From positions 1-56,088 of the forward strand of contig CAZAKL010000003.1 of the NCBI GenBank assembly GCA_964486025.1: a stretch of 56,088 bases of DNA, in the 5' to 3' direction. This stretch comes from an uncultured archaeon. GTDB taxonomy: Archaea > Iainarchaeota > Iainarchaeia > JAADDC01. The notes beneath the pieces are model-generated. The model did not search any database, was not told where the DNA came from, and saw only the letters and a program-made list of their open reading frames with translations. Shown here one piece after another: positions 1-56,088 of this stretch (positions are counted from its first letter, which is position 1; each line of letters opens with the position of its first letter). A program made the translations under genes and the position numbers.

Positions 1-13
1 CGTAAAGGAAAAC

Positions 14-42
14 TTGACAATTCAAATCAACACCCCTAAATT
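14..42 (+). promoter_or_regulatory. Sigma70-like promoter of the RHH operon
   Basis: TTGACA (14-19), 17-nt spacer, TAAATT (37-42). G-rich SD at 51-55, ATG at 61. The motif ACTTGACAA recurs at 81-89. Confidence 0.5.
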
Positions 43-60
43 GAGGTAAAGGGGGTTAAA

Positions 61-510
61 ATGAAACCGATTTACGTGCGACTTGACAAAGAAGATTTGC
101 AGGTTCTTGAACGGCTTTCGGAAGAACTTGGCGTGGATAAATCCACTCTTCTTCGCCTTGCGTTTAGGAAACCTGAAATACTGCTTGCATCCTCATACGG
201 CGTCAGGCACATAAATCTGGAAGATTTTCTTGAATGCTGTGAAGGAAAGGTAAGGGTAAAGCTTGAAATAAAGAACTGCGACGGTTACCTGGTTCCCGTC
301 CTGAAGGCAACTTCAAGGTCACGCTCGCAAGTTCACGTGTATGAGAAGCCTCTGTATATACCCGTAAATCCCGGGGAAATGACTCCCGACTGGATAGACA
401 GGGTAAAGGACAGATATGAACGGGCAAGGGAAAAATTAACTGCGGAAGCAGAAAGCAGAGGATTGAAAGTGGAAGGAGGAGAGTATGTGCGTGGATGTGA
501 AAATTCATAA
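61..510 (+). CDS. Ribbon-helix-helix (CopG/Arc-like) DNA-binding protein
   Basis: The N-terminus KPIYVRLDKEDLQVLERLSEELGVDKSTLLRLAF fits a strand-helix-helix RHH pattern. SD upstream. Confidence 0.6.
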   Translation: MKPIYVRLDKEDLQVLERLSEELGVDKSTLLRLAFRKPEILLASSYGVRHINLEDFLECCEGKVRVKLEIKNCDGYLVPVLKATSRSRSQVHVYEKPLYIPVNPGEMTPDWIDRVKDRYERAREKLTAEAESRGLKVEGGEYVRGCENS

Positions 511-730
511 AAGCGAAGACGAAACCTATGTGATAGTAAAAGACAATGGGAAGTGTGCAGAGAAAGAGAAATATGAGGAGATGAAGAACAAGCTTTCATC
601 AGAGCTTACCGGCAAAGTGAGGTGGTTTTACAGAGTAGGCAGCTGCACGTATGAGTATGTAAACGGTAGATTTGTAAGAGTTCCGACCGTTTACATAGAG
701 GGGGAATTTCGTGAAGGTGAAAATTTTTAA
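485..730 (+). CDS. Hypothetical protein (81 aa)
   Basis: ATG preceded by GGAAGGAGGAG. Overlaps the previous gene by 26 nt, suggesting translational coupling. Confidence 0.5.
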   Translation: MCVDVKIHKSEDETYVIVKDNGKCAEKEKYEEMKNKLSSELTGKVRWFYRVGSCTYEYVNGRFVRVPTVYIEGEFREGENF

Positions 731-875
731 AATCTCAGGCCTTTCAGGCGAAACGCCCGAAGAGGTTGAACAGGAAGTTAACCGCTTCCTGGAGAAACAC
801 CCGGATACCGAGATTAAAGTAGGCGGCAACTTTCTGGTCATTGTCTATGACAGAGAGAACGCGGTAAAAAAATAA
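711..875 (+). CDS. Hypothetical small protein (54 aa, GTG start; below the ORF-track cut-off)
   Basis: GTG at 711 preceded by GAGGGGG. Reads VKVKIFKISGLSGETPEEVEQEVNRFLEKHPDTEIKVGGNFLVIVYDRENAVKK. The stop abuts the hairpin at 876. Confidence 0.4.
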   Translation: MKVKIFKISGLSGETPEEVEQEVNRFLEKHPDTEIKVGGNFLVIVYDRENAVKK

Positions 876-890
876 GCCCCGAAACGGGGC
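866..890. terminator. Bidirectional intrinsic terminator, better formed for the minus strand
   Basis: Stem GCCCCG (876-881) / CGGGGC (885-890) with a 3-nt loop. The A7 run at 866-872 gives a UUAUUUUUUU tail on the minus-strand transcript. Confidence 0.6.
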
Positions 891-891
891 T

Positions 892-911
892 TGTGGGCAG
901 TCATTGAGAAA
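892..911 (+). repeat. 20-nt exact copy of the polB start region (TGTGGGCAGTCATTGAGAAA = 36022-36041)
   Basis: Direct comparison of the two stretches; identity stops abruptly on both sides. Confidence 0.9.
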
Positions 912-949
912 GAACTGAAACGGTGTAAAGGTTCTAGGGGGTTATCTTT

Positions 950-978
950 AATCTAAGAATTCCGGTCGAAAATGTCAA
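950..978 (-). promoter_or_regulatory. Sigma70-like promoter for the predicted sRNA
   Basis: On the minus strand: TTGACA (978-973), 17-nt spacer, TAGATT (955-950). Same TTGACA-N17-TAnnTT architecture as other promoters in the window. Confidence 0.4.
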
Positions 979-1035
979 GACTTTTCCGTATCCTTATTCT
1001 ATATGTAGTGTTACGTGTAATATTTAAGTAACATC

Positions 1036-1067
1036 ATTAAGTATTTATATTAAGTATTTATACTTAA
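1036..1067. repeat. Tandem 13-bp repeat ATTAAGTATTTAT x2 plus inverted repeat TTAAGTA/TACTTAA
   Basis: Copies at 1036-1048 and 1049-1061; inverted repeat arms at 1050-1056 and 1061-1067. The 12-mer ATTAAGTATTTA recurs at 55112-55123. Overlaps the HU stop codon. Confidence 0.6.
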
Positions 1068-1319
1068 AACGAGTTTCCTTGAAGGGTGAAAACGAACGGT
1101 TTTTCTGGAAGGTGATACCTTCATTTCACCGGTTTCAGGATGTTTATACCTTCTACTTTTTAGCCTGACCACATAAAACCGTCCGAAACCCCTTACGGTT
1201 ACCCTGCCGTTCTTCCTGATTTCCCTCTTTATCTCTTCAAAGGTGGTATCTACAACCAGCTTAACCTTTTTCTTGCTGATTCCCGTTTTCTCGGCAACTA
1301 CACTGATTAAGTCTCTCAT
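1050..1319 (-). CDS. hup: HU/IHF-family DNA-binding protein
   Basis: 89 aa. LISVVAEKTGISKKKVKLVVDTTFEEI...VTVRGFGRF...HPETGEMKVSPSRKTVRF matches the HU fold signature. ATGA overlap with pilT. Confidence 0.85.
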   Translation of the reverse strand: MRDLISVVAEKTGISKKKVKLVVDTTFEEIKREIRKNGRVTVRGFGRFYVVRLKSRRYKHPETGEMKVSPSRKTVRFHPSRKLVLSINT

Positions 1320-2362
1320 TTCAACCTCGCTTTATACATCATAACCCTGGACTTGTCATACCCAAGTTCTTGGACTTTATCTTCAGGTATCAGTCCACTC
1401 TTTACGAGCTTCGCAACTGTGAACTCAAACGGCACGTGTCCCTTATCTATATTGTTCATGTAAGTTGAAATCTGTGAAAACTGAGCCTTCAGTATGAGGC
1501 TTTTTACGGTTGGATCTTCGGCGTTCAAGAATTCGTGAACGAGAACTTTCCTGCCGCCGACGTCAAACATTCTAAGACCTAAAACGCCGATGAGGTTTCT
1601 TGCAAGAACCTGCAAGGTGAATTGTTGCTTTTCGGGCGGAAGCATTCCCATCAGCCTTTCCATCGTGTCCTTTGCCGATGATGTATGAAGCGTCGCGAAA
1701 CAAACGTGTCCCGTATCCGCAGCCTGAGTAAGCAGGTCAACTGTTTCTTCGTCCCGAACCTCACCTACAAATATGATGTTCGGGTTTTCCCTGAGGGCGC
1801 TCTTCAATCCCCTCGCAAAAGAAGGTGTATCCGTGCCTACTTCTCTTTGAAGGACTAATCCCTTCCCTTCGTTGAGGTGATACTCAACCGGGTCTTCTAT
1901 CGTTACGACATTTACTGGCATTTCTTCAAGAAGCTGGTTTAGAAATGCAGCCATAACAGAAGATTTACCAGAACCAGTAGGACCTATAACGAGAACTAGA
2001 CCACCTTTCTTGGCTCTTATGCGCGAAAATACCTTTTCTATAATACTTTCCTCTATCATATAGTCAGACAGTTTCCAAATAACCGGCTTCAGCCAGCGGA
2101 ATGTGCAGCAGTAGTTTCTTCCGCCGTATTTTGCGACGTTTAAACGGAAGCGAAGGTCCCCTGCTTTCCAGCTCGTGTCAACATCGCTACTTCTGTCCGG
2201 TAAAGAAAAGACGACTTCCTCCACCAATTCCGAAAAATCCCCTCTCCTCTTCTCAATTACTTCTTTAGATGATATAACCGCCACCTCATCGGGTTTGAGT
2301 ATAATGTCAGAAGCACCGGGATATTTCTCGCACAATTCTTTCAGCAGCTCATTCACGCCCAC
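1316..2362 (-). CDS. pilT: PilT-family pilus retraction ATPase
   Basis: Walker A GPTGSGKSS, Asp box VGEVRDEETV, His box ATLHTSSA. Size 348 aa. Confidence 0.85.
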   Translation of the reverse strand: MGVNELLKELCEKYPGASDIILKPDEVAVISSKEVIEKRRGDFSELVEEVVFSLPDRSSDVDTSWKAGDLRFRLNVAKYGGRNYCCTFRWLKPVIWKLSDYMIEESIIEKVFSRIRAKKGGLVLVIGPTGSGKSSVMAAFLNQLLEEMPVNVVTIEDPVEYHLNEGKGLVLQREVGTDTPSFARGLKSALRENPNIIFVGEVRDEETVDLLTQAADTGHVCFATLHTSSAKDTMERLMGMLPPEKQQFTLQVLARNLIGVLGLRMFDVGGRKVLVHEFLNAEDPTVKSLILKAQFSQISTYMNNIDKGHVPFEFTVAKLVKSGLIPEDKVQELGYDKSRVMMYKARLK

Positions 2363-2387
2363 TTCCTTCCCTCCTTAGGGGATTTCA

Positions 2388-2407
2388 GGAAGCCCTTTCG
2401 GGCTTCC
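2388..2407. terminator. GC-rich hairpin between the pilin gene and pilT (possible attenuator)
   Basis: GGAAGCCC-TTTC-GGGCTTCC. The T-run lies on the plus-strand side only, so its function for the minus-strand operon is uncertain. Confidence 0.35.
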
Positions 2408-2411
2408 TCTT

Positions 2412-2996
2412 TTAGTAGGTTCCGCTTGCAAAGGTGTAGTAAACGGTAACTTTCGTGTTTCTTCCGCCTGTCGTTGTAGATAGGTAAACTGCACAGGGCT
2501 TCTGACTGCCGGTAACGACGTTTGCAATGTTTGACTCGGTGCATTCACTAACCCTGCTGTCGCCGTTCTCTTTCCTTGACAGCTCGAGGGCATCTTCAAG
2601 TGGAACGTTCGTAGCAGTAATAAAGTATTGATAGATTTCGCCTGGGTTGGTAGCAGCTCCGGTTGTAAAATCAACATCTATAGCGCAGTTGGCATATGGA
2701 CACGTTGGAACTGTCTTGAGGTAAGGACCTCTCCACCTTTGTCTTATCGTGGAATCAGTAATGGAAGACGGGTTAAGTAGAGCATCAGGAAACGGAACCG
2801 CATCGCTCTCACCGGCGTAGTATCCCGTGTCAGAGTTCATCGCCGTCTGGGCTGTTGCAACGGCGTCAAACGTTTTCAAGAGTGCAAACACGTTTTTCTT
2901 AGAAAACAAACCTGAGGCAATGATACCCCCAACAATGACCAGAAGCACCGAAAGCACGACAATCAGCTCTGTGCTGATAAAAGCACTTCTCCTCAT
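2412..2996 (-). CDS. Type IV pilin-like protein (prepilin-type N-terminus)
   Basis: MRRSA|FISTELIVVLSVLLVIVGGII: short basic leader, F+1, E+5, hydrophobic helix. GAGGAGGTG lies 5 nt upstream of the ATG at 2996, so the longer ORF start at 3011 is unlikely. Confidence 0.8.
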   Translation of the reverse strand: MRRSAFISTELIVVLSVLLVIVGGIIASGLFSKKNVFALLKTFDAVATAQTAMNSDTGYYAGESDAVPFPDALLNPSSITDSTIRQRWRGPYLKTVPTCPYANCAIDVDFTTGAATNPGEIYQYFITATNVPLEDALELSRKENGDSRVSECTESNIANVVTGSQKPCAVYLSTTTGGRNTKVTVYYTFASGTY

Positions 2997-2997
2997 G

Positions 2998-3198
2998 TTA
3001 CACCTCCTCAACTAACTTTATTGCTGCGAAAAGGAAATAACTGTTTGATTGTGAAAGTAGTTCCTCGTCGGCATCCGGATATAGGTCCTTGATTTTCTTC
3101 CTCACGTCTTCTTTAGAATCCAGGGCAGCTTTCAGTGCCTTCACCAGAAGCGGATCCTTCCTTACTCTTTCCAGAAACTCACGCCTTTTCATATTCAC
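2998..3198 (-). CDS. Hypothetical small protein (66 aa)
   Basis: ORF between the pilC-like and pilin genes, same strand, with an SD. Confidence 0.45.
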   Translation of the reverse strand: MNMKRREFLERVRKDPLLVKALKAALDSKEDVRKKIKDLYPDADEELLSQSNSYFLFAAIKLVEEV

Positions 3199-3217
3199 CT
3201 CCTATAAAGAAAGTTTT

Positions 3218-4207
3218 TTAAACGTATTCGAGCATTTTCTTCATAACGAATACTGGAATCATTCCTATAAGTAGCAGGACGCAGGCTATAAAAGCGAGCT
3301 TTATCCACTCAACCTGCGACTTGACGGCGCTAAAAGTCTTTTCTCTTTCTTTTTCGTAGCGCTTCCTCATGAAGCTGAAGACGGAAGAAAGTGCACCTTC
3401 ACCGGCAGCAATGAGCTGCTCCCTCTCGTTGGGGGAAAACAAGGTGCAGAAGTTGAAAGCCCTAAAACTCATTTCGGGGAAAAACTTCGCAATCTTGTCC
3501 ATCCGATATTTACTTCCGAAAACTTTCCCAAGCCTTAAGACAGTTTCAACGTATTCCATACTGTTTTCAAGGGCGGACAGAATAACTATCTTGTCGTTTA
3601 TGCTCTGCAGTTTCTTATACGAGGGAAGTAGAACAAGCAGCTTCCTGTGAAAGAGAAACTTGTAGTCAGCCAATAGCAACAGAACGTATGCAACGGCAAA
3701 AGGGATACCATCTCCAGGTTTGACATCCTTGAGCTTCAGAGCGAACCCCAAAATGGGGTCTTCGCTCACGCCAGGGAGGTTTGCAAGGATGTTTGAAACG
3801 ACCGTCGGTATGTAGAAAAAGAAAGCCACAAAGAGCGCCACTCCAACCGCAAACAGTAGCTGATATATTTCCCTGTCTATTTGACTCATCATATCGTCTA
3901 TTTTGCTTTCAACCTCAAGGGACCTCAAAACGGCCTCTAGACCCTTCTCAAGATTTCCCTCATCTTCAAAGGTCTTTGCAAGGGAAAAGAACTGGGACGG
4001 AAAGCCTGCCCGAATGCAGGCTTCTATGAAAGGTGTTCCACTGTTTTCAACCAGAAACTTCACCCTGCGAACTCTGTCTTTTATGCAGTTGTCAACGCTC
4101 GAAAGGGCAAACTCTATTGAGCGCACGAGGGGAAGTTGCGACCTGACGCCCGCAAGAACCACCTGAACGAAGTCTTCTATAGCTTTCACTTCCTTTATAT
4201 TCATCAC
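3218..4207 (-). CDS. pilC: PilC/GspF-family inner-membrane platform protein
   Basis: Two T2SF-like repeats (..SGTPFIEACIRAGFP..FEDEGNLEKGLEAV.. and ..LIAAGEGALSSVFSFM..). Three hydrophobic segments. Directly follows the GspE-like ATPase gene. Confidence 0.7.
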   Translation of the reverse strand: MMNIKEVKAIEDFVQVVLAGVRSQLPLVRSIEFALSSVDNCIKDRVRRVKFLVENSGTPFIEACIRAGFPSQFFSLAKTFEDEGNLEKGLEAVLRSLEVESKIDDMMSQIDREIYQLLFAVGVALFVAFFFYIPTVVSNILANLPGVSEDPILGFALKLKDVKPGDGIPFAVAYVLLLLADYKFLFHRKLLVLLPSYKKLQSINDKIVILSALENSMEYVETVLRLGKVFGSKYRMDKIAKFFPEMSFRAFNFCTLFSPNEREQLIAAGEGALSSVFSFMRKRYEKEREKTFSAVKSQVEWIKLAFIACVLLLIGMIPVFVMKKMLEYV

Positions 4208-5832
4208 GCCCTCAGCTTGTCAACAATTTCCGAAATTGAAACTTCTTCTCTTTCGTTCAGCCTCAGTGCTTTCTGAGACATCGGCTCAACCGAAATGGAA
4301 GCAAAAATTTCGGAATAGCTCTTTCCGCTCTCAACGAGCTTTCTAACCTCTTCATCAAGAACAGGAAGCATCTCAAGTATCATGACTCTCTGCTTAACCG
4401 TTCCTGTTCCGCCGCACTTCTCGCAACCCCTGTTGTCCATAACCTTTCTCTTTTCAACTCCCAAGAGCTTTGCTTCCGCTTCGGTCAGTTCCCTCTCGTA
4501 TCTGCAGTGGGGACAGGACTTTCTCAAAAGCCTTTGCGCCATGAACAGGAGTCCAAACTGCCTTATCTCCATTTCGCTGACACCTAAGTCCGAGAGCCTC
4601 TTTATGAGGTCAAGGCTGTTGTTTGCGTGTATCGTTGAAAGGGTAAGGTGTCCGGTGTTTGCCATTTCAACGAGAACCCGCGCGGTTTCCTCGTCCCTTA
4701 CTTCACCCACAAGTATCACGTCTGGATCTTCACGTAGAACTATCCTTTTAAAGTCGGCAAACTTAAGGGATTTTCCAATTTGATGTTGCGTCCAGATGAA
4801 GGGGTTTGAAAATTCAACTGGGTCCTCTATCGTTACCACTTTCCTGCCCCAGTCGATGTTCTGAAGCAAACCGTAGAGGGTGGTTGTTTTTCCAGAACTC
4901 GTAGGTCCCGACGTGATGATGAGACCGCTTGAGGTCTTTAGCGCCACTTCAAGATAATCCCTCTCAACCTTTGAAAGACCGAGACTTTCAAGCGAGTAGA
5001 ATAAAGAAGAATTTTTTCGCAGAACTCTTATCACGAGGCGGTAGTTTGTTTTATCGTGGGGAGATGCCGGTGCAAAGGCAAATCTCAGGTCCATCTCTTC
5101 GCCCGTGGCGGTCGTAAACGAGCCTCTACCGTCGTAAACTTCCGGTGTATCGTTGAGAGGGTTACTTAAAATGAGATTCGCTATGTAATTGTGAACCAGA
5201 CTTCTGTAGTTGTCCGGATGTAGGAAAATCAGCGGTTCAAGAGTTCCTGCCACTCTGATTCTGACTATTCCCATATTTCCCGTAAACTCAAAGTGTATAT
5301 CGGAAGCGCCTCTATAAATTGCCTGTTCAAGTATCAGCTTGTATGCTTTCTCGGCCTTCCCAAGTTGGGGAATGAGGTCGTTAACTGTTTTCTCAAGTTC
5401 CTCAAGCTCAATAGTCCTGAGAAGGTTTAAGATGCTCTGGTAAGACAGTGCAGAAATCTGGACTATGTTTAAATTCCTCCTATACTGTCCCGTCTTTGAG
5501 GCAACGGATCTCAGGACCTTTTCTCTGTCAAGATAAAAGGTATATACGACGCTCATGTCCTCTTTTGCTATAAACCCGCTACCGCTAATCCACTTTCCGT
5601 TTCTTATCTCTTCTTCGGGTATGAACCTCTTAAACTTCCTTCCGGTTACCTTCGCAATTGCCTGTGCGAGCTCAATTGAGGGGAAGAAGCGAAGAAGAAA
5701 GGGAACAATATCCTCGTTGTTTCTAAGCCTGTATGCGTCAATGAGTCTGTCAAGGAAGGTAATTTTTTTGAGGTCTGTCGTCATTTCCCTGACGACTCTT
5801 TTTGCAAGCTCTCTATCTGACTGCTGCAACAA
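4204..5832 (-). CDS. pilB: PilB/GspE-family assembly ATPase
   Basis: Walker A GPTSSGKTTTLY, VGEVRDEETA, TIHANNS, and a C-terminal tetracysteine motif CPHC...CEKCGGTG. Confidence 0.9.
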   Translation of the reverse strand: MLQQSDRELAKRVVREMTTDLKKITFLDRLIDAYRLRNNEDIVPFLLRFFPSIELAQAIAKVTGRKFKRFIPEEEIRNGKWISGSGFIAKEDMSVVYTFYLDREKVLRSVASKTGQYRRNLNIVQISALSYQSILNLLRTIELEELEKTVNDLIPQLGKAEKAYKLILEQAIYRGASDIHFEFTGNMGIVRIRVAGTLEPLIFLHPDNYRSLVHNYIANLILSNPLNDTPEVYDGRGSFTTATGEEMDLRFAFAPASPHDKTNYRLVIRVLRKNSSLFYSLESLGLSKVERDYLEVALKTSSGLIITSGPTSSGKTTTLYGLLQNIDWGRKVVTIEDPVEFSNPFIWTQHQIGKSLKFADFKRIVLREDPDVILVGEVRDEETARVLVEMANTGHLTLSTIHANNSLDLIKRLSDLGVSEMEIRQFGLLFMAQRLLRKSCPHCRYERELTEAEAKLLGVEKRKVMDNRGCEKCGGTGTVKQRVMILEMLPVLDEEVRKLVESGKSYSEIFASISVEPMSQKALRLNEREEVSISEIVDKLRA

Positions 5833-6349
5833 TTCTGACCTCCGCGTTGTCCCCGGACGTTTTCAGATAAACGACCTCTCTCCAGCCGGCGTCTAGCTTT
5901 TTCAGGAACTGCTTAAGCTTTGTTCCGTCGGAATACTTGTAACTGGTGTCAAGGAGAACGCCCCTCAAGGACATTCCTTCTATCGTAAACCTCGCCGTCC
6001 TTGACACCCTCTTTATTGGTATCAAGTCGTATTGATTCTCAAGCCTCTTTATTGAGAGTAGAAGTTGGTTGATGGTTGGAATAGGAAGGGACCTGGTCTT
6101 CCTCAGCTTTGCGATGTCGCGCTCAAGCTTTTCTTTTTCGTTCGCCAGTCTCGCCTTTTCATAGATAAGCTGACCCTCTAACTTTTTGATTTTTCCGTAA
6201 GAGTGGATAACCATGAAAGTCCCGAGAGCTACAACTGCAACAATTAGAAGCTCAATCAATCTGAGTTTCCCTTTTCTTTCAAGGAGAACTGCAAACAGGT
6301 CGGCGGTGGTGTAAGTCTTACCTTTTGCCTTTACCGAGAATAACCTCAT
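5813..6349 (-). CDS. Bitopic pilus-assembly protein (PilO/GspM-like by architecture)
   Basis: One N-terminal TM (LIELLIVAVVALGTFMVI), then a coiled coil. The ATG at 6349 has GGTGGAG upstream. Context only. Confidence 0.45.
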   Translation of the reverse strand: MRLFSVKAKGKTYTTADLFAVLLERKGKLRLIELLIVAVVALGTFMVIHSYGKIKKLEGQLIYEKARLANEKEKLERDIAKLRKTRSLPIPTINQLLLSIKRLENQYDLIPIKRVSRTARFTIEGMSLRGVLLDTSYKYSDGTKLKQFLKKLDAGWREVVYLKTSGDNAEVRIVAAVR

Positions 6350-7106
6350 AGTAGTCTTCTCCACCATAGTAGTTAATTCTGCAGTTCTTCATCTGCCTGC
6401 ACACCTTTACTGCTTCCCCATAGTTCCAGTAATTAACGAGACCTTTGAAGTTGAGACCTATTCCCTTTTCATATTCAAGCTTCAGGACTTTAACGAACGG
6501 AATTTCTTCAAGCTTTTCTATTTCCGATAAAGCCTGACTGAAAGATGAATCCTTTAGGGCGTATAGCCTGCTTTTAAAGTTGGAAAGTTTCTGCTTGAGC
6601 GCTGCAACCTGAGCTTGCAGCCCGTCAACTTCTCTTTCCACACTCGATGCTTTACTGTTCAGGTAGAAGTATCCGGCTGTAAAAACGAGAACTGCAGCCA
6701 TGAGAAACAAACTGGTTGTTTTAATCTGTTTTCTATCGAGCCTTTCTATACCGAGCCTCTCAAAGACTTCATTTGCCGGTATCTCGGCTTCGGGAACGAG
6801 CCGTGGCAGGATGTCTTCAACCTCAACTTTTTTCCAGGGTCCCTCGGGTTCCAGTTCGTCAACCTGGAACGTCGGTCCAAAGTCGGATTCAATCCTTTGA
6901 ACGCTTTTTTCCGCAATGCGCAGGTATTCCCCTTCTTTCAGCACCTTTGCAAGGTCATACACCCCGTAAACAGGCATGCCGAAAACGCCTGCGAAAACAC
7001 TCTGAAATTCATTCTTAATAGCGTTCTCAGTTGTCAGAACAAGCGCAGTTTTTGGAGAAACGTTAGGGTCTTCAATTACCTGTCCGTCAACGTAAACAAC
7101 GAGCAT
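6318..7106 (-). CDS. Bitopic pilus-assembly protein (PilN/GspL-like by architecture)
   Basis: ~130-aa cytoplasmic part, TM (SLFLMAAVLVFTAGYFYL), coiled coil, small C-terminal domain. Context only. Confidence 0.45.
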   Translation of the reverse strand: MLVVYVDGQVIEDPNVSPKTALVLTTENAIKNEFQSVFAGVFGMPVYGVYDLAKVLKEGEYLRIAEKSVQRIESDFGPTFQVDELEPEGPWKKVEVEDILPRLVPEAEIPANEVFERLGIERLDRKQIKTTSLFLMAAVLVFTAGYFYLNSKASSVEREVDGLQAQVAALKQKLSNFKSRLYALKDSSFSQALSEIEKLEEIPFVKVLKLEYEKGIGLNFKGLVNYWNYGEAVKVCRQMKNCRINYYGGEDYYEVILGKGKR

Positions 7107-7110
7107 AAAA

Positions 7111-8040
7111 TCAGTCCTCCACCTTTATATAACTGGCCGAAACGTATCCTTCTCTGATGCCCGAAAGAGTGTTTGCAATGATGTGATACCATCCTCCTTC
7201 CCTTCCAAGAATCTTCACCTTCATTCCTCTCTTGAGCCACCCGACAGTTTTTCCGCGACGAGAAGGAATTTCCCTAATCCTCAGATTTACAAGCGCCACG
7301 CCCGTTCTGGGACCGTCAATGGGCAGAGAAACTTTCTTCTCGCCTATCGGTTTAACCTTCTCAAGCTCTTTCGCAACCGTGTAGCTCATAAACTCTGCGA
7401 TTGACATCTTCTTTACCGGGAACTCGGACTTTATCAGCGCAAGCTTGTCAGCAGAGGTCGGGAACACGCCCACGACGAGCTTGCCGTTCACGTTGCGCTG
7501 TATCGTTCTGAACCCAAGGTCGTATAGCTTTCTTACTACCCTCAATCCGGTATCGTAGTTGAAAACACCGATGAAATACACTGTATCAATTATCTGTGGG
7601 CTTGAAACGTTATTAGTCAGCCTGTCTACGTTGCCTTCTTCTATAAGGCTTTTAAACGTCATTTCCCCGGGTTTTACGAACCTTGCGTGGGCAACTATCT
7701 TGTAGTAGCAGTTCATTGGTTTGTAAACGTCAGAAGTTACTTCCTCACCGTCGCAGATGAGCGCAACCTGCGGTGGGAGAATTATTCCTTTCTGAAGAAG
7801 GACTTTGTAGTTAAAGACCCTGTTCACGAGGTCGCCATACTTCTTTATCCTGTTTATGACCCTTTTTTCACCCTCTTTTATCCACTTTTCTTTATTCTGC
7901 TCTATTGCGTCCTGGTAGCCCTTCTTATACCCTTCCTGATACGCTTCCTTTCTTACTTTCTGAACAACCTGGTCAACACCAGCGTAAGCACCGGAAACCA
8001 TGAGAACTGCTATCGTGAAAGCCGAAATCAATTTCCTCAT
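7111..8040 (-). CDS. Secreted protein with a C-terminal SH3b-like domain
   Basis: Signal peptide MRKLISAFTIAVLMVSGAYA. C-terminus GWLKRGMKVKILGREGGWYHI...GYVSASYIKV. ATGA coupling to the secretin gene. Confidence 0.55.
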   Translation of the reverse strand: MRKLISAFTIAVLMVSGAYAGVDQVVQKVRKEAYQEGYKKGYQDAIEQNKEKWIKEGEKRVINRIKKYGDLVNRVFNYKVLLQKGIILPPQVALICDGEEVTSDVYKPMNCYYKIVAHARFVKPGEMTFKSLIEEGNVDRLTNNVSSPQIIDTVYFIGVFNYDTGLRVVRKLYDLGFRTIQRNVNGKLVVGVFPTSADKLALIKSEFPVKKMSIAEFMSYTVAKELEKVKPIGEKKVSLPIDGPRTGVALVNLRIREIPSRRGKTVGWLKRGMKVKILGREGGWYHIIANTLSGIREGYVSASYIKVED

Positions 8041-9593
8041 AGCTGTTCCTCCTTCGCGTAAATGGAAAGAACGACGTAGACCCGGTTTTTGATGTCCTGC
8101 TTGTGCCTAAACAACAACTTCATGATTGGTATCTGGTCCAGTATCGGAACACCGGTTGAAATCCTCTTCGTCCCGTCCCAGACCAGACCCCCCATGACGA
8201 TTGTTGAGTTGCTCTTCAGGACTAACTTTGTGACCTCTGAGGTAATAGATGTTCTCGGAATTTGGATGGGATTGCCGTTTGCATCCGTGAACGTTTTGTA
8301 TCCGTCAACGGAAGAGATAGATGGCTGTATGGTCAGGAATATCTTATCCTTTTGAACATAAGGCTTTACATAAAACTGGATTCCGTTAAATGCAAAGCTA
8401 ATCTGCGTGTTCATCGTTACGGTAGTTCCGAGACCGGAAGAGGAAACTATCGGGTTGTAGTTGACGTATGGCTCGTTTGAACCGCGGACTATGAGTGCGG
8501 GAACGAGGTTCAAAGTCCGTATCTCAGGAGCAAGTATCTCTCTCACGTCTCCTATCTGGCTTAAAAACTGGAAGATGGCGTTTGTGAAGTCACCGGTGTA
8601 GCTGATTGAGAACACAGGATTTGAGAGTGCAGAGGACATCTTCAGAACGAACGTCTTGTTCGTTCCGTGCTTGATGATTCTCTGCCAGTCAACGCCACTT
8701 TCAAGATCCTTGCTTGTCAAAACGAGCATAAGCCTTGCCTTTATATAGACCTGCTTATCTAGGACCTTCCTTGCCTTCGCAACGTATCTCTTTATCGCCT
8801 CAACGACGCTTGGGACGTCCCTCACGTAGAGGATGTTTGTATTCCAGTCAATCTGAATCTTCCCTTTATTCGTCAGAAAGCTCTTAAAGAAGTTCAAGAC
8901 GTCTTCCTTCTTCAGCTTGTTTTTAAAGGACACCTTGGAACCAGAGGATATTCCTGAACTACCGGTAGTTGAGGAAACCCCAGTCATAGTGGTCGTTGAA
9001 GACTGGGAACCTTTCAGAATGTCTCCACCCAATTCGTTTTCTATCACGTATGATTCGAATCCTGCCGGAAGCTGTATGTAAGCCTCTTCAACGGACTTTA
9101 CCGTGATAATGCGGTGCTTTCTGTCAACGCTGCAGACGTATCCAGCCTGCCTGACTATCTGGTTGCAGGCTTCTTTCACGGGAAGATTTCTCACAACCGC
9201 AGTCACAGGTGCATTTACGTTCACGCCGTCGTCGAAGCTGATTGAATAGTCAGAGCCGAACGTATACGTGACTGCCGAAGCAAGACTCATGTTCGTTCCC
9301 ACGAATGTGTATAGCTTTTCTGTTTTCTTTTTAGCTGTTAAAACTTTTTTTCCTTTAACGTTTTTTTTGACCTGTTGATGCTTTGATTTTTTATCTCCCA
9401 CTTTTACCGGCAAAATGTCACTTCGGTGCTCAAGCTCCTGGAGTTTCTGCATCCTGTCGGCAATCTTCTTAAGGGCAACTTTGAGCTCATCCTTCTTTTT
9501 CGGCTTCGGCGGCGCAACTGCTACGGGTTTCTGCTGTGATGCGCACCCAAAAGAGAAAAGTATTGCTGAAGCAAAGAAGATAACTTTCCTCAT
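8037..9593 (-). CDS. pilQ: Secretin (PilQ/GspD family), lipoprotein form
   Basis: Lipobox LFSFGC. C-terminal secretin signature GVPILDQIPIMKLLFRHK...VYVVLSIYAK. Confidence 0.85.
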   Translation of the reverse strand: MRKVIFFASAILFSFGCASQQKPVAVAPPKPKKKDELKVALKKIADRMQKLQELEHRSDILPVKVGDKKSKHQQVKKNVKGKKVLTAKKKTEKLYTFVGTNMSLASAVTYTFGSDYSISFDDGVNVNAPVTAVVRNLPVKEACNQIVRQAGYVCSVDRKHRIITVKSVEEAYIQLPAGFESYVIENELGGDILKGSQSSTTTMTGVSSTTGSSGISSGSKVSFKNKLKKEDVLNFFKSFLTNKGKIQIDWNTNILYVRDVPSVVEAIKRYVAKARKVLDKQVYIKARLMLVLTSKDLESGVDWQRIIKHGTNKTFVLKMSSALSNPVFSISYTGDFTNAIFQFLSQIGDVREILAPEIRTLNLVPALIVRGSNEPYVNYNPIVSSSGLGTTVTMNTQISFAFNGIQFYVKPYVQKDKIFLTIQPSISSVDGYKTFTDANGNPIQIPRTSITSEVTKLVLKSNSTIVMGGLVWDGTKRISTGVPILDQIPIMKLLFRHKQDIKNRVYVVLSIYAKEEQL

Positions 9594-9594
9594 A

Positions 9595-10563
9595 TTACCT
9601 CCAGGGGAAGATGGGTTTTTCCACGCCTTTCGGAACTGGTGGCTTGGAAAGTCTTGCTGATGGCATTCTGGCAGTATTGACTTTTACAGGAACTATCAGC
9701 TCAACAGGCTTGAAGAAAATCCTCCCGCCCCTGCTGAAAGACACGCCGTCCTCTTTCACTGCAACGACGAGAGAACCGTCCGGAAGCATGTCGCCCTTCT
9801 TCACGACAAACTCTGCGCCCTTTTCTCTCACGACAGCCTTGCAGGTAGAGTCGGAACATATCACCGAAATAACCCTCACGTTCAACGGCTCAACTGCAAC
9901 CGCAGGGTATTTAGCCCTCTTCTGTCTTTCGAGTTCAAGCCTCAAAGCTTTTATCTCAGCTTCAAGCTTTGAGTTCTGATCCTTCTTCTCCACTTTGCCC
10001 TGAAGCTCCGCAAGTTTTCTTTTTTTCTCAGCCATTTTTACTTCAAGCTCAAGTATCTGAGACTGGAGTTCCTTTATCTTCTTCTCTCTTTCAAGTTCCG
10101 ATATTTTGATGTCTTTACCGGTAAAAACGTCCGTTACAGGCTTAGGCTTTTTAGCCTGCTCTTTCACCGAAGCTGTGGTTCTCACCAGTGCTGATCTTTC
10201 AGGTGAAACTTTTGAAGGCTCCAGCCTGCCAGACTGCTTTGCAGAGGCACGGACAGCAGAGGAACGGTTAACGGACGGACGCTTCGGATTTTCCCCCTTT
10301 GCGACGTTCTCCTCCTCTTTTTCTTCACTTACCTTCTTCCCAACAGGATGGTGGGAAGGGGCGGACGCCCGACGGACAACTACCGTGTTGTGAGGCTTAA
10401 AAGAGTTGAACTCCGCCCTTTCCTTATATATTTTGTATCCTGCGTATCCCGCAACCGCCACCAGAACGAGAACGACGAGCTGCAGCTGCTTCTTCTTATC
10501 TTCAGGGGCTACCCCCTCTTCTGTTTTCCTACCCTTCAGCTTCTCCAGAAGGTCTTTCAGCAT
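9595..10563 (-). CDS. Bitopic coiled-coil protein with a PilP/GspC-HR-like C-terminal beta domain
   Basis: TM LVVLVLVAVAGYAGY, long charged coiled coil, C-terminus AVVREKGAEFVVKKGDMLPDGSLVVAVKEDGVSF. The ATG at 10563 is preceded by GGAGGAG. Confidence 0.5.
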   Translation of the reverse strand: MLKDLLEKLKGRKTEEGVAPEDKKKQLQLVVLVLVAVAGYAGYKIYKERAEFNSFKPHNTVVVRRASAPSHHPVGKKVSEEKEEENVAKGENPKRPSVNRSSAVRASAKQSGRLEPSKVSPERSALVRTTASVKEQAKKPKPVTDVFTGKDIKISELEREKKIKELQSQILELEVKMAEKKRKLAELQGKVEKKDQNSKLEAEIKALRLELERQKRAKYPAVAVEPLNVRVISVICSDSTCKAVVREKGAEFVVKKGDMLPDGSLVVAVKEDGVSFSRGGRIFFKPVELIVPVKVNTARMPSARLSKPPVPKGVEKPIFPWR

Positions 10564-11443
10564 CTTCTCCTCCAGGCACGCAGTATTTTGCCCAGCCGTA
10601 TCCGAGGTCAAGGCACGTTCCACCACCCATCATCAGCGACATCCCTTCGACATTGAGAAACTCAGGTTCACTCTTCGCAACGAAAACGGGAATGTTTCCG
10701 AGTTCCTCAAACAGCTTCTCGTCAAGGTAGTGAGCAACGCCGCCTATTATCACGACCTTTTCAAAAGGAATTGAAAGGTTTGAGAATTCTCTTTCTATGA
10801 TGTTTACAAACCTTTCTGTAAACATCTCTATTGCTTTCTGCTTTTCCTCGTTCAGCTCTACCGTGCTGAAACCTGCAGAAAAGAAACCCTGTTCAAAAGC
10901 TTTCTCTATCAGTCCTCTCGTTGTTGGAACTTCCGGATACTTTTCCTCAATCTGCTTTCTGAAATAGGAAAGCAGAACCGCCATTGAGGCTTCGTCGTAT
11001 AGGCTCTTGCAGAATTCAACGCTGTCGCCTGCCAGGACCGCCGCATTCAACGTCCTCATTCCGGCGTCCATCAGCAGGACCCTTTTTGGCAGGTCAACCT
11101 TTCTTCTAAGAGCGTAGAGACCGGTCAGTCCTTGAGGTAGAACCTTCTTATTTGTCTTTTCTTCAAGTTCTTCTACTATCCCTCCACCTTTTTTCATTGA
11201 TCTGTAAAAGTCCTCAAGAGGAACGGAAATTGCGTCAACTTTCTTTCCGGTCTTCTCCTCGACATATTTGATAAAAATGGGATATGCCTTAATCAGTTGC
11301 TTCGTTGTTGCTATGTGGGAACACAGGTGGGGTTCCAGCAGTGCTGCGTCCCCGACAACGTAATACTTCCCTTCCACTTCAATGCTTCCGTCTTCCCTGA
11401 CGGGAACTGCCCTGTAGATGCTTCTCACCTTTCCCTTCTTCAT
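10529..11443 (-). CDS. Actin-like ATPase (PilM-like or ParM-like)
   Basis: Phosphate-2-like LLMDAGMRTLNAAV and adenosine-like VVIIGGVAHYL. First gene of the pilus block, but also preceded by an RHH protein and iterons. Confidence 0.55.
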   Translation of the reverse strand: MKKGKVRSIYRAVPVREDGSIEVEGKYYVVGDAALLEPHLCSHIATTKQLIKAYPIFIKYVEEKTGKKVDAISVPLEDFYRSMKKGGGIVEELEEKTNKKVLPQGLTGLYALRRKVDLPKRVLLMDAGMRTLNAAVLAGDSVEFCKSLYDEASMAVLLSYFRKQIEEKYPEVPTTRGLIEKAFEQGFFSAGFSTVELNEEKQKAIEMFTERFVNIIEREFSNLSIPFEKVVIIGGVAHYLDEKLFEELGNIPVFVAKSEPEFLNVEGMSLMMGGGTCLDLGYGWAKYCVPGGEDAERPSGEAEG

Positions 11444-11506
11444 GTCCGTCCTCCTCGTTATGATTATTATAACAAAAATAATGCAAAATTGTTTCGCATG
11501 GACCGA

Positions 11507-11929
11507 TTAATCTTTAAACTTGAATGGAAAATCAAAACCCTCCTTTTTCTCCGCGTCTTTCTCCTCCTGTTTCTGGGTGGGTTGAGAGAGAACGCCTTTA
11601 ACCGCTTTTCTCTTCGGCTCTTCCTTCGGGTATGTGCGTTCGTTCCTGATAATCAGAAAGGAAATCAGCGAAGAAAGGGTGAACTTGCCGTAAACGTTTT
11701 TCAGCGTCTCAACGTCTATGTGGAACATGACCTTTTTCCTGACAGGGGAAGGTTCGTATTCCGTCATGTATTCCCTGAGAATTGCGCCGTCCCCTTCAAG
11801 GCAGTTCCTGACAAACTCTTTCAGTAGTTCGTTAACGAGTTTATTGCCCTCCCTGTCCTGAGCCTTGCGCTTTAAAACTGAAGCGGCGTCAATATCTATG
11901 TTCGTCGTAATCCTCGTTTTAAACTCCAT
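11507..11929 (-). CDS. Tandem ribbon-helix-helix DNA-binding protein (ParR/TraY-like architecture)
   Basis: Two strand-helix-helix units: KTRITTNIDIDAASVLKRKAQ...LLKEFV and KKVMFHIDVETLKNVYGKF..LSSLISFLI. Basic, disordered tail. Confidence 0.5.
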   Translation of the reverse strand: MEFKTRITTNIDIDAASVLKRKAQDREGNKLVNELLKEFVRNCLEGDGAILREYMTEYEPSPVRKKVMFHIDVETLKNVYGKFTLSSLISFLIIRNERTYPKEEPKRKAVKGVLSQPTQKQEEKDAEKKEGFDFPFKFKD

Positions 11930-11934
11930 TCCTG

Positions 11935-11969
11935 CCCCCTCTGGATTAATTCACAGGGGGATTATACCA
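11935..11969 (-). promoter_or_regulatory. Extended -10 promoter with an abutting inverted repeat (candidate autoregulatory operator)
   Basis: On the minus strand, TGGTATAAT lies at 11969-11961. The inverted repeat CCCCCTCTG (11935-43) / CACAGGGGG (11952-60) covers the likely transcription start and the SD GAGGGGG. Confidence 0.45.
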
Positions 11970-12027
11970 CCAAGTTTTACATAGGTATAGTTATATCGGT
12001 TAATTATCAGGTAGAACTTTTCTGTTC

Positions 12028-12087
12028 TAAATATATGTGTAAATACAGACTAAATACACCTCTGATATGTAAATACAGGGTAAACAC
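12028..12087. repeat. Iteron-like array of TAAATA(C) motifs with ~11-bp phasing
   Basis: TGTAAATACAG occurs at 12038-12048 and 12068-12078. TAAATA/TAAACA units start at 12028, 12040, 12051, 12070 and 12081. Confidence 0.6.
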
Positions 12088-12099
12088 GGTAATTGAATA

Positions 12100-14139
12100 C
12101 TAAAAACTTCCAACTCTGCGCAGCTCTTCAAGGTCTTCGAGCAGTTCCTCGTCAGGCGGTAGCTGTTCATACTGTCCGGAAAAGATGACTTTTGCGACTT
12201 CAACCTTTTCCTCTTTTGAGAGTTCTTCATACATAGGATCACAGAGCAAACGGACAAGCCTGTCTATCCTCTTCATCTCTGCAAGAACTTTCAGCGTTTC
12301 AACGTATCCAATCCTTGCCGTTTCTTCGTCTTCAAGGAACTCAATGGATGGTTCATCTGCAGGCTCATCAACGAGTTCTTCTTCGTCGTAGTCAAGGCTA
12401 CACTCAACGCAGCTCTCACTTGCAGCTGCTTCCTCAAGCTCTTTCAGTCTCTTTTCCTTTGCTATCTCTTCAGAGCTTCTCAGGATTTCAAGAATTTCCT
12501 CGCTGTATCTGACGACGGAACGCTCGTAGGAAAGGATTTCAACCTTTCCTTCCTTCTTCGGTTCGTAAAAGTCAAACCTGGTCCTGAGGAAGTTTTCCCC
12601 CTGTATGACTATTCCCTCGCCCACGTCAAGCTTGTATATGGTTTCCGGTGGAATCAGGTAGTCTTCCTGAAGGGTTCTTCTTTCGTCCTCTTCCGTGATG
12701 ACTTCCCTCTTCCTGAAGTCGGGAATCATTTTCCTCACTCTCGGAATTCTCTCTTTGAAGAAGTCGTAAACAGCCCTTGAGCCTTCCACCCTCATGATGA
12801 TTTTGGTGTGGGAGTTGGCGAGAATTGAGTTCAGGTATCCTTCCCCATACTTCTCTTTGAGCGTATCCCAGTTCTGGTCGGCTATGATTACGCCGCCGCG
12901 GAGGGAGCGCACCTGCCTCATGTAGTCGTCTATGCCGACAATCGGCGCCGTTCCGTGTTCGTCAACGATAATTGCAAAGGGATTTTTGGGCTTTTCCCTC
13001 TTTTTCTTTTCCTTCAGCTCTTCATAGTCGCCCAGCAGACTCTCACCTAAGAGAATGCCCGTAGCGGTTCTGATGCTCGCGAGAATCAGCCTTCCTATTG
13101 CTTCTTTGGTTTTGTCGGGCATCTTCAGCGCTGGCATGTGAACGTAGAGAATTCTGTTCCTCTGAATGACGTCTATCATGTCTATGTCGGGGTTGTCCGT
13201 GTCAAAGATGTGCGCGTATCTGAGGGATATGTCAGAGAATATTTCCTTCCACTGCTGCAGGGCGTAGCCGTGCTGGGCGAGCAGGTCCGTTCCTATCTTC
13301 TTTATAGCCTGTGCACCCTTTTTTCTCACCTCGCCAGAGGGGTCAAGGTCCTGAAGATACATCAGGAAATACATCTTGTATTCTTCGGGGCAGTCGTTTG
13401 AAAGGAACGCTTCAACGATTGAGGAAAGCTCAAAAGATTCAAGGAATAGCTTGAGATTCGGCTTTCTCTTTTTTATGTCCCTCAGGTAGCAGAAGTTCCT
13501 GGCAGCTGCATTCATAAGGAACCTACCCCTTCCCTGCCAGTATTCCATCTCGCCCTTTGCGGGTGCGAGAAGGAAGAAAAAGAAATCCGCTATTTCCTGA
13601 GGATACTTGAGGGTGGCAAGGGGTGAAAAGGTGTGAGTTTCTCGGGTAACTGCAGCTGCAGGCGACAGGTTGAGAACGAGCAGGTCCTTTTCCACACCGA
13701 GTTCTTTGCAGAGAAAGTATAAATTGTGAAAATCCTCGTCCTCTGCCTTGAAGTTTATGTATATGATTCCGTAGTGCAGCGTCAGAAGCTGCCTTATGAT
13801 TGTCCTGTAAAGGCTGGTTTTTCCCATACCTGTTCCACCGACCACTACCATGTGCCGGTGGAAGTAAAAAGGCGTAATCTCAACCGGTCTTCCGAACTCG
13901 TCCCTTCCGAGCCTGAAGAGCGCGTCGTTTCCGCCTATCCTCGTTTCTTCAAACAGCTTTCTGAACTTTTTAGAGTAGATGCCCGCCGCTACCGTTGCAG
14001 CTGCCGACAGGAAGAGGTCGTCCGGCTTAAACAGGGGTAAAACTGCAGAGAAAGCAGCGGTCAGCGTTGAAATGTCCGTTCTTACCTTCAGTTCCTTCGG
14101 CGAATACTTTCTCTTCAGCCTTTCTCTCAGGTATTCCAT
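12100..14139 (-). CDS. Type IV coupling protein (VirD4/TraG/TraD family ATPase)
   Basis: N-terminal TM segments, Walker A VVGGTGMGKTS, Walker B FAIIVDEHGT, GGVIIADQNWDTL, acidic C-terminal tail. The ATG at 14139 has the best SD spacing; the ORF extends to 14172. Confidence 0.8.
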   Translation of the reverse strand: MEYLRERLKRKYSPKELKVRTDISTLTAAFSAVLPLFKPDDLFLSAAATVAAGIYSKKFRKLFEETRIGGNDALFRLGRDEFGRPVEITPFYFHRHMVVVGGTGMGKTSLYRTIIRQLLTLHYGIIYINFKAEDEDFHNLYFLCKELGVEKDLLVLNLSPAAAVTRETHTFSPLATLKYPQEIADFFFFLLAPAKGEMEYWQGRGRFLMNAAARNFCYLRDIKKRKPNLKLFLESFELSSIVEAFLSNDCPEEYKMYFLMYLQDLDPSGEVRKKGAQAIKKIGTDLLAQHGYALQQWKEIFSDISLRYAHIFDTDNPDIDMIDVIQRNRILYVHMPALKMPDKTKEAIGRLILASIRTATGILLGESLLGDYEELKEKKKREKPKNPFAIIVDEHGTAPIVGIDDYMRQVRSLRGGVIIADQNWDTLKEKYGEGYLNSILANSHTKIIMRVEGSRAVYDFFKERIPRVRKMIPDFRKREVITEEDERRTLQEDYLIPPETIYKLDVGEGIVIQGENFLRTRFDFYEPKKEGKVEILSYERSVVRYSEEILEILRSSEEIAKEKRLKELEEAAASESCVECSLDYDEEELVDEPADEPSIEFLEDEETARIGYVETLKVLAEMKRIDRLVRLLCDPMYEELSKEEKVEVAKVIFSGQYEQLPPDEELLEDLEELRRVGSF

Positions 14140-14260
14140 CCGCATCCCCCTTTTTACTCGGACGGGGCGCAAATTTCTGATACCCCACTTCCATAAGCGT
14201 TATGTTAATGTATAATTATAATTAATTATGGCTAACGGGAACGGACAATCGGAGGACGAG

Positions 14261-15811
14261 ATGACTGTTCTTGTCGTTAAAGAGATAAGGCAGGGAAAGA
14301 AGCAGGGAAGCTGGTGGCTCAAAACGGAAAATGGGAACAGTCTCTACACCCTTGACGAGCGGTTTGTAGAGGAATTCAAAAAGGGAATCAGGAAGTTTGA
14401 AGCGAGCGTGAAAGAAGTAAAGAGCAAGAAAGGAAACAAGTTTTTCGTTGCAACCTACGTGAAGGGACTGGAACAGCCCAGAGCCGAAGAAAAGAAAGGA
14501 GAGAAAGCGCAGCCCCTGCCGGACTGGAAGAAAGCCGCCGAAAGGTTGAGGAAGGTTGAGAAAGAGATAACGTCAAGGATTCTCTTTTCCGAGAGGCAGA
14601 CCAGACTTGCGCTGCTTACATCCGTCGTGGGCGGGAACATGATGCTCGTCGGGGACGTGGGAACCGGAAAGTCGGCAGTCGTGGAACTCGTGGCGTCGGC
14701 GTTCACGAGCAACTACGGATATTGGCAGATGTCAAGGTTCACGTCACCCGAGCAGGTTTTCGGTTCTGTTGATCTCAAGGCGTTCAAAGAGAAAAATCAG
14801 CTCATATACAACGTTGAAAGCTTCAGAAACAAGGAATTTCTCATATTTGACGAGTTTCTCTACGCAGACGGAAAGGTAAGGGAAATCCTCAACGACGCTC
14901 TCGTTGCGAGGCGTATATCCCCCGACACAAGGGGACAGATGCCGATAAAGGCGAGAGCGATTTTTGCAACCGGGAACTACATACCTAACCTGACGGACCC
15001 TGAGGTAAAGCTTCAGGGCGACGTAGCCATTATGGACAGAATGAACATCATATGCTTCGTCACGATAGAAAGAGAAGCCGTAAAGAAGGTCATAGCCGAA
15101 GCGTTCAAGAACAGCAAAGTCGGCGAGAGAAAGTTTGAAACGCCGATAGCCTCGATCTCCGACCTTGAATCCGTCAAACAGAAGGCAAAAGAATTGTTGA
15201 AAAACAACGATAAACTCGCCTCTTTCGTTGCAGAGTTCACTCAAACGGTGTTTGAGATGCAGCAGAATTTCTTCCCGAAGGAATACCAAGCCTCCCTAAG
15301 GAAGTTGATTAAAGCTGGTTTTTACGCTGCTTCAAACGCTATCGTGGAAGGAAGAGAAGTAGTTCTTCCGAGGGACTTTTTACTCGTTTATTCCAGTCTG
15401 CACCCGAAGCAGGAAGAGGCATATGTGCAAGCTCTGTCTTCTTCAATGCCCTTTGAGGTCTTTGAGGATGCATACAAGATAGTTAAAGCAGCCCATAAGG
15501 CTAAAGAGCAGGGCATTAGCGCAAAAAAGTTTATCGTTTCCCTTGTCAAAAAGGGTGAGGATTTTTCCCAGCTTGAGGCGCTGATAACGTCAAGCCTGAA
15601 AGCCGTAAACAGCGTCAAGGGAAATCAGCTTGCAGAAAGCTACGCCAAATACTTTAAAGAAGCCGTTAGCTTTGATTCTGTTTCAAAGTGGATAAGAAGA
15701 GGACTCAGGGAAGCAAAAAACGACGAATCCCTTCTTGAGGAAGTAGCTGCCAAAGTTGAAAAAATATCCGAAGAGGAAATTGCCAGAGAGTTAGAAGAAA
15801 TAAAGATGTGA
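14261..15811 (+). CDS. MoxR/RavA-like AAA+ ATPase with an extra N-terminal domain
   Basis: Walker A MLVGDVGTGKSAVV, Walker B FLIFDEF, sensor-1-like AIFATGN. GGAGGA lies 5 nt before the ATG at 14261; the ORF-track start at 14228 lacks an SD. Confidence 0.7.
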   Translation: MTVLVVKEIRQGKKQGSWWLKTENGNSLYTLDERFVEEFKKGIRKFEASVKEVKSKKGNKFFVATYVKGLEQPRAEEKKGEKAQPLPDWKKAAERLRKVEKEITSRILFSERQTRLALLTSVVGGNMMLVGDVGTGKSAVVELVASAFTSNYGYWQMSRFTSPEQVFGSVDLKAFKEKNQLIYNVESFRNKEFLIFDEFLYADGKVREILNDALVARRISPDTRGQMPIKARAIFATGNYIPNLTDPEVKLQGDVAIMDRMNIICFVTIEREAVKKVIAEAFKNSKVGERKFETPIASISDLESVKQKAKELLKNNDKLASFVAEFTQTVFEMQQNFFPKEYQASLRKLIKAGFYAASNAIVEGREVVLPRDFLLVYSSLHPKQEEAYVQALSSSMPFEVFEDAYKIVKAAHKAKEQGISAKKFIVSLVKKGEDFSQLEALITSSLKAVNSVKGNQLAESYAKYFKEAVSFDSVSKWIRRGLREAKNDESLLEEVAAKVEKISEEEIARELEEIKM

Positions 15812-15816
15812 GGTAA

Positions 15817-17364
15817 GTGGGTGTGCTTTACGACTACTTCATGAGGCTCAGGAAAAAGAAAAACGATGTTGAAGACTGGTTTACTTACAGGGTTTCAACG
15901 GGAGCAATCCTTGAGATTTTTTCTTCAAAGTTGAAGGATACAGAACCTGAAAGTGAGGAGATCGGCAGGAACATTTTCACCTACTTCTACGAACCTTCTG
16001 TTTCTATGAAAGAAATAAAAGATGAAGTAAAGAGAGAAGCCGTTAAAAAGTTCATGGGAAGATTCGTAGAGTGGACAAAAGGACTAAAAATCCTCACCAC
16101 CGACGACATAACCAATGCCGTGTCGGCAACGTTCAGTGTTCTGAAGGGTGCAATCGGCTACTACACTACGCTTTTAGAAGTCATAAAAGCAAGGAAGAAG
16201 TTGGAAGAGGTTGGAGATAAAACCGGGTCGGAGGAACTTAAAGAGATTCTGAAGGATGCTGTGAGCGAGATAGATAAACTCATAGAGGAGAGTAGTTTTG
16301 ACCAAGTCACGGGCATGATTGATAGCGCTAACAGGATTATCAAGGAAGCGATCTCTTTCGCGGAGAGTAAGGGTCTCCACAAAGAGTCTGACGAGATGTC
16401 CAGTGTGCTCTGCGAATACGTCAGCCTGTCCTACCTGCCGTCCCAGAAAGAGATACAGGAAGGGATGGAAAGAGCCAGAAACCTCGTGGAAGGCGTCATC
16501 AGAGCTGCGGGAGACAATCCTGCTTCCGTCAGCAACTACGAAAAAGCCATATATACCCTTTACCTTTCAAGGCAGGATCAAAACGTTCTGAAGTATCTCG
16601 GAAACCTTCTTGAGGTTTCTGAGGGAATGAGAAAAAGGGAAATATCGGAGGACCGCAGCACGAAGAGATACGGAAGAGAAATAGACAAAGCCGTTCCGTC
16701 GCAAATAGCCTTTCTGCTTGACGGTGACCTTTCAGACCTTGAGATGAAGAAGATAGCGGAAGGAACCCTGACCGTTTACGGAAGCTCAGAAAAAGAAAAG
16801 GCAGGATACGGACCATTCGTCATGTGTCTTGACGTTTCGGGGTCAATGAGGGAAATGAGGGAAAGGCTTCTTAGCAGGGCGAAGGCGGTGGCGATTTTTC
16901 TCGCCCTAAAGGCAAAGAAAAGGGGAATTCCCTTCATCCTGATTCCGTTTGACAGTGAGCCGAGAAAGGCGTTCATTCTGCTCCCAGACGAAAAGGACTA
17001 TATCAAAAAAGCTTTTGACAGGATAGGAAGGCTGACAGCCTGCGGCGGAACAAACTACACCAGAGCAATAGAAAAGGCACTTGAGGAATCCAGGAAGTTC
17101 TCTGAAAACTACGGCAGGAAACCAGATCTGCTGTTTATAAGCGACGGTAGACCGCATGACGAGTATAACCCCGAAGTCCTCTCCGAAGCTGAGGACTTCT
17201 TTGAATCAAAGGTGTTTGTCGGAATAGAGTGTGAGGTTACAATGGGATTTAATAACTTTTTTGATAAGAGCGTCGTATTCTCCGGTAGCGACTTCCACGA
17301 AAGGATAGCCGAGAGCGTGGACGAACTGCTGGAGGCGGAGAAAGGCAGAGGATTAACTCTTTAG
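15817..17364 (+). CDS. von Willebrand factor A (VWA) domain protein (ViaA-like partner of the MoxR ATPase)
   Basis: MIDAS motif FVMCLDVSGSMRE, GGTNYTRAI, LLFISDGRP. Helical N-terminal ~330 aa. Confidence 0.85.
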   Translation: MGVLYDYFMRLRKKKNDVEDWFTYRVSTGAILEIFSSKLKDTEPESEEIGRNIFTYFYEPSVSMKEIKDEVKREAVKKFMGRFVEWTKGLKILTTDDITNAVSATFSVLKGAIGYYTTLLEVIKARKKLEEVGDKTGSEELKEILKDAVSEIDKLIEESSFDQVTGMIDSANRIIKEAISFAESKGLHKESDEMSSVLCEYVSLSYLPSQKEIQEGMERARNLVEGVIRAAGDNPASVSNYEKAIYTLYLSRQDQNVLKYLGNLLEVSEGMRKREISEDRSTKRYGREIDKAVPSQIAFLLDGDLSDLEMKKIAEGTLTVYGSSEKEKAGYGPFVMCLDVSGSMREMRERLLSRAKAVAIFLALKAKKRGIPFILIPFDSEPRKAFILLPDEKDYIKKAFDRIGRLTACGGTNYTRAIEKALEESRKFSENYGRKPDLLFISDGRPHDEYNPEVLSEAEDFFESKVFVGIECEVTMGFNNFFDKSVVFSGSDFHERIAESVDELLEAEKGRGLTL

Positions 17365-17373
17365 GAGGAAAAA

Positions 17374-18279
17374 ATGGGAATAAAGGAAACGCTGATTGAC
17401 GCCCTTGAGGCTGTTGAGCTGATGAACGAGGCAAGACTTTCTGGAACGGGTTTGTTCAGGCTGCCGATTACCGCTATCAACGGGGAATTCTACACTCCCG
17501 ACTCCGGCGGGTTTCCTGTATATATGACCGTCTGGCGCTACCCGAGAAGGAACAGGTTTCCCGCTTTTACTCTTTTCACTGTAGAGGATAAAAACTTTTT
17601 CAAGGCGATAGAGGCGGACATTCTGAATAAAGAAACGTTCGTGGATGACCTGAAGAAGGGAATTGAGAAAATAGCCGAATTTACAATCGGCAAGAACGTT
17701 CCACAGCATAAGCACCCATACATTGAAGTAACGCCCCTTCAAAGGCTTTCTCTTTCAGAGATTGAACCGCAGGTGGAAAGTCTTGATAAGATATTTAAAA
17801 ACAACAGATACATAGAACACAGAAAGAGAGAGGTAATGGACTTCATTTCCGGAATAGAAAAGTTAAAGAACTCTGAAGGGTTTGTTACAGCTTTCATAGG
17901 AGTTTCAACGGTGAGAAGAGTCGATACAAGCGACACAAGAACGTCAAAGCAATACGTCTACCTTGCATGCGACAGAGACGGCTTCTACTGGCGCAGCCGT
18001 CTTAATAGTGAAAACACTTTTGACCTTTATCAGCTATACTTCAGAGCACTTCCCTTCATAGACGAAAGCGACGACATGTATGTTGACTTTTCAAACGTTT
18101 CGCTTCTTAACAACAAGGCTGGCAATTTTCTCTTGGCTGGAAATTTGAGGGAAGTAGTAAAGACCGCCCTTGACGTTGCCAGAAACGCACCGCCGGTGAA
18201 GATAGCAATGAGGATGGAAGAGCTTCAGAAGCTCATATTCAGCAGGAAGCCCGGGACTACGATAAAACCTAAAACGTAG
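17374..18279 (+). CDS. Hypothetical protein (301 aa)
   Basis: AGGAGG SD, 9-nt gap to the VWA gene. No motif recognised. Confidence 0.6.
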   Translation: MGIKETLIDALEAVELMNEARLSGTGLFRLPITAINGEFYTPDSGGFPVYMTVWRYPRRNRFPAFTLFTVEDKNFFKAIEADILNKETFVDDLKKGIEKIAEFTIGKNVPQHKHPYIEVTPLQRLSLSEIEPQVESLDKIFKNNRYIEHRKREVMDFISGIEKLKNSEGFVTAFIGVSTVRRVDTSDTRTSKQYVYLACDRDGFYWRSRLNSENTFDLYQLYFRALPFIDESDDMYVDFSNVSLLNNKAGNFLLAGNLREVVKTALDVARNAPPVKIAMRMEELQKLIFSRKPGTTIKPKT

Positions 18280-18289
18280 GAGGACAGCA

Positions 18290-19477
18290 ATGAGAAAAAT
18301 AGAAATGCAGAAAGATAAGGGAATATGCGAGGGGTTTTTTGGCGAGCTGTTCGGGAATGTGGGATTTTTCAACGACGCCTACATTCTGCCCAATAAGCCG
18401 ATAAAACTTCTAATCGGATACGAGGCGAAGGAACTTGACGTCTATCTTGACGAAGAAGGAATCAAGTATCTGATAGACATGTTCAGACACTTTACATTTG
18501 GGGAAAACGCGGAGAAAGAGGAATACAAGAGAATAGAAGACTTTGCTGTAAGAATTCCGGAATACAACTTCAGGGTCCACCTTTTAAAGGTGGGAGCCTC
18601 AAGAGACTACAACGCCTTTATTCTCCGCAGGCAGTTTCACTACATTCCAAAACCTGAGCAGCTGAAGATTCCGGCACCGGTCGTCCAGACTTTCATTTCG
18701 GAAGTAGAGAAGGGCAACGGCGGACTCATCCTGCTCGTCGGGAAGCAGAGGCAGGGGAAGTCAACAACTGCAGCTTCCCTCCTTGACGAGGTGAACGAAA
18801 AAGAAACAGATAAGGTAATAGTGACCGTCGAAAACCCAATAGAATACATACTTGAGCCGAAAAAGAGTGTCGTGATACAGAAAGACGTAATCACCTACGC
18901 CGACGAGAAGGTTTCCTCAACGGAAGAACTGATAGAGAAGGCTTCAAGGAACGCCCTGATTTCCGCTGCAAGGGAATTTCCATCTGTCGTCCTGATTGGG
19001 GAAATCAGGACGAAGTTTGAAGTTGATATGGCTGTTTCCCTTGCAGAGAGCGGCGTCCTGGTGGTCGGAAGCTTCCACGGTGAGAGCGTTCCGAAGGCAC
19101 TGGTGCGCTTTTTGAACATGGCAACGGCTGGCGCTTCTTCCGAAAGTGAGAGGAAGCTTAGAAGGCTTCAGGTCGTTTCAATGATACGCGCAACCGTCGG
19201 GCAGAAGCTTCTTCCGAACAGGGACAACAGAGAAAAGCTTGAACTTGTCACCGAATACCTGATACATAATCCAAGTATCCTTGAAGTTAAGACTCTGATG
19301 AACCTTCTTATACAGGACAAGCCGTTTGACTTCTTCCTGAACTTCGGAAGGAAGAAGAGCCAATACGTCGTTTCTCTGCCGAACGCCCTGTCTGAAGCCG
19401 TTGCGGAAGGAAGAATATCAAAAGAGGACGCTAACGCTGCGAACCCATACGCTGTTTCTTCGGTTTATGCTACTTAG
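18290..19477 (+). CDS. Divergent PilT/VirB11-superfamily secretion ATPase
   Basis: Walker A GKQRQGKST, Asp-box-like VVLIGEIRTKFE, His-box-like GSFHGES. AGGAGG SD. Confidence 0.7.
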   Translation: MRKIEMQKDKGICEGFFGELFGNVGFFNDAYILPNKPIKLLIGYEAKELDVYLDEEGIKYLIDMFRHFTFGENAEKEEYKRIEDFAVRIPEYNFRVHLLKVGASRDYNAFILRRQFHYIPKPEQLKIPAPVVQTFISEVEKGNGGLILLVGKQRQGKSTTAASLLDEVNEKETDKVIVTVENPIEYILEPKKSVVIQKDVITYADEKVSSTEELIEKASRNALISAAREFPSVVLIGEIRTKFEVDMAVSLAESGVLVVGSFHGESVPKALVRFLNMATAGASSESERKLRRLQVVSMIRATVGQKLLPNRDNREKLELVTEYLIHNPSILEVKTLMNLLIQDKPFDFFLNFGRKKSQYVVSLPNALSEAVAEGRISKEDANAANPYAVSSVYAT

Positions 19478-19486
19478 GGAGGAGGC

Positions 19487-19711
19487 GTGTGCGTAAAAGT
19501 TGAGACTGTATGGGGAAGTGAGACCTTCCCGGAAGAGATACTGAACCTTCCAGAAGAACACTACAGAGACCTGCTGAGGAAAGAGGAATATTCCGATAAG
19601 GTTTTAAAGCTGATGCGCCTGCGCGATGCGCTTCTCGACGGCTTGAACGTTATTCCGCCCGAGAAGGTTGAGAAGTTCGTTTCAGTGATGAGGAAGATAA
19701 AACTGATTTGA
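19487..19711 (+). CDS. Hypothetical protein (74 aa, GTG start)
   Basis: GGGAGGAGG SD; operon context. Confidence 0.5.
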   Translation: MCVKVETVWGSETFPEEILNLPEEHYRDLLRKEEYSDKVLKLMRLRDALLDGLNVIPPEKVEKFVSVMRKIKLI

Positions 19712-19721
19712 GAGGAAAGAG

Positions 19722-20435
19722 ATGCTCTTTGATTTTGATAAAGTGAAGAGAAAAGCCGAAAGCTATGACGAACCGTTCTTCTTTCTCGGAAGAACGGCTA
19801 TGTATGTCATGAAAAAGGTTTTTGACGCAGAGGAAAGGGCAGTTAAAGGGCTTCAATACGCTCTGAGGAACGGCGGGGTAGAAAACGCACTACTGACTTT
19901 AAAGGATAAAGTGAAAGATTTCCTCAAAAAGCCGTCTGCGAAAAACTTCTCTTCTCTAACCAGACTTGCGTGTCTCGTTGAACTGGTAAGGGATTCAGAA
20001 GCTCTGCGTTCCACCCCCGAACTTGCTGCCTTCCGCTCCGGCGTTTTGACAGCAATCATGGCTGCAGAGGTCAGGAAAAAGCCGATTAAGAAAGCCCTGC
20101 TTGACGCTACCTACAAATTCCTTGAGAGAAATAACCTTGAAAGTGAATTTTCAAAAAGGCTGAGAAGGGCAATCTCAGAGCTTTCCGTTGAAGAGGTTGA
20201 TAGGGGACTTACGGTAGAGGAAGCGATTAAGCTTGCAGTTCTGCTTGACGAGCTTCAGGAAGGGAACGCCGACGTTCTTGAAAATGAAGAGAACGCAAAG
20301 ATATACGCGAAGTTTCTGATAAAGACAGGGAACGACGAGGCGGTTACCCTGTTCGCTTCAGAACACGCAAACGAGATAGATGCCGACTTCAGGGATTCAA
20401 CGAAGATTTACGTTGAAAGTCCCCGCCTTAACTGA
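19722..20435 (+). CDS. Hypothetical all-helical protein (237 aa)
   Basis: SD GAGAGGAAAG. Last gene of the operon, followed by a hairpin. Confidence 0.55.
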   Translation: MLFDFDKVKRKAESYDEPFFFLGRTAMYVMKKVFDAEERAVKGLQYALRNGGVENALLTLKDKVKDFLKKPSAKNFSSLTRLACLVELVRDSEALRSTPELAAFRSGVLTAIMAAEVRKKPIKKALLDATYKFLERNNLESEFSKRLRRAISELSVEEVDRGLTVEEAIKLAVLLDELQEGNADVLENEENAKIYAKFLIKTGNDEAVTLFASEHANEIDADFRDSTKIYVESPRLN

Positions 20436-20442
20436 AGGCGGG
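20422..20442 (+). terminator. Hairpin at the end of the MoxR-VWA operon
   Basis: CCCGCC-TTAACTGAA-GGCGGG spanning the stop codon. Weak T-tail. Confidence 0.4.
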
Positions 20443-20584
20443 CATTTCGCTATACTCGTCCGTCTAACTTTCTGCCTGTCTTTTTTCTTATTTACCCCAC
20501 CCCATTACTTAAAGAAGATAAAGAAGAAAGGAATACTTTCTACTTTCAGTCCACTCTATTAGTGATTTCTCTGCCATAGCTACT

Positions 20585-21115
20585 CTACCTCAGGTTCCTT
20601 ACAACTTCGGGCAGCCTTTCCTGTAAAATCTTCTCTATACTCACCTTTTCGTTGATGCTGCTGGCTTCCCACAATATAAACCAATCGGGCATGCTTCTCG
20701 TGTAGTCCCAGTATTTCGTCCCGTTGGGTAGGAACACCATAACAGGTTGCATCACGCATAAGTCAAGGGATTGAGGAACGTTACCCTCGTCGGGTTCATA
20801 CTCTATAAAGAAGAGGTCTTCCGGACGGACGCTTATCCCCTCGTTTTCAAGGACCATGTGAAAGAACGACGCAAAGTGTTCAATCCCGTTTACAAGAGAG
20901 CTTCCGCCTTCATTTACCCCTTTTTCTTTGAGGATTTTCGGACTGCTCGTCACCACCGCGGCATAGACCTCTCTGCCGCCGACCGGAACTCTGTAGAGTT
21001 CCACGAACGCGTGACCGCGCCTGACGCTCTTTCTGTCCGAAAAAACCGCAGAAAAGGGGATGGGATATCCGATTACAAACTCGCCGACCTTTTCCACTTT
21101 TGTCGCTTCTACCAT
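20585..21115 (-). CDS. Hypothetical protein (176 aa)
   Basis: Follows the primase gene on the same strand. No motif recognised. Confidence 0.55.
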   Translation of the reverse strand: MVEATKVEKVGEFVIGYPIPFSAVFSDRKSVRRGHAFVELYRVPVGGREVYAAVVTSSPKILKEKGVNEGGSSLVNGIEHFASFFHMVLENEGISVRPEDLFFIEYEPDEGNVPQSLDLCVMQPVMVFLPNGTKYWDYTRSMPDWFILWEASSINEKVSIEKILQERLPEVVRNLR

Positions 21116-21133
21116 TACTACCCCCTGCAGGAT

Positions 21134-22102
21134 TTAGGCTGGTGACATAGTGGGTTTCGCGCTTTCAACCGGACGAACCCTTATGGGTTCACCTCTGACG
21201 AGAGCTTCGTTAAGGTCCTTTGAAGAAAAGACGAACTCAAAAACTTCCTTGTCCGTAAGTTCTTCCAGCAGTTTCTCTTTCGCCTCTTTACCCGCGTCGT
21301 CGTTGTCGAGTCCGAGAACTATTCTGTCGTAGTTTTCAAAGACGCCCTTCTCAAGCGCCCTGTCAACCATGACGACGCTGTTTAATATCAGCACATCGTA
21401 GTCGGAGTTTCTGTTGAGCTGTTCAACGGTCAGCGCGTCAAACAGCCCTTCCACGACAACGAGTTTTCCGTTTTCCCTTCCCCTCTTTATCAGGGAAAAA
21501 GAGTGTTCCTGTTCGGGGTCTGTCCTGAGGTTTATCTTCATTTTTGGGTTTCTTATCACCCAGCTTCCGGTCTCGGTCTGCACGCCTACGCCCCAGAACT
21601 TCTTTACCTCACCGGTATCCTTCCTTACTACCTCAAAGGAAACCTCTTTGAGCCAGGGGGGGATTTTCCTTATGCCCCTCTCTTTCAGGTATTCAAGCAG
21701 TTTTCCGTATTTCACCTGCCTCACGTTTGACTTTAAAACGTCATAGGAAGATTCTTTCTTCCTCTTCCCTGCGCTCTTCCACTTTCTAACGAGCGCTTTC
21801 TTTTCGAGGTCGTCGTATATGCCGAGGAACTTTTCTTTCAGATACCTGATGCTCTCTGCAAGGTCCCAGCCGAGAGCTTCCATGTAGAGATCTATCCAGG
21901 TTCCACCCTTCCCTGAACCGAAGTCCTTCCACAGCCATATTCCGTCAACCTGCCTGATTGATACGGAAGGGGTTCTTTCATCCCGCCAGACCGCAAGTGC
22001 CATTATCTGCGACGGGTATTCCCTGTAGGGAATACTGAGGTCGTTTAAAATTAGCTCTGGTGGCAGAGCTTTTATCAGTTCAAGTTCATGTTCCCTGTCC
22101 AT
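21134..22102 (-). CDS. DnaG-like primase (Toprim domain) with a cysteine-less zinc-finger-like N-terminus
   Basis: Toprim motifs VVVEGLFDALTV and LGLDNDDAGKEA. The N-terminus AVWRDERTPSVSI...WKDFGSGKGGTWIDLY aligns by eye to the CHC2 finger pattern, but all metal ligands are replaced. Confidence 0.75.
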   Translation of the reverse strand: MDREHELELIKALPPELILNDLSIPYREYPSQIMALAVWRDERTPSVSIRQVDGIWLWKDFGSGKGGTWIDLYMEALGWDLAESIRYLKEKFLGIYDDLEKKALVRKWKSAGKRKKESSYDVLKSNVRQVKYGKLLEYLKERGIRKIPPWLKEVSFEVVRKDTGEVKKFWGVGVQTETGSWVIRNPKMKINLRTDPEQEHSFSLIKRGRENGKLVVVEGLFDALTVEQLNRNSDYDVLILNSVVMVDRALEKGVFENYDRIVLGLDNDDAGKEAKEKLLEELTDKEVFEFVFSSKDLNEALVRGEPIRVRPVESAKPTMSPA

Positions 22103-22116
22103 CTCTGCCCTCGCGT

Positions 22117-22145
22117 TTGACTTAGGCGTTTCGATACTTTATTAT
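22117..22145 (+). promoter_or_regulatory. Sigma70-like promoter
   Basis: TTGACT (22117-22), 17-nt spacer, TATTAT (22140-45). AAGGAGG SD, ATG at 22172. Confidence 0.5.
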
Positions 22146-22171
22146 TATAAAAAATGATAAGGAGGAATCAA

Positions 22172-22735
22172 ATGCGATACGAAGTGAACCTGCTGGTGAC
22201 CCAGAACGCAAAGGTAAGAATGGACATAAACCACAAGGGGGACATCTACATTGAGATTTTCAGGAAAATTGGGGAAACAGAGAAAAACGGAAAGAAGCTC
22301 CCAATTTTCTACGACAGGGGAAGGAACCTGTCCGATTCCAGGACTATGAAGCTGAACGTGAACGAGCTTGCGACAATCAAGAGAGGGTTGAGGATTTTCA
22401 TAGACGAGGGACTTGAGGCGTTTCAGAAGTATGCAGCAAGGGTGATGGGGAACGAGAAATATAACAACCTTCTCTTCCCACACCAGAGCAATCTCGTGGG
22501 ATTGAGGGCATACAAGGGAAAAAACGGAAAGGAATACATAGGTTTTGAAGTTCAGGACGGGGAAACAAACGAAAGATACAACGCCTTCACGTCAGACCTG
22601 GCTGTGCTGGAAGGCATATATGAAAAGCTCACTTTCTTGCTCGGAAAGTCCCTTGAAAACAAAACTGCGGTTTCAAGAAGGGCCAGACCAGAAACAGAAG
22701 TGGATGAGGAGGAAGAGATTGGTCCAAGACCGTAA
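22172..22735 (+). CDS. Hypothetical protein with an acidic C-terminal tail (187 aa)
   Basis: The ATG at 22172 follows AAGGAGG. The tail is ETEVDEEEEIGPRP. No family recognised. Confidence 0.6.
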   Translation: MRYEVNLLVTQNAKVRMDINHKGDIYIEIFRKIGETEKNGKKLPIFYDRGRNLSDSRTMKLNVNELATIKRGLRIFIDEGLEAFQKYAARVMGNEKYNNLLFPHQSNLVGLRAYKGKNGKEYIGFEVQDGETNERYNAFTSDLAVLEGIYEKLTFLLGKSLENKTAVSRRARPETEVDEEEEIGPRP

Positions 22736-23777
22736 GGGTTTCTTCTCAACCGAAATGGTCATCGTTATAGCCGTTACGATGCTGATTGCGTCAGCGCTCA
22801 CGGAAGTAATATCAACCGGGATTAGGTATTACAAGAAGTTTGTTGCTCTCCAGGAAATGAGAAGAATTGCAGAGGGGATAAAGAAATACTACGAAGAGAA
22901 CGCGTTTCTAGTAAACAGCCGGCGGATTGATTCCCTCTATTCAGATGTTCTCCCTGACGGGTCTCCGTCGGTCCGTCTTCCTCTCCCCGACGGGTCGTTT
23001 CTGGTTCCAGAGATAGACTACGACAGAAGCTCCAACCCGTCGGGGCTTCGCTACTTCTCGACAAACCCTTTCGATGAGGGCGGAACGAACTTCAGAATAT
23101 ACATCTCGCCCCTGAAGGAAGACCCAGCAGGGAGGTATGCATACAGGGACATCTGGATAATAGACACCAAGGGCAGAAGGCACAGGATGCTGTCAAAAAT
23201 AGTGAACGGGGAAATCCAGTGCGACCCGTCCGAAGTATGCTATCGAGTCTCAGGCAGGGACATAACCGAAGACCTCTACGAGAAGACAATTCAGCAGGTT
23301 GAAAAAATTGCTGCAAAGCTTTCGGACTACACCGGTTCCCGCTACGCCGCAGATCCAAGAAAGTCGACGCTGAAATACTACTTTGCGAACACCGATACGA
23401 ACGGATATAGCGATGCCCACTGCACGGGCGGTCCGGGATGCTACTTTGCGTCCGCAAGCGAGATACCGAACACATACAGGGTAACGCACTATTCGGACAT
23501 AACAGAACAGACCATAGACGGACATGTCACGGTCTCCTATTCAACGGCAGGGCTTTCATACGTCCCGAACCTGTCCCTGCTTTCGCAGATAGTTCCGCAG
23601 CTCTTTTCGCCTGAAGAGATAGAGACGCCATTTAGAACGAGAGTCTGGTTCGACAACAGCAGTCCGAACGTAAGAAATCCGCAAACGTTAGGACTGAGCA
23701 ACCTTGGGGGCTACAACGCCCTGCTCGTTACCTGCATTGACGATACTCACTGTGTAACATACAGGGTGTCCCAATAG
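22704..23777 (+). CDS. Large pilin-like protein (prepilin-type N-terminus, 357 aa)
   Basis: MRRKRLVQDRKG|FFSTEMVIVIAVTMLIASAL: G-1, F+1, E+5. The upstream 53 codons of the tracked ORF overlap the previous gene. Confidence 0.7.
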   Translation: MRRKRLVQDRKGFFSTEMVIVIAVTMLIASALTEVISTGIRYYKKFVALQEMRRIAEGIKKYYEENAFLVNSRRIDSLYSDVLPDGSPSVRLPLPDGSFLVPEIDYDRSSNPSGLRYFSTNPFDEGGTNFRIYISPLKEDPAGRYAYRDIWIIDTKGRRHRMLSKIVNGEIQCDPSEVCYRVSGRDITEDLYEKTIQQVEKIAAKLSDYTGSRYAADPRKSTLKYYFANTDTNGYSDAHCTGGPGCYFASASEIPNTYRVTHYSDITEQTIDGHVTVSYSTAGLSYVPNLSLLSQIVPQLFSPEEIETPFRTRVWFDNSSPNVRNPQTLGLSNLGGYNALLVTCIDDTHCVTYRVSQ

Positions 23778-23787
23778 GAGGACCGGG

Positions 23788-24225
23788 ATGTTGCTTGTTC
23801 TGCTAACCCTGATTCTGTCCTCTACGGCAAACGCGATTGAAGTTGTTCTTCCCGCTTACACATACGAAAATCCGATACAGGCTTGTCTTGAAAACGCGGC
23901 AGAGAAGTTCAACGTTCCTCTTTCTCTGCTCTACAGGATTGCAAGGGTGGAGAGTGACTTTAACCCTTACGCCCTGCACCCGAACAGGGACGGAACGCTT
24001 GACGTGGGGCTTCTGCAGATAAACAGCAGAAACATAAAGAGGTTCGGCTACACGGTAAAGGAAGTTTACGAAAATCCCTGCCTCGGCATAGAACTCGGGG
24101 CGAGGTATTTGAGGGAATGCATTGACAGATACGGTCTCAACAAGAAGGGAATCGGCTGCTACCACAGCCGGACGCCGTCTCTGTCCAGGAAGTATGCGTC
24201 AAAAATTCTCGCAGGGAGCGAATAA
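23788..24225 (+). CDS. Lytic transglycosylase (SLT domain, VirB1-like)
   Basis: Signal peptide. Catalytic-Glu motif RVESDFNPYA, then GLLQINS and a Y-rich C-terminus. Confidence 0.85.
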   Translation: MLLVLLTLILSSTANAIEVVLPAYTYENPIQACLENAAEKFNVPLSLLYRIARVESDFNPYALHPNRDGTLDVGLLQINSRNIKRFGYTVKEVYENPCLGIELGARYLRECIDRYGLNKKGIGCYHSRTPSLSRKYASKILAGSE

Positions 24226-24765
24226 TTGAGAAAAAGAGGTAAAATTAACAATGTCGTTATTATGGATAACGATGTCGTATTCCCCCACGGAGAGGAAATG
24301 GAATTAGACAGGATTGTGGCGACTTTTAAGGATTACCTCAGCATTGCTGGTATAAGCAGTCAATCACTTGCTGCTTATACCACGCCTTTCAAGAGAATTG
24401 TTGACACGTATATGAAAGAAAACCACATCTTTGACATTTCAATTGAGGACGTTGAGAAGGCAATTGACAGGTTTATAGAGGACGAAAAGTTCCGTGAAAA
24501 GGTAAAAGGGAACAGGAACTACAACTGGAAAAAGGTAATAGAGTATGCAATCGGATTCATCAATCACTATAAGGAATTGACTTTTCTTTCAAAGAAAGAA
24601 GGGGACTGGATAATCAGATGCACGAAAATATTTGCGGAACCGATATACGTGAAAGATTGGGAGGAGTCAAAGACTGGTGCGTTCATAAGAATAAAGACCG
24701 TTGAGGGAAAAGAGTTTTTCATAAACTCATCTATTGTTCTCTATATCAAGAGAAACGATGAGTAG
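24226..24765 (+). CDS. Hypothetical protein (AT-rich islet)
   Basis: TTG start; an internal ATG (MDNDVV) is possible. Visibly more AT-rich than the flanks. Confidence 0.5.
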   Translation: MRKRGKINNVVIMDNDVVFPHGEEMELDRIVATFKDYLSIAGISSQSLAAYTTPFKRIVDTYMKENHIFDISIEDVEKAIDRFIEDEKFREKVKGNRNYNWKKVIEYAIGFINHYKELTFLSKKEGDWIIRCTKIFAEPIYVKDWEESKTGAFIRIKTVEGKEFFINSSIVLYIKRNDE

Positions 24766-24770
24766 GGGAA

Positions 24771-25838
24771 ATGGCACTTGAAGCACTTGCAGTTGAGGTC
24801 GGCAAAGAAACAGCTAAGGAATTAACAAAAGCTTTGTTCAGAAGATTAATGGGCAAGTTGGCTCATGGGGTTCCCTCAGATTTCATACGGAAGGTTACGT
24901 GCTACAATCAGGGAAAAGTTCTTGAGTTCTGGTATCATCTCGGGAATTATTGTAAGCAAAATGAGAAAGTAGAGGAAATCGGGAGACTGCAGGTTGGTTC
25001 AGAGGTTAAGATTACGAGAGAGGAAGCAAAGCTGTTAGACAAAGAAATCCGAGAACTAATGAAATACAGGGAAAATTTATTGGCTATCTTACTGGAGGTT
25101 TACAAGGAAAATAAAAACTACATCCTGGAGTATTTCAAACTGAGAGGGAAACTTTACGGCAGAGATGAGACTTCTCCGAGAGTGACCATAAAAGTATTTG
25201 TAGAGGAAAACAAAGTAGATTACTTGTTGAAAGATTTCTTTCCCAATAATGCATTATCAAAGCCTTTTCATGTAGAGGAAAACACGGCAATTGAGAAAGT
25301 TTTTGATAATCAAGGTTACAGAGCTTTAATCAATGACATACCCGGCTTTTATGAACACGAGAAAAGGGTATATAAAAATCCTCGATTAGATTCTAAGAGA
25401 GTCTTAAGATATTCAACGTCTCTGGTAGAGAAGATAAAAATCGGTCTTCACAGAAAATTAACGGAAAAGGTATATGTAGACAGGGATTGGAAAAATTGTT
25501 GGATAGATGGAAATGAAACCACAGATAATGCTTTCTATAAGTCGACTATGATAATACCCATGACTTTAATTAATAATAGGATAGGTGAGGAGTTCAGGCG
25601 ATACTTAGGCATATTTCTAACTTCAACCAAGGAGGAATATATTAGGGCTATATACGGTTTCCTCTGTTTTGATTCAGTATATACCGATTTTTTTGATGAT
25701 ACGGATGAAGACATGGGCTACTTCTTCGCTGATATTTTCTCACTCTATCTTGTGCCATTCAGGATAAAGAGACTTGACTTGACAAAAGTCGTGATTAGTA
25801 ATAGAAATACAAGGTATGGGAGGGAAAATGAAAAATAA
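24771..25838 (+). CDS. Hypothetical protein (355 aa); the C-terminal half is faintly GAF-like
   Basis: KSTMIIPMT...IYGFLCFDSVYTDFFDDTDEDMGYFFADIFSLYL resembles the end of a GAF fold. Weak, by eye only. Confidence 0.55.
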   Translation: MALEALAVEVGKETAKELTKALFRRLMGKLAHGVPSDFIRKVTCYNQGKVLEFWYHLGNYCKQNEKVEEIGRLQVGSEVKITREEAKLLDKEIRELMKYRENLLAILLEVYKENKNYILEYFKLRGKLYGRDETSPRVTIKVFVEENKVDYLLKDFFPNNALSKPFHVEENTAIEKVFDNQGYRALINDIPGFYEHEKRVYKNPRLDSKRVLRYSTSLVEKIKIGLHRKLTEKVYVDRDWKNCWIDGNETTDNAFYKSTMIIPMTLINNRIGEEFRRYLGIFLTSTKEEYIRAIYGFLCFDSVYTDFFDDTDEDMGYFFADIFSLYLVPFRIKRLDLTKVVISNRNTRYGRENEK

Positions 25839-26028
25839 AGAGTGGATTTCCGTTGCATACATTCCCAGCTCTTCGGAAGACGCAGTGCTGATTATAGACA
25901 TTGAAAATAGGAGAATCCGCAAAGAACCCCTCAGACAAGGGTCCGTGAAGATTAATAACTTTAAGGGAAAAGTATTTGCTTTCTCAAGCGATTTCTTAAA
26001 AGAGCTAAATGAAATGGCAGTTAAGTAG
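25816..26028 (+). CDS. Hypothetical small protein (70 aa)
   Basis: Overlaps the previous gene by 23 nt. ACTTGACAAA lies ~30 nt upstream. Confidence 0.4.
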   Translation: MGGKMKNKEWISVAYIPSSSEDAVLIIDIENRRIRKEPLRQGSVKINNFKGKVFAFSSDFLKELNEMAVK

Positions 26029-26866
26029 TCCTATCTATTATTCTCTTCAACCTTTCTCTCTTAATAAATCCCAGCCTCTTCATTCTTCTCTTCAGCAGGG
26101 GAAGGGTGTGGGGGCTTAGCTTCCTTTCTTCATACGGCAGGTCCCAGAGAAGCTCTTTCACTATTTCTTCAGGGTCGGTTTCTGAAAGTTTTTTTTTAAC
26201 GTTTTCTTCAAGGGTTTCCCTGAGGTCTTCAAGGAATTCTTTAAGGTCTTCCTCGCTTATCTCTTTCAGCATAAAGACGCTTCCTGTAAGCCCCAAGGTG
26301 TTCACGGCGAGAAGTTCCTCGTAGGGAACGGGGACTCTCTTTTCGTCTGCAAGGTCAAGTATTTCGTCAAGCTCTACCTTTCCCTCTTTAACTATGAAAT
26401 AGAGGTCAACGAGGTCTTTGAGTTCTGCCCTGTCTTCAAAGGCGACTATTTTGTTGACGGCTATGTTTTTGAGGGTGTCAAGATAGAAGTTTTCAACTTT
26501 GCGGGGATTTTTAAGGGGGCGGTCTGCTGCAAGGTCTATCTTGAGCTTGCATCTTCTGTCAACCTGAACATAGAGCCTGCCGAAGGAAACGGTAGAGCGC
26601 TCAACTTCTACTGGGTATCCAAGGTTTTCTATTTCCCCTACTATGACTGGAAGGGCGGCCTTGATGTTTTCCTCTGCCGTGAAGAGGTCAAGGTCTTCAG
26701 AGAGCCTGTGGTGGAAGTAAAACCTTGAGAGTGCCGTTCCGCCGGTCAGATAGAAGGCACTGCCGAATTTCCTTCCAACGGCGTTCAGTATCTCATTCTG
26801 AACCGGGTAGAGAACGGTTGAGTAGTATTCAACTTCTTTTGCAGTTGCAGGTCTTATCCTGAACAT
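26021..26866 (-). CDS. Nucleotidyltransferase, AbiEii/AbiGii toxin family
   Basis: GGTALSRFYFHHRLSEDLDLF is the characteristic N-terminal NTase motif of this family. Size 281 aa. Confidence 0.75.
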   Translation of the reverse strand: MFRIRPATAKEVEYYSTVLYPVQNEILNAVGRKFGSAFYLTGGTALSRFYFHHRLSEDLDLFTAEENIKAALPVIVGEIENLGYPVEVERSTVSFGRLYVQVDRRCKLKIDLAADRPLKNPRKVENFYLDTLKNIAVNKIVAFEDRAELKDLVDLYFIVKEGKVELDEILDLADEKRVPVPYEELLAVNTLGLTGSVFMLKEISEEDLKEFLEDLRETLEENVKKKLSETDPEEIVKELLWDLPYEERKLSPHTLPLLKRRMKRLGFIKRERLKRIIDRTT

Positions 26867-26868
26867 GA

Positions 26869-27267
26869 TTAAAGTCCCGGTGAAAATTTGCGTCCTCTTA
26901 TCTCGTCTATGACCGCTTCTGTAACTTCGCTGACGTCTTCCACTTCGCAGTAGAGGTCAAGGATTTTCTCCTTCAGTTCTTCTGGAAGTTCAATATTTCC
27001 CCTGCCGTCAACGGAAAAGTCTCTGAGTTCCGAGTAGGAAATGCCGAGGTCCTCAGAAAGGGAACTCTTTATCTTTTCTTCCACCATCTCAAGCGGATAG
27101 ACTTCCCTTTCGTTCTTCAAAACCTCAAGGGCAATTTCCCTGACCAGCTCGTCAGGGTCAATGCCGTATATTTCGGCAACCTCAACTGCTTCCTCAATTG
27201 AACCGATTACAATTTTCCTCGTCACTTCGTCTATAAACGCATCCTTCCAGTTCCAGTCTGAAGTCAT
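26869..27267 (-). CDS. Acidic partner protein of the NTase (putative antitoxin)
   Basis: 2-nt gap to the NTase gene on the same strand. No wHTH recognised. Confidence 0.45.
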   Translation of the reverse strand: MTSDWNWKDAFIDEVTRKIVIGSIEEAVEVAEIYGIDPDELVREIALEVLKNEREVYPLEMVEEKIKSSLSEDLGISYSELRDFSVDGRGNIELPEELKEKILDLYCEVEDVSEVTEAVIDEIRGRKFSPGL

Positions 27268-27278
27268 GATTTCCTCTC

Positions 27279-28055
27279 TTATTTGCTTGCTACGGTAGAG
27301 TTTTTGAGAAAGTCTTGCGAAATTCTCTTGTAAAGTTCGGGAATAGCACCCTGAGTTGCATTAAAAAGTATTCCACCATCTGGTCTCCAAGCTACTCCAT
27401 ACAGCAGATATCTTCCCGCAAGTTTATTATCTATATAGACTTCTGCCAAACCTTTGAGCCACGGATATTTCTCGGTAAACCACGTTCCCATTAGGTATCT
27501 TCCTCCGTCAACTATGAGAACAATGATTTTGTTGCTACTTTTTTTTACGAGCTTTACTCCGTATTTTTCCGAAAAGCGACCTCCGAAGAGTTCGCGAAAA
27601 CCTATTTCCTTGCCTCTAAAAAGGACAAAAGAATCATCATTAAGTTTTTTCTTTAAGATTCTATTTGGATAAACCAAAATCAGCTCGAAATTCGGATTAA
27701 AAGTCTTAACTTCCCGTTTAAATAAGCATTCTATCACCCAGCTATTTCGAGGAACCGTTCTCATATAATTCTTACTTGCAAGTTCCGAAACTGTATATCC
27801 AACCGCTTGGGAAGTTGCAAAACCTCCAGAAGCTCCTACAAATCCACCGAGAAAGCCAGATGTAAAATCCACAATACTCTTTTTAAATCCTGTTTTCCCC
27901 GACACATCAGCTTCGAATTGTTTCTTGTTTATCCCTTTCTCGGCTTTCTTAAACTGATTTTCGTTAAAAGAAACGTTAGGATTTACTTCGACTTTGGAAA
28001 CAGAAGCACAACCGGTTATCAGCATCAAGGCTGGAATAATCAGCAGCTTTCTCAT
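27279..28055 (-). CDS. Lipoprotein of unknown function
   Basis: MRKLLIIPALMLITGCAS lipobox. AT-rich. The promoter uses the left half of the palindrome at 28109. Confidence 0.6.
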   Translation of the reverse strand: MRKLLIIPALMLITGCASVSKVEVNPNVSFNENQFKKAEKGINKKQFEADVSGKTGFKKSIVDFTSGFLGGFVGASGGFATSQAVGYTVSELASKNYMRTVPRNSWVIECLFKREVKTFNPNFELILVYPNRILKKKLNDDSFVLFRGKEIGFRELFGGRFSEKYGVKLVKKSSNKIIVLIVDGGRYLMGTWFTEKYPWLKGLAEVYIDNKLAGRYLLYGVAWRPDGGILFNATQGAIPELYKRISQDFLKNSTVASK

Positions 28056-28108
28056 CTTTTTCACCCTACATACGGTTCCACTTAACAAATTATTCTATCT
28101 TTTTTGAG

Positions 28109-28129
28109 TTGTCAAGCGACACTTGACAA
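28109..28129. promoter_or_regulatory. 21-bp palindrome TTGTCAAG-CGACA-CTTGACAA (back-to-back -35 boxes / operator)
   Basis: Perfect 8-bp arms. The minus strand reads TTGACA-N17-TAATTT towards the lipoprotein gene. On the plus side, TTGAAA-N16-TATAAT follows. One base differs from the copy at 33858. Confidence 0.6.
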
Positions 28130-28195
28130 TCTGGAAGACTTGAAATCCCATAACCCGTTATTATAATTATTTTTAAAGGTTTAACGAGGGGAAAC

Positions 28196-29611
28196 ATGAT
28201 AAAGCGACTGCTTTCGGTGGTAACTGCGGCAGCGGTGTTCGGAACTACCGTGCTTCCCTTTTATCCCGAGGAAGCCGAAGCTCTTCCCAAAATGCGGTAT
28301 TCGGTCTTTCAGAAGGGCGGTGACGTAGTGGTAGCGGTTTACAACCCTTACGCAAAAGAACTGAAGGTCATACACTACTGGCTCGGAATAGGCGTTCCGA
28401 GAGTCTATCAGTTCAGCAACACAGACTGCAAGACGTTTCCGATATGGACCTACGACGTTTCCGTTGATAAAACAAGAAAGATAAAGTGTCCGATTGACAG
28501 AAGATACAAGATAGAAGACCTTGATTGGTATAAATACATCGTCAAGGAAGACGGTAAGAAAGTGAACATGGACGGCGAGGACTTTTACGTCATCATACCG
28601 CCGTTTCTCAAATCCCCCGACGTTGACAGATATAGAGCCTGCCTCATCAGAGAAGGGGACGGAACTTCACCGCCATACTATTCGTATTACTGGCTTGACA
28701 ACCCCGGTGACGACTCTCAGGGATACATTGCGGGTATAGGTCCCGTATTTGGAGCTGTATGCAGGGAAATAGTTGACCCCAAATACATCAACCAGAGGTT
28801 TGGAACGCACTACGACAGGGGAGACTACGGGAAATCTGGACCGATAGAAAACGTCACTTTTAAGAACATATCCCTTTCCGACGCAATGGACCTCGTTGCG
28901 TCCTACATGAAAGTAAACGCAATTCCGATTGGACTTTTTGGCATAGAAACGCTGGATGTAACCAGAGAAACCCACAAGAGCTTATTCAAGAAGAAAGTCG
29001 TTTACAAGTGGTGGGAGAAAACGAACTGGAAAGTAATAGCCAAAGTTGATGGTGGAGTGCCATTCAAGTATGGCTATAACCTTCTAAACGGCGACGCCAT
29101 AGGAAACACACTTCCGCACAAGACAACCAAGATATATGAAGAAAGTCACAGCGGCTGGACAATGCTCGGGGTAATAGGATTTCAGCTGATAATGCTGGGA
29201 ATAGGTTGGGCTACTGGGTTGTTTAGCGTTGCTTCACCATACTTTGGGATGACTGATAAGATGTTTGCCGGAACCCTCGGCGGTTTCTTCGCCTTCAACG
29301 ATGTCTGGAACGTGGCGACGCAGGCTGGCGACACATACAAGTTATTCCAATCCGCAAACCCCGTTCCGTTCACCGACTTCACGAAAGACACGAGCGTTAC
29401 CACGGGCAAGGGATACGACCAGCTTGCCTCAAGGCTCAGAACGGGTTCGGACCTCCATCCGAACCTGAACGGATACACAGAAGCAAAGGACAGGCTTAAC
29501 GCAAGAGCCAAGTTCTGGAACTTGGGCAAGTTCCACCCGCCTTCGGACTATCCGAAAATCCAGTTTGACCTGCCAAAGGGCAAGGTAATAGTTCTTCCAG
29601 CAAATCAGTAG
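28196..29611 (+). CDS. Secreted/membrane protein of unknown function (471 aa)
   Basis: Signal peptide MIKRLLSVVTAAAVFGTTVLPF. Two C-terminal hydrophobic segments (GWTMLGVIGFQLIMLGIGWATGLF). Confidence 0.6.
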   Translation: MIKRLLSVVTAAAVFGTTVLPFYPEEAEALPKMRYSVFQKGGDVVVAVYNPYAKELKVIHYWLGIGVPRVYQFSNTDCKTFPIWTYDVSVDKTRKIKCPIDRRYKIEDLDWYKYIVKEDGKKVNMDGEDFYVIIPPFLKSPDVDRYRACLIREGDGTSPPYYSYYWLDNPGDDSQGYIAGIGPVFGAVCREIVDPKYINQRFGTHYDRGDYGKSGPIENVTFKNISLSDAMDLVASYMKVNAIPIGLFGIETLDVTRETHKSLFKKKVVYKWWEKTNWKVIAKVDGGVPFKYGYNLLNGDAIGNTLPHKTTKIYEESHSGWTMLGVIGFQLIMLGIGWATGLFSVASPYFGMTDKMFAGTLGGFFAFNDVWNVATQAGDTYKLFQSANPVPFTDFTKDTSVTTGKGYDQLASRLRTGSDLHPNLNGYTEAKDRLNARAKFWNLGKFHPPSDYPKIQFDLPKGKVIVLPANQ

Positions 29612-29621
29612 GGAGGACACT

Positions 29622-31325
29622 ATGCCAAGAAAATTGGTAGCTTTTCTAATACTTCTGCTTTTCCCTCTAACTGCTTTTGCGTATTACAAGACCGGCGTGG
29701 ATTTTCCGAACATACTGTTCGTCACGGCGAAGTGGGACGGAAGCAAATGGAAAGTTAAAGTCTCGGAGGCACCTCTTTACAGGGAAGCACCGGGGACGAA
29801 GCTGAAGACCAAAACAGTTGTAGAGGAAACGTGGGACTACCCTGACGGCGGCATGACGCTGAAGGACCTTGCAACCGCCCTGAACGGGGTGCTGGAAGTC
29901 AAACTTCCCGAATACGCGTCAACGTTCAATGCAAAAACCGTTATTGCCACTTTTCAGAAGGACTTTTCAAATACATACGTTGCAAGTTGGGATGGAGAAA
30001 GGGGATTTTACAGCTACGGCTGGCAGAAAGCAGGAAACAAAATTGGACTTTACTATTACTATTCAAAGTCCATAGACACTTCCACTCTTCCTCCGCCGCC
30101 TGCAGGTCTGCCTACTTCAGACCCCTCGTTAGCAACCAACCTCGGGAAATACAGGAGAATGATTATTTCCCTCACCACAGGTGAAGTTATCAGCGACGAC
30201 ATCGTTGACGTTAACGGTGCATACGACGCCGTTGATGACTCGGGAATAGACAGGTTTATCAGCGACGTCGTTGAACCCGACATAACCAAATACGGACTCT
30301 CATATGCGATAGTTCAATACATGTATTCCTTTACCCCCGTTCTTGACGCAGACGGGAAATATAAGATTTCAATTTCCATTCCGCACAGGGAAGTGGAGGT
30401 ATGTCCGGACGGCTCACAATACGATTGGGACACAAACACTTGCAGGAGAAGTGGAGGAGACGGCGTTTACTTTCTCACCGACAGCTTATTTTTGCTTGCT
30501 TTACCATTTGTAAGTAATGGACGATGCGATATAACAAATATTGGAGAAGTTGTTTTTAAGTCTCCTGGTTACTATAGCTTTAAATGTAGCAATGGTGCTG
30601 TAGGAAAGGTTTATTATTTTAAAGGGTTTTTAATCGAAGCTATCGTTAACGGTCAAAAGGTTTCTGCTCTATATAACGGTAGATATATATCCTCTAACTT
30701 CCGGCCTAATCCTAACGAGATGAACTACCTTGATATAATTTCTCCAACAGGCAGTTATCGTATTATCTTTCACAAAGCTCGTTCCGTCTCTGTTGCATTC
30801 GGTAGCAATGTCGTTCCTGTGAGTGTTAGTCTCGGTTTCCATGGTTACATCCTTTTTACCAAAGCTATCAAAGTTGGAAAAGCAACCTGTCGCATTATGT
30901 ATGAACCTTTAGGTAGTATTCTGTTTGGTTCTCAAGCTACTGATGAATCTTTGAAAATACCAGTTCCTGTAGGGACACAAGTTGAAGGAACTATAGATAT
31001 AGGAGGAACGGAACAAAAACCAGAATTTCGAAACTACAAAGAAACAATCCAGTATTCTTATCAGGTTGAAGCTGATTACAAGACCTATCTGATAGACAGC
31101 AACCTTAACAGGACTCTGATAGGATACGGTAAGAGAACGGGAAACTACTTTAGCTATTACTACGAAAAAGAGGTTAACTTCCCCGCTCTTTACAACGGTC
31201 AGGAGTGGACACCCGGTTCTGCGAAAGACCTGCTGAACATCATAATCACGCCAGAACACAACCGGTTCTACTTGATCTCGGCTTCCGAGAACGGAATACA
31301 AGTCGGTCCTTTAACCGTTAAGTAG
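29622..31325 (+). CDS. Secreted protein of unknown function (567 aa), compositionally mosaic
   Basis: Signal peptide LVAFLILLLFPLTAFA. The central ~600 nt are clearly more AT-rich with different codon choice. Confidence 0.6.
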   Translation: MPRKLVAFLILLLFPLTAFAYYKTGVDFPNILFVTAKWDGSKWKVKVSEAPLYREAPGTKLKTKTVVEETWDYPDGGMTLKDLATALNGVLEVKLPEYASTFNAKTVIATFQKDFSNTYVASWDGERGFYSYGWQKAGNKIGLYYYYSKSIDTSTLPPPPAGLPTSDPSLATNLGKYRRMIISLTTGEVISDDIVDVNGAYDAVDDSGIDRFISDVVEPDITKYGLSYAIVQYMYSFTPVLDADGKYKISISIPHREVEVCPDGSQYDWDTNTCRRSGGDGVYFLTDSLFLLALPFVSNGRCDITNIGEVVFKSPGYYSFKCSNGAVGKVYYFKGFLIEAIVNGQKVSALYNGRYISSNFRPNPNEMNYLDIISPTGSYRIIFHKARSVSVAFGSNVVPVSVSLGFHGYILFTKAIKVGKATCRIMYEPLGSILFGSQATDESLKIPVPVGTQVEGTIDIGGTEQKPEFRNYKETIQYSYQVEADYKTYLIDSNLNRTLIGYGKRTGNYFSYYYEKEVNFPALYNGQEWTPGSAKDLLNIIITPEHNRFYLISASENGIQVGPLTVK

Positions 31326-31328
31326 TGC

Positions 31329-31350
31329 GAAGGGACGGACACGTCCCTTC
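31329..31350. terminator. Bidirectional terminator hairpin between convergent operons
   Basis: Perfect 9-bp stem GAAGGGACG / CGTCCCTTC with loop GACA. Confidence 0.6.
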
Positions 31351-31388
31351 TATGCCTGCTTTCAGCCAGAATTCCGGAAAAATCTCTG

Positions 31389-31733
31389 CTATACCATTCC
31401 CTTGATGAAACCCCAAATGAAAAAGATAAGTATAGGAGCTAACATAAACACGACCAGAACAACTGCAGCGTCGTCCCTTCTCCGCTTCCTTTCGGGGGTT
31501 GGATTCCAGAGGAAAGCGAAGCACTCAAAAGAGAAGTAAAGGGATAAAAATCCAAGCACTACCACATAGGCGATGAACATGGTAAGGAAGGAATCCATAA
31601 GCCTGTAACTAGAGGAAAGGAGAATTATCCCCATCCACAGAGAGGCGAATCCGCCTGTCAGCGAGCTTGTAGCGAGGAGAAATGTCCACAATCTTTCCCA
31701 CACGCTTGTTTTTACTTCACGTGTTGTTCCCAT
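31389..31733 (-). CDS. Polytopic membrane protein (114 aa, ~4 TM)
   Basis: Hydrophobic segments; last gene of the subtilase operon. Confidence 0.55.
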   Translation of the reverse strand: MGTTREVKTSVWERLWTFLLATSSLTGGFASLWMGIILLSSSYRLMDSFLTMFIAYVVVLGFLSLYFSFECFAFLWNPTPERKRRRDDAAVVLVVFMLAPILIFFIWGFIKGMV

Positions 31734-31964
31734 CTACTCCTCCTCTAGCTCTTGCGGCGTGTTAAGAATAAGAGTTTCCTTGTGAACGCACACAAAGAGG
31801 TTCACAGGTTCATTACCTGCTTCCTTTTCTATGTGCTTTATATATTTTTCTTTTTTCTCTTCATCCTCATCCAGAAGAACGAGGAAGAGAGTTCTTTTTT
31901 TACCAAAGATGAAAGCATCGACGTAGCCTTCATCGTTGACCATCTCCTCGTAATACCAATCCAT
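31734..31964 (-). CDS. Hypothetical acidic protein (76 aa)
   Basis: Directly abuts the flanking genes on the same strand. Confidence 0.5.
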   Translation of the reverse strand: MDWYYEEMVNDEGYVDAFIFGKKRTLFLVLLDEDEEKKEKYIKHIEKEAGNEPVNLFVCVHKETLILNTPQELEEE

Positions 31965-33364
31965 TATTCACCCCCTTTAACTTTTTTCCATACCTCTTTA
32001 ACATATGCTACAAGCGCCCTCGGTGATGAAAAGGAAGTTCCGTAAGCAACCACCTTAACGTGATGCCTATATCTCAGATTCGTCCAGGGCTTTGCCAGAA
32101 CTTCGCCGTATTGATAGCGCTCTACTGAGCTTCCAGTGGTGTAAACGTTCTCAAGAAGCAATCCAAGAGCCTTTACGAGGTTTAAATCCTTTACGCTCTT
32201 ACTGTTGATGTTTCCTGCAGACTGGAAGAGAACTACTCCTTTGTTGTTCAGCTCTATCAGGTTCCTTGCTTTCTTCAGGCTTTCCAGAAATGTCCCTGCA
32301 TCTTTCGTTGAATCGCCCAGGGACACGTTTACGATGACAAACCCTTTCTCTTTTGCTATCTTCCTGAAAAGTTCTGCCAGCCTGCTTGTTAACCTGAACC
32401 CGAGAACGTATTTATTTCCCGTATTTACCTGTTCCGTTGCATACTCTACGGGAATGTTCTTCGGCATCAGCGACTTAATGGTGGCTTCAACTGCGCTTCC
32501 GTGCGTGAGAGTTGCAAAGACCGGGATAGGTCCGAAAAAGCCTACGGTCGTTTCCCTTTTCTTGAAGTCGTCAAGTATCACCACCTTGACCTTTTTCGCC
32601 TCTTTTAGTCTTCTTTTCGCCCTCTCAAGAGCTTCCTGCTGTGAAGACACCGTTATTCCGAAGTCCTTTTTCAGTTTTGAGAGGACAGAATACACGTCAG
32701 CTGCCCTGTCAGAGGGCTTACCGACAACCAGAGGTTCACTTGCAACAGAAGCTTTTACCAAGTCGCTTGGTCCGACAGAAAAGAAGAACGTGACCGCCAA
32801 TTGGACAATGAAAGCAGCAGAAAACAGCACGAAGAACTTTCTGTCCATAAAAGGCCTATATCTTCCCTTTTTGCTGAAAAGGACTTCCTTCCAGGAAGGT
32901 TTTGACCACATTTTCAAGAAATTGTAATTTGCAACGGACATTTCAAGGTAGCGCCGTATAGAGAAAATGATAGCCAACACGAGCAAAACACCTATTAGGA
33001 TATACAGGTGGGGGTTGCGTGCAAGGAAAACATATTCAAAGTGGAAAAGATCAAAGCACAGTAACAGTATCCCAACTACCGTTAGAACCTCTAACAGAGC
33101 TGAAGCCGTTTTATAGAGGGTGTTTCTTTTTACCCCCCTGTCTTTCAGAGTCACTATGACAGAAACCACCGTAGCGAATAGGAAGCTATTGATAAAGTGG
33201 AAAGCTATCACTAAGTATCCTTCACCGCCTTGAAGTCCCAAACTACCGCTTCTTATCAGGGCATATCTGTAAACCTCAGTAATCGCCAGAACGCCGATAA
33301 TAGGCCCAAGTATAATGGAAGCAAGCTCTAAAGAAGAGAGGCCCTTCTTCATTACTCCCTCCAC
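31964..33364 (-). CDS. Membrane-anchored subtilase (peptidase S8) with a polytopic N-terminal domain
   Basis: The catalytic residues come in subtilase order: D in VKVVILDDF, H in TLTHGSAVE, VIVNVSLGD, N in FQSAGNINS, S in YGTSFSSPRA. About 6 TM segments in residues 1-200. Confidence 0.8.
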   Translation of the reverse strand: MEGVMKKGLSSLELASIILGPIIGVLAITEVYRYALIRSGSLGLQGGEGYLVIAFHFINSFLFATVVSVIVTLKDRGVKRNTLYKTASALLEVLTVVGILLLCFDLFHFEYVFLARNPHLYILIGVLLVLAIIFSIRRYLEMSVANYNFLKMWSKPSWKEVLFSKKGRYRPFMDRKFFVLFSAAFIVQLAVTFFFSVGPSDLVKASVASEPLVVGKPSDRAADVYSVLSKLKKDFGITVSSQQEALERAKRRLKEAKKVKVVILDDFKKRETTVGFFGPIPVFATLTHGSAVEATIKSLMPKNIPVEYATEQVNTGNKYVLGFRLTSRLAELFRKIAKEKGFVIVNVSLGDSTKDAGTFLESLKKARNLIELNNKGVVLFQSAGNINSKSVKDLNLVKALGLLLENVYTTGSSVERYQYGEVLAKPWTNLRYRHHVKVVAYGTSFSSPRALVAYVKEVWKKVKGGE

Positions 33365-33579
33365 GGTTGAGTGAGTTTGTAAGCGATGTAAAGAGGTCCT
33401 CCAACTGCAGCTGCAAAGAGACCGACCATCACAATCGGAACCAGAACAAACCCGAAGGTCCAGAGCATGTCAAGGAAGATGTCAAAAACCGCGTTCTGAG
33501 CCTGAGGCGGTGCGTTTACCACCGCAATTGCCAGAACCGCCGTCACTATCCCTATCAATACAAATCCTCTAATTCCCAT
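33352..33579 (-). CDS. Small 2-TM membrane protein (75 aa)
   Basis: The ATG at 33579 is preceded by GGGGAGGT. The longer tracked ORF (to 33936) crosses another gene. Confidence 0.55.
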   Translation of the reverse strand: MGIRGFVLIGIVTAVLAIAVVNAPPQAQNAVFDIFLDMLWTFGFVLVPIVMVGLFAAAVGGPLYIAYKLTQPWRE

Positions 33580-33608
33580 CGCAACCTCCCCTATCTGGAT
33601 TATAGGGA

Positions 33609-33803
33609 TTAACGCTTCGACGTTAGCACCGAAATAGGAATCACAACTGCTATTGACACAATCATTGAAACAACAAATCCCCAGCCGATTGCATGGGTCA
33701 TGAACTTTATGAACGCCTCCTCTTTGTCGCCTACGGCGTTCACAAAAGCGTCGTAGTGCTTTGAGAACCTTATCACTGCGTCCCAGAAAGAGAGGCAGAA
33801 CAT
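33609..33803 (-). CDS. Small 1-TM membrane protein (64 aa)
   Basis: The ATG at 33803 is preceded by GGAGGTCAAAG. C-terminal TM WGFVVSMIVSIAVVIPISVL. Confidence 0.5.
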   Translation of the reverse strand: MFCLSFWDAVIRFSKHYDAFVNAVGDKEEAFIKFMTHAIGWGFVVSMIVSIAVVIPISVLTSKR

Positions 33804-33857
33804 CTTTGACCTCCGTAAAAGTTTTCTCACTTCCCAAGCTATTTCCTTTTTGAAAGG

Positions 33858-33878
33858 TTGTCAAGCAACACTTGACAA
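33858..33878. promoter_or_regulatory. 21-bp palindrome TTGTCAAG-CAACA-CTTGACAA (second copy)
   Basis: On the minus strand, TTGACA-N17-TAGCTT leads into the subtilase operon. 20 of 21 bases are identical to 28109-28129. Confidence 0.6.
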
Positions 33879-34040
33879 TACGATAGGATAGGACCGTATA
33901 TGACCAGGACAGAACAGGGTTGTATTCTGTGTGCAAAATCTGTGGACAAGACTTGACGCATAGTGAATTTAAGATAAATTTAACTTTGGAAGTTTCTAAT
34001 ATTATATGCTATTGGAAATTAGCATTGTCAATCTTAATGT

Positions 34041-34069
34041 TTGACATTGTTGATGTTTTGAAGTAAATT
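34041..34069 (+). promoter_or_regulatory. Sigma70-like promoter of the PIN toxin-antitoxin operon
   Basis: TTGACA (34041-46), 17-nt spacer, TAAATT (34064-69). TGTCAA at 34026-31 gives a divergent -35. Confidence 0.5.
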
Positions 34070-34070
34070 A

Positions 34071-34098
34071 CCTCCCAAAGTTGGAAAAACTTGGGAGG
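34071..34098 (+). promoter_or_regulatory. Inverted repeat abutting the -10 and covering the SD (candidate antitoxin operator)
   Basis: CCTCCCAAAG (34071-80) / CTTGGGAGG (34090-98), one bulge. The right arm contains the SD of the ATG at 34104. Confidence 0.45.
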
Positions 34099-34103
34099 TT
34101 GCC

Positions 34104-34424
34104 ATGAGAGTTGAGAAAAGTAGAGATGAGCTGAAGAAAAAGCTGGTTGAAAAGGCGAGTAAGAGGCAGTCGTTTGAGAACCTCGACAGACTGCTTGAGT
34201 GGGTTCTGAACGAAACGGTTGTAAAGGGTAAGAGGGAAATCGTGAGAAATCCTAAGGAGGCATTTGAAGACAGGATAGTCCTGGTAATGGACAGGAAAAC
34301 GCCTAAGGGCGTTTTTATAAGTTTTGATGCAGCTGCCGAGCTACCGGCAGAGTTGAGAGCTTTTCTCTCAATGGTGCTGAACGCCGGCGGCTGCAAACTT
34401 TTATCAAATTCTTTAAAGGAGTAG
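34104..34424 (+). CDS. Putative antitoxin of the PIN toxin (106 aa)
   Basis: Small gene 4 nt upstream of the PIN gene. No fold recognised. Confidence 0.5.
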   Translation: MRVEKSRDELKKKLVEKASKRQSFENLDRLLEWVLNETVVKGKREIVRNPKEAFEDRIVLVMDRKTPKGVFISFDAAAELPAELRAFLSMVLNAGGCKLLSNSLKE

Positions 34425-34428
34425 TGCT

Positions 34429-34962
34429 ATGGAAAAGGAATCATCAAAGAAAGTTAAACTCACCGTGGTAGTAATTGACGCGTCAAAACTTTACCAGCTT
34501 GCGAGGTTTGTCTGCAAAAACGCGGATAAGCCCGACAAGCTGGACTCGGAAGCTGTGGTGAAAGAACCGCAGAACGTCTGGGAAGTTATACTCGCTGCTC
34601 AGAACAAAAACTACCTGCTGGCAACCACAGTAATGAACGCCAAAAGAGCATGGGAAGCTTACAAAAAGAAGGAACTGGCAGGGAAAATCCCCGAAGAAGA
34701 AATTGAGAAACTCAAAGAACTCTACCTGAAAAACCTTGAACTGCTTCAGCTGGCGGTATTCTCTGAAGAGTGCTATGAAGATATTTTACCAGAATGTATT
34801 GAATTTCTGCAAGACGACGACCCTGAAGCTGAAGATTCCCACGCCCTTGCCCTGGCTCGAGCGCTGAGTGAAGTCGCGGAAGAGGTCCTTCTGTGGACCA
34901 GCGACAAGGATTTTGCGCGGGCAGCTTCGCTGGGAATCAAGGTCGTCAGCAAGCTCATATAA
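34429..34962 (+). CDS. PIN-domain ribonuclease (VapC-like toxin, enlarged)
   Basis: Acidic quartet pattern: VVVIDAS, a mid-region E, EDSHALALARAL, LWTSDKDFARAASLGIKVV. Confidence 0.7.
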   Translation: MEKESSKKVKLTVVVIDASKLYQLARFVCKNADKPDKLDSEAVVKEPQNVWEVILAAQNKNYLLATTVMNAKRAWEAYKKKELAGKIPEEEIEKLKELYLKNLELLQLAVFSEECYEDILPECIEFLQDDDPEAEDSHALALARALSEVAEEVLLWTSDKDFARAASLGIKVVSKLI

Positions 34963-35941
34963 GAAAGACGAAGAAACGCTTGAAGAATGACTTTACGGCG
35001 TGGACGGTCTTGTTCACGCCGCTTTTGAGCGTTTTAACGAACTTTTCTATCAAACTCTCTTCCGTTTTTTCTGAGCGCCTATGAACTTCCTCACCTATTT
35101 CCTGCGGTATGGATTTTTCAGGTTGAGGGGTCTCTCTTGACATCTGTTCAACTATCTTTTCTATTTCTCTGACCTTCTCTGCAGCACTTTCAACCTTTGA
35201 CTCTATTTCTGCCTTTTTTAGTTTCCAGAGGGACTCAAAGTCAACGGCAAGTTCCTCTGCAAGGAATTCTGCCAGCTCGCCGACTTCGGTTTCAAGAAGT
35301 TTTTCTCTTTCCCTCGGCGGTTCAAAGGAAACGTAGGTGATTTCAAGGTCGGCAATCTCTTTAAAGATTTCCTCATCGGCTGGCAGTTCCAGGACTGTTC
35401 CCGGTTCCTGCAGAGAAAGGGGCATTGGCGGGGGAAGTTCCTCGGGGTAAAACTCAACTTCCGGTTCAAGCGGGACTTTTTGAGACAGCGGGAATTCCGA
35501 CACGGACGCACCTTCGGGCAGGGGAAGAGACAGCTGTTTCGGCTCTCTCTCTTCAAGGGGTGCTTCGGCTTCAAACTCGGCAAGCTCTCTAAACGGTTCC
35601 CACTGTTCCTCTAACCTTTCCCTTACCCTTTTGCGAACCTTAAACAGTTCTTCAAGTTCTTTCTCGCTCTCTTTCTTTATCTCGTCCAGTAAAGCCCTGA
35701 GATCGGGTTCAATCTTTTTGAAGATGAGAACTCTCTTTTTCGTGTCTATCCTGTCCAGTATAACCGGAAGATCGCCGAACGCGGCAACCATCTTGACTTC
35801 GTCAATCTGAATCTTCCTCTTCCTGAAGGCGCGGTAGGGGATTTTGACGAAGTCCCCTTTTGCTCTTTTCAGGTAGGAAAGAATTATTCTCTTTATCTCT
35901 TCTTCTCTGCTTATTCCTTTGTGCTTCGCAGGAGAAGTCAT
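34955..35941 (-). CDS. Acidic coiled-coil/proline-rich protein with a hydrophobic C-terminal tail
   Basis: 328 aa. Basic N-terminal ~90 aa, E/P-rich middle, C-terminus VKSFFKRFFVFLI. Divergent from polB. Confidence 0.6.
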   Translation of the reverse strand: MTSPAKHKGISREEEIKRIILSYLKRAKGDFVKIPYRAFRKRKIQIDEVKMVAAFGDLPVILDRIDTKKRVLIFKKIEPDLRALLDEIKKESEKELEELFKVRKRVRERLEEQWEPFRELAEFEAEAPLEEREPKQLSLPLPEGASVSEFPLSQKVPLEPEVEFYPEELPPPMPLSLQEPGTVLELPADEEIFKEIADLEITYVSFEPPREREKLLETEVGELAEFLAEELAVDFESLWKLKKAEIESKVESAAEKVREIEKIVEQMSRETPQPEKSIPQEIGEEVHRRSEKTEESLIEKFVKTLKSGVNKTVHAVKSFFKRFFVFLI

Positions 35942-36020
35942 TTACAGCCCCTTACCCTTTACACCGTTCCAGTATGTTGTTATTATACATTATAGAAAAT
36001 TTTTACAACAGGGGGCACAC

Positions 36021-37442
36021 ATGTGGGCAGTCATTGAGAAAACGCCGGCAGGCTACGAGGTCTATACCAAGAAGGGCGTAAAGTTTCACAAGAGGAAAGA
36101 CGCCCTGTGGAAATATCTGAAAAAGTGCGACAGGGTTTTCGTCGTTGACAGGCTTTCCTTCCTTGAGTTCATGGAAATTGACATTGATGACAAAATAGCC
36201 GAAAAGGTCGTTGACATCTCCGAAGTAATGAGGGAATACTTCACGGGCGAAGAATACAGGGACATACTTCTTGCTCTTGAGGAACTCGGGTTCAACCCGG
36301 CAGACATAAGGCACTCAATAGGCGGGCTTGCGCTTCAGGTAAAAAAGCTTCTTCCCGAGAAGCTGTTCATACTGTCGGCCGAAGAAAGAAGGCTTGCAGA
36401 TGAGGCTTTCTACGGGGGAAGGGCAGAAAACTTCGTAAAGAGAATTAGAAGCCCCGAAGGAAAAATCGTCTGCTACGACATAAACTCTTCCTATCCATAC
36501 GTGATGTCTTCCTATCCCTACCCCGACACGACCGAAAAGCCGCTCTTTTTGAAGAACCTTTCCCCTTCCGAAGTTCAGAGATACCACGAAGCGGGATACT
36601 GCGGTCTGTGCTTCATAGAGGCAGAAGAAAACTACAGGTTTCCGCGCCTTCCCGTGAGAGTCTGGCAGGGTAACGACTACGTGACCTACTACCCGGCGGG
36701 AAAGATAGAAGGCTACTACACTTCTGCAGACGCCGTTCTCTTTAACGACGACGAGTGCATCGTGAGGGAATTCATAGCCTATCCCATGATGGAAAGCCCC
36801 TTCAAGGAATACGTCACCAAGCTCTACCACAGCAGGTTAGAGCTGAGGAAAAAAGGCTCTAAAGGTGAAAAAGTGATAAAAGCGGTTATGAACACGATGT
36901 TTGGAGTTGTTTCAATAAAGAGCAGCGTTTACAGCAACAGGATTCTCGGTGCCTTCATCACCGCCTATCAGAGGCAGAGGCTTTTCAGGGGGATACTGAC
37001 GGCTGACAGCCTGAGGGTGCCGGTCCTCTACTGCGACACCGATTCCCTCTGGGTTTTGCCAAACGGAAAGAGGGAAAAGCTTGAAAGAGCGCTTGGCGTC
37101 AGGAAAGAGAAAAAGTTTGGCGCCTGGGATACGAGATACGACGGCGTAATAGAGATGTTCTGCGTTAGGCCGAAAGGTTATATGTTTACTTTGCTCGGCG
37201 GTAAGACCGAATACGTCTGGAGCGGTTTGCCGAAGAACTCTCTCGTTCTCAGCATTGACGAAAAAGGCATAACTTATGAACTGATAGTTGACCAGTGGAC
37301 GGAACCAAAGAGAGTAAAAGAGTTCCTGCCTGCAGGCGGGGTTGACAGAAGGAAGTTTATCAGCGACGTGTATTCCGTTCCGTTCAGGATCGAGGAAATA
37401 TCTTCCTGCGAAAGGAAGACAGTTATGGAAGTTACAGTTTAA
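36021..37442 (+). CDS. polB: Compact family-B DNA polymerase (473 aa) with a degenerate exonuclease region
   Basis: YxGG motif FYGGRAE, motif A YDINSSYPY, motif B KAVMNTMFG, motif C LYCDTDS, KxY RPKGYMF. Only ~150 aa precede YGGR. AGGGGG SD before the ATG at 36021. Confidence 0.85.
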   Translation: MWAVIEKTPAGYEVYTKKGVKFHKRKDALWKYLKKCDRVFVVDRLSFLEFMEIDIDDKIAEKVVDISEVMREYFTGEEYRDILLALEELGFNPADIRHSIGGLALQVKKLLPEKLFILSAEERRLADEAFYGGRAENFVKRIRSPEGKIVCYDINSSYPYVMSSYPYPDTTEKPLFLKNLSPSEVQRYHEAGYCGLCFIEAEENYRFPRLPVRVWQGNDYVTYYPAGKIEGYYTSADAVLFNDDECIVREFIAYPMMESPFKEYVTKLYHSRLELRKKGSKGEKVIKAVMNTMFGVVSIKSSVYSNRILGAFITAYQRQRLFRGILTADSLRVPVLYCDTDSLWVLPNGKREKLERALGVRKEKKFGAWDTRYDGVIEMFCVRPKGYMFTLLGGKTEYVWSGLPKNSLVLSIDEKGITYELIVDQWTEPKRVKEFLPAGGVDRRKFISDVYSVPFRIEEISSCERKTVMEVTV

Positions 37443-37461
37443 ACCGATTAAGGGGGCAGAG

Positions 37462-37779
37462 TTGAAAGAATTAAGGAAACTGTTTCCCGACTGCGTTGGA
37501 TACGCAAAAGACGGCAGGTTCTACCTTTGCGACGGAAAAGAGGTCGGTGAGAGCTTTCCATACTACGCGTTTCCTAAAGAATACGAGCTTTTGGAAGAGG
37601 AAAAGGCTGAGTTTCTGAAGAAGGCAGGAATTTCCCGTCTTCTCACCGAGAGCAAGCTTGTCGTGAAGTCTACCGACGGATACAGAGTGTATGACCTTGC
37701 AAAAGTGAAAGTGATAGACACCTTCAGCAGGCTTGAAAGAATGAGGGAAGCCGTAGAGGAAGCCATCCAGCTGGAGTAG
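37462..37779 (+). CDS. Hypothetical protein (~105 aa, TTG start)
   Basis: AAGGGGG lies 6 nt upstream of the TTG at 37462. The longer tracked ORF overlaps the polB 3' end. Confidence 0.45.
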   Translation: MKELRKLFPDCVGYAKDGRFYLCDGKEVGESFPYYAFPKEYELLEEEKAEFLKKAGISRLLTESKLVVKSTDGYRVYDLAKVKVIDTFSRLERMREAVEEAIQLE

Positions 37780-37782
37780 GAA

Positions 37783-39726
37783 ATGGAACTGAAAGGGCAG
37801 GTCGTAAAGACCGGGAAAGGATACCTCGTTGTTCACACCAACCTTGGAACCGTCAAAGTTGAGACGGACATTCAGGCTGCAAAAGGCACGTCCGTCACGC
37901 TTGACGTTGAATACAAAAACGGAAGGTTCGTTGCGAAAAAGGTTGAGTTTGACAGCGGTGACTATGTTCTGAAGTATCTGATGAGCATAAAGGGAATAGG
38001 ACCAAAGACCGCCGAGAAGCTCTACAGAGAATACGGCGAGTCAATCATTGAGAGAATAAAAGACGAGGAATTTCTGAAAAGAGTTACAGGTGGAAGGGCA
38101 ACTTCTTCCGCTTCTTGGCTGAAGGGTTATGAGAAGGTATACGGTCTTCTCAGAACGGCAGTCGGCGAAAAGAGAGCCGAGTCCGCCGTCCGATTCCTGA
38201 AGAGGGAAAAGGTCAGCTTTGAAGAAAACCCATACGTTCTTCTGAAGCTGAAAGGTTTTGGCTTCAAAACGGTTGACAGGATAGCCCTTCAGTTCATCCC
38301 GGAGGATTCACCCCTTAGGATCAGACAGCTCGTGAGATACCTGCTTGAACAGGCGGAACAAAAAGGTCACATGTATTTGGAGGTTGACGACCTGAAGAAG
38401 AAGCTGATGGCACACCTCGGCAGGGAAGTTCCGCTGGTCCTTCCGGAAGATGTAAAAAGAACGGGAGACAAGATATATCTTGAGAAGAACCTTGAAACTG
38501 AAAGGAAGATAGCTACATACCTTTCCTGCCAGGAAACCTACGAGGAAGAGAGGAAAACGAGTCCCGAGCTGAAGCTTACAGAAGAGCAGGAAAGGGCGGT
38601 TGAGCTGTGCCTTAGAAACAAAATATGCGCAATCACCGGTTATGCGGGAACTGGAAAGACTACCGTTTTAAGAGAGGTCGTGAAGGAATTTGAAAGCAGG
38701 GGATACGAGATAGCCCTGCTTGCGCCGACGGGGAAGGCTGCAAAGAGGCTTGAAGAGGTCCTCAAGAGACCGGCGTTCACGATACACAGAGCCGTCTATC
38801 AGGACGAGCTGATTTTCCCTGACGTGGTTATCGTCGACGAGAGTTCCATGATTGACTCACACACGATGAAGTGGCTTCTTTCCTATGTTTACGATAAAAG
38901 GGTGATTTTCGTCGGGGATACAGCACAGCTTCCCCCCGTCGGACCGGGTCAACCCTTCAGAGACCTGGTTGAAAGCGGTGAAGTCCCGACGGCAAGGCTG
39001 ACGAAAATTCTCAGAAACGCAGGCGAGATAGTGATAAGCGCGGACAGAGTGAGAAGGGGGGATTTTCCCCTGAAGACGAAAGGAAACTTCTGCTGGCATA
39101 CGGCGTTTTCCGAAGAGAAAATTGCTGCCCTGCTTGAGAAAGCAAAGGAAAAAGGGGTAGAGGTGCAGCTTCTCGGAGGCATATACAAGGGAAGATACGG
39201 CGTTGACAGCCTCAACAGGCTTGCGCAGGAAGTTCTGAATCCCGACGGTGGTAGAGAGTGGAAGGGCTTCCGCGTCGGGGACAGGGTCATTCACACCGGA
39301 AGCAACGACTACAACAGCTTCGTCATGAACGGCGACACCGGAAAAGTCGTTGAAGTCCAGCAGGGAAAGGTGGCCGTTGAGTTCTGGGACGGGAAGACCA
39401 AAACATACACTTCTGACGACGTTCAGAACCTTTCTCTTGCCTACGCGATGACGGTTCACAAATCTCAGGGAAGCGAATACGACTACGCTGCGGTGGTCTT
39501 TGACACCTCTTCCTACTCTGTTATAAACAGATACTGGCTTTACACGGCGCTCACGAGAGCAAAGAAAAAATGCTTCCTCTTCGCGGATATGAAGGCAGTT
39601 GCAACCGCCGTCAAGAACTCCTCATACCCCGAAAGGAAAACGTTCCTACGGGAGCTTATTGGAAACAAGGAGCTTTTCAATGATATTGATAACAAACAAA
39701 ACCTTATGCAGAGATTATCTTTCTAA
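37783..39726 (+). CDS. recD: RecD2-like SF1 DNA helicase
   Basis: HhH IKGIGPKTAEKL, Walker A GYAGTGKTT, VIVDESSM, VGDTAQLPPVGPG, TVHKSQGSEYD. Confidence 0.9.
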   Translation: MELKGQVVKTGKGYLVVHTNLGTVKVETDIQAAKGTSVTLDVEYKNGRFVAKKVEFDSGDYVLKYLMSIKGIGPKTAEKLYREYGESIIERIKDEEFLKRVTGGRATSSASWLKGYEKVYGLLRTAVGEKRAESAVRFLKREKVSFEENPYVLLKLKGFGFKTVDRIALQFIPEDSPLRIRQLVRYLLEQAEQKGHMYLEVDDLKKKLMAHLGREVPLVLPEDVKRTGDKIYLEKNLETERKIATYLSCQETYEEERKTSPELKLTEEQERAVELCLRNKICAITGYAGTGKTTVLREVVKEFESRGYEIALLAPTGKAAKRLEEVLKRPAFTIHRAVYQDELIFPDVVIVDESSMIDSHTMKWLLSYVYDKRVIFVGDTAQLPPVGPGQPFRDLVESGEVPTARLTKILRNAGEIVISADRVRRGDFPLKTKGNFCWHTAFSEEKIAALLEKAKEKGVEVQLLGGIYKGRYGVDSLNRLAQEVLNPDGGREWKGFRVGDRVIHTGSNDYNSFVMNGDTGKVVEVQQGKVAVEFWDGKTKTYTSDDVQNLSLAYAMTVHKSQGSEYDYAAVVFDTSSYSVINRYWLYTALTRAKKKCFLFADMKAVATAVKNSSYPERKTFLRELIGNKELFNDIDNKQNLMQRLSF

Positions 39727-40111
39727 AGGCATATACGTCAGGAAGGACGGCAAGATCGTTGGGATAGATTGGGAAGATGTGAAGAAAGTTTCCTTTTTCA
39801 GAGTGAGAAGTTTCCTCTTTCGCAGCAGTCTGTTGAAGCCGGTTTCTTTCCTTGCCGAAGTTTCTCTCTACGCGGCGTTTGTCCTGTGTGCACTTGCCGT
39901 TTACCGTTCTTCCTTGTGGTTTGCAGTTCCTCTTCTTCTCTTTGCAGTTCCCCTGCTTTTCAGGGGAATACTGAAAGTTGAAACGGAAAGGGGTGCTGTT
40001 TTCTTTCTGCTGAAGGACAGGGAAGTGGTTGACGCAATCCTGTCTTTCATTCCCGAAGAAAAGAGAGAAGGGCTTTTGAAGGATGTTAGAAATGTTCTTG
40101 AGCGCTTTTGA
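39680..40111 (+). CDS. Membrane protein (143 aa)
   Basis: The ATG at 39680 follows AAGGAG. Two TM segments. Confidence 0.5.
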   Translation: MILITNKTLCRDYLSKGIYVRKDGKIVGIDWEDVKKVSFFRVRSFLFRSSLLKPVSFLAEVSLYAAFVLCALAVYRSSLWFAVPLLLFAVPLLFRGILKVETERGAVFFLLKDREVVDAILSFIPEEKREGLLKDVRNVLERF

Positions 40112-40160
40112 TTTGAGTATTAATATTAATTATGCCTGCCAACAAGTTTAGGGAGATGAA

Positions 40161-40772
40161 ATGAAAAAGTTTTGGAAAGAGGACGTTTTAGAAAACATCT
40201 TCAGTGAATTGAACGACGAGCTGAAACACAAGAAAATTAGCATTCCCAGAGAAAGAGAAGAAGAGGGAAGAAAAAAAACTCAGAAATTGTTTTCTGAGGC
40301 TGCCAAATGGGAGGAAAGAGAGGCAAAGAGAGTAGTAGAGGTATTGCATTTGCTGTTTAATGTATTTTGGGAAGAGAAAAAGAAGGAAAGAGAAAAGGCT
40401 GAGATACTTTTTAGCCTTTTAGAGAAGAGACGTATACCTAAATGGGAAGCTATTTTTGTTGCGAAAGTTCTTTTTGACCATTTACTTCCCGCTGAAAAAC
40501 CCGGCAGGTTAATCGAATATTACAATCTGTATGTTCCGATTTATAGAAGAAAAGCTGTAGATAGCATTGCACGATACATTATCTCTGAGCTGATGAAATT
40601 GAAGAGAGTTCAGGTAGTGGAAGATTATAAGGTTGTTCTAAAGAAAGGAATAAGCTCCATAATAATTGATTACAACTGGGGAATCATAGATGGAAACGAA
40701 GGAACGAGTGTTAATCGTTGTAGCTGGGCCCAACGGAGCGGGGAAAAGCACGTTCATAAGAATGCTAATTAA
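40161..40772 (+). CDS. Hypothetical K/E-rich protein (203 aa), AT-rich
   Basis: GGGAGATGAA SD. Its 3' end overlaps the next gene by 83 nt. Confidence 0.5.
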   Translation: MKKFWKEDVLENIFSELNDELKHKKISIPREREEEGRKKTQKLFSEAAKWEEREAKRVVEVLHLLFNVFWEEKKKEREKAEILFSLLEKRRIPKWEAIFVAKVLFDHLLPAEKPGRLIEYYNLYVPIYRRKAVDSIARYIISELMKLKRVQVVEDYKVVLKKGISSIIIDYNWGIIDGNEGTSVNRCSWAQRSGEKHVHKNAN

Positions 40773-41373
40773 AAAGGGGCAGATTGATCCCAAGGACTAT
40801 GTTTGTCCTGACGAGATTGTAAAGAATGAAGGATGGGATCCTTTTTCTAAAGAAGATGTTATAAAGGCTATGCAAAAAGCAGAAGAAATAAGAATTTGCA
40901 AAGTTCTGAAAGGTGAGAATGTAGTAATGGAAACTGTATTTTCTCACCCGTCAAAGATAGACTACATCAAGTTTGCTAAGGAGAAAGGCTACAAGGTAAT
41001 TTTTTTCTTCATAATGACGAGAAACGTGGAAATTAACAAAGAAAGGGTAAAAATAAGAGTTGAAGAGGGAGGACATCCCGTTCCCTTTGATAAGATTGAA
41101 AGCAGATTTAAAAGAAGTCTTGAAAATATGTTGCGAGTAGTTAAGGTGAAGGTTATAGATGAACTATTTGTGATTGATAACACGCAGAACTATAAAATCG
41201 TTGCAAAGGTAGATTTCTCAAGCGGAAAAGTCTGGATAAGTGAAGAAGTTTTAAGTGATGAGACTACCCGAGAAACTTTTGAAAAGCTTAAAGAATACAC
41301 ATCAGCTTTAGAAAGAAAGCCTACAGCTAAACTTAGTAGAGAAGAAAGGGAGAGTCCGCCACTTTCTCCTTAG
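40690..41373 (+). CDS. Zeta-toxin-like / COG4185-type P-loop kinase
   Basis: VLIVVAGPNGAGKSTF, ETVFSHPSK, GGHPVPFDKIESRFKRS. Confidence 0.7.
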   Translation: METKERVLIVVAGPNGAGKSTFIRMLIKKGQIDPKDYVCPDEIVKNEGWDPFSKEDVIKAMQKAEEIRICKVLKGENVVMETVFSHPSKIDYIKFAKEKGYKVIFFFIMTRNVEINKERVKIRVEEGGHPVPFDKIESRFKRSLENMLRVVKVKVIDELFVIDNTQNYKIVAKVDFSSGKVWISEEVLSDETTRETFEKLKEYTSALERKPTAKLSREERESPPLSP

Positions 41374-41412
41374 GAATATCTTTGGGAGTCGTCCCTTCCC
41401 GGTAATAAAAAT

Positions 41413-41697
41413 CTACTTCTTAACCTTTTCTGTTTTTTCTTTAAGTTCCTTACCGGGTTTGAAGGCAGGTAGCAGCTTTGCTGGAACTTTTAACTTCTCA
41501 CCTGTTCTCGGGTTTCTTGCTACCCTCGGTGCCCTTTCTTTCATCAGAAACGCGCCAAAACCCCTGATTTCCACCTTGTCACCTTTGGCAAGAGCTTCCG
41601 TTACTACCTCAATGAATGCGTTGACGGCAGCTTCCGCCACCTTCTTTGGCAGTCCGGCTTTTTCTGATACTGCAGCAACGAGTTCGTGCTTCGTCAT
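41413..41697 (-). CDS. hup: HU-family DNA-binding protein (second copy)
   Basis: MTKHELVAAVSEKAGLPKKVAEAAVNAFIEVVTEAL..VEIRGFGAF..RNPRTGEKLKVPAK. TAAGGAGGGAGAC lies before the ATG at 41697. Confidence 0.9.
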   Translation of the reverse strand: MTKHELVAAVSEKAGLPKKVAEAAVNAFIEVVTEALAKGDKVEIRGFGAFLMKERAPRVARNPRTGEKLKVPAKLLPAFKPGKELKEKTEKVKK

Positions 41698-41707
41698 GTC
41701 TCCCTCC

Positions 41708-42076
41708 TTAAAACTCAATGTCATCTATGCTTTCTTCTTCGTCTTCTTCTCTTTTAGGATCAAGGGCTTTAACCCTCAACGCCACAACTTCTATCTTTGA
41801 CCTCTTTTCGCCGTTCTCGTTTTTCCAGGAATTCTGCCTCAGCCTTCCTTCAACGAGTATTCTATCGCCTTTTAAAAATCTTTCCACCACCCTGTCTGCT
41901 GCATCGCCCCAGACGACGCAGTCAATGAAGAGAGTATCGTCCTGCCAGTTTCCCTTTTTATCTTTGTATGGCGTATTTACGGCTATCCTGAACCTTGAAA
42001 AAGGATTCCCCTTCTGGGTGTGGGAAAGTTCTGGGTCCGAAACGAACCTACCAATCAAAAACACTCTGTTCAACAT
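41708..42076 (-). CDS. ssb: Single-stranded DNA-binding protein
   Basis: OB-fold start MLNRVFLIGRFVSDPEL...FRIAVN, and acidic tip EEDEEESIDDIEF. GGAGGAGAGAA lies before the ATG at 42076. Confidence 0.9.
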   Translation of the reverse strand: MLNRVFLIGRFVSDPELSHTQKGNPFSRFRIAVNTPYKDKKGNWQDDTLFIDCVVWGDAADRVVERFLKGDRILVEGRLRQNSWKNENGEKRSKIEVVALRVKALDPKREEDEEESIDDIEF

Positions 42077-42509
42077 TTCTCTCCTCCTTTGCTTTTTCGT
42101 ATAGCAGTTTAAAAGCAATCAGTTTTGCTGAAAGCAGAACTGCCAGCACTTTTAAAACGGCAGTGCTTTCTCTGAAGTTTTTCGGTTGAAGGACGAGCAG
42201 GAAGAGAACGACCGAAAGCGCCGTCACGCTTGAAGCGAAGCAACTGAAGGCTATACCCTCGTAGTGTTCCACCATCCAGCAAACCGCTCCCGAAACGGAC
42301 AGCCCGAGGCAGACGACAGAGGAAATGACGCCGAAGGCGTAGAAGAAAGAGTCTGAAGGTTTTGAAGCGACGAGCAGGTAAAAGAGAGAAAGGATTGAAA
42401 CAGAAAAAACAGCCGAAAGCCAGATGATAGCAGTTCCCTCAAAGAGGGATGAAACCCTACCTTTCAGCTTTACCCCCCGAAAGCTTTTTCTCTGCCTGAA
42501 GGAAAAAAA
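42048..42509 (-). other. Four-TM reading frame whose first 78 codons lack any ATG/GTG/TTG (frameshifted continuation or non-canonical start)
   Basis: The frame is open from 42509. It encodes SSLFEGTAIIWLSAVFSVSILSLFYLLVA..FYAFGVISSVVCLGLSVSGAVCW before the tracked Met at 42275. A C6 run (42473-42478) lies at the junction with the upstream ORF. Confidence 0.5.
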
Positions 42510-43137
42510 TCAGAACTCTCGGCGGAACAGCCGGGCGTCCCGCCGAAAAGATGATGTCCCTCGCGATTTCGTCCTTTACCCCTTCTGCGACCTCTGAAGC
42601 GGGGAAGTTCATTTTCCTCTGCGCGACAATCATAAAAGCTGCAAGCCTTGCCTTTTCGGGAACTATTGAGCGCAGGAGGGATACTTCCTCTTCTGTGAGA
42701 TTTCCGCCGATTGAGTAGAAGTTGTCAACCACCTTTTGAAGTTCCTTTGAGGAAAAAATCCTCGGTCCCTTCCTTCTGACCTTTCCTTTCTTCGCACTAT
42801 TCCCGGAAGAAAAAAGCTCTCTTCTGTATAGAATGAGCAGAAACGCAGCTGCAAGGAATACCTGTATCGGCGCAAGGTGCTTCTGGACCTCAAGAAGCAC
42901 CTGCCTTGCCCTCTCGTTTGCAATTCCCTTGAACGGCTTTACGAACCCTTTCAGAGAGCGTATTGCCTCTGCGTCCCTTTCACATTCCTGGGAACTCTTG
43001 CCGTCAACGTAAACGCACACAGCCCGGTAGAAGAGGCTGTCGTAGGTTATTTCAAGTTTTTCCAGAATGCCTGAAGCGAACAGCAGTGCAAGAACGATTG
43101 CAATAACTATGATGTCCGAAGAGCTGTTGTCCCTCAT
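42457..43137 (-). CDS. Membrane protein of unknown function (226 aa)
   Basis: N-terminal TM IIVIAIVLALLFASGIL plus a second TM. First gene of the minus-strand unit opposite the T4SS promoter. Confidence 0.55.
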   Translation of the reverse strand: MRDNSSSDIIVIAIVLALLFASGILEKLEITYDSLFYRAVCVYVDGKSSQECERDAEAIRSLKGFVKPFKGIANERARQVLLEVQKHLAPIQVFLAAAFLLILYRRELFSSGNSAKKGKVRRKGPRIFSSKELQKVVDNFYSIGGNLTEEEVSLLRSIVPEKARLAAFMIVAQRKMNFPASEVAEGVKDEIARDIIFSAGRPAVPPRVLIFFLQAEKKLSGGKAER

Positions 43138-43151
43138 CGCTTTTTCTCTGG

Positions 43152-43180
43152 TTGCTGTTTTCTGTTAGTTCCATTATAAT
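43152..43180 (+). promoter_or_regulatory. Sigma70-like promoter of the T4SS operon
   Basis: TTGCTG (43152-57), 17-nt spacer, TATAAT (43175-80). GGGAGG SD, ATG at 43219. Confidence 0.5.
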
Positions 43181-43218
43181 AGTTATAATAAGAATTAGCA
43201 ACCGTCAGGGAGGTAGTC

Positions 43219-43545
43219 ATGAAGAAGGAAATTGACAGGTCGCTGAAGAAAACAGAGGGAACCCTTCGCTATCTCAGGCTTGCCGTTTTCATCGTTTACG
43301 TCGTGATTCTCGTTGCGCCTCAGGCTTTTGCGTTCAACCCGGGTGATTTCGGACAGAACGTAGCGAACGTGGCAAAACAGATACTGCAGCCCTTGGGTTG
43401 GGTAATTGCGGTAGTTAAGGGCGCGCAGGTGTTCACGGACGAACACAACAGGGTGAGAAACGCCCTCTACATGATTGCGGGCGTAGCTCTTGGCTTCTGG
43501 GACGACACCATAAACTTCATAAAGGGACTCTGGGGTGGACAGTAA
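43219..43545 (+). CDS. trbC: T4SS pilin (TrbC/VirB2 family)
   Basis: Long signal peptide ending AFA, two hydrophobic helices, 108 aa. First gene of the VirB-like block. Confidence 0.7.
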   Translation: MKKEIDRSLKKTEGTLRYLRLAVFIVYVVILVAPQAFAFNPGDFGQNVANVAKQILQPLGWVIAVVKGAQVFTDEHNRVRNALYMIAGVALGFWDDTINFIKGLWGGQ

Positions 43546-43816
43546 GAGAAAGCGGATACTTCGCGACAGCTTTGAAGTGATAAACAGGGAAGTTGAAATT
43601 GCCGCGGGGTTGTCAAGTTCTGATGCAGGAACGGCTCTCGCAGTCGCTTTTGTCGTATACCTGCTTCTGCAAAAGCTGAACTATGCAATTGTTGCAGGCG
43701 GAATCGTTCTGGTCCTGATTGCGCAGCTCAAAAAGGAACTTGGTTCAACGAAAAGGGTGGTAAGCCTTTTCGAGTATTTCGTTAGACCCAAGAGATACGG
43801 ACGGAAGAGATGTTAG
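43535..43816 (+). CDS. trbD: TrbD/VirB3-like small membrane protein
   Basis: 93 aa, GTG start overlapping the trbC stop. One or two TM segments. Directly precedes VirB4. Confidence 0.6.
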   Translation: MDSKRKRILRDSFEVINREVEIAAGLSSSDAGTALAVAFVVYLLLQKLNYAIVAGGIVLVLIAQLKKELGSTKRVVSLFEYFVRPKRYGRKRC

Positions 43817-46362
43817 GACAACTGTTCAGCGAGTTCATTGAGATAGTAAAGGCTCACGTTCCCGACTTCAGCTTCGGATACCTTGAGAGGCTCGTTCCCA
43901 TCCTCGACATACGCAACGGCGTTCTCTACACGACCGATAAGAGAGCAACCGTTTTCTACGAGATACTGCCGAGAGCAGTCGTCAGCCTCGACGCAGGCGA
44001 ACTTGAGGTGCTGTTTGAGAAGCTGTCCGCTTACGGGCGGGACAGGTATGAGGTTTCCTTCTTTTGCACCGTCAGCAGGGGACTGCCCGAGGACTACGAG
44101 AAGCACGTTTCGCTCTTCAGGGGAAAGGGACTCTTTGAAGTTGAAGCGGAGAAGAGGAAAAACCTCTTTGATGGGGGCAGAAAGAGGAGGTATTTCGTTT
44201 CCTTCTCTTCTCCTTCAGTTGAGCGTCTGCTGAAGCTTGAGATGTCTTCCTTTCCATTCGTGGTCAAAGGAAGGCTTGACGACAACGGCATCTTCAACAT
44301 GTTCAGGTGCTTTCTGAGGGACTGCGGAAACTACGACTTCAGGAAGGTCCTTCTCTCAAACCTGAAGTCCGACGGATACGCAAGCGTCAGGGAAAGCATA
44401 TTCCCCGCAGAGATTGAACTCTTAGACGACTGCCTGAAGGTAGGAAAGCACTACTGCCTGCCGTTTTCCGTTGAGTCAATAGGAACGCCTTCGCCTGACG
44501 TGGTTTACGAGATACTTGAGATACCGGACGAGGCTTTCTTCACGACCTCTTTCAGGTATCTGTCAAAGATAGAGGCTGAAGAGCTAATCTCAAACAAGCT
44601 GAAAGCCGTAAAGGGACTCGGTTTTTCAACCACTGCAAAGTTTCAGAAGCACGCTCTAGAGGAACTTCTCTCAATCGTGAAGCTCTCTGACTACTCAGAC
44701 CCCCTCTGCTACTTCCAGATGGGGTGCGTCCTGTTTTCAGAAAGCAGGGACGAACTAAAGGAAACCGCGGAAAGGGTGCGCTCGCACCTTAAGAGCTATG
44801 GATACAGCGTCTATCTTGAGGGGGACCTTGTCAGAGAACTTGCCGACAACCTCGTTCCGAAGGCAAGGCGCCTCGGGTTCTTCAACGATGCTGTCCTTTC
44901 AACCCCCTCATATACCAGGTTCGTGGGATATGAAACTCCGGCACTCGTGTTCCTTGACAGGAACGACAGGGACCTCATCTACTTTGACCCCCTCGACAGG
45001 AAGTCCCAGAGCTGGGGAATCTGCATCTTCGGACCTGCAGGCTCGGGAAAGTCAAACCTTGCAAACGCAATCCTGAAAACCTGCAGGGCTTTGGGCGCCT
45101 GGATAGTCGTCATAGACATCGGGGACAGCTACAGGGAACTCTGCTCGTTCTTTGACGGCGAATACGTGAGGGTCAGCCTCAGCGGAGAAACGAGGATAAA
45201 TCCGTTCCAGTTCAGGTTCGGCTTTACGAAAGTGCCGGAAGAGAGGGTTGAATTCCTCGTTCCCTTCTTTGAGACGCTTCTAAGGTATGAGTTTGACCCA
45301 GAGGAAGTGTCCCTTTTGAAGAGATACGTCTCTTTTCTGTATCAGGAAAAGCTGTCAAGGGACGACAACGAAAACTGGCAGGCATATCTGGAACTGATAA
45401 GAAAGCCCTTCAGCAAAGAAGTTGAAAGGAGAGCCTACGAACACTTTTGCAGGGCGATGCCGACGATTTCCGACATGCTGCTTGAGTTTGAATACCTTGA
45501 CGCATTCAGACAGAGGCTTGAACCAAAAGAAGCGGAACTTCTTGACAGACTGAAGGTCATATTCAGGGGGCTTGAAAACCACCCACTCTTTGACGGTCCC
45601 ACAACGGTAAGGCTCACTGAGGACTTTACTGTCTTTGAACTTAAAGAACTCTCGGGCGAGGAATACAGGCACTACCTTGAGTCCTTCTACATGCTCCTGC
45701 AGAGGTTCATTAACGAGGAAGTTTACTACTCCGAACCTGACCCTGCGAAGGTCCCAAAGTCCCTGATTGACTTTTACGGAGAAGAAGAGCTTACGAAAAG
45801 GTGGAGAAGGTTCAAGGTGTTTCTCACGGACGAGTTTCACTTCGTCAGGAACTCAAAGCCAATCATGGAAGACACCGGGTTCATGTATGCGACCGGAAGG
45901 AAGAAGAACCTCGTGAGAATCATCGTTTCTCAGTTTCTGACGGACCTTCTTTCTCAGGGCGAGGACGTGTATCAGAGGATAGTTGACAACACAGCCGTTA
46001 TATTCCTCGCCTCTCACAGAAGGGAATCCCCGACGGGGGACCTCATCAGGGGATACGAGGACGCGATACGCAAAACGGCAGAGAGGCTTCTCTTTTCCGA
46101 GAAGGAACTTGAAATGTTTAGGTCGTTGAAGAGGGGAAGGGACTTTGCCGACTACTTCATGGTCAGCAGGGATAAGGGCAGAACGCCCGTCAGATACAGG
46201 AACTCCGAGCTTGAAAGGTGGCTGTATGCAACCTACACGGAAGATGTCGTTCTGAGGGACACGCTCATCAGGAAGTTCGGAAGGGAAAAGGCATACGAGC
46301 TTCTGCTCACAAAACCCGTGGAAGAACTTAAAAAACTTGCAGGGGTCAGCGATGAAATTTAG
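43810..46362 (+). CDS. trbE: VirB4/TrbE-family T4SS ATPase
   Basis: 850 aa. Walker A FGPAGSGKSN, Walker B VFLTDEFHF. Position after B2/B3. Confidence 0.85.
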   Translation: MLGQLFSEFIEIVKAHVPDFSFGYLERLVPILDIRNGVLYTTDKRATVFYEILPRAVVSLDAGELEVLFEKLSAYGRDRYEVSFFCTVSRGLPEDYEKHVSLFRGKGLFEVEAEKRKNLFDGGRKRRYFVSFSSPSVERLLKLEMSSFPFVVKGRLDDNGIFNMFRCFLRDCGNYDFRKVLLSNLKSDGYASVRESIFPAEIELLDDCLKVGKHYCLPFSVESIGTPSPDVVYEILEIPDEAFFTTSFRYLSKIEAEELISNKLKAVKGLGFSTTAKFQKHALEELLSIVKLSDYSDPLCYFQMGCVLFSESRDELKETAERVRSHLKSYGYSVYLEGDLVRELADNLVPKARRLGFFNDAVLSTPSYTRFVGYETPALVFLDRNDRDLIYFDPLDRKSQSWGICIFGPAGSGKSNLANAILKTCRALGAWIVVIDIGDSYRELCSFFDGEYVRVSLSGETRINPFQFRFGFTKVPEERVEFLVPFFETLLRYEFDPEEVSLLKRYVSFLYQEKLSRDDNENWQAYLELIRKPFSKEVERRAYEHFCRAMPTISDMLLEFEYLDAFRQRLEPKEAELLDRLKVIFRGLENHPLFDGPTTVRLTEDFTVFELKELSGEEYRHYLESFYMLLQRFINEEVYYSEPDPAKVPKSLIDFYGEEELTKRWRRFKVFLTDEFHFVRNSKPIMEDTGFMYATGRKKNLVRIIVSQFLTDLLSQGEDVYQRIVDNTAVIFLASHRRESPTGDLIRGYEDAIRKTAERLLFSEKELEMFRSLKRGRDFADYFMVSRDKGRTPVRYRNSELERWLYATYTEDVVLRDTLIRKFGREKAYELLLTKPVEELKKLAGVSDEI

Positions 46363-47173
46363 AAAGGCGGTTGTAGGAATTTTTGCCGTTTTCTGCATGT
46401 CAGCGGCTTTTCCGATAGCGGCAAATGCCGGATGTCATATAAACCTCGGGCCAATCATCTCAGTTCTAAAACAGATACTTTCCTGGGTGGAACAGGTTGA
46501 AAACGCCGTTCAGCAGGTTGAGAACACCCTATACAACCTGCCAAACATTGTCAATAGCTACCTAAAACAGCTTGAAAAGCAAACTACTACAAAAGTCCAA
46601 CGGACGGAAGATAGGTATAGGGGTCTCGTCCGGGAAACGGTGCGCAGGTATGGGAGCTACACTTCATACCCTTCGCCGGAAGACGTGGTTCCCGTTTTTT
46701 ACAACCCGGCAACAGGAAGGTGGGAAACGCCCGATGGTAACCCCCCGACCTACAAACAGGTTGCAACCTACATCCAGATGCTGACGGGCGGTGCAGAACC
46801 CCCCGAACTGAAGCAGCTTGCCGAAAGGGCTGGGAAGAAGGGCATACTTGCCTACCAGACGCTGAAGGTGAGAAGGTCAGCCCTTGAGGCTGCCGTTGCT
46901 TCAAGCATGAAGGACGAGGAAATAGCGAAGAGATACGCCGAAGAAACCGACGAGGTGATGAAAAAGATAGCTGACGGCACGCCGACGGGGAAGCTGCTTC
47001 AATTCCAGGCTGAGCTGATAGCGATAAACAACAAACTTCTGGCTCAGCAGAACAGGCTTCTCGCAAACATTTCAAGGGAACTGTCAATACTGGCAGGTCA
47101 GGAAATCAAGTCTCAGGAAGAAACGACCAAAAAGATGCTGAGGGCTTACAACGCTCTCGGCAAAAGCAAATAG
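46352..47173 (+). CDS. trbJ: TrbJ/VirB5-like secreted coiled-coil protein
   Basis: Signal peptide MKFRKAVVGIFAVFCMSAAFPIAANA, helical repeats. Position after VirB4. Confidence 0.55.
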   Translation: MKFRKAVVGIFAVFCMSAAFPIAANAGCHINLGPIISVLKQILSWVEQVENAVQQVENTLYNLPNIVNSYLKQLEKQTTTKVQRTEDRYRGLVRETVRRYGSYTSYPSPEDVVPVFYNPATGRWETPDGNPPTYKQVATYIQMLTGGAEPPELKQLAERAGKKGILAYQTLKVRRSALEAAVASSMKDEEIAKRYAEETDEVMKKIADGTPTGKLLQFQAELIAINNKLLAQQNRLLANISRELSILAGQEIKSQEETTKKMLRAYNALGKSK

Positions 47174-47184
47174 CAGGGGGAATC

Positions 47185-48291
47185 ATGACTCTGACTGACC
47201 TTGTCTTAATAATGACCAGCACGGCGGCGGGACCCATGAAGGTTGCCGTGAAGCTTGCAGACGTAGTGTCAACGATTTTTCTTGGGCTTCTCTCGGTCGG
47301 CTTTGCTTCCTGGTCCTACAAAATAGTGACGAAGAAAGAGCAGTTTGAAGGCGAAAAGCTGCTTGCCTGGATGCTCATTCCAGCTCTGGCATACTCTCTC
47401 ATAGTCCCCTCTTCCATTCCCGGAATTTCACCAGACGGCGAGGGCATCATCCTCGGACTCGTGAAGGATTCCTACCTTGCAGTCGGAAGCGTGGTTGACA
47501 GACACATGGTTCCAGAGGTGGCGAAGGTTACCAAAGCGCCCGAGCCGGAGTTCACGGAACTTGCGAAAGATTTCAGGGACAGAGCCATCAAGGTTTCAGA
47601 AATTATCAGGGATAGAGTTAGAAAGGAGCTCGGTGACCAGCTTTCAGACCCTTCAAAATTCGACTCAACCTTTATCACGAAGCATCCGACGTTCACGGGA
47701 ACGATTCTCGCTCTCCTTGCAGGAGTTGGAGCCGGTGTAAAGGCAGCGTTCAGCGACATCGGGATAATAGGGAAGCTGGGGTTTGCAGGGAAGATACTGA
47801 CAGGCGTAGTTGCTGGAGGCGTTCAGGCTGGAGAATACATCATATTCAACCTTCTCATAGGATACGCCGTTGACTTCGTCTGGAGGTTGGTGATCATACT
47901 CTGGTATATCAAAGCCTCTGCGGTTCTTATTCTTGCGCCCATAAGCGCCATGACCGTTGCCCTTGAGTTCAGGTTCGGCGAGGGGAACGTCACGAGGTTC
48001 CTTGTCAACCTTCTCGGTATAGCCATAACGCCTCTCGCCCTTGTTGCAATTCTCACGGGCGCAATCACCGCCTACCCGATAGCTGAAAGCCTTGCCGCTT
48101 CAACCGGCGGTCTTGAAGGTTTCATCTTCTCTCTTTTCATAGGAATAGGTTATCCGATTATTGCAGCAACGGTTCTTCTCAGGGTTGGTGAAATTATCTC
48201 TTACGTCATAGGCGTTTCGGTTTTTGCAATGAGCGCCGTTATCAACGCATACACAAGACCTGCGAACATACTGCAGGAAATCAGGGCTTAA
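47185..48291 (+). CDS. trbL: TrbL/VirB6-like polytopic membrane protein
   Basis: 368 aa with at least 6 TM segments. Synteny. Confidence 0.6.
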   Translation: MTLTDLVLIMTSTAAGPMKVAVKLADVVSTIFLGLLSVGFASWSYKIVTKKEQFEGEKLLAWMLIPALAYSLIVPSSIPGISPDGEGIILGLVKDSYLAVGSVVDRHMVPEVAKVTKAPEPEFTELAKDFRDRAIKVSEIIRDRVRKELGDQLSDPSKFDSTFITKHPTFTGTILALLAGVGAGVKAAFSDIGIIGKLGFAGKILTGVVAGGVQAGEYIIFNLLIGYAVDFVWRLVIILWYIKASAVLILAPISAMTVALEFRFGEGNVTRFLVNLLGIAITPLALVAILTGAITAYPIAESLAASTGGLEGFIFSLFIGIGYPIIAATVLLRVGEIISYVIGVSVFAMSAVINAYTRPANILQEIRA

Positions 48292-48300
48292 GAGGTGTAA

Positions 48301-48891
48301 ATGGCTGAGAAAGAGAAAAAGAAGATTCCCGACTACGCAAGGGTGGATGTGGTGGGCATCTACTACTCGCAGATGAAGATATGGCAGGTCGTTGCGGTGG
48401 TCCTTGCCGTAGCCACCGCTTTTTTGTCTTTCAAAGTTTCAAAAAGCAAATATGTATATCTATACAGCGACCAGCTGCAGGTCGTGAAGCTCTCTCCCAC
48501 TTCGCCGAAAGTTGAGGCTTTTTTGAATCAGGCTGCAAAGGCGATACTGAGGATTTCCTACCAGACCTTTGATAGGGATGTCAAAGCGGCTACGGCATAC
48601 ATGACACCCCAGACCGGGGAGAAGTTTCTTTCCGCCATGTCTCTTCTCAAGTCTGACTTCCTTCAGAACAAATACATCTGGACGCCTGAAAGCCCGCAGA
48701 TAACGGTGACCAGGCTAAACAAGAGAATTGCCTTCGTCGTTCAGTGTCCCGTTATCGTTACGAGCGTTGAAACGGGGAAGGAAGCCGTTAAGAACGTGAA
48801 GATAGAGGGGTTCATCACGGCGGGAACGCCGAACGAGATAAACCTTTACCCATACAGGATTTCAGACATAAGGCTAACCATACCGCCGTAA
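48301..48891 (+). CDS. trbF: VirB8/TrbF-like bitopic protein
   Basis: N-terminal TM WQVVAVVLAVATAFLSF plus a ~150-aa periplasmic domain. Synteny. Confidence 0.55.
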   Translation: MAEKEKKKIPDYARVDVVGIYYSQMKIWQVVAVVLAVATAFLSFKVSKSKYVYLYSDQLQVVKLSPTSPKVEAFLNQAAKAILRISYQTFDRDVKAATAYMTPQTGEKFLSAMSLLKSDFLQNKYIWTPESPQITVTRLNKRIAFVVQCPVIVTSVETGKEAVKNVKIEGFITAGTPNEINLYPYRISDIRLTIPP

Positions 48892-48949
48892 GCGTTACTA
48901 TTTTGTATAATTTTTCATAATTACAAAATTTTGGACTGGGGACGGACCG

Positions 48950-49549
48950 ATGAAAACGGTTTTGAAGGCAATTCTGATTGCAGCCCTTACGTGCTGCAGT
49001 GGCGCTTTCGCCCAAACGCCAATCAAGGAAAAGAACATAGTAATTAATCCCAACTCTCTTGAGCTTCAGAAGAAGCTTGATGAGTTCAGGGAATCCATTC
49101 CAGACCTCTCGGTCAGGAAGGTAAAAATCAAACCCGACGGCGTGAAGGTGATTATTACGAGACCGAACTTCTGGACTGTCGTTCGCTTTCATCTCGGCAC
49201 GAAAGTTGACTACGTGGTCGGCAATCCCTCGGTTTACGAGGTAAAGAAAGTCGGCAACGACACGCTTCTCATAAGGCCCTCAAAAAAGTTCGTCAACAGC
49301 AACCTCGTCGTGACCGCCGGGGGGAAAGCCTATCAGTTCCTGCTCACGCAGAGCCTCAAACAACTTGACGGAATCGTTGAGGTTTATCCTGCAAGAAAGG
49401 TCAACTACGAAAAGGAACTTCAGAAGGTCCTATCAGGCGGTAAAAGCCCGTATGTCAGGGTTGTTCCTTACAGAGAGGGAGGGCACTACGACAGGGTAAT
49501 CAGCGTGAATGGCAAGACGCTGGGGGTTATCTATGTTAGACAGAATTAA
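48950..49549 (+). CDS. trbG: VirB9/TrbG-like outer-membrane core protein
   Basis: Signal peptide. TVVRFHLGTKVDYVVGNPSVYEV...LLIRPSKKFVNSNLVVTAGGKAYQFLL fits the VirB9/CagX N-domain pattern. Confidence 0.65.
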   Translation: MKTVLKAILIAALTCCSGAFAQTPIKEKNIVINPNSLELQKKLDEFRESIPDLSVRKVKIKPDGVKVIITRPNFWTVVRFHLGTKVDYVVGNPSVYEVKKVGNDTLLIRPSKKFVNSNLVVTAGGKAYQFLLTQSLKQLDGIVEVYPARKVNYEKELQKVLSGGKSPYVRVVPYREGGHYDRVISVNGKTLGVIYVRQN

Positions 49550-50576
49550 GCAGATTTTTTCAAAAGAAAATCCGAATAGAAACGTTTATCTCGTCGCCCT
49601 CGCAATTCTTGCTGTAACGGCGTTCAACGCTTACAGCCACTTCTTTGCAAAGAAAGAGAAGGTAAGGGTTGAAGGAACCGCGAAGACAATTGGTCAGCAG
49701 GACATCAGTTCTGAAATCCTCAAGCTGAAAGTTCAGGAAGAAAAGAAAAAGGAACTTCAAAAAGCCGGTGTTCAGCTTGAAAACACCACTTTTGAGCCGC
49801 CAGAGCGCCGGACGCACAGGAAAAACAGGACCATGGATGAAGAGAGCTTCTACCAGAGCGACGAGGTTGAGAAGCTGCGCAGAGAGATAGAAGAGCTGAA
49901 AAGGAAGCAAAAGGAAAGGGAAAGATTTCAGGCTTCTGTCGCTCTCGCCAGAGCTGCCCTTTCAGAGATAGGTGCACCGATTTCCTACGGAAGTGAAAGG
50001 ATCGTAGAGGTAGCGCAGGAAAAACCGAAAGAAGAAAAACCCGAAACAGGGAAAAAAACAGAGTGGATTTTCCAGACCGAAGGAACGATTCTTGATACCG
50101 TTAAGCTGCCGGAGGGAGCTTCGGCATACGTTAGAGTTAAGACGCCAGAAGGTGTTCTTCTTGCAAAGGCTAAAGCCGACATCCTCGGCATAAGATTTTC
50201 ACAGCAAGCGCTCTTAGATGCAGTTCCCGTAAACGTTCAAATCACGGGAACTGACGGCAGCCCATACGTTTTCTCCTACGTCGTTGATACTACGGCTAAA
50301 AAAGTAAAAAAGCTCGCTTTCCTTTCCTTTATAAAGGGCGTTGCAGAGGGCATAGCTAACATAGCAGGAAAGACCCTGCTTGTTCCGAACGGAGGCGGAT
50401 TCACGCAGATAGGTGTTGTCGAAAACACAGGAAGATATGCAGCTGCAAAAGGGATTGAAAGCGGTGTGAACGTTCTGACCGAGGAGGAGAAGAGAAAAAT
50501 CAGGGCAATGGTTGATTACTATGTTCTTCTTCCCGGAGAAAAAGTGAAAGTTCTTATCATCAGGGGGATAAAATGA
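49533..50576 (+). CDS. trbI: VirB10/TrbI-like protein
   Basis: N-terminal TM, charged linker, beta-rich C-terminal domain. Synteny; sequence divergent. Confidence 0.55.
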   Translation: MLDRIKQIFSKENPNRNVYLVALAILAVTAFNAYSHFFAKKEKVRVEGTAKTIGQQDISSEILKLKVQEEKKKELQKAGVQLENTTFEPPERRTHRKNRTMDEESFYQSDEVEKLRREIEELKRKQKERERFQASVALARAALSEIGAPISYGSERIVEVAQEKPKEEKPETGKKTEWIFQTEGTILDTVKLPEGASAYVRVKTPEGVLLAKAKADILGIRFSQQALLDAVPVNVQITGTDGSPYVFSYVVDTTAKKVKKLAFLSFIKGVAEGIANIAGKTLLVPNGGGFTQIGVVENTGRYAAAKGIESGVNVLTEEEKRKIRAMVDYYVLLPGEKVKVLIIRGIK

Positions 50577-51703
50577 GGTTTAAAGACGTTAAAGAGGTCA
50601 ACTTTAACAACGGAATCTACGAGATATTCATCTCTTCAGAGCCGTCAACCGAAGAGGTTGATACCGAAGCAAAAGTAGAGGAGCGGGCGCTTTCAAAGTT
50701 TCTTCTGAAGATGGTCGAGGAGGTGGATTCCGAACACCTTCCTGAAGTAAAACTGGATCTTACTAGCGAAAAGGGGGAAGAGTTAAAACTCACAATTAAC
50801 CCGAACGGCAACCTCTTCTTTGAAGCTGCAACGGTGGAAACGTTCAGAAAACTGCTCCAAGAGTACGAAAGAGCAAAGGAAGTGGCTCTCAAAAAGCTCA
50901 AAGAAAAAGTTGTTAGAGAAAAACCTGAAAGCGGTGTGGCGCTTGACCTGCGGGAAGGCGTGGAACTTTCTATTGTTTCCGGAATTTTGAAAGCGTCCGT
51001 GGGTGACTACTACATCAGGGAAGTTTCAAAGGTGGGACACCTTGAATTTGCCCGCAGGAATGAGATAGTCCAGGCCTACAGGCGTGCTCACTTTGATGCC
51101 GACTTTTTGACAGGAAAACAGCTCAGACAACTCGGCATAGACAAACTCGCAACTGGAAAAGAGGTAGAAGACGATGCCCTTTACCTTTACGTCAGGAAGT
51201 CGGACAACTGGCTCAAAAAAACGATTGCGGACGGCATAGACCTCGGTCTCAGGGAAAAGCTCTCTTTTGAGGATGCAGCCGTGGGTGCAGCTGCAGTCGG
51301 ACTCGCGTCAATGGTTGCAGCCGTGGAAATGGCAAAAGGCGTCAAATACATATACTCTCACAGAAGGTCCCTTGCCCTTGCATTCAGGAGGATGGTTGAA
51401 AGGTTTGTTGAAGAGAAAAGGACTGAAGAGTCTCTTATCATTAAAGACAGGACATCCGTTGAAATCGAAAAGATGCTGAAAGACGCCGGGTTTAACGACG
51501 AGGAAGTAGCGAAGCTGAAGGAACTCGGCGAAAAGGGGTTTGACCCCGAACTTGTTGACCGGTATTTTGAGATAGCAAAAGGTGTCCTTGCAAGGCGCGG
51601 AGTTCTCTCTGAATTTTCCCAGAAAGTTGAAGAAGCCGTTCAGGAGTCCCCCGAACAGGAAGAAAGGAGAGGACCTCAACCTGGAAGACTTCCGGGGGTT
51701 TAA
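50573..51703 (+). CDS. Hypothetical protein with a central Ala/Gly-rich TM (376 aa)
   Basis: ATGA overlap with the trbI-like gene. AAVGAAAVGLASMVAAVEMA. Confidence 0.6.
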   Translation: MRFKDVKEVNFNNGIYEIFISSEPSTEEVDTEAKVEERALSKFLLKMVEEVDSEHLPEVKLDLTSEKGEELKLTINPNGNLFFEAATVETFRKLLQEYERAKEVALKKLKEKVVREKPESGVALDLREGVELSIVSGILKASVGDYYIREVSKVGHLEFARRNEIVQAYRRAHFDADFLTGKQLRQLGIDKLATGKEVEDDALYLYVRKSDNWLKKTIADGIDLGLREKLSFEDAAVGAAAVGLASMVAAVEMAKGVKYIYSHRRSLALAFRRMVERFVEEKRTEESLIIKDRTSVEIEKMLKDAGFNDEEVAKLKELGEKGFDPELVDRYFEIAKGVLARRGVLSEFSQKVEEAVQESPEQEERRGPQPGRLPGV

Positions 51704-52738
51704 GTGGACCTGAGAGAAATTCTCGCCCTTGCGGTTGAAATGAGAGCGTCGGACGTCCACGTTAAGAGCGGTCTACCGCCCGCTTTCAGGGTGAACGGGA
51801 GGGTGGATTTTCGCGGAAAACCGCTTTCTTCCGAGCAGGTCAGCAGGTTTATATCTCAGGTCGTTACTTCTGAAGTCAAAAAAGCCGAACTCACCAAAAA
51901 GGGCGAGGTGGACGTTTCATATTCTTCAGGAGGTAGCCGATTCAGGGTAAACGTCTTCAGGGAACAGGGAAAATACTGCATGGTCTTCAGAAGACTTCCC
52001 GAGGAAGTGCCTGAACTGGGACAGCTCGGTCTTCCACAGGAGCTGCGCGGACTTGCCCTCATTCCCAGGGGAATGGTAGTCGTTACGGGCATTACGGGTT
52101 CCGGTAAGTCCACCACGCTGGCTGCAATGCTTGAAGTGAGAAACCGGGAAAGAGAGGAAGTCGTAATCACGATTGAAAATCCGGTTGAATACGTCTTTAA
52201 ACCGAAGAAGTGTCTCTTCTACCAGAGGGAAGTGGGAAGGGACACCCAGTCCTTTTTCTCCGGTCTCGTCGCGGCTCTGCGTGAAGACCCGGACGTGATA
52301 CTGGTTGGCGAGATAAGGGATTCTGAGCAGATGAACACGGCGCTGTCGGCTGTTGAAACCGGACACGCGGTTTTTACAACGGTTCACGCCGTTGACGCCG
52401 TTTCAACGTTCAGCAGAATTCTCTCGTTCTACCCTGCAGCCGATAGGGAAAGGGTCGCATATTCTCTCTCTGTTTCCCTGAAGGCGGTCGTTTCTCAGAG
52501 GCTCGTTCCGTCGGTTGAAGGAAGCAGAATTGCCGTAGTGGAACTTCTTGAAGTTGACGGAGAGGTCAGTAAGGCTGTCTCTTCCCTTGACTTTGACAGG
52601 CTGAAGAACATCCTCAGAGAAAGAGGAAAAGATTTTGACAGCGTGGCCTTCAGACTCTATGAGGAAGGAAAAATAGACAGGGAAACCCTGTTGAGAGTTT
52701 CTTCAAACCCTAAAGAGGTGGAAAGGTGGCTTATGTAG
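51704..52738 (+). CDS. PilT-type hexameric ATPase at the end of the T4SS block (occupies the VirB11/TrbB role?)
   Basis: The N-terminus LAVEMRASDVHVKSGLPPAFRVNG is classical PilT. GITGSGKSTT, VGEIRDSEQM, TTVHAVDA. Confidence 0.85.
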   Translation: MDLREILALAVEMRASDVHVKSGLPPAFRVNGRVDFRGKPLSSEQVSRFISQVVTSEVKKAELTKKGEVDVSYSSGGSRFRVNVFREQGKYCMVFRRLPEEVPELGQLGLPQELRGLALIPRGMVVVTGITGSGKSTTLAAMLEVRNREREEVVITIENPVEYVFKPKKCLFYQREVGRDTQSFFSGLVAALREDPDVILVGEIRDSEQMNTALSAVETGHAVFTTVHAVDAVSTFSRILSFYPAADRERVAYSLSVSLKAVVSQRLVPSVEGSRIAVVELLEVDGEVSKAVSSLDFDRLKNILRERGKDFDSVAFRLYEEGKIDRETLLRVSSNPKEVERWLM

Positions 52739-53505
52739 CTCTGGCCGTTCTTTTTCTGTTTTCGCTGTTCCTGGGAACAATGCTTTCGGACGTGACGGGC
52801 GCTGCTAAAAATCAAACGGATAAGCGTTCAAGGGTTGAAGCTCTCATTTCTGCAATCAAGACCGATTACGGAAGCGACTTTTTCAACATAGATAACGACA
52901 CGAACGACGACTTCGAGGGGTTTTACAACCTGCAGGACTACTGCAGGTCCAGAAGCCTCATATGCAGAGACCAGCGTGGCCCCTGGAGGTGGGAAATTAC
53001 CATTTACGAAGAACCGCTTTTCAGATACAGAGTAATAAAGATATACGACGCAGACGGAGACGAACTCGGCGAGGTTTCGGGCGCTCCATACTGGGGCAAA
53101 TACATGATGCACGTTGACTACACAATCGGGTCTGTCTGCGGACTGCTCCTTGACTACTGGAAGGGAATGTCAAACATGGCTGGTGCGGATCTCAACTGGT
53201 ATGCTGAAAACGGACCGGGATGCACCTACGACGGAGGCGTTGATTCCGTAACTGTCGGTTCGGCAGTAGTAAAGAAGCAGATTTCCTGCGCGGCGGACTG
53301 GACGCCTGCCACGAGCCTTGGCCTGGACCAGATAGTGGGCGGTCTGTGGAAGCTCAGGACCGGAACCATAGAAATAAAGAACGGCAACAGCATATATACG
53401 AACGAGTGCGCTTCTTCAGGTCTTGACGGAACAAAACCGCCCTACGCCGTTGCTCTGCGCGTATGGGTCCTGAAGGGTTACTATCAGGTGTGCTGCGGTT
53501 ATTAG
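52726..53505 (+). CDS. Cys-rich exported protein with an N-terminal hydrophobic anchor (259 aa)
   Basis: MAYVALAVLFLFSLFLGTML. About 10 Cys. No E+5, so not called as a pilin. Confidence 0.55.
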   Translation: MAYVALAVLFLFSLFLGTMLSDVTGAAKNQTDKRSRVEALISAIKTDYGSDFFNIDNDTNDDFEGFYNLQDYCRSRSLICRDQRGPWRWEITIYEEPLFRYRVIKIYDADGDELGEVSGAPYWGKYMMHVDYTIGSVCGLLLDYWKGMSNMAGADLNWYAENGPGCTYDGGVDSVTVGSAVVKKQISCAADWTPATSLGLDQIVGGLWKLRTGTIEIKNGNSIYTNECASSGLDGTKPPYAVALRVWVLKGYYQVCCGY

Positions 53506-53514
53506 GAGGATGTC

Positions 53515-54264
53515 GTGGAAGAGAGAATAGTTGCCATGGTGAGAGACTTCAAGGCAAAAGTCGCTAGAATGGGAGTATCTGCAGTAGGTCAGCTTAAACT
53601 ACCGGAAAGGAAGCCCGAAATGCCCGTCATCACGGACAAAATCAGGGCGTCGAAGCTCGGAGACTGCCCCGTTGATATTGTCCTATATATGAACGGACGG
53701 GTTCCCAGGTTTGACCAGGCAACGCTCAAAGCCTTTTCAGAGGGAACAGCCATTCACAGGCTCTTCCAGAAGCTTGAGGAAAGCAGGTTTGATTCTATTG
53801 AAAACTACTTTGAAACGGAACACCTTACGGGGCACGTTGACGGAATAGTAGGAGATTCTATCGTTGAAATCAAGAGTGCAGCTGCATCAAGGATGCCGAC
53901 CGCCGACACCATAGACAAGAGATACCTGTATCAAGTCGGGGCATACTTTGAACTCACCGGTCTTTCAAGGGCTTACTTCATCTTCATCAACAAAAGGGAC
54001 CTTCAGGACGTCAGGGTTTTTCTCTTCCTTAGAACACCGGAAATATCTGAAATGGTCAAAGAAAAGATAGAACTCGTTATGCACCTCAACGAGAAGTTCA
54101 GAAGCGGTTTGCTTACGGTTGAGGAAATGGAAAGGGTTGCGCACCTTGACCGGTGTGCGTTCTGCGGGATGAAGGGGGAATGTGCGGTCGTTGAAAAGAG
54201 ATTTTCTGCCAAAGTTGACGAGCTTGAAAACTTCCTTCTCGGGAACGGAGGACCTTCTCTTTGA
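53515..54264 (+). CDS. Cas4-like PD-(D/E)XK nuclease with a 4-Cys (Fe-S) signature
   Basis: GHVDGIV...IVEIKS (D..ExK), QVGAYFEL (QxxxY). Cys1 in LGDCPV plus C-terminal CAFCGMKGEC (Cx2Cx5C). Confidence 0.8.
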   Translation: MEERIVAMVRDFKAKVARMGVSAVGQLKLPERKPEMPVITDKIRASKLGDCPVDIVLYMNGRVPRFDQATLKAFSEGTAIHRLFQKLEESRFDSIENYFETEHLTGHVDGIVGDSIVEIKSAAASRMPTADTIDKRYLYQVGAYFELTGLSRAYFIFINKRDLQDVRVFLFLRTPEISEMVKEKIELVMHLNEKFRSGLLTVEEMERVAHLDRCAFCGMKGECAVVEKRFSAKVDELENFLLGNGGPSL

Positions 54265-54557
54265 GCCTTCTTGAGGAAGCATACAGGCTTCGCTGGGTAA
54301 TGAAAACCCTGAAAGAACTTAAAAACGAGCTCACTGGCATAAAGGAACTGATTGAGAAAGGAAGCTACGTTGCCTTCGGACCGGACGACGAGGTGGTTGA
54401 GGACGAGGAAGAACTGAAAATCATACTGAAGACCCTCATAGAAGAGATAGACTACCGCCTCAGTAAAAAGATATTCGACTACTACCAAAGCGACCTAATG
54501 AAGTTTGAAGAGAATAATCAGCTGAAGGATTATAACGACGAGAAGGAGGTAATGTAG
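54261..54557 (+). CDS. Hypothetical acidic protein (98 aa, TTG start)
   Basis: The start overlaps the nuclease stop. The 3' end overlaps the convergent ORF by 63 nt, so one C-terminus may be wrong. Confidence 0.4.
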   Translation: MSLLEEAYRLRWVMKTLKELKNELTGIKELIEKGSYVAFGPDDEVVEDEEELKIILKTLIEEIDYRLSKKIFDYYQSDLMKFEENNQLKDYNDEKEVM

Positions 54558-54785
54558 AGTTCTATCCTGCTTTCTTTCTTCCGCCACTTCAGACTTCTTT
54601 TCCTTTTCAAGCTGTGCAGCTATCCTCGACAGTATCTCGTTGTTCCTGGAAAAGAGTTCTCTGAAGTTTTCCATCTGCCTCAGAGAGGCAGACGAGTTTC
54701 TCTCTACTATTTCGGCTATCGTCTTTACCGTGTTTTCAAGTTCTATTAGCCTGCTTTTAATAGCATCAGTTGTCTCTGTTCCCAT
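54495..54785 (-). CDS. Coiled-coil protein with a hydrophobic C-terminal tail (96 aa)
   Basis: GGAGGT SD 9 nt upstream. Confidence 0.45.
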   Translation of the reverse strand: MGTETTDAIKSRLIELENTVKTIAEIVERNSSASLRQMENFRELFSRNNEILSRIAAQLEKEKKSEVAEERKQDRTLHYLLLVVIILQLIILFKLH

Positions 54786-55057
54786 ATCCTCGTTACCTCC
54801 GGTGCAAGCTCTGGATACCTCTTCTCAACGAAAGAAAGGAATTCGTTGAAGGTGCGGGTTGGAGGGGGATTTTTCTGAACACCAGCAAGAAACTGCATGA
54901 GATTTTCGAGCTTTTTCATCTTTTCGTTGTATTTTCTTCTGCAGTATCTTCTACTCTTTACAGCTCCGAGTTTGAGCTTCATAGAATACTTTTCCCTTAT
55001 TTCGTCTAAGTATTCTTCCATTAGTTCACTCAGCGTCAGCTCACAACTGCACGCCAT
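54746..55057 (-). CDS. Hypothetical protein (103 aa)
   Basis: The ATG at 55057 follows GGAGGTGTAGG. Confidence 0.5.
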   Translation of the reverse strand: MACSCELTLSELMEEYLDEIREKYSMKLKLGAVKSRRYCRRKYNEKMKKLENLMQFLAGVQKNPPPTRTFNEFLSFVEKRYPELAPEVTRIWEQRQLMLLKAG

Positions 55058-55111
55058 CCTACACCTCCTGTGCTGTCCGTTGTAAGTAATTATACCATAT
55101 TGTAGCACAGA

Positions 55112-55169
55112 ATTAAGTATTTAGTTTTAGTATTTACACTACATTTACACTATAACAGTATATATACTG
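55112..55169. repeat. AT-rich repeat cluster: ATTAAGTATTTA, 2x ATTTACACTA, 14-bp palindrome CAGTATATATACTG
   Basis: 12-mer at 55112-55123 (= 1036-1047 and 1049-1060). Direct repeats at 55132-41 and 55143-52. Palindrome at 55156-69. GTATTTACAC is the reverse complement of GTGTAAATAC at 12037. Confidence 0.6.
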
Positions 55170-55174
55170 ATATG

Positions 55175-55714
55175 TTATACAGACGATAAATACTTTTTTA
55201 AACAGGAAAGGTATTCCTGGCTCAGAAAGTCGGCAAGGAAGTAAGGAATGTATTCCCTTCCAAACCAACCCAGCAGCTTCTTTGCAGTTGACTTCCTTAT
55301 TTTCTTTTCGCCTTTTGCCACCCGCCAGGGGTCGTTTATCCCCACCTGGTAGAACAGCCTGTATGCCGGTAGCTCCGAGTGTCTGAACTCGCGCAGCTTC
55401 TTTGCAACGAAAACAGAGGTTGCCGTTCCTTTAGGCAAACTTTCCGCTAGTTCCAGATCTTCTATGCTCACTGAGATTCCCATATCCTCTTTCAGAATCT
55501 CGTTGATTATTTTGCCGATTTCCAAATCGGAATAGTCTATACCCTTCAGGAAGTTGAGAAAGCGCAAATTGTCAAGGTTTGGAACGGACCCTGCAAGGAT
55601 GTGATAGACTGCGGAGTGAGTCTTATAAACATCCAACCCTCTTTTCTTCAGTTCTGCTAAAATCCTGTGCAGGTTCAAGCCCTCAAGTTTTCTCTTCAGC
55701 TCCTCTCGCCACAT
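55175..55714 (-). CDS. Hypothetical protein (179 aa), possibly DNA-binding
   Basis: AAGGGG SD. Helical, basic segments. No firm motif. Confidence 0.55.
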   Translation of the reverse strand: MWREELKRKLEGLNLHRILAELKKRGLDVYKTHSAVYHILAGSVPNLDNLRFLNFLKGIDYSDLEIGKIINEILKEDMGISVSIEDLELAESLPKGTATSVFVAKKLREFRHSELPAYRLFYQVGINDPWRVAKGEKKIRKSTAKKLLGWFGREYIPYFLADFLSQEYLSCLKKYLSSV

Positions 55715-55732
55715 CTCAATCCCCTTATAAGA

Positions 55733-55752
55733 AGGGGGCTTCTATGCCCCCT
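55733..55752 (-). terminator. GC hairpin between the zinc-ribbon gene and the 179-aa gene
   Basis: AGGGGGC-N6-GCCCCCT. Its 3' arm could alternatively pair with the downstream SD AAGGGG. Confidence 0.3.
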
Positions 55753-55846
55753 CAACAATTTTAGCCACCATCGACGTCGTGTGGTAAAATATCCGGAAAG
55801 TCAGCTAAAGCAAGAAGTTTTAGTGCTTCTTTCAATGCCCGGATTT

Positions 55847-56086
55847 TTACCTTCCGCAGTGGGAGCAGAGGATTCTGTCGTCGTAGTCAGTAAGGGTAAG
55901 GTCAACTTGCTTCAAACCGCAGTTGACTAACATTTCTACTGTTTGAATCTGGGCGTGCAGTTCCTCTGCTTCCTCTGCGGTCCCCTCAAAAATCCAGTAA
56001 TGGTTCATCCTTCCGCAGTTAGGACACCTGAAGTCGTTAACCGTTCTGAAGATGACCCTTACGTTTTGCCCTGTTTTTACAGCTTC
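55847..56086 (-). CDS. Zinc-ribbon protein, 5'-truncated by the window edge
   Basis: Reads ..EAVKTGQNVRVIFRTVNDFRCPNCGRMNHYWIF...ILCSHCGR*. Two CxxC pairs. Confidence 0.55.
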   Translation of the reverse strand, partial: EAVKTGQNVRVIFRTVNDFRCPNCGRMNHYWIFEGTAEEAEELHAQIQTVEMLVNCGLKQVDLTLTDYDDRILCSHCGR

Positions 56087-56088
56087 TA

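Follow-up and report, generated by a model that had tools for sequence, protein, structure and literature searches.

The interval from 866 to 978 of the 56,088-nucleotide stretch of DNA analyzed here (referred to as the window) probably carries the gene for a real, lineage-specific, trans-encoded antisense RNA that has two seeds (Table 1). One seed is perfectly antisense to the start of polB, which encodes a DNA polymerase and is located approximately 35 kb away, and the other is antisense to the leader of orf328, the gene that diverges from polB. Both target sites belong to a single divergent control region, in which they are only 48 nt apart and together fall within 86 nt.

The evidence for the first seed (seed B) begins with a repeat. 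The 20-mer TGTGGGCAGTCATTGAGAAA occurs on the + strand at 892-911 and again at 36022-36041 and has no other copy in the window. No exact repeat of either orientation in the 56,088 bases is longer; the next longest measure 17, 17, and 16 nt. A search for a third copy with up to three mismatches found none in the window and none in 100 dinucleotide shuffles. A sequence-only reading of this DNA had claimed that this repeat is perfectly antisense to the polB start, that its identity ends abruptly on both sides, and that its chance occurrence is on the order of 1e-3. The complementarity is indeed exact, and the flanking bases differ at both borders (T at 891 versus A at 36021, and G at 912 versus A at 36042). 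For a direct 20-mer in 56 kb, we estimate that N^2/2/4^20, or approximately 1.4e-3, would be expected by chance, in agreement with the earlier figure.

The polB product belongs to PF03175 (the "organellar and viral" type; E = 1.3e-18) and is also matched by DNA-polymerase families of PHROGs and by polymerases in the PDB. Motifs A, B, and C are intact, and motifs Exo I/II are not recognizable. Among 5.8 billion clustered proteins, the only other member of the family is a homolog with 48% identity, whose N-terminus reads MWVAIDR where the protein encoded here has MWAVIEK, and whose gene is also preceded by a divergent orf328 homolog. The polB N-terminus at 36021 is thus native. Because the copy at 36022 is in this native context, with both the N-terminus and the orf328/polB synteny kept in the relative, the copy at 892-911 is the derived one. 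The RNA locus is identical, with no sequence variation, in three assemblies that include ENA ERZ27262635 contig k141_64017 and the Logan assembly of SRR7968109. Since both loci are identical in these independent assemblies, the repeat is not an assembly artifact.

The second seed (seed A) had not been part of the sequence-only reading. Local alignment of 840-1060 with 35880-36120 in both orientations revealed an additional, inverted match, in which 914-940 on the + strand (ACTGAAACGGTGTAAAGGTTCTAGGGG) aligns with the reverse complement of approximately 35948-35974, reading ACTGGAACGGTGTAAAGGGT-AAGGGG. In the same RNA, seed A lies two bases upstream of seed B, and the alignment of the seed A region reaches the AGGGG of the orf328 Shine-Dalgarno (SD) sequence, which is located 6 nt before the ATG at 35941. 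On the minus strand, direct reading of the sequence reveals a TATAAT without mismatch at 35994-35989, and from this box we infer that the leader stretch is transcribed. The transcription starts used here for the candidate sRNA and for orf328 are guesses.

Relative to the polB/orf328 region, the seed A copy is inverted and the seed B copy is direct, and therefore one RNA from the minus strand suffices to be antisense to the two divergent mRNAs. This relative orientation would not be predicted by a simple relic of the polB 5' end, and the second target site supports the antisense interpretation independently. The previously proposed promoter-seed-terminator architecture and its antisense relation to the polB start both hold, with the second seed as new support for the latter.

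The orf328 product had no family match in Pfam, PHROGs, NCBIfam, or PDB sequences. Its single-sequence AlphaFold model is of low confidence overall and is confident only for approximately residues 10-80; the prediction is an N-terminal winged-helix-like domain followed by long helices. Foldseek searches with this model returned only weak winged-helix matches (E > 0.27).

Table 1. Features of the candidate RNA gene, its two proposed targets, and other genes of the element. Positions are those of the window.
Feature	Position	Strand	Remarks
Ribbon-helix-helix (RHH, CopG-like) gene	61-510		weakly scoring; ~0.4 kb from the RNA gene
Intrinsic terminator	866-892	-	8-bp stem (6 G-C pairs) and UUU loop (892-874); U tract (873-866)
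Predicted RNA 3' end	within U tract 873-866	-
Predicted ~78-nt non-coding RNA	866-943	-	start estimated from the -10 position, ~943 ± 3
Seed B	892-911	-	20 nt perfectly antisense to polB mRNA +2 to +21
Seed A	914-931	-	18 nt antisense to orf328 leader; the single difference is a G.U pair
Anti-Shine-Dalgarno CCCCCU	936-941	-	near the predicted RNA 5' end; cofold pairs it with AGGGG of the orf328 SD
Candidate sRNA promoter, -10 box TAGATT	950-955	-	17-nt spacer; promoter scan
Candidate sRNA promoter, -35 box TTGACA	973-978	-	promoter scan
HU paralog, first	1050-1319
HU paralog, second	41413-41724
orf328	34955-35941	-	divergent from polB; synteny with polB kept in the relative
Target 2, orf328 5' leader	35948-35973	-	seed A site 35973-35956; SD AAGGGG 35953-35948
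Predicted polB promoter TTTACA-17-TATTAT	35958-35986	+
polB SD AGGGGG	36010-36015	+
polB	36021-37442	+	473-aa family B DNA polymerase, protein-primed type
Target 1	36022-36041	+	UG of the polB AUG plus codons 2-7
PilT/VirB11-like T2SSE ATPase	51704-52738		type IV secretion set

The signals that bracket the two seeds are also at the stated coordinates. The promoter TTGACA-17-TAGATT, which had been proposed at 978-950 on the minus strand, was recovered by a promoter scan. Only four perfect TTGACA-N16-18-TAnwwT sites exist on both strands of the window (112 kb), compared to a chance expectation that we estimate at approximately 0.3, and the other three (14-42 and 34041-34069 on the + strand, and 28115-28087 on the minus strand) are each directly upstream of an SD and an ATG. 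Likewise, the strong intrinsic terminator noted previously was found by a terminator scan as the hairpin AAGCCCCGTTTCGGGGCTT at 892-874 on the minus strand, followed by ATTTTTTTAC. Beyond the hairpin the minus strand reads ATTTTTTT and the + strand reads TTGTGGG, and the T tail suits the minus strand only. This non-coding gap therefore has, in silico, both a promoter of its own and a Rho-independent terminator, as is expected of a trans-encoded sRNA gene. Two short open reading frames at the locus, one of 19 codons on the minus strand and one of 20 codons on the + strand that begins with TTG, were rejected as coding sequences for want of a usable SD.

From 5' to 3', the predicted minus-strand RNA is composed of CCCCCU, seed A, two unpaired bases, seed B, and the terminator. 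The only stable element in its predicted fold is the terminator hairpin. The 53-nt body is essentially unpaired (-2.0 kcal/mol), is poor in G (5 of 53 nt), and ranks in the least structured 4% of the 53-mers of the element. Searches of the whole window with Rfam 15 covariance models produced no match at gathering thresholds; the best local sub-threshold match, asX2, is on the opposite strand and scores 19 bits versus a gathering threshold of 70. The terminator might also serve a second set of transcripts. No minus-strand terminator was found by scanning between the HU stop codon (1050) and 892, and thus transcripts from the HU/pilus operon should also cross the seeds and end at 892-866, in which case they would share this terminator with the candidate sRNA.

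To gauge whether the second match exceeds chance, contiguous helices formed by the 53-nt RNA body were ranked against both strands of the window, with the cis-antisense self-match left out. The two longest trans helices in the whole window are those with polB +2 to +21 (20 bp, no G.U) and with the orf328 leader (18 bp, one G.U). The third helix in this ranking has 16 bp with two G.U pairs and is located in purine-rich coding sequence. For the half of the body that carries seed A (the 5' 32 nt), helices elsewhere reach at most 12 bp in a set of 1866 overlapping 120-nt windows, which makes the seed A match a statistical outlier.

The energy of the duplex with polB had been proposed as a check on the pairing. 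Net cofold binding to the polB 5' segment is -38.0 kcal/mol, versus -14.9 ± 3.2 kcal/mol (mean ± sd) for shuffled bodies, and binding to the orf328 5' segment is -33.7 kcal/mol, versus -16.7 ± 3.0 kcal/mol. The minimum among 200 shuffled bodies is approximately -25 kcal/mol for either segment. A whole-window calculation with RNAduplex places polB first among trans sites (-46.5 kcal/mol). The orf328 site scores -39.2 kcal/mol and values elsewhere extend to -41 kcal/mol, such that RNAduplex energies alone fail to separate this site from the background tail. Because long imperfect duplexes mask the orf328 site in this way, contiguous helix length and cofold comparison with shuffled bodies were used instead. 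Overall, the predicted RNA presents seeds that are accessible by prediction and complementary to distant mRNA initiation regions, which is the second property expected of a trans-encoded sRNA.

The sole relative with a member of the polB family is a 24.4-kb composite of L003, L130, and L131. Between orf328/polB and the gene at 53515-54264, this composite and the window are collinear. The RHH operon, the pilus region, and the first HU gene are absent from it, and so are the genes on either side of the sRNA locus. In these 24.4 kb, no helix above background was found with the start regions of its own polB or orf315, and the sRNA locus therefore looks lineage-specific. The polB gene of this relative appears to be nearly leaderless, and a palindrome overlaps its -10 box. 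Other relatives (L006, L008, and L009), found through the adjacent PilT-like ATPase, have the pilus operon in common with the window and not the HU/sRNA end. At the corresponding end, L006, L009, and the P0010 contig (NCBI: Persephonella sp.) carry a different gene set.

No match to polB was found by tblastn among PLSDB plasmids and INPHARED phages or by a scan of IMG/VR, blastn of 700-1400 against plasmids also gave no match, and a polB scan of GTDB genomes yielded one distant, uninformative match. A metagenome scan used the degenerate 20-mer TGTGGGYAGYSATTGASARR, which was intended to detect second copies of the polB starts of both the window and the relative. This pattern was too loose, as it returned at least 118 chance matches in unrelated contigs, and the known L004 locus was not among the matches listed.

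A lineage-specific locus made of copies of its own presumed targets could also be a non-functional scar, in which two pieces of the polB/orf328 control region were recently copied by illegitimate recombination or template switching. The near-perfect identity (20/20 and 17/18) fits such a young event, and the 20/20 match fits an absence of selection as well. The only relative with the polB family has no equivalent, and the window's other three longest exact repeats also touch 35.8-37.7 kb. Furthermore, the locus is approximately 1 kb from the replicon end, and the ends of linear replicons are, in our view, often recombinogenic. Nevertheless, a scar would require that two distinct patches, which together have four abrupt borders and of which one is inverted, were joined 2 nt apart. 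Both patches would have to cover translation-initiation regions by happenstance, and both would have to land in antisense orientation exactly between a consensus promoter and a terminator that is strand-specific. In addition, seed A differs at just one position, by a transition that preserves pairing as G.U. Thus, we consider a scar to be unlikely.

Some of the same features might be read at the level of DNA, with the two boxes serving as duplicate sites (operators or decoys) to which a DNA-binding protein encoded by the element would attach, such as the orf328 product or the RHH protein (61-510), and with no role for RNA pairing. Box A does overlap the predicted polB -35 hexamer (35958-35963), the weakly scoring RHH (CopG-like) gene is only about 0.4 kb away, and the N-terminal domain of the orf328 product is winged-helix-like in the model. 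However, neither box is palindromic or internally repeated, and box B is within polB codons 1-7. The arrangement of the boxes also differs completely between the two places (48 nt apart in the same orientation versus 2 nt apart and inverted), and exact conservation over 18-20 nt exceeds what operators are generally known to need. Duplicate protein-binding sites are therefore an improbable explanation. The notion that the 20-mers are attachment-site cores, that is, direct repeats 35 kb apart that arose from site-specific integration or cointegrate formation of the 35-kb segment on an element with two HU paralogs, is far-fetched and largely refuted, as no integrase, recombinase, or transposase was found in the ~65 open reading frames scanned and no tRNA gene in the window, the second, inverted patch is left unexplained, and the orf328/polB junction at 36022 is syntenic in the relative with 48% polymerase identity and hence is not an insertion junction.

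In the source record (56,501 bp), the final 120 bases (56382-56501) recur as a perfect reverse complement at positions 174-293, and the unique DNA enclosed by these two inverted-repeat copies corresponds exactly to the window. The left end of the record carries 173 further bases beyond the repeat that are rich in G and T. Terminal inverted repeats in combination with a PF03175 polymerase are the signature of protein-primed linear replicons such as phi29, PRD1, adenovirus, and fungal linear plasmids. The perfect 120-nt terminal inverted repeat, together with the polymerase, thus suggests that this replicon is linear and is copied by protein priming, which is probably the case. Its relatives point to a plasmid of a hot-vent thermophilic bacterium of the Aquificota.

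Additional genes of the element encode a RecD2-like helicase, SSB, two HU proteins, and a Toprim primase-like protein, as well as Zeta and AbiEii toxins. There is also a secretin/PilT-type pilus operon and a type IV secretion set with a VirB4-like TraG P-loop ATPase, a CagX-like protein, and a TrwB-like coupling protein. The replicon thus unites, in approximately 56.5 kb, terminal inverted repeats, genes for conjugation and pili, and a family B polymerase without recognizable Exo I/II motifs, which is an unusual combination for bacteria.

If the antisense RNA is made as proposed, its constitutive consensus promoter of the sigma-70 type (978-950) would drive synthesis of a minus-strand RNA of about 78 nt that ends at the intrinsic terminator (892-866). 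Seed B would pair with polB mRNA from +2 to +21, inside the footprint of the initiating ribosome, and would occlude the start codon and the first codons. Seed A and the anti-SD would pair with the leader and SD of orf328 and would occlude its ribosome-binding site. Both pairings would block 30S binding, and duplex-dependent decay is possible. The expected outcome is lower translation, and probably lower mRNA stability, for polB and orf328, such that the polymerase and its divergently transcribed neighbor would be co-repressed.

Since the dosage of the RNA follows the dosage of the replicon, this arrangement would give negative feedback on replication, with effects on copy number or incompatibility. 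A second input would come from HU/pilus operon read-through. We infer a role in copy-number control on this basis, and one might speculate that orf328 encodes the terminal protein or an initiator. The full proposal is more tentative than the existence of the RNA itself. It holds that the RNA, with its two target-derived seeds, could determine the copy number and incompatibility of a conjugative plasmid that is linear and protein-primed and belongs to an Aquificota-related vent thermophile, co-repressing the polymerase and a partner that is possibly the terminal protein or initiator.

Antisense control of plasmid replication is classically exerted by cis-encoded RNAs aimed at Rep initiators or primers. 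To our knowledge, the way in which copy number is set in protein-primed linear replicons, including phage-like elements, organellar plasmids, and those yeast killer plasmids on which orthogonal replication systems are based, is poorly understood, and no RNA-based control of such a replicon has been described before. In literature searches, neither this element nor any trans-encoded RNA that controls a protein-primed polymerase was found to have been described. If the proposal is true, a trans-encoded RNA that restrains a polymerase and its partner would constitute a new and directly testable solution to copy-number control, and would be the first RNA-based control of a protein-primed replicon of which we are aware. 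Moreover, the locus looks like an sRNA that was built from copies of its own targets, which bears on the question of how sRNAs originate.

There are several known systems to which the candidate RNA can be compared. Countertranscripts such as R1 CopA, ColE1 RNA I, and pMV158 RNAII share with it a small size, presumably constitutive expression, a dose that follows replicon dose, and, as proposed here, inhibition of replication-protein expression. The copy-control RNAII of pMV158 acts together with the RHH repressor CopG (PMC4485353), and a CopG-like RHH gene, albeit one that scores weakly, adjoins the RNA gene here as well. These countertranscripts are encoded in cis opposite their targets, are fully complementary by construction, and use structured kissing loops, whereas the present RNA gene (866-978) is 35 kb away from its targets (35948-36041) and its seeds are unstructured, with only the terminator hairpin predicted. 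Their targets also differ, being a Rep initiator or primer rather than the polymerase of an apparently linear, protein-primed replicon.

The two-seed layout brings to mind the phage P1/P7 c4 and P4 CI immunity RNAs, which likewise measure approximately 70-80 nt and carry two short seeds for targets on the same element, a ribosome-binding site included. These immunity RNAs are processed from the transcript that they regulate, and both seeds hit that one transcript, whereas the RNA proposed here would have an independent promoter and two different, divergent mRNA targets. Small RNAs of the MicL and DapZ type are embedded in 3' UTRs and have their own internal promoter, and the candidate RNA resembles them in having its own promoter and a terminator in common with an upstream operon (HU/pilus). 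Perfect complementarity of similar length is found in the trans-encoded type I antitoxin RNAs IstR-1 (tisB) and OhsC (shoB), which pair perfectly over approximately 18-21 nt. Unlike either of these last two groups, the present candidate has no toxin ORF and would target genes of a replication region rather than envelope or toxin genes.

In its predicted mode of action, the candidate RNA resembles the bacterial trans-encoded base-pairing sRNAs, of which RybB/ompN is an example. Such sRNAs reportedly block initiation through base pairing with the SD or with the first five codons. As in these sRNAs, the candidate gene has its own promoter, a single-stranded seed beside a Rho-independent terminator with a U tail, and a location far from its targets, and the predicted pairing is at the SD (orf328) and at codons 1-7 (polB). 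The usual trans-encoded sRNA makes 7-12 imperfect base pairs, whereas the pairing here would extend over 18-20 bp and is thus much longer and perfect. The candidate RNA is also set apart by devoting a separate seed to each of two divergent genes in a single module, and by residing with its targets on the same mobile replicon.

The start of the polymerase gene (polB) in the window differs from that of a relative with a 48%-identical polymerase. In the relative (L003), polB has its ATG about 10 nt downstream of a -10-like element, TATGAT/TATTAT, with no SD ahead of it, and the promoter overlaps with a palindrome, TGTTATGATATTATAACA. The window has insertions relative to this arrangement, and these give polB a leader of 27 nt that contains the SD AGGGGG. 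The three exact repeats that rank next in length after the 20-mer shared by the candidate sRNA seed and the polB start each have one copy within 35.8-37.7 kb, clustering around polB. Two of the three match sense to sense and in the same reading frame: KIQID is common to orf328, the divergent neighbor of polB, and a secretin, and Y-x-VYDLAKV is common to ORF 37462-37779 and a 262-aa gene of the pilus operon (24 of 27 nt identical).

Coordinates of the features described (window positions unless a record is named)
Feature	Position	Partner or second copy	Remarks
Next three longest exact repeats	35801-35817, 36361-36376, 37681-37707	8847, 12161, 6942-6968	17, 17, 16 nt
AT-rich TTAAGTATTTATA repeats	1018-1064	55107-55140	82% identity
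52-nt repeat	28079-28130	33828-33879	73% identity
21-nt inverted repeat CGTAAATCCCGGGGAAATGAC	363-383	7658-7678	95% complementary
Possible accessory, defense or addiction modules	14228-17364, 26021-27267, 40690-41373		
polB	36021-37442 (+)		473 aa only
polB start of relative	L003 2830-2852		48% relative
Source-contig ends	L133 1-293	L010 11320-11439	Just outside positions 56088 and 1

Immediately upstream of the candidate sRNA promoter, tandem TTAAGTATTTATA repeats span the stop codon of the HU gene. These might serve as a UP element or as a site for partition or for architectural proteins; their similar copy is located close to the opposite end of the window. The 52-nt repeat has a conserved core, TTGTCAAGCnACACTTGACAA, which is a palindrome carrying two TTGACA -35 boxes back to back. 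The repeat probably marks divergent promoters, which possibly have an operator in common. One arm of the CGTAAATCCCGGGGAAATGAC inverted repeat falls within an RHH-like gene, and the other within an SH3-domain gene of the pilus operon.

The window also encodes a MoxR-like AAA ATPase paired with a VWA protein, an AbiEii-type nucleotidyltransferase toxin preceded by a small ORF, and a zeta-toxin-like kinase, all of which look like accessory, defense or addiction modules.

The match of the polB product to its Pfam profile begins at profile position 198, and neither an Exo I nor an Exo II motif could be recognized on inspection of its sequence by eye. The motifs YxGG, DxxSxYP, KxxxNxxxG and YCDTDS are present. 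Among 5.8 billion proteins searched, the sole close family member has 457 aa and comes from hydrothermal-vent metagenomes.

Comparison of the two ends of the source contig revealed that its last 120 bases are the perfect reverse complement of contig positions 174-293, and the unique DNA between these copies is exactly the window. Beyond the left copy, G- and T-rich DNA continues for a further 173 nt. This layout points to a linear replicon that carries terminal inverted repeats, an architecture that fits with a protein-primed family B polymerase.

Follow-up and report, generated by a model that had tools for sequence, protein, structure and literature searches.

PilT-class ATPases of the TraJ/DotB kind regularly form part of I-type/T4B conjugation systems. 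Pairs of a MoxR AAA+ ATPase and a VWA protein have been summarised as chaperone/co-chaperone couples which reorganise protein complexes (PMC7159879). MoxR and VWA genes have been noted on the conjugative backbones of pCAR1, R478, Rts1 and SXT/R391 (PMC2642839), thaumarchaeal type IV pilus loci are linked with vWA and MoxR/GvpN genes (PMC4858521), and phages 0305phi8-36 and MTATph1 possess MoxR–VWA pairs as two genes. In the T4SS literature surveyed, no described system uses such a pair in transfer.

The window, i.e. the whole 56,088-nucleotide stretch of DNA analysed here, carries both kinds of protein in one block of six genes. This conserved union of a PilT-like ATPase and a MoxR–VWA pair in a single operon appears to be undescribed, as a preliminary description of this DNA had held, although each part is precedented on conjugative elements.

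Organization of the gene block

Six tightly packed ORFs lie on the plus strand between 14228/14261 and 20435, with gaps of 5, 9, 10, 9 and 10 nt from g1 to g6. With their neighbours they are:

12100–14172, minus strand: T4CP of the DotL/TrbC type (Pfam TrwB_AAD_bind, TraG-D_C), divergent from the operon
14173–14260, between T4CP and g1: divergent intergenic region, AT-rich, with TATAAT-like hexamers
14228–15811 as ORF (527 aa), 14261–15811 from the preferred start (516 aa), plus strand: g1, MoxR-class AAA+ ATPase
15817–17364, plus strand: g2, VWA protein, 515 aa
17374–18279, plus strand: g3, lineage-specific soluble alpha+beta protein, 301 aa
18290–19477, plus strand: g4, divergent PilT-class (T2SSE superfamily) hexameric ATPase, 395 aa
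19487–19711, plus strand: g5, small conserved protein, 74 aa
19722–20435, plus strand: g6, fast-evolving protein, 237 aa
20422–20494, plus strand: hairpins at the operon end, possible terminator
22154–22735, plus strand: conserved protein of 193 aa whose C-terminal tail is acidic, 51% identical to L001 5025–5537
22545–23777, between the operon and the SLT gene: pilin-like ORF containing KGFFSTE, a motif resembling a class III signal
23788–24225, plus strand: VirB1/IagB-like lytic transglycosylase (SLT; Pfam SLT 2.4e-17; NCBIfam IagB, TrbN, VirB1)

Since a GGAGGA sequence stands 5 nt upstream of 14261 and the orthologue N-termini align with this position, it is a better start for g1 than the ATG at 14228, which lacks a Shine-Dalgarno (SD) sequence. 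Strong SDs of the AGGAGG type precede g1, g3, g4 and g5. Those of g2 (GAGGT, 3 nt from a GTG) and g6 (GAGAGGA) are weaker, and the GGAGG-type signal once claimed for every gene holds in full for the former group. Judged by their spacing, the six genes may be translationally coupled. The layout reported earlier, with coupled-looking genes 5–10 nt apart and a hairpin at the end, was recovered in the ORFs, gaps and stem located here. An 8-bp perfect stem (20422–20442, -14.2 kcal/mol) overlaps the g6 stop codon, and an alternative 11-bp stem (20434–20483, -14.3 kcal/mol) is followed by a U-rich run. The region folds modestly better than its shuffles (z = -1.8) and was not flagged by a consensus terminator scan. 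Promoters for both directions are presumed to lie within 14173–14260, where a consensus scan called no full sigma-70 site.

Proteins of the block

g1 is a RavA-like MoxR ATPase, in agreement with the preliminary description. It contains GDVGTGKS and FDEF motifs, matches Pfam bpMoxR (61 bits, 1.3e-16) and AAA_5 (59 bits, 4.9e-16), and has RavA as its nearest solved structure (E 1.2e-8; g1 residues 93–378 against RavA 10–284). A conserved beta-rich N-terminal domain of ~75 aa is followed by a linker, the AAA+ core and a helical C-terminal region of ~140 aa; the extra N-terminal domain, previously put at ~130 aa, comes to ~95 aa from the 14261 start. Orthologues share 32–47% identity, and the Walker A residue K137, Walker B D197/E198, N239 and R260 are invariant in four of them. 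By position, N239 and R260 are candidates for the sensor-1 Asn and the Arg finger, respectively.

The architecture of g2 resembles that of ViaA, a helical N-terminal region of ~320 aa preceding a C-terminal VWA domain (Pfam VWA_2, residues 335–444, 37 bits), and residues 324–365 align with ViaA 316–357 (NCBIfam ViaA). The complete MIDAS noted earlier was borne out: the motifs DVSGSM, GGT and SDG are present and residues D339, S341, S343, T412 and D443 are invariant in four orthologues. g2 also matches PHROG 24053, a 515-position profile, at 3e-15.

g4, with 47–48% identity the best conserved of the operon's proteins, had been regarded as a divergent secretion-type ATPase, and the searches agree. 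It matches Pfam T2SSE (69 bits, 4e-19), its nearest solved structure is Thermus PilT (1e-22) followed by DotB (1.6e-10), and its Walker A variant GKQRQGKST, GEIR and FHGE motifs are invariant in four orthologues; an insertion of ~13 residues follows the Asp box. Its NCBIfam scores are all under the cut-offs: pilT_fam 136 (cut-off 319), TraJ 76, DotB 48 and VirB11 19. A tblastn search with g4 gave matches in 3199 plasmids typed as conjugative. The window has a second, canonical PilT/TraJ-like gene at 51704–52738 (352 bits to pilT_fam, 176 bits to TraJ), and because the T4SS operon possesses this better TraJ/DotB candidate, g4 is not needed for the DotB role here. Two related contigs, L002 and L006, keep g4 and have no counterpart of 51704–52738 at the syntenic place in the parts of them that were read; in this lineage g4 may act as the resident traffic ATPase, and further T2SSE ATPases may be encoded beyond the parts read. 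g5 always stands immediately 3' of g4, is 39–44% identical in L002, L003, L006 and L008, is missing along with g4 in L001, and is presumed to be the partner of g4.

The proteins of 301, 74 and 237 residues, in which no motif had been recognised, were assigned to no known pathway by profile searches. g3, g5 and g6 matched nothing in Pfam, NCBIfam or PADLOC, and among them g3 alone gave a PHROGs match, a non-significant one (E 0.03). Neither g5 nor g6 matched a PDB entry. An exhaustive HMMER search of 1.84 billion proteins found six representatives of the g3 family, and all members traced to contigs follow the VWA gene and precede g4 or g6. The AlphaFold2 model of g3 (pLDDT 87.2, pTM 0.84) is confident, shows an alpha+beta protein with two lobes and has no real neighbour by Foldseek (best PDB E 0.018, TM 0.2; best BFVD E 0.086). 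g6, apparently helical, is the positional orthologue in all relatives and is present as two paralogues in L003. With the L001 copy it shares 29% identity, and its homology to the copies in L002, L003 and L006 is weak (leave-out HMM, 21 bits).

Recurrence in related contigs

Co-occurrence of the homologues elsewhere, which the preliminary description had proposed as a test, was observed: the same gene order was found in five independent contig groups (L002, L006/L007, L003, L008 and L004/L005) and one variant (L001), at 25–50% protein identity, so that the block is more than a chance arrangement. It is carried by a few related contigs, which resemble plasmids and include at least one of deep-sea vent origin. 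The full order is present in L002, a contig of a hydrothermal chimney metagenome, and in L006/L007; in L003, L008 and L004/L005 it is kept as far as the contigs reach. Wherever the contigs show its flanks, the block has a divergent T4CP gene on one side and an SLT gene downstream. The SLT protein is 31–48% identical in L001, L002, L003 and L006 (35% for the L008 copy, by tblastn). In L002 and L006 g6 abuts or overlaps the SLT gene and the operon continues into it without a gap; the ancestral unit was therefore larger than six genes.

The six-gene unit described at the outset thus recurs in order but is divisible. L001 has g1-g2-g3-g6 with a 15-nt gap from g3 to g6, L002 an additional 188-aa gene between g3 and g4, L006 a 90-nt gap before g4, and L003 its second g6. 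Two unrelated functions could simply have become neighbours, a generic RavA/ViaA-like cassette of large phages and plasmids having received an inserted g4–g5 ATPase cassette, with no joint machine. The clean absence of g4 and g5 from L001 would fit, as would the extra gene of L002, the 90-nt gap of L006, the sharp contrast in identity between g4/g5 (39–48%) and g1–g3 (25–35%), and the stand-alone MoxR–VWA pairs of phages. However, in every contig that has them g4 and g5 are placed exactly between g3 and g6, in five independent groups at 25–48% identity, and g3 and g6 were seen only with this module, which makes mere adjacency distinctly unlikely.

The same constancy bears on the suggestion that the block is a plasmid-borne NTP-dependent conflict system (defence, anti-defence or entry exclusion) like the MoxR-vWA ternary systems. 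g1 exceeds the bpMoxR cut-off in Pfam, and that family was defined on MoxR-vWA conflict systems (PMC7159879); g6 shows the rapid evolution and variable copy number typical of conflict genes; and other conflict genes, e.g. AbiEii, are found on the same plasmid. The ternary systems, however, have a VWA protein with a beta-propeller, a GxxxTAKS P-loop and a third component. Here the VWA protein has no propeller, the P-loop differs, and no TPR/propeller/TM third component or recognisable effector domain is present. PADLOC gave no meaningful match, exclusion would need a membrane protein and none is among the six, and the place beside the T4CP and SLT genes is fixed at 25–50% identity, as opposed to the variable islands of defence genes. 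The defence or entry-exclusion alternative of the preliminary description is consequently disfavoured and held to be improbable.

Conjugative setting and proposed role

That the block is situated on a conjugative element, as stated earlier, was supported by T4CP, VirB4/TraC-like, VirB9-like and IcmL/DotI-like genes in the window, together with a type IV pilus cluster. The T4CP scores 139 bits with NCBIfam TrbC_conju and is 52–54% identical to the T4CPs whose genes flank the module in L002 and L006. Its best PLSDB relative, a DotL (156 bits by phmmer), adjoins IcmP/DotM. TrbC of R64 matches a profile of the T4CP family at 85 bits. The R64 Tra/Trb proteins include no homologue of g1, g2, g3, g5 or g6. 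In L002 and L006 the block adjoins homologues of the window T4SS genes 48301–50576 and 52726–53505.

The pilus cluster of the window (PilB, PilC, an MshL/PilN-type secretin, PilP and a PilT-like ATPase of 225 bits) allows another reading, in which the module serves the type IV (thin) pilus of the plasmid and not the T4SS channel, g4 being a retraction or regulatory ATPase and the MoxR–VWA pair controlling pilus assembly or pilin/adhesin maturation. PilT is the top-scoring match of g4, and a pilin-like ORF is found between the operon and the SLT gene. The R64 pil operon includes a transglycosylase, which counts toward this reading, as do a homologue of the window actin-like gene 10529–11443 just downstream of the module in L006 and the thaumarchaeal pilus loci introduced above. 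Service to the pilus is nevertheless thought unlikely: the cluster has its own PilB and PilT-like ATPase, the T4CP gene separates it from the module in the window, T4SS core genes directly adjoin the module and T4CP in L002 and L006, and L001 retains MoxR–VWA–g3–g6 without a PilT-like gene.

The explanation favoured here, with a probability of roughly one half, is that the block serves a rare T4B-like conjugation system, with a coupling protein of the DotL/TrbC type, as an accessory or assembly module. Because all six proteins lack transmembrane segments, they are predicted to be wholly cytoplasmic. Ancestrally the genes would have been co-transcribed with the VirB1-like lytic transglycosylase gene, divergent from that of the coupling protein. 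The RavA/ViaA-like pair, with g3 and g6, would form a chaperone sub-module, and a g4 hexamer with its small partner g5 a motor sub-module. From the cytoplasmic side, the g4 hexamer would dock on the transfer or pilus machine and supply it with energy like DotB/TraJ. The MoxR hexamer would spend ATP while the VWA protein binds, through its MIDAS, an acidic residue in a client, possibly g3, g6 or a subunit of the coupling complex; together the two could assemble, activate or recycle the machine. A constant place within a transfer region is not by itself proof of a role in transfer, since exclusion and establishment genes are also found there.

Two further observations concern L001. Its chaperone part exists without g4 and g5 in cis, which counts against one joint module. 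The 193-aa protein encoded at 22154–22735, without a match in Pfam or PHROGs, is an uncertain member of the module; its L001 homologue is encoded between g6 and the SLT gene.

Layout and conservation of the six-gene block

The six genes g1–g6 are all transcribed from the plus strand, with spacers of 5, 9, 10, 9 and 10 nt:

14228–15811, +, g1, ORF for a MoxR-class AAA+ ATPase (527 aa)
15817–17364, +, g2, VWA protein (515 aa)
17374–18279, +, g3 (301 aa)
18290–19477, +, g4, PilT-like ATPase (395 aa)
19487–19711, +, g5 (74 aa)
19722–20435, +, g6 (237 aa)

For g1 the start at 14261, chosen in the preliminary description, is preferred over the first ATG at 14228, being preceded by GGAGGA and matching the starts of the orthologues. 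Shine-Dalgarno-like sequences are strong before g1, g3, g4 and g5 and weaker before g2 and g6. The hairpin reported at the end of g6 is present as an 8-bp stem overlapping the stop codon, and an alternative 11-bp stem, followed by a U-rich run, can form at the end of the operon. Both fold at about −14 kcal/mol (z = −1.8), and neither is listed by a consensus terminator scan. GC skew and AT skew become positive exactly across 14–20 kb, between flanking minus-strand blocks, and this strand composition supports a single plus-strand transcription unit. No transmembrane segments were predicted in any of the six proteins, and their cytoplasmic location is regarded as firm. Entry exclusion, one of the functions first suggested for the block, was rejected, since no membrane protein is found among g1–g6.

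Relatives were located by tracing database proteins to their contigs and by one metagenome scan with the g4 alignment. In the list that follows, T4CP is the type IV coupling protein gene and SLT the VirB1/IagB-like lytic transglycosylase gene.

Contigs carrying relatives of the block (L001–L008)
L001, JGI metagenome 3300041958, 6.2-kb contig: g1-g2-g3-g6-[homologue of window 22154–22735]-SLT; no g4 or g5
L002, Ga0072504_102453 (24.8 kb), deep-sea hydrothermal sulfide chimney metagenome (PMC7329443): T4SS genes, T4CP (−), g1-g2-g3-[extra 188 aa]-g4-g5-g6-SLT
L003, Logan assembly SRR34265293, 7.1-kb contig: g3-g4-g5-g6-g6'-SLT
L004, ENA metagenome, and L005, Logan assembly, contigs of about 2 kb: g2-g3-g4 (cut)
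L006, NCBI MAG, JBPLGN010000100.1 (32.7 kb): T4SS genes, T4CP (−), g1-g2-g3-g4-g5-g6, with SLT next
L007, Logan assembly: T4SS genes, T4CP (−), g1-g2-g3-g4-g5-g6, ending inside g6
L008, ENA metagenome ERZ1669248, 5.4-kb contig: g2-g3-g4-g5-[g6-like]-SLT

The preliminary description would have counted as refuted had homologues of these genes never co-occurred elsewhere; they clearly do, and in a conserved order. The six-gene block is a conserved unit, and its conservation and synteny are firm points of the analysis. It is also modular, its content differing in L001, L002 and L003. To the left of g1 in L001 lies a short minus-strand ORF cut by the contig end. The extra 188-aa gene of L002 (10859–11425) lies between g3 and g4, and L003 (2298–3715) carries two tandem g6 paralogues that are 31% identical. 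In L002 and L006 g6 abuts or overlaps the transglycosylase gene, from which we infer that the ancestral operon extended into it. The T4SS genes beside the T4CP in these two contigs are homologues of window 48301–50576 and 52726–53505.

Identity of the relatives to the window protein
T4CP: 52–54%
g4: 47–48%
g5: 39–44%
g1: 32–47%
g2: 26–32%
g3: 25–35%
g6: 29% to L001; others weakly detectable (21 bits, leave-out HMM)

The family is rare: 15 billion predicted proteins yielded about seven contigs, and a hydrothermal chimney is the source of at least one. Of the loci kept from the metagenome scan with g4, a single one (L008) holds a true orthologue; the remaining 79 are ordinary PilT genes, none with g1, g2, g3 or g5 nearby. 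A word-indexed search of 5.8 billion proteins returned one close relative of g1. With g3 such a search returned g3 itself only, and its alignment two proteins, the window's own and one relative; the exact g3 protein was not found in the contig collection, and the family has six representatives among 1.84 billion proteins. PLSDB gave no match to the operon by megablast or to g3 by tblastn, and the element is far from anything in that database. No relatives came from scans of GTDB representative genome contigs and IMG/VR viral contigs with alignments of g3 and g1; for the GTDB genomes this points only weakly to absence, the peptide patterns used being suboptimal.

Relationships of the encoded proteins

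The identification of g1 as a MoxR-class AAA+ ATPase was borne out: it lies above the Pfam gathering thresholds for bpMoxR (60.7 bits; cut-off 27) and AAA_5 (59.4 bits; cut-off 22) and has Walker A and Walker B motifs. Residues K137, D197/E198, N239 and R260 are invariant across four orthologues; by position, N239 and R260 are candidates for sensor 1 and the Arg finger. The P-loop reads GDVGTGKS in the window, as against GGTGIGKT in both L002 and L006. An extra N-terminal region is indeed present, but it measures about 95 aa (some 75 aa of conserved domain, then a linker) and not the 130 or so first estimated. In g2 an N-terminal region of about 320 aa precedes a C-terminal VWA domain (VWA_2, 37 bits; cut-off 27) that stops about 70 residues short of the C-terminus. 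Its MIDAS motif (DxSxS...T...D) is complete, as had been stated, with D339, S341, S343, T412 and D443 invariant in four orthologues, and this motif integrity is likewise firm. Profile searches of g2 revealed no propeller or repeat family, and its own profile gave generic VWA matches only against PDB sequences.

Among curated families and among solved structures alike, g1 is closest to RavA. The layout of g2 is that of ViaA, with the MIDAS at the same position, and here too the gene for the ATPase lies immediately before that for the VWA protein. Membership of RavA–ViaA was nevertheless rejected, the scores falling far under the equivalog cut-offs (RavA, 43.4 bits versus 681; ViaA, 19.1 versus 500). 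Unlike RavA, g1 has the extra N-terminal domain; no LARA domain was detected in it, within an alignment that reaches RavA residue 284. The pair differs further in its location in a transfer region and in the four more conserved genes attached to it. Two-gene equivalents exist in phages 0305phi8-36 (Bacillus, ORF66/ORF63) and MTATph1 (Moorella), as indicated by tblastn matches and PHROG 19600 and 24053.

MoxR–VWA pairs in general combine ATP hydrolysis with MIDAS binding to remodel client proteins (PMC7159879). The simplest reading of g1–g2 is a couple of this kind, a chaperone with its co-chaperone, that would remodel a protein client; by linkage alone, the candidate clients are g3, g6 and the coupling complex.

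That the block is a conflict system was considered in the light of the MoxR-vWA-centred ternary systems of Kaur, Burroughs, Iyer and Aravind (2020; PMC7159879), whose beta-propeller subtype is the source of Pfam bpMoxR. These share with the block a MoxR and vWA core with extra conserved genes, g1 passes the bpMoxR threshold, and uncharacterised alpha-helical and alpha+beta accessory proteins are mentioned among them. The subtype is defined by a vWA component with a C-terminal beta-propeller of about four blades; its third component combines an N-terminus that varies with a membrane segment and with TPR and beta-propeller regions, and the MoxR P-loop variant GxxxTAKS is frequent but not universal (PMC7159879). 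Membership of this subtype was rejected: g2 is without a propeller, the g1 P-loop is GDVGTGKS, and the block lies at a fixed place in a transfer region and has neither an effector domain nor a third component of the TPR/propeller/TM kind. A Pfam search of the six proteins gave no matches to TPR or WD domains. PADLOC-DB 2.0 returned only weak matches (best E 8e-4), on P-loop segments or the g2 N-terminal region. With the defining features of the ternary systems absent, no meaningful PADLOC match and no membrane component among the six proteins, the case for a conflict system is weak.

The secretion-type, PilT-like character claimed for g4 is confirmed by Pfam T2SSE (68.9 bits; cut-off 24.9) and by its Walker A, Asp box, Walker B and His box; four orthologues share GKQRQGKST, ENPIEY, IGEIR and SFHGE without change. 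Its nearest solved structures are Thermus PilT (1e-22) and then DotB, and it scores under every curated NCBIfam cut-off. On the PilT/PilU family TIGR01420 it reaches 136.1 bits (cut-off 319.1), compared with 351.8 bits for the window gene 51704–52738. Assignment of g4 to TraJ (76.1 bits; cut-off 368.3), DotB (48.4; 463.3) or VirB11 (19; 250) was rejected on scores far under the curated cut-offs, and its family profile gives 46.7 bits against R64 TraJ. With DotB and TraJ of the type IVB/I-type systems g4 shares the T2SSE superfamily, a PilT-like domain order, and an element that encodes a DotL/TrbC-like T4CP and an IcmL/DotI-like protein. It differs from them in its unusual Walker A, GKQRQGKST, and an insertion of 13 residues, both shared by its orthologues, and in being co-operonic with MoxR–VWA genes, which DotB and TraJ are not; moreover, 51704–52738 is a closer TraJ/PilT relative within the window. 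None of the R64 Tra/Trb proteins matched the profiles of g1, g2, g3, g5 or g6.

No motif had been recognised in g3, g5 or g6, and searches of Pfam, NCBIfam and PADLOC again gave no match and assigned none of them to a described pathway. With PHROGs the sole match was a non-significant one to g3 (E 0.03), and neither g5 nor g6 matched PDB sequences. Structure prediction, recommended in the preliminary description, was informative for g3: a single sequence yielded a pLDDT of only 38, and AlphaFold2 with a six-sequence alignment gave a confident model (pLDDT 87.2, pTM 0.84) of two alpha+beta lobes. Foldseek found no significant neighbour of this model (best PDB E 0.018, TM 0.2; best BFVD E 0.086). 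As modelled, g3 would have a fold without a solved or viral relative among PDB and BFVD, which makes it a target for structural work. The g6 product is a fast-evolving, apparently helical protein.

Genomic setting and possible function

The window is nearly the whole of a 56.5-kb contig that looks like a conjugative plasmid, with the following features:

1316–11443, −, type IV pilus cluster: PilT-like, pseudopilin-like, PilC, PilB/GspE-like, MshL/PilN-type secretin, PilP and actin-like protein
12100–14172, −, DotL/TrbC-type coupling protein, divergent from g1
21134–22102, Toprim primase
23788–24225, VirB1/IagB-like transglycosylase
26021–26866, AbiEii toxin
35919–39726, protein-primed-type PolB and RecD2-like helicase
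43810–54264, T4SS operon: TraC/VirB4-like, IcmL/DotI-like and VirB9-like proteins, and the canonical PilT/TraJ-like ATPase (51704–52738)

The element was compared with type IVB/MPF_I conjugation systems, which are marked by a DotL/TrbC-type T4CP, DotI/IcmL and DotB/TraJ. The T4CP is nearest to TrbC/DotL but under the cut-off (139 bits versus 800), as is the IcmL/DotI gene (24.8 versus 175), and the VirB4 gene is nearest to F-type TraC. No homologue of DotM from the nearest DotL plasmid was found in the window. Scans of the window for tRNAs and Rfam families were empty.

We argue that the module is part of the conjugative apparatus and not a floating conflict island, because down to 25% identity it keeps a fixed place next to the T4CP, with the VirB1-like gene downstream of it or fused to it, because the g3 family is confined to this context, and because the operon runs on into the transglycosylase gene in two relatives. 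The mechanistic steps of such a role in the transfer machine we infer. Since the T4CP is DotL/TrbC-like, and the PilT-class ATPases DotB and TraJ are the usual partners there, g4 most simply reads as the traffic ATPase of this machine. This fits the retention of g4 in L002 and L006 without the canonical PilT/TraJ-like gene at the expected syntenic place, in the parts of these contigs that were read. The assignment is not forced, since the window holds two further PilT-like genes. Four T2SSE-superfamily ATPases occur on this one 56-kb element, at 1316–2362 (−), 4204–5832 (−), 18290–19477 (+) and 51704–52738 (+). One is PilB/GspE-like and three are PilT-like, with 225, 136 and 352 bits on TIGR01420, the family cut-off being passed only by the gene in the T4SS operon.

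A viable alternative is that the module serves the type IV pilus specifically. It draws on the PilT affinity of g4, on the pilin-like ORF and transglycosylase gene downstream of the operon, on an actin-like gene downstream of the module in L006, and on an archaeal precedent, thaumarchaeal type IV pilus loci with which vWA and MoxR/GvpN gene pairs are associated (Makarova et al. 2016; PMC4858521). There too a MoxR–VWA pair has genomic links to a machine powered by a T2SSE-superfamily ATPase, but those pairs are archaeal, chromosomal, of ArnB-type vWA and proposed to be regulators, and no sequence relationship to them was found here.

Under the conjugative reading, which we prefer, a module active in transfer would bring a MoxR AAA+ chaperone, with a VWA protein as co-chaperone, to the cytoplasmic side of the machine, and a MoxR–VWA pair on a mobile element would have its first defined client context. 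We consider it unlikely that, in this plasmid lineage, MoxR/VWA, g3, g6 and the PilT-like motor g4–g5 form an obligatory cytoplasmic transfer sub-complex, perhaps replacing the DotM/DotN/IcmSW adaptor set on the DotL-type T4CP. Were this so, type IV secretion energetics or assembly would gain a new ATPase class, and g3 would be a new fold with a role in conjugation. To our knowledge, conjugative T4SS have been described with three ATPase classes (VirB4, VirD4/T4CP and VirB11/DotB), and no explanation has so far been given of what the MoxR–VWA pairs do on the backbones of pCAR1, SXT/R391 and similar conjugative elements. If the module is not active in transfer, it is a rare but ordinary accessory operon. 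The g1–g6 family marks a barely sampled plasmid lineage.

MoxR–VWA pairs and PilT-like ATPases on conjugative plasmids are already known, as is the conservation of a MoxR-class ATPase with a VWA protein on conjugative backbones (pCAR1 ORF101/103, R478, Rts1 and SXT/R391; PMC2642839). Those pairs differ in being of the CbbQ-domain type, and no PilT-like gene is described in their clusters in that paper. When g1 was compared with plasmids by tblastn, one of 40 records matched was typed conjugative, and the matches listed were RavA-like or generic AAA ATPases. A literature search for a MoxR–VWA pair combined with a PilT-like ATPase returned nothing relevant. What seems new is the conserved operon that joins a RavA/ViaA-like pair, the lineage-specific g3, the divergent PilT-class g4 with its small partner g5, g6 and, in the ancestral form, a VirB1-like enzyme, all next to a T4CP of the DotL type.

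Other features of the element

In L002 (1–7091) and L006 (1–7031) the T4SS genes directly adjoin the T4CP. If the window contig is circular, in the window the 11-kb pilus cluster (compare 1316–11929) stands between them, which suggests an insertion or rearrangement. Between g6 and the transglycosylase gene the window holds a minus-strand primase, a 176-aa gene, a 193-aa gene and a pilin-like ORF. The primase (Toprim/CHC2, 322 aa) and the 176-aa ORF, at 20585–22102 (−), break the g6-to-SLT arrangement kept in L001, L002 and L006; a transferred primase is also found on IncI plasmids. The 193-aa protein (22154–22735, +) has no family match, is 51% identical to L001 5025–5537, there also between g6 and SLT, and ends in an acidic tail (…EVDEEEEIGPRP) reminiscent of SSB-type tails. 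Directly upstream of the transglycosylase gene, a large ORF (22545–23777, +) contains an internal type IV prepilin-like leader (…RKG/FFSTEMVIVIAV…); translation probably begins at the Met some 65 codons in, and its product may be a PilV-like minor pilin or adhesin.

The DNA polymerase (35919–37442, +) is of family B, organellar/viral (protein-primed) type (Pfam DNA_pol_B_2, 1.5e-18), and is adjoined by a RecD2/TraI-like helicase gene (37783–39726, +); given these two, the element's mode of replication or transfer may be unusual. The AbiEii nucleotidyltransferase toxin (−; Pfam 1.2e-17), whose start is abutted by a 132-aa ORF (26869–27267, −), probably forms with it a type IV toxin-antitoxin or abortive infection pair. 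A 466-aa ORF at 31964–33364 (−) shows a weak subtilase match (Peptidase_S8, E 0.002). Two segments, 24001–26000 and 40001–42000, have a lower G+C content (0.39–0.40, versus about 0.46–0.49 elsewhere) and may be recently acquired cargo.

Follow-up and report, generated by a model that had tools for sequence, protein, structure and literature searches.

Mycosins (MycP) are membrane-tethered subtilisin-like proteases encoded within T7SS/ESX secretion loci, with the catalytic domain lying outside the cytoplasm (PMC5600315). They occur with the T7SS of Actinobacteria and Firmicutes and carry a signal peptide, a single C-terminal transmembrane (TM) anchor and a full-size S8 domain that is recognisable by Pfam. 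Plasmids encode another kind of envelope protease, the S26 peptidases of the TraF (RP4), TrhF (R27) and TrbI type, which are membrane-anchored periplasmic serine peptidases found beside a type IV secretion system (T4SS). TraF/TrhF-type enzymes mature pilin: in RP4, TrbC is shortened by 27 C-terminal residues, and in R27, TrhA has 5 residues removed before it is cyclised, with TraF/TrhF as the proposed cyclase (PMC12037004). Finally, S8 catalytic domains act on small peptides encoded nearby in RiPP systems (LanP/CylA, PatA/PatG).

The protease described here, g3, has features in common with each of these groups, and the mycosins are the closest analogy for its possible working mode. Unlike theirs, its anchor is N-terminal and has five predicted helices, and its neighbours are T4SS/Tra rather than T7SS genes; no specific sequence relationship to mycosins was seen. 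With the TraF-type enzymes it shares the predicted character of a plasmid-encoded, membrane-anchored periplasmic serine peptidase beside a T4SS, whereas their fold and mechanism (Ser-Lys dyad) are different, and g3 has no match to Peptidase_S26 (PF10502). The RiPP enzymes have an S8 domain as g3 does but no polytopic anchor, and the g3 locus contains no biosynthetic cluster and small ORFs that are not conserved.

The g3 gene lies in the 56,088-nt stretch of DNA analysed here (the window), for which the initial annotation described a five-gene operon at 31389-33803. All five ORFs are present there, tightly coupled on the minus strand (33803-31389) and encoding 64, 75, 462, 76 and 114 aa:

33609..33803, minus strand: g1, 64 aa, with GGAGG 6 nt 5' of the ATG; independently called gene
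33352..33579, minus strand: g2, 75 aa, with GGGGAGG upstream; stop overlapping the g3 start as TAATG
32777..33352, minus strand: N-terminal anchor of g3, five TM helices predicted from hydropathy and K/R counts
31964..32776, minus strand: C-terminal S8 domain of g3 (aa 193-462 plus stop), minimal, predicted to face the periplasm
31734..31964, minus strand: g4, 76 aa, acidic (pI 4.5) and soluble; its start and the g3 stop overlap in TAATG
31389..31733, minus strand: g5, 114 aa, basic membrane protein; ATG directly after the g4 TAG, AGGAGG 5 nt upstream
31329..31350, no strand assigned: perfect 9-bp hairpin, GAAGGGACG-TGTC-CGTCCCTTC, between the convergent g5 and a 567-aa gene

The Shine-Dalgarno (SD) sequences claimed for the 64-aa and 75-aa proteins before the subtilase are those listed for g1 and g2. 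The length of 466 aa originally given for g3 agrees with the GTG at 33364 in the ORF list, but a length of 462 aa follows both from an ATG at 33352, which GGAGGGAG precedes, and from an independent gene caller. Contig L016, assembled independently from the same element, has the same genes, called as 64, 75, 462, 76 and 81 aa.

Judged by its sequence, the C-terminal domain of g3 is a real but extremely divergent, shortened S8 subtilase, as the initial annotation had proposed for a polytopic membrane-anchored protein. The window protein itself scores 17.8 bits against Pfam PF00082, below the gathering threshold of 21.8, as do most members of its family (20.6 bits for the homologue on contig L019), but two relatives pass, P0002 with 29.0 bits and P0003 with 21.9 bits; they share 36-37% identity with the window protein (E 1e-48 and 1e-47). 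When a profile of the C-terminal domain was searched against the PDB, 24 sequences were found at E<0.1, every one of them S8, and hhalign aligned it with subtilisin Carlsberg over the N155 and S221 motifs (E 6.7e-5). HMMER alignment with C5a-peptidase paired 'sHGevVe' with 'EHGTHVS', 'iNmSlG' with 'INMSLG', 'sAGN' with 'AAGN' and 'sGTSFssP' with 'GTSMASP'. A search of the PDB with g3 alone (phmmer) returned only spurious GPCR TM matches. Single-sequence AF2 of g3 was unusable (pLDDT 42.8); AF2 with a 9-sequence alignment reached a mean pLDDT of 69.5, with block means of ~70-93 over most of the S8 domain and some dips. The best three Foldseek matches of this model in the PDB are S8 enzymes at probability 0.99-1.00, the fold match being partial because the TM-scores are low (only 0.36-0.40 on the target, rmsd 8-12 A).

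The Asp-His-Asn-Ser order and the VNVSLG motif (aa 341-346), both noted initially, are indeed there and do not vary within the family, and the S8 triad is intact in the alignment. The catalytic codons are those of D261 (32572-32570), H284 (32503-32501), the oxyanion N381 (32212-32210) and S440 (32035-32033); H, N and S align to the catalytic residues of C5a peptidase and subtilisins by HMMER or hhalign, and the Asp, which falls outside all profile alignments to solved subtilases, is assigned by position, invariance and spacing only. Among the 9-10 sequences compared (23-41% identity), D261, H284, G285, N342, S344, A379-G380-N381 and G438-T439-S440-F441 are invariant. Since the four catalytic residues and the motifs around them are all strictly conserved at such low identity, catalysis is likely to be under selection, and we infer that g3 is catalytically competent.

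Beyond the Asp-His-Ser order and the oxyanion Asn, g3 has in common with S8 enzymes (MEROPS S8/PF00082; subtilisin Carlsberg, SubTY 5ffn, C5a peptidase) the motifs xxIDxx, HGxxV, (I/V)N(M/V)S(L/F)G, (A/S)AGN and GTS(M/F)(A/S)xP. Spacing from His to NxS (58 residues in g3 versus 59 in subtilisins) and from Asn to Ser (59 versus 66) is similar, whereas Asp and His are 23 residues apart compared with 32 in S8, and only ~22 residues follow the catalytic Ser compared with 54 in subtilisin. The domain had been put at ~215 aa; it is indeed minimal, but the core from beta-1 to the end comprises ~208 aa, or ~246 aa once the two helices before it are counted, against the usual ~275. Typical S8 enzymes also differ from g3 in that it has a five-helix N-terminal membrane anchor and neither a signal peptide nor an I9-type propeptide. 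If active, g3 would have the most reduced subtilase catalytic domain so far (~210-250 residues), with no propeptide chaperone, a truncated C-terminus and a thermophile origin, and would bear on the minimal subtilisin fold and on enzyme engineering.

Hydropathy places five TM helices in the N-terminal part of g3 (~aa 7-25, 48-66, 85-103, 114-132 and 173-191), rather than the roughly six counted originally. Successive loops contain 2, 2, 5, 1 and 11 K+R; loops 2 and 4, the basic ones, are predicted to be cytoplasmic. By hydropathy and the K/R positive-inside rule alone, the ~260-aa C-terminal domain is therefore predicted to lie in the periplasm. An odd number of helices recurs in the family, with five in 5 of the 8 members that include a TM region and three in P0005. 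The TM part has no invariant column across the family; its pLDDT in g3 is 41-65 even when AF2 is given the family alignment, and a Foldseek reading of the TM domain is meaningless at such low confidence.

Word-indexed protein searches, with g3 or with the family alignment, returned almost nothing, and an exhaustive HMMER search was needed to recover the 8 distant homologue clusters of g3, which give a family of 9 clusters among 1.84 billion representatives. Of the degenerate-pattern scans run on genome and metagenome contigs, those with A2 and A3 failed, and that with A4 retrieved two known contigs and the new MAG contig L019. The sources searched give the family neither a name nor a Pfam domain: WP_013524937, the homologue on plasmid pTHEAM01 of Thermovibrio ammonificans, is a 'hypothetical protein' in RefSeq, and no NCBIfam or PADLOC model matched any of the 11 members checked. 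The recorded sample sources are all hydrothermal-vent metagenomes, and the only cultured host is a species of Aquificota. By its motifs and profile matches, the family is a divergent variant within the known S8 subtilases, previously unannotated; it is rare and, to date, known from conjugative elements of deep-sea-vent thermophiles alone. No description of it, or of Aquificota conjugative plasmids carrying a member, was found in the literature. Its recognition flags an unannotated family on conjugative elements of vent bacteria, in which transfer biology is essentially unstudied.

A T4SS conjugative element surrounds the subtilase gene in 6 of the 9 elements examined, that is, in all those with enough flanking sequence. 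At the pTHEAM01, P0003, P0004, P0005 and P0010 loci, F-type Tra genes, TraC, DsbC, an S26 peptidase or OmpA are found within a few kb, and the window itself has a VirB-like T4SS. The P0006 and P0007 contigs show no T4SS gene, and on the 2-kb P0002 contig the sole legible neighbour, by eye, is a probable SLT-type transglycosylase fragment. The slots beside the homologues are occupied by a Cas4-like nuclease, a lytic transglycosylase, or topoisomerase, OmpA, DsbC and Tra genes.

These data are best accommodated if g3 is an element-encoded, inner-membrane-tethered S8 endopeptidase that acts in the periplasm on envelope or secretion-apparatus proteins, a reading that we regard as probable. Such an enzyme, made with neither signal peptide nor propeptide, would be held at the inner membrane by its five TM helices, whose sequence is poorly conserved, and its catalytic domain would lie in the periplasm. 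It would be an accessory gene product of T4SS-bearing conjugative plasmids or integrative elements of deep-sea-vent thermophiles, and its likeliest action would be limited proteolysis on the periplasmic side of the membrane. The substrates would include at least one envelope or secretion-apparatus protein of the element or of its host. By analogy with the tethered subtilase of another secretion system, a secretion-linked protease on vent elements would parallel the T7SS mycosins. Counting against this explanation, the genes beside the subtilase vary from element to element, and the cytoplasmic Cas4-like nuclease is the tightly (translationally) coupled upstream gene in six loci and does not point to an envelope role. 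As an obligate partner of the subtilase, the nuclease was rejected: it lies 32 kb away on pTHEAM01 and is absent from the window.

A bolder form of the proposal, which we think unlikely, is that the family constitutes an unrecognised class of T4SS accessory protease of thermophile plasmids, tethered to the inner membrane and serving either maturation of the pilus or mating channel (C-terminal trimming or cyclisation of pilin) or entry exclusion by cleavage of an incoming component. If true, it would be a third protease class in conjugation, beside LepB and the TraF-type S26 peptidases, and would define the smallest known functional subtilase core.

Narrowed to a dedicated pilin-maturation protease whose periplasmic S8 domain trims the C-terminus of a VirB2/TrbC-type pilin or cyclises the pilin, like TraF or the unknown C-terminal protease in RP4, this reading appears rather improbable, although several observations fit it. 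The family occurs with T4SS elements, the window encodes a VirB2/TrbC-type pilin (43219-43545), and PatG is a precedent for an S8 macrocyclase. Both termini of TrbC-type pilins are periplasmic, as is, by prediction, the protease domain. The initial annotation, which listed pilin maturation first among possible roles, had seen no TraF-type peptidase in the window. Indeed, neither the window nor pTHEAM01 has a detectable S26/TraF-type peptidase, and the S26 proteins of related elements gave nothing significant against the window. However, the argument that the subtilase replaces a missing TraF is weakened because in four related elements (those of P0003, P0004, P0005 and P0010) the subtilase occurs together with a TraF-type S26 peptidase, so the two enzymes are not alternatives. 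Moreover, the subtilase gene adjoins the pilin gene in none of the loci read, and the T4SS type varies among family hosts (F-type in the relatives, VirB-like in the window), so that the pilins would be unrelated substrates.

The genomic neighbourhood could also be read as that of an exclusion or defence device, in which g3, alone or with neighbours (g1, g2, g4 and g5, or the Cas4-like nuclease in one clade), would break down proteins of an incoming mating apparatus or phage within the periplasm, or else set off an abortive response. Accessory, cargo-like regions harbour the gene, with toxin-antitoxin and defence genes beside it: the window has AbiEii and zeta toxin, a 106-aa/PIN pair occurs both there and on pTHEAM01, and in L013 CBASS (CD-NTase and Cap15) and an integrase are found a few kb upstream of the subtilase. 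The coupling to the nuclease in six loci would fit as well, and g5 resembles small inner-membrane exclusion proteins in size and character, a resemblance only. Nonetheless, no PADLOC-DB v2 family was matched at E<=0.01 by the five operon proteins or five neighbours, the nuclease is remote on pTHEAM01 and missing in the window, the small genes are not conserved, and no sensor or effector logic is evident. We therefore hold this role, which was also among those originally suggested, to be distinctly improbable.

Yet another reading takes g3 as mainly a structural or scaffolding subunit whose proteolysis is dispensable; the proteolytic activity of the mycosin MycP in ESX systems has been reported to be dispensable. 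Family members are predicted to be membrane-tethered, they are associated with secretion systems, and the TM part evolves fast, as a partner-specific interface would. The strict invariance of the catalytic residues and motifs speaks against such a role, which we consider very improbable.

Finally, it is hardly credible that g1 and/or g2 are precursors of a peptide toxin or bacteriocin cut by the subtilase in a LanP-like manner, with g5 as the immunity protein: two small hydrophobic ORFs do lie directly 5' of the S8 protease and a small polytopic protein 3' of it, and the leader peptidases LanP, CylA and PatA are S8 enzymes, CylA (9ekq) and a PatA-type cyanobactin protease (4h6w) being among the weak PDB profile matches of the family, but the operon lacks a modification enzyme, an ABC exporter and a double-glycine leader (no LanB/C/M, YcaO, rSAM or ABC/C39 match in Pfam or NCBIfam), g1 and g2 resemble integral membrane proteins rather than leader-core peptides, and, because homologous subtilases lack such small genes, toxin maturation cannot be the conserved role of the family. 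For the toxin/immunity and abortive-infection roles raised earlier, neither a PADLOC match nor RiPP or bacteriocin machinery was found in the operon. Processing of the two neighbouring secreted proteins, likewise suggested, finds no comparative support, as these proteins have no homologues in other elements.

The protease alone is conserved. Genes related to g1, g2, g4 and g5 were found next to none of the 8 other subtilase homologues examined, where other neighbours take their place, nor anywhere on pTHEAM01, and the initial view of the five genes as a functional ensemble is not supported; the ensemble should not be propagated in annotation as a system. The absence from related elements that had been named as counting against that view thus applies to the operon as a unit and not to the subtilase. 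When g1, g2, g4 and g5 were compared by phmmer with all ORFs of >=30 aa from pTHEAM01, the window and the related loci, nothing beyond composition-level matches (E>0.01) emerged, and in blastn/tblastn searches of PLSDB plasmids with the region, g2 and g5 the sole match was the pTHEAM01 subtilase. NCBIfam yielded nothing meaningful for the operon proteins, and g4 had no family match in Pfam, NCBIfam or PADLOC.

Nevertheless, the ORFs of the operon are more than chance, as indicated by the homologue clusters of g3, the g5 homologue and its dN/dS, the SNP pattern of g2 and the preserved stop of g1. In the g1 product, a soluble amphipathic stretch (the first 40 aa) is followed by a single C-terminal TM helix (~aa 42-60), and the tail reads TSKR; in variant contigs its TAA becomes TGA, so that the stop is kept, and one T>I change occurs. 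A two-TM hairpin protein, predicted N-in/C-in, is encoded by g2, for which the variant contigs show 9 SNPs, 6 of them synonymous and 3 conservative hydrophobic swaps (V>I, V>A and A>V). A short variant contig, L022, has the last 43 codons of g4 in nearly identical form, and there too a g5 homologue follows directly. The g5 product, initially described as a 4-TM protein, does have 3-4 hydrophobic segments, of which only 2 pass a strict threshold. Its homologue P0011 (113 aa) matches 96% of the query at 72% identity, has the same start ATG and SD, and shows a dN/dS of ~0.31 relative to g5, with a conserved core LYFSFECFAFLWNPTPERK.RRD.AAVVL. By these comparisons, g1, g2, g4 and g5 are real small genes, specific to the lineage of this element, and not obligatory partners of the protease.

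From the layout, the four small genes would be co-transcribed and translationally coupled. The subtilase gene was sought in RNA-seq runs and detected in none, and a promoter scan upstream of g1 gave no convincing minus-strand promoter. By eye, a weak TTGACA-17-TAGCTT was spotted upstream of g1 at 33864-33836. At the other end, the hairpin at 31329..31350 has no T-run and is missing from the output of the terminator scan because the scan requires one; it is possibly a bidirectional terminator.

Five consecutive minus-strand ORFs run from 33803 to 31389 of the window, in an arrangement that is, as read from the sequence, predicted to be a translationally coupled operon:

33803..33609, minus: g1, 64 aa; GGAGG 6 nt 5' of the ATG
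33579..33352, minus: g2, 75 aa; GGGGAGG upstream
ATG at 33352, minus: g3, the subtilase, 462 aa; GGAGGGAG before the ATG, which forms a TAATG overlap with the g2 stop
31964..31734, minus: g4, 76 aa, pI 4.5; start within a TAATG overlap, as for g3
31733..31389, minus: g5, 114 aa, pI 9.4; start immediately 3' of the g4 TAG, AGGAGG 5 nt upstream

The 64-aa and 75-aa genes with Shine-Dalgarno (SD) sequences that the initial annotation placed ahead of the subtilase were recovered as g1 (GGAGG) and g2 (GGGGAGG). Its 466-aa subtilase ORF is also present, beginning at the alternative listed start (GTG at 33364), but the ATG at 33352 and an independent gene caller (P0001, the database entry) give 462 aa. 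Between g5 and a convergent 567-aa gene lies a perfect hairpin of 9 bp (31350-31329). Two large proteins with signal-peptide-like N-termini, of 471 and 567 aa (28196-29611 and 29622-31325, both plus), converge on the operon; neither has a Pfam or PADLOC match, and the related loci and pTHEAM01 contain no homologue of either.

All five ORFs are real genes. The same genes were called in the same element assembled independently from another run (L016), and four more runs, belonging to a second vent metagenome study, contain near-identical variants. In these variants, g2 carries nine SNPs (six synonymous plus V>I, V>A and A>V) and g1 ends in TGA instead of TAA. A g5 homologue (P0011, 113 aa, 72% identity, dN/dS ~0.31) lies on a 517-bp contig, downstream of a g4 3' end that is nearly identical to that of the window; because its start and SD are unchanged, the 114-aa g5 start is favoured over an 81-aa call. 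This contig (L022:1-517) is mosaic relative to window 31380-31880, with ~97% DNA identity in the g4 3' end and only ~80% (72% protein) in the adjacent g5, which suggests either a recombination boundary or faster g5 evolution. Its 11 extra nucleotides make the g4 C-terminus EFLKK in place of ELEEE.

The S8 fold family is already known; the novelty lies in an unannotated and deeply divergent subfamily of S8 that has a five-helix N-terminal anchor and a truncated core devoid of a propeptide, and that is confined to the conjugative elements of thermophiles from vents. No description of it was found in the literature searched. Against PF00082, g3 scores only 17.8 bits (Pfam cut-off 21.8), and it has no NCBIfam match. 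An exhaustive HMMER search with g3 across 1.84 billion representatives yielded eight other clusters (E 1e-48 to 1e-8); the relatives P0002 (29.0 bits) and P0003 (21.9 bits) exceed the Pfam S8 threshold. A C-terminal-domain profile from ten members matched 24 PDB sequences at E < 0.1, every one of them an S8 protease, with the family motifs sHGevVe/iNmSlG/sAGN/GTSFssP paired with EHGTHVS/INMSLG/AAGN/GTSMASP of C5a peptidase and subtilisins. Alignment by hhalign to subtilisin Carlsberg matched the N155 and S221 motifs (E 6.7e-5). In an AF2 model built from the family alignment most of the S8 domain is confident, and its best three Foldseek matches in the PDB are subtilases (probability at least 0.99, TM-scores just 0.36-0.40).

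At 23-41% identity, D261, H284-G285, N342-x-S344, A379-G380-N381 and G438-T439-S440-F441 are invariant, as is Q414-x-G416-E417, which is specific to this family; D261 was assigned by position because the profile alignments stopped short of the Asp. The minimal S8 domain with D/H/N/S described initially is thus upheld by the relatives above the Pfam cut-off, the all-S8 PDB matches and the invariant residues. Compared with subtilisin, the spacing is 23 rather than 32 residues from D to H, 58 versus 59 from H to NxS and 59 versus 66 from N to S, with 22 rather than 54 residues after the catalytic Ser. Counted from beta-1, the domain therefore spans ~208 aa, a genuinely reduced subtilase core. The I9 propeptide is absent, and two short helices precede beta-1 in the model. 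Invariance of the catalytic residues implies that the protein would be an active serine endopeptidase.

Hydropathy places five transmembrane (TM) helices in g3 (7-25, 48-66, 85-103, 114-132 and 173-191), not the approximately six first proposed. The K+R counts of the N-terminus and successive loops (2, 2, 5, 1, 11) predict that the N-terminus is inside and the C-terminal domain outside. The odd helix number and charge pattern recur across the family, with five helices in 5 of the 8 sequences that have a TM region and three in P0005; the counts of four and six for P0003 and P0009 come from cruder calls. P0002 was truncated by its 281-aa gene call: the actual ORF (L015:230-1666) encodes 478 aa including the full TM region. 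In the TM part no column of the family alignment is invariant and pLDDT of the g3 model is low; this part resembles an anchor or an interface that evolves quickly.

The single cultured host is Thermovibrio ammonificans HB-1, whose plasmid pTHEAM01 (76.5 kb, MPF_F) encodes a homologue annotated 'hypothetical protein' (WP_013524937). The remaining members are all metagenomic, from hydrothermal vents wherever the source is recorded. Their neighbourhoods include:

P0010 locus: topoisomerase upstream; OmpA, DsbC, TraL, E, K, B, V, U, S26 peptidase, TraF and TraH downstream
P0003, P0004 and P0005 loci: DsbC, TraC, S26 peptidase, (SSB and HU only in P0004), 354-aa protein, then subtilase
P0006 locus (L013): CBASS-like pair and integrase upstream of a 360-aa protein and the subtilase
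P0007 locus: 351-aa protein upstream; SSB and HU convergent, downstream
P0002 locus (L015): probable SLT-type lytic transglycosylase end fragment (51-233, by eye) overlapping the subtilase ORF start (230-1666)

The CBASS-like pair (L013:5198-6811) comprises a CD-NTase C-terminal domain and a Cap15-type effector and lies, with integrase and IS605-family genes, a few kilobases 5' of the nuclease-subtilase pair. In six loci a 351-360-aa gene, its stop often overlapping the subtilase start, lies directly upstream and encodes a Cas4-like PD-(D/E)xK/Fe-S nuclease:

L005:2908-3972, Cas4-like nuclease
L007:8934-9995, Cas4-like nuclease
L010:8933-9997, Cas4-like nuclease
L013:8922-10004, Cas4-like nuclease
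L014:1666-2721, Cas4-like nuclease
L019:159-656, Cas4-like nuclease (partial)
pTHEAM01 67996-69060, Cas4-like nuclease, unlinked (32 kb from the subtilase)

The protein has no Pfam match and combines a PD-(D/E)xK core, a C...CxxC...C cluster and a ~130-aa C-terminal extension; its profile matches PDB 4ic1 (E 1e-8), CxxC motif included. We take 4ic1 to be the Cas4 protein SSO0001, its PDB name line reading only 'Uncharacterized protein'. The window lacks this nuclease. The sole micro-synteny common to the window and pTHEAM01 is a pair adjoining the subtilase (50% and 38% identity), inverted in the window and probably a toxin-antitoxin:

34104-34424, plus: 106-aa protein
34429-34962, plus: 177-aa PIN-like protein
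L001:6009-6323 and 6372-6863: counterparts on pTHEAM01, PIN_2 domain detected

Between the PIN pair and the DNA polymerase gene, slightly overlapping both, lies a 328-aa strongly acidic, Glu/Pro/Leu-rich low-complexity protein (34955-35941, minus) with no family match.

BLASTP and maximum-sensitivity phmmer found no counterpart of g1, g2, g4 or g5 in related loci or on pTHEAM01, and g2 and g5 have no PLSDB match. The initial reading of the five genes as one system therefore did not hold, nor did conservation of the small TM genes beside the subtilase. Given also the unlinked or missing nuclease and the limited micro-synteny, the protease is the only constant, and the five-gene ensemble is lineage-specific. 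The interest of g3 lies in its being a minimal subtilase and in its unexplained association with T4SS, more than in the five-gene system initially proposed.

The window itself encodes a VirB-like T4SS (TrbC/VirB2 pilin at 43219-43545, VirB4, VirB9 and VirB11), a coupling protein and an SLT. From its anchor and charge pattern, the subtilase would sit on the periplasmic side of the inner membrane. The restriction of the family to T4SS-bearing elements and its frequent occurrence among periplasmic or envelope Tra functions (DsbC, OmpA, S26, Tra proteins) suggest that it takes part in the envelope side of conjugation. Our preferred reading is therefore that it cleaves an envelope or secretion-apparatus protein by limited proteolysis, for which the mycosins of T7SS offer a functional analogy only, the subtilase not thereby being a member of their family. 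An exclusion or defence device is suggested by cargo-like neighbours and coupling to the nuclease gene, but finds no PADLOC support. Pilin maturation by the subtilase is an attractive idea but seems improbable: it is topologically compatible, RP4 TrbC and R27 TrhA undergo C-terminal trimming before TraF/TrhF-dependent cyclisation (PMC12037004), and an S26 homologue is encoded by neither pTHEAM01 nor the window, where no TraF peptidase had been seen initially either; however, S26 peptidase and subtilase occur together in the elements of four relatives (P0003, P0004, P0005 and P0010), and T4SS types differ between elements. A bacteriocin-type module is unlikely, as the small ORFs are not conserved and biosynthetic or export genes are absent.

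The window, a plasmid-like element of roughly 56.5 kb, also carries a protein-primed-type family B DNA polymerase (35919-37442, plus; PF03175, E 1.5e-18) and a RecD2-like helicase (37783-39726, plus), which as a replication module is unusual on a conjugative plasmid. In the syntenic position, pTHEAM01 encodes a 507-aa hypothetical protein without a Pfam match. A type IV pilus/T2SS-like cluster (1316-11443, minus) comprises a pair of T2SSE ATPases, one T2SSF platform protein, a secretin and a protein with an SH3 domain, along with a weak match to an actin-like family (MreB-like_C); no prepilin peptidase was detected. A similar cluster occupies ~44.7-60.4 kb of pTHEAM01. Accessory genes include an AbiEii-type nucleotidyltransferase toxin (26021-26866, minus), a zeta-toxin-like kinase (40690-41373, plus) and a MoxR-AAA/VWA pair (14228-17364, plus).
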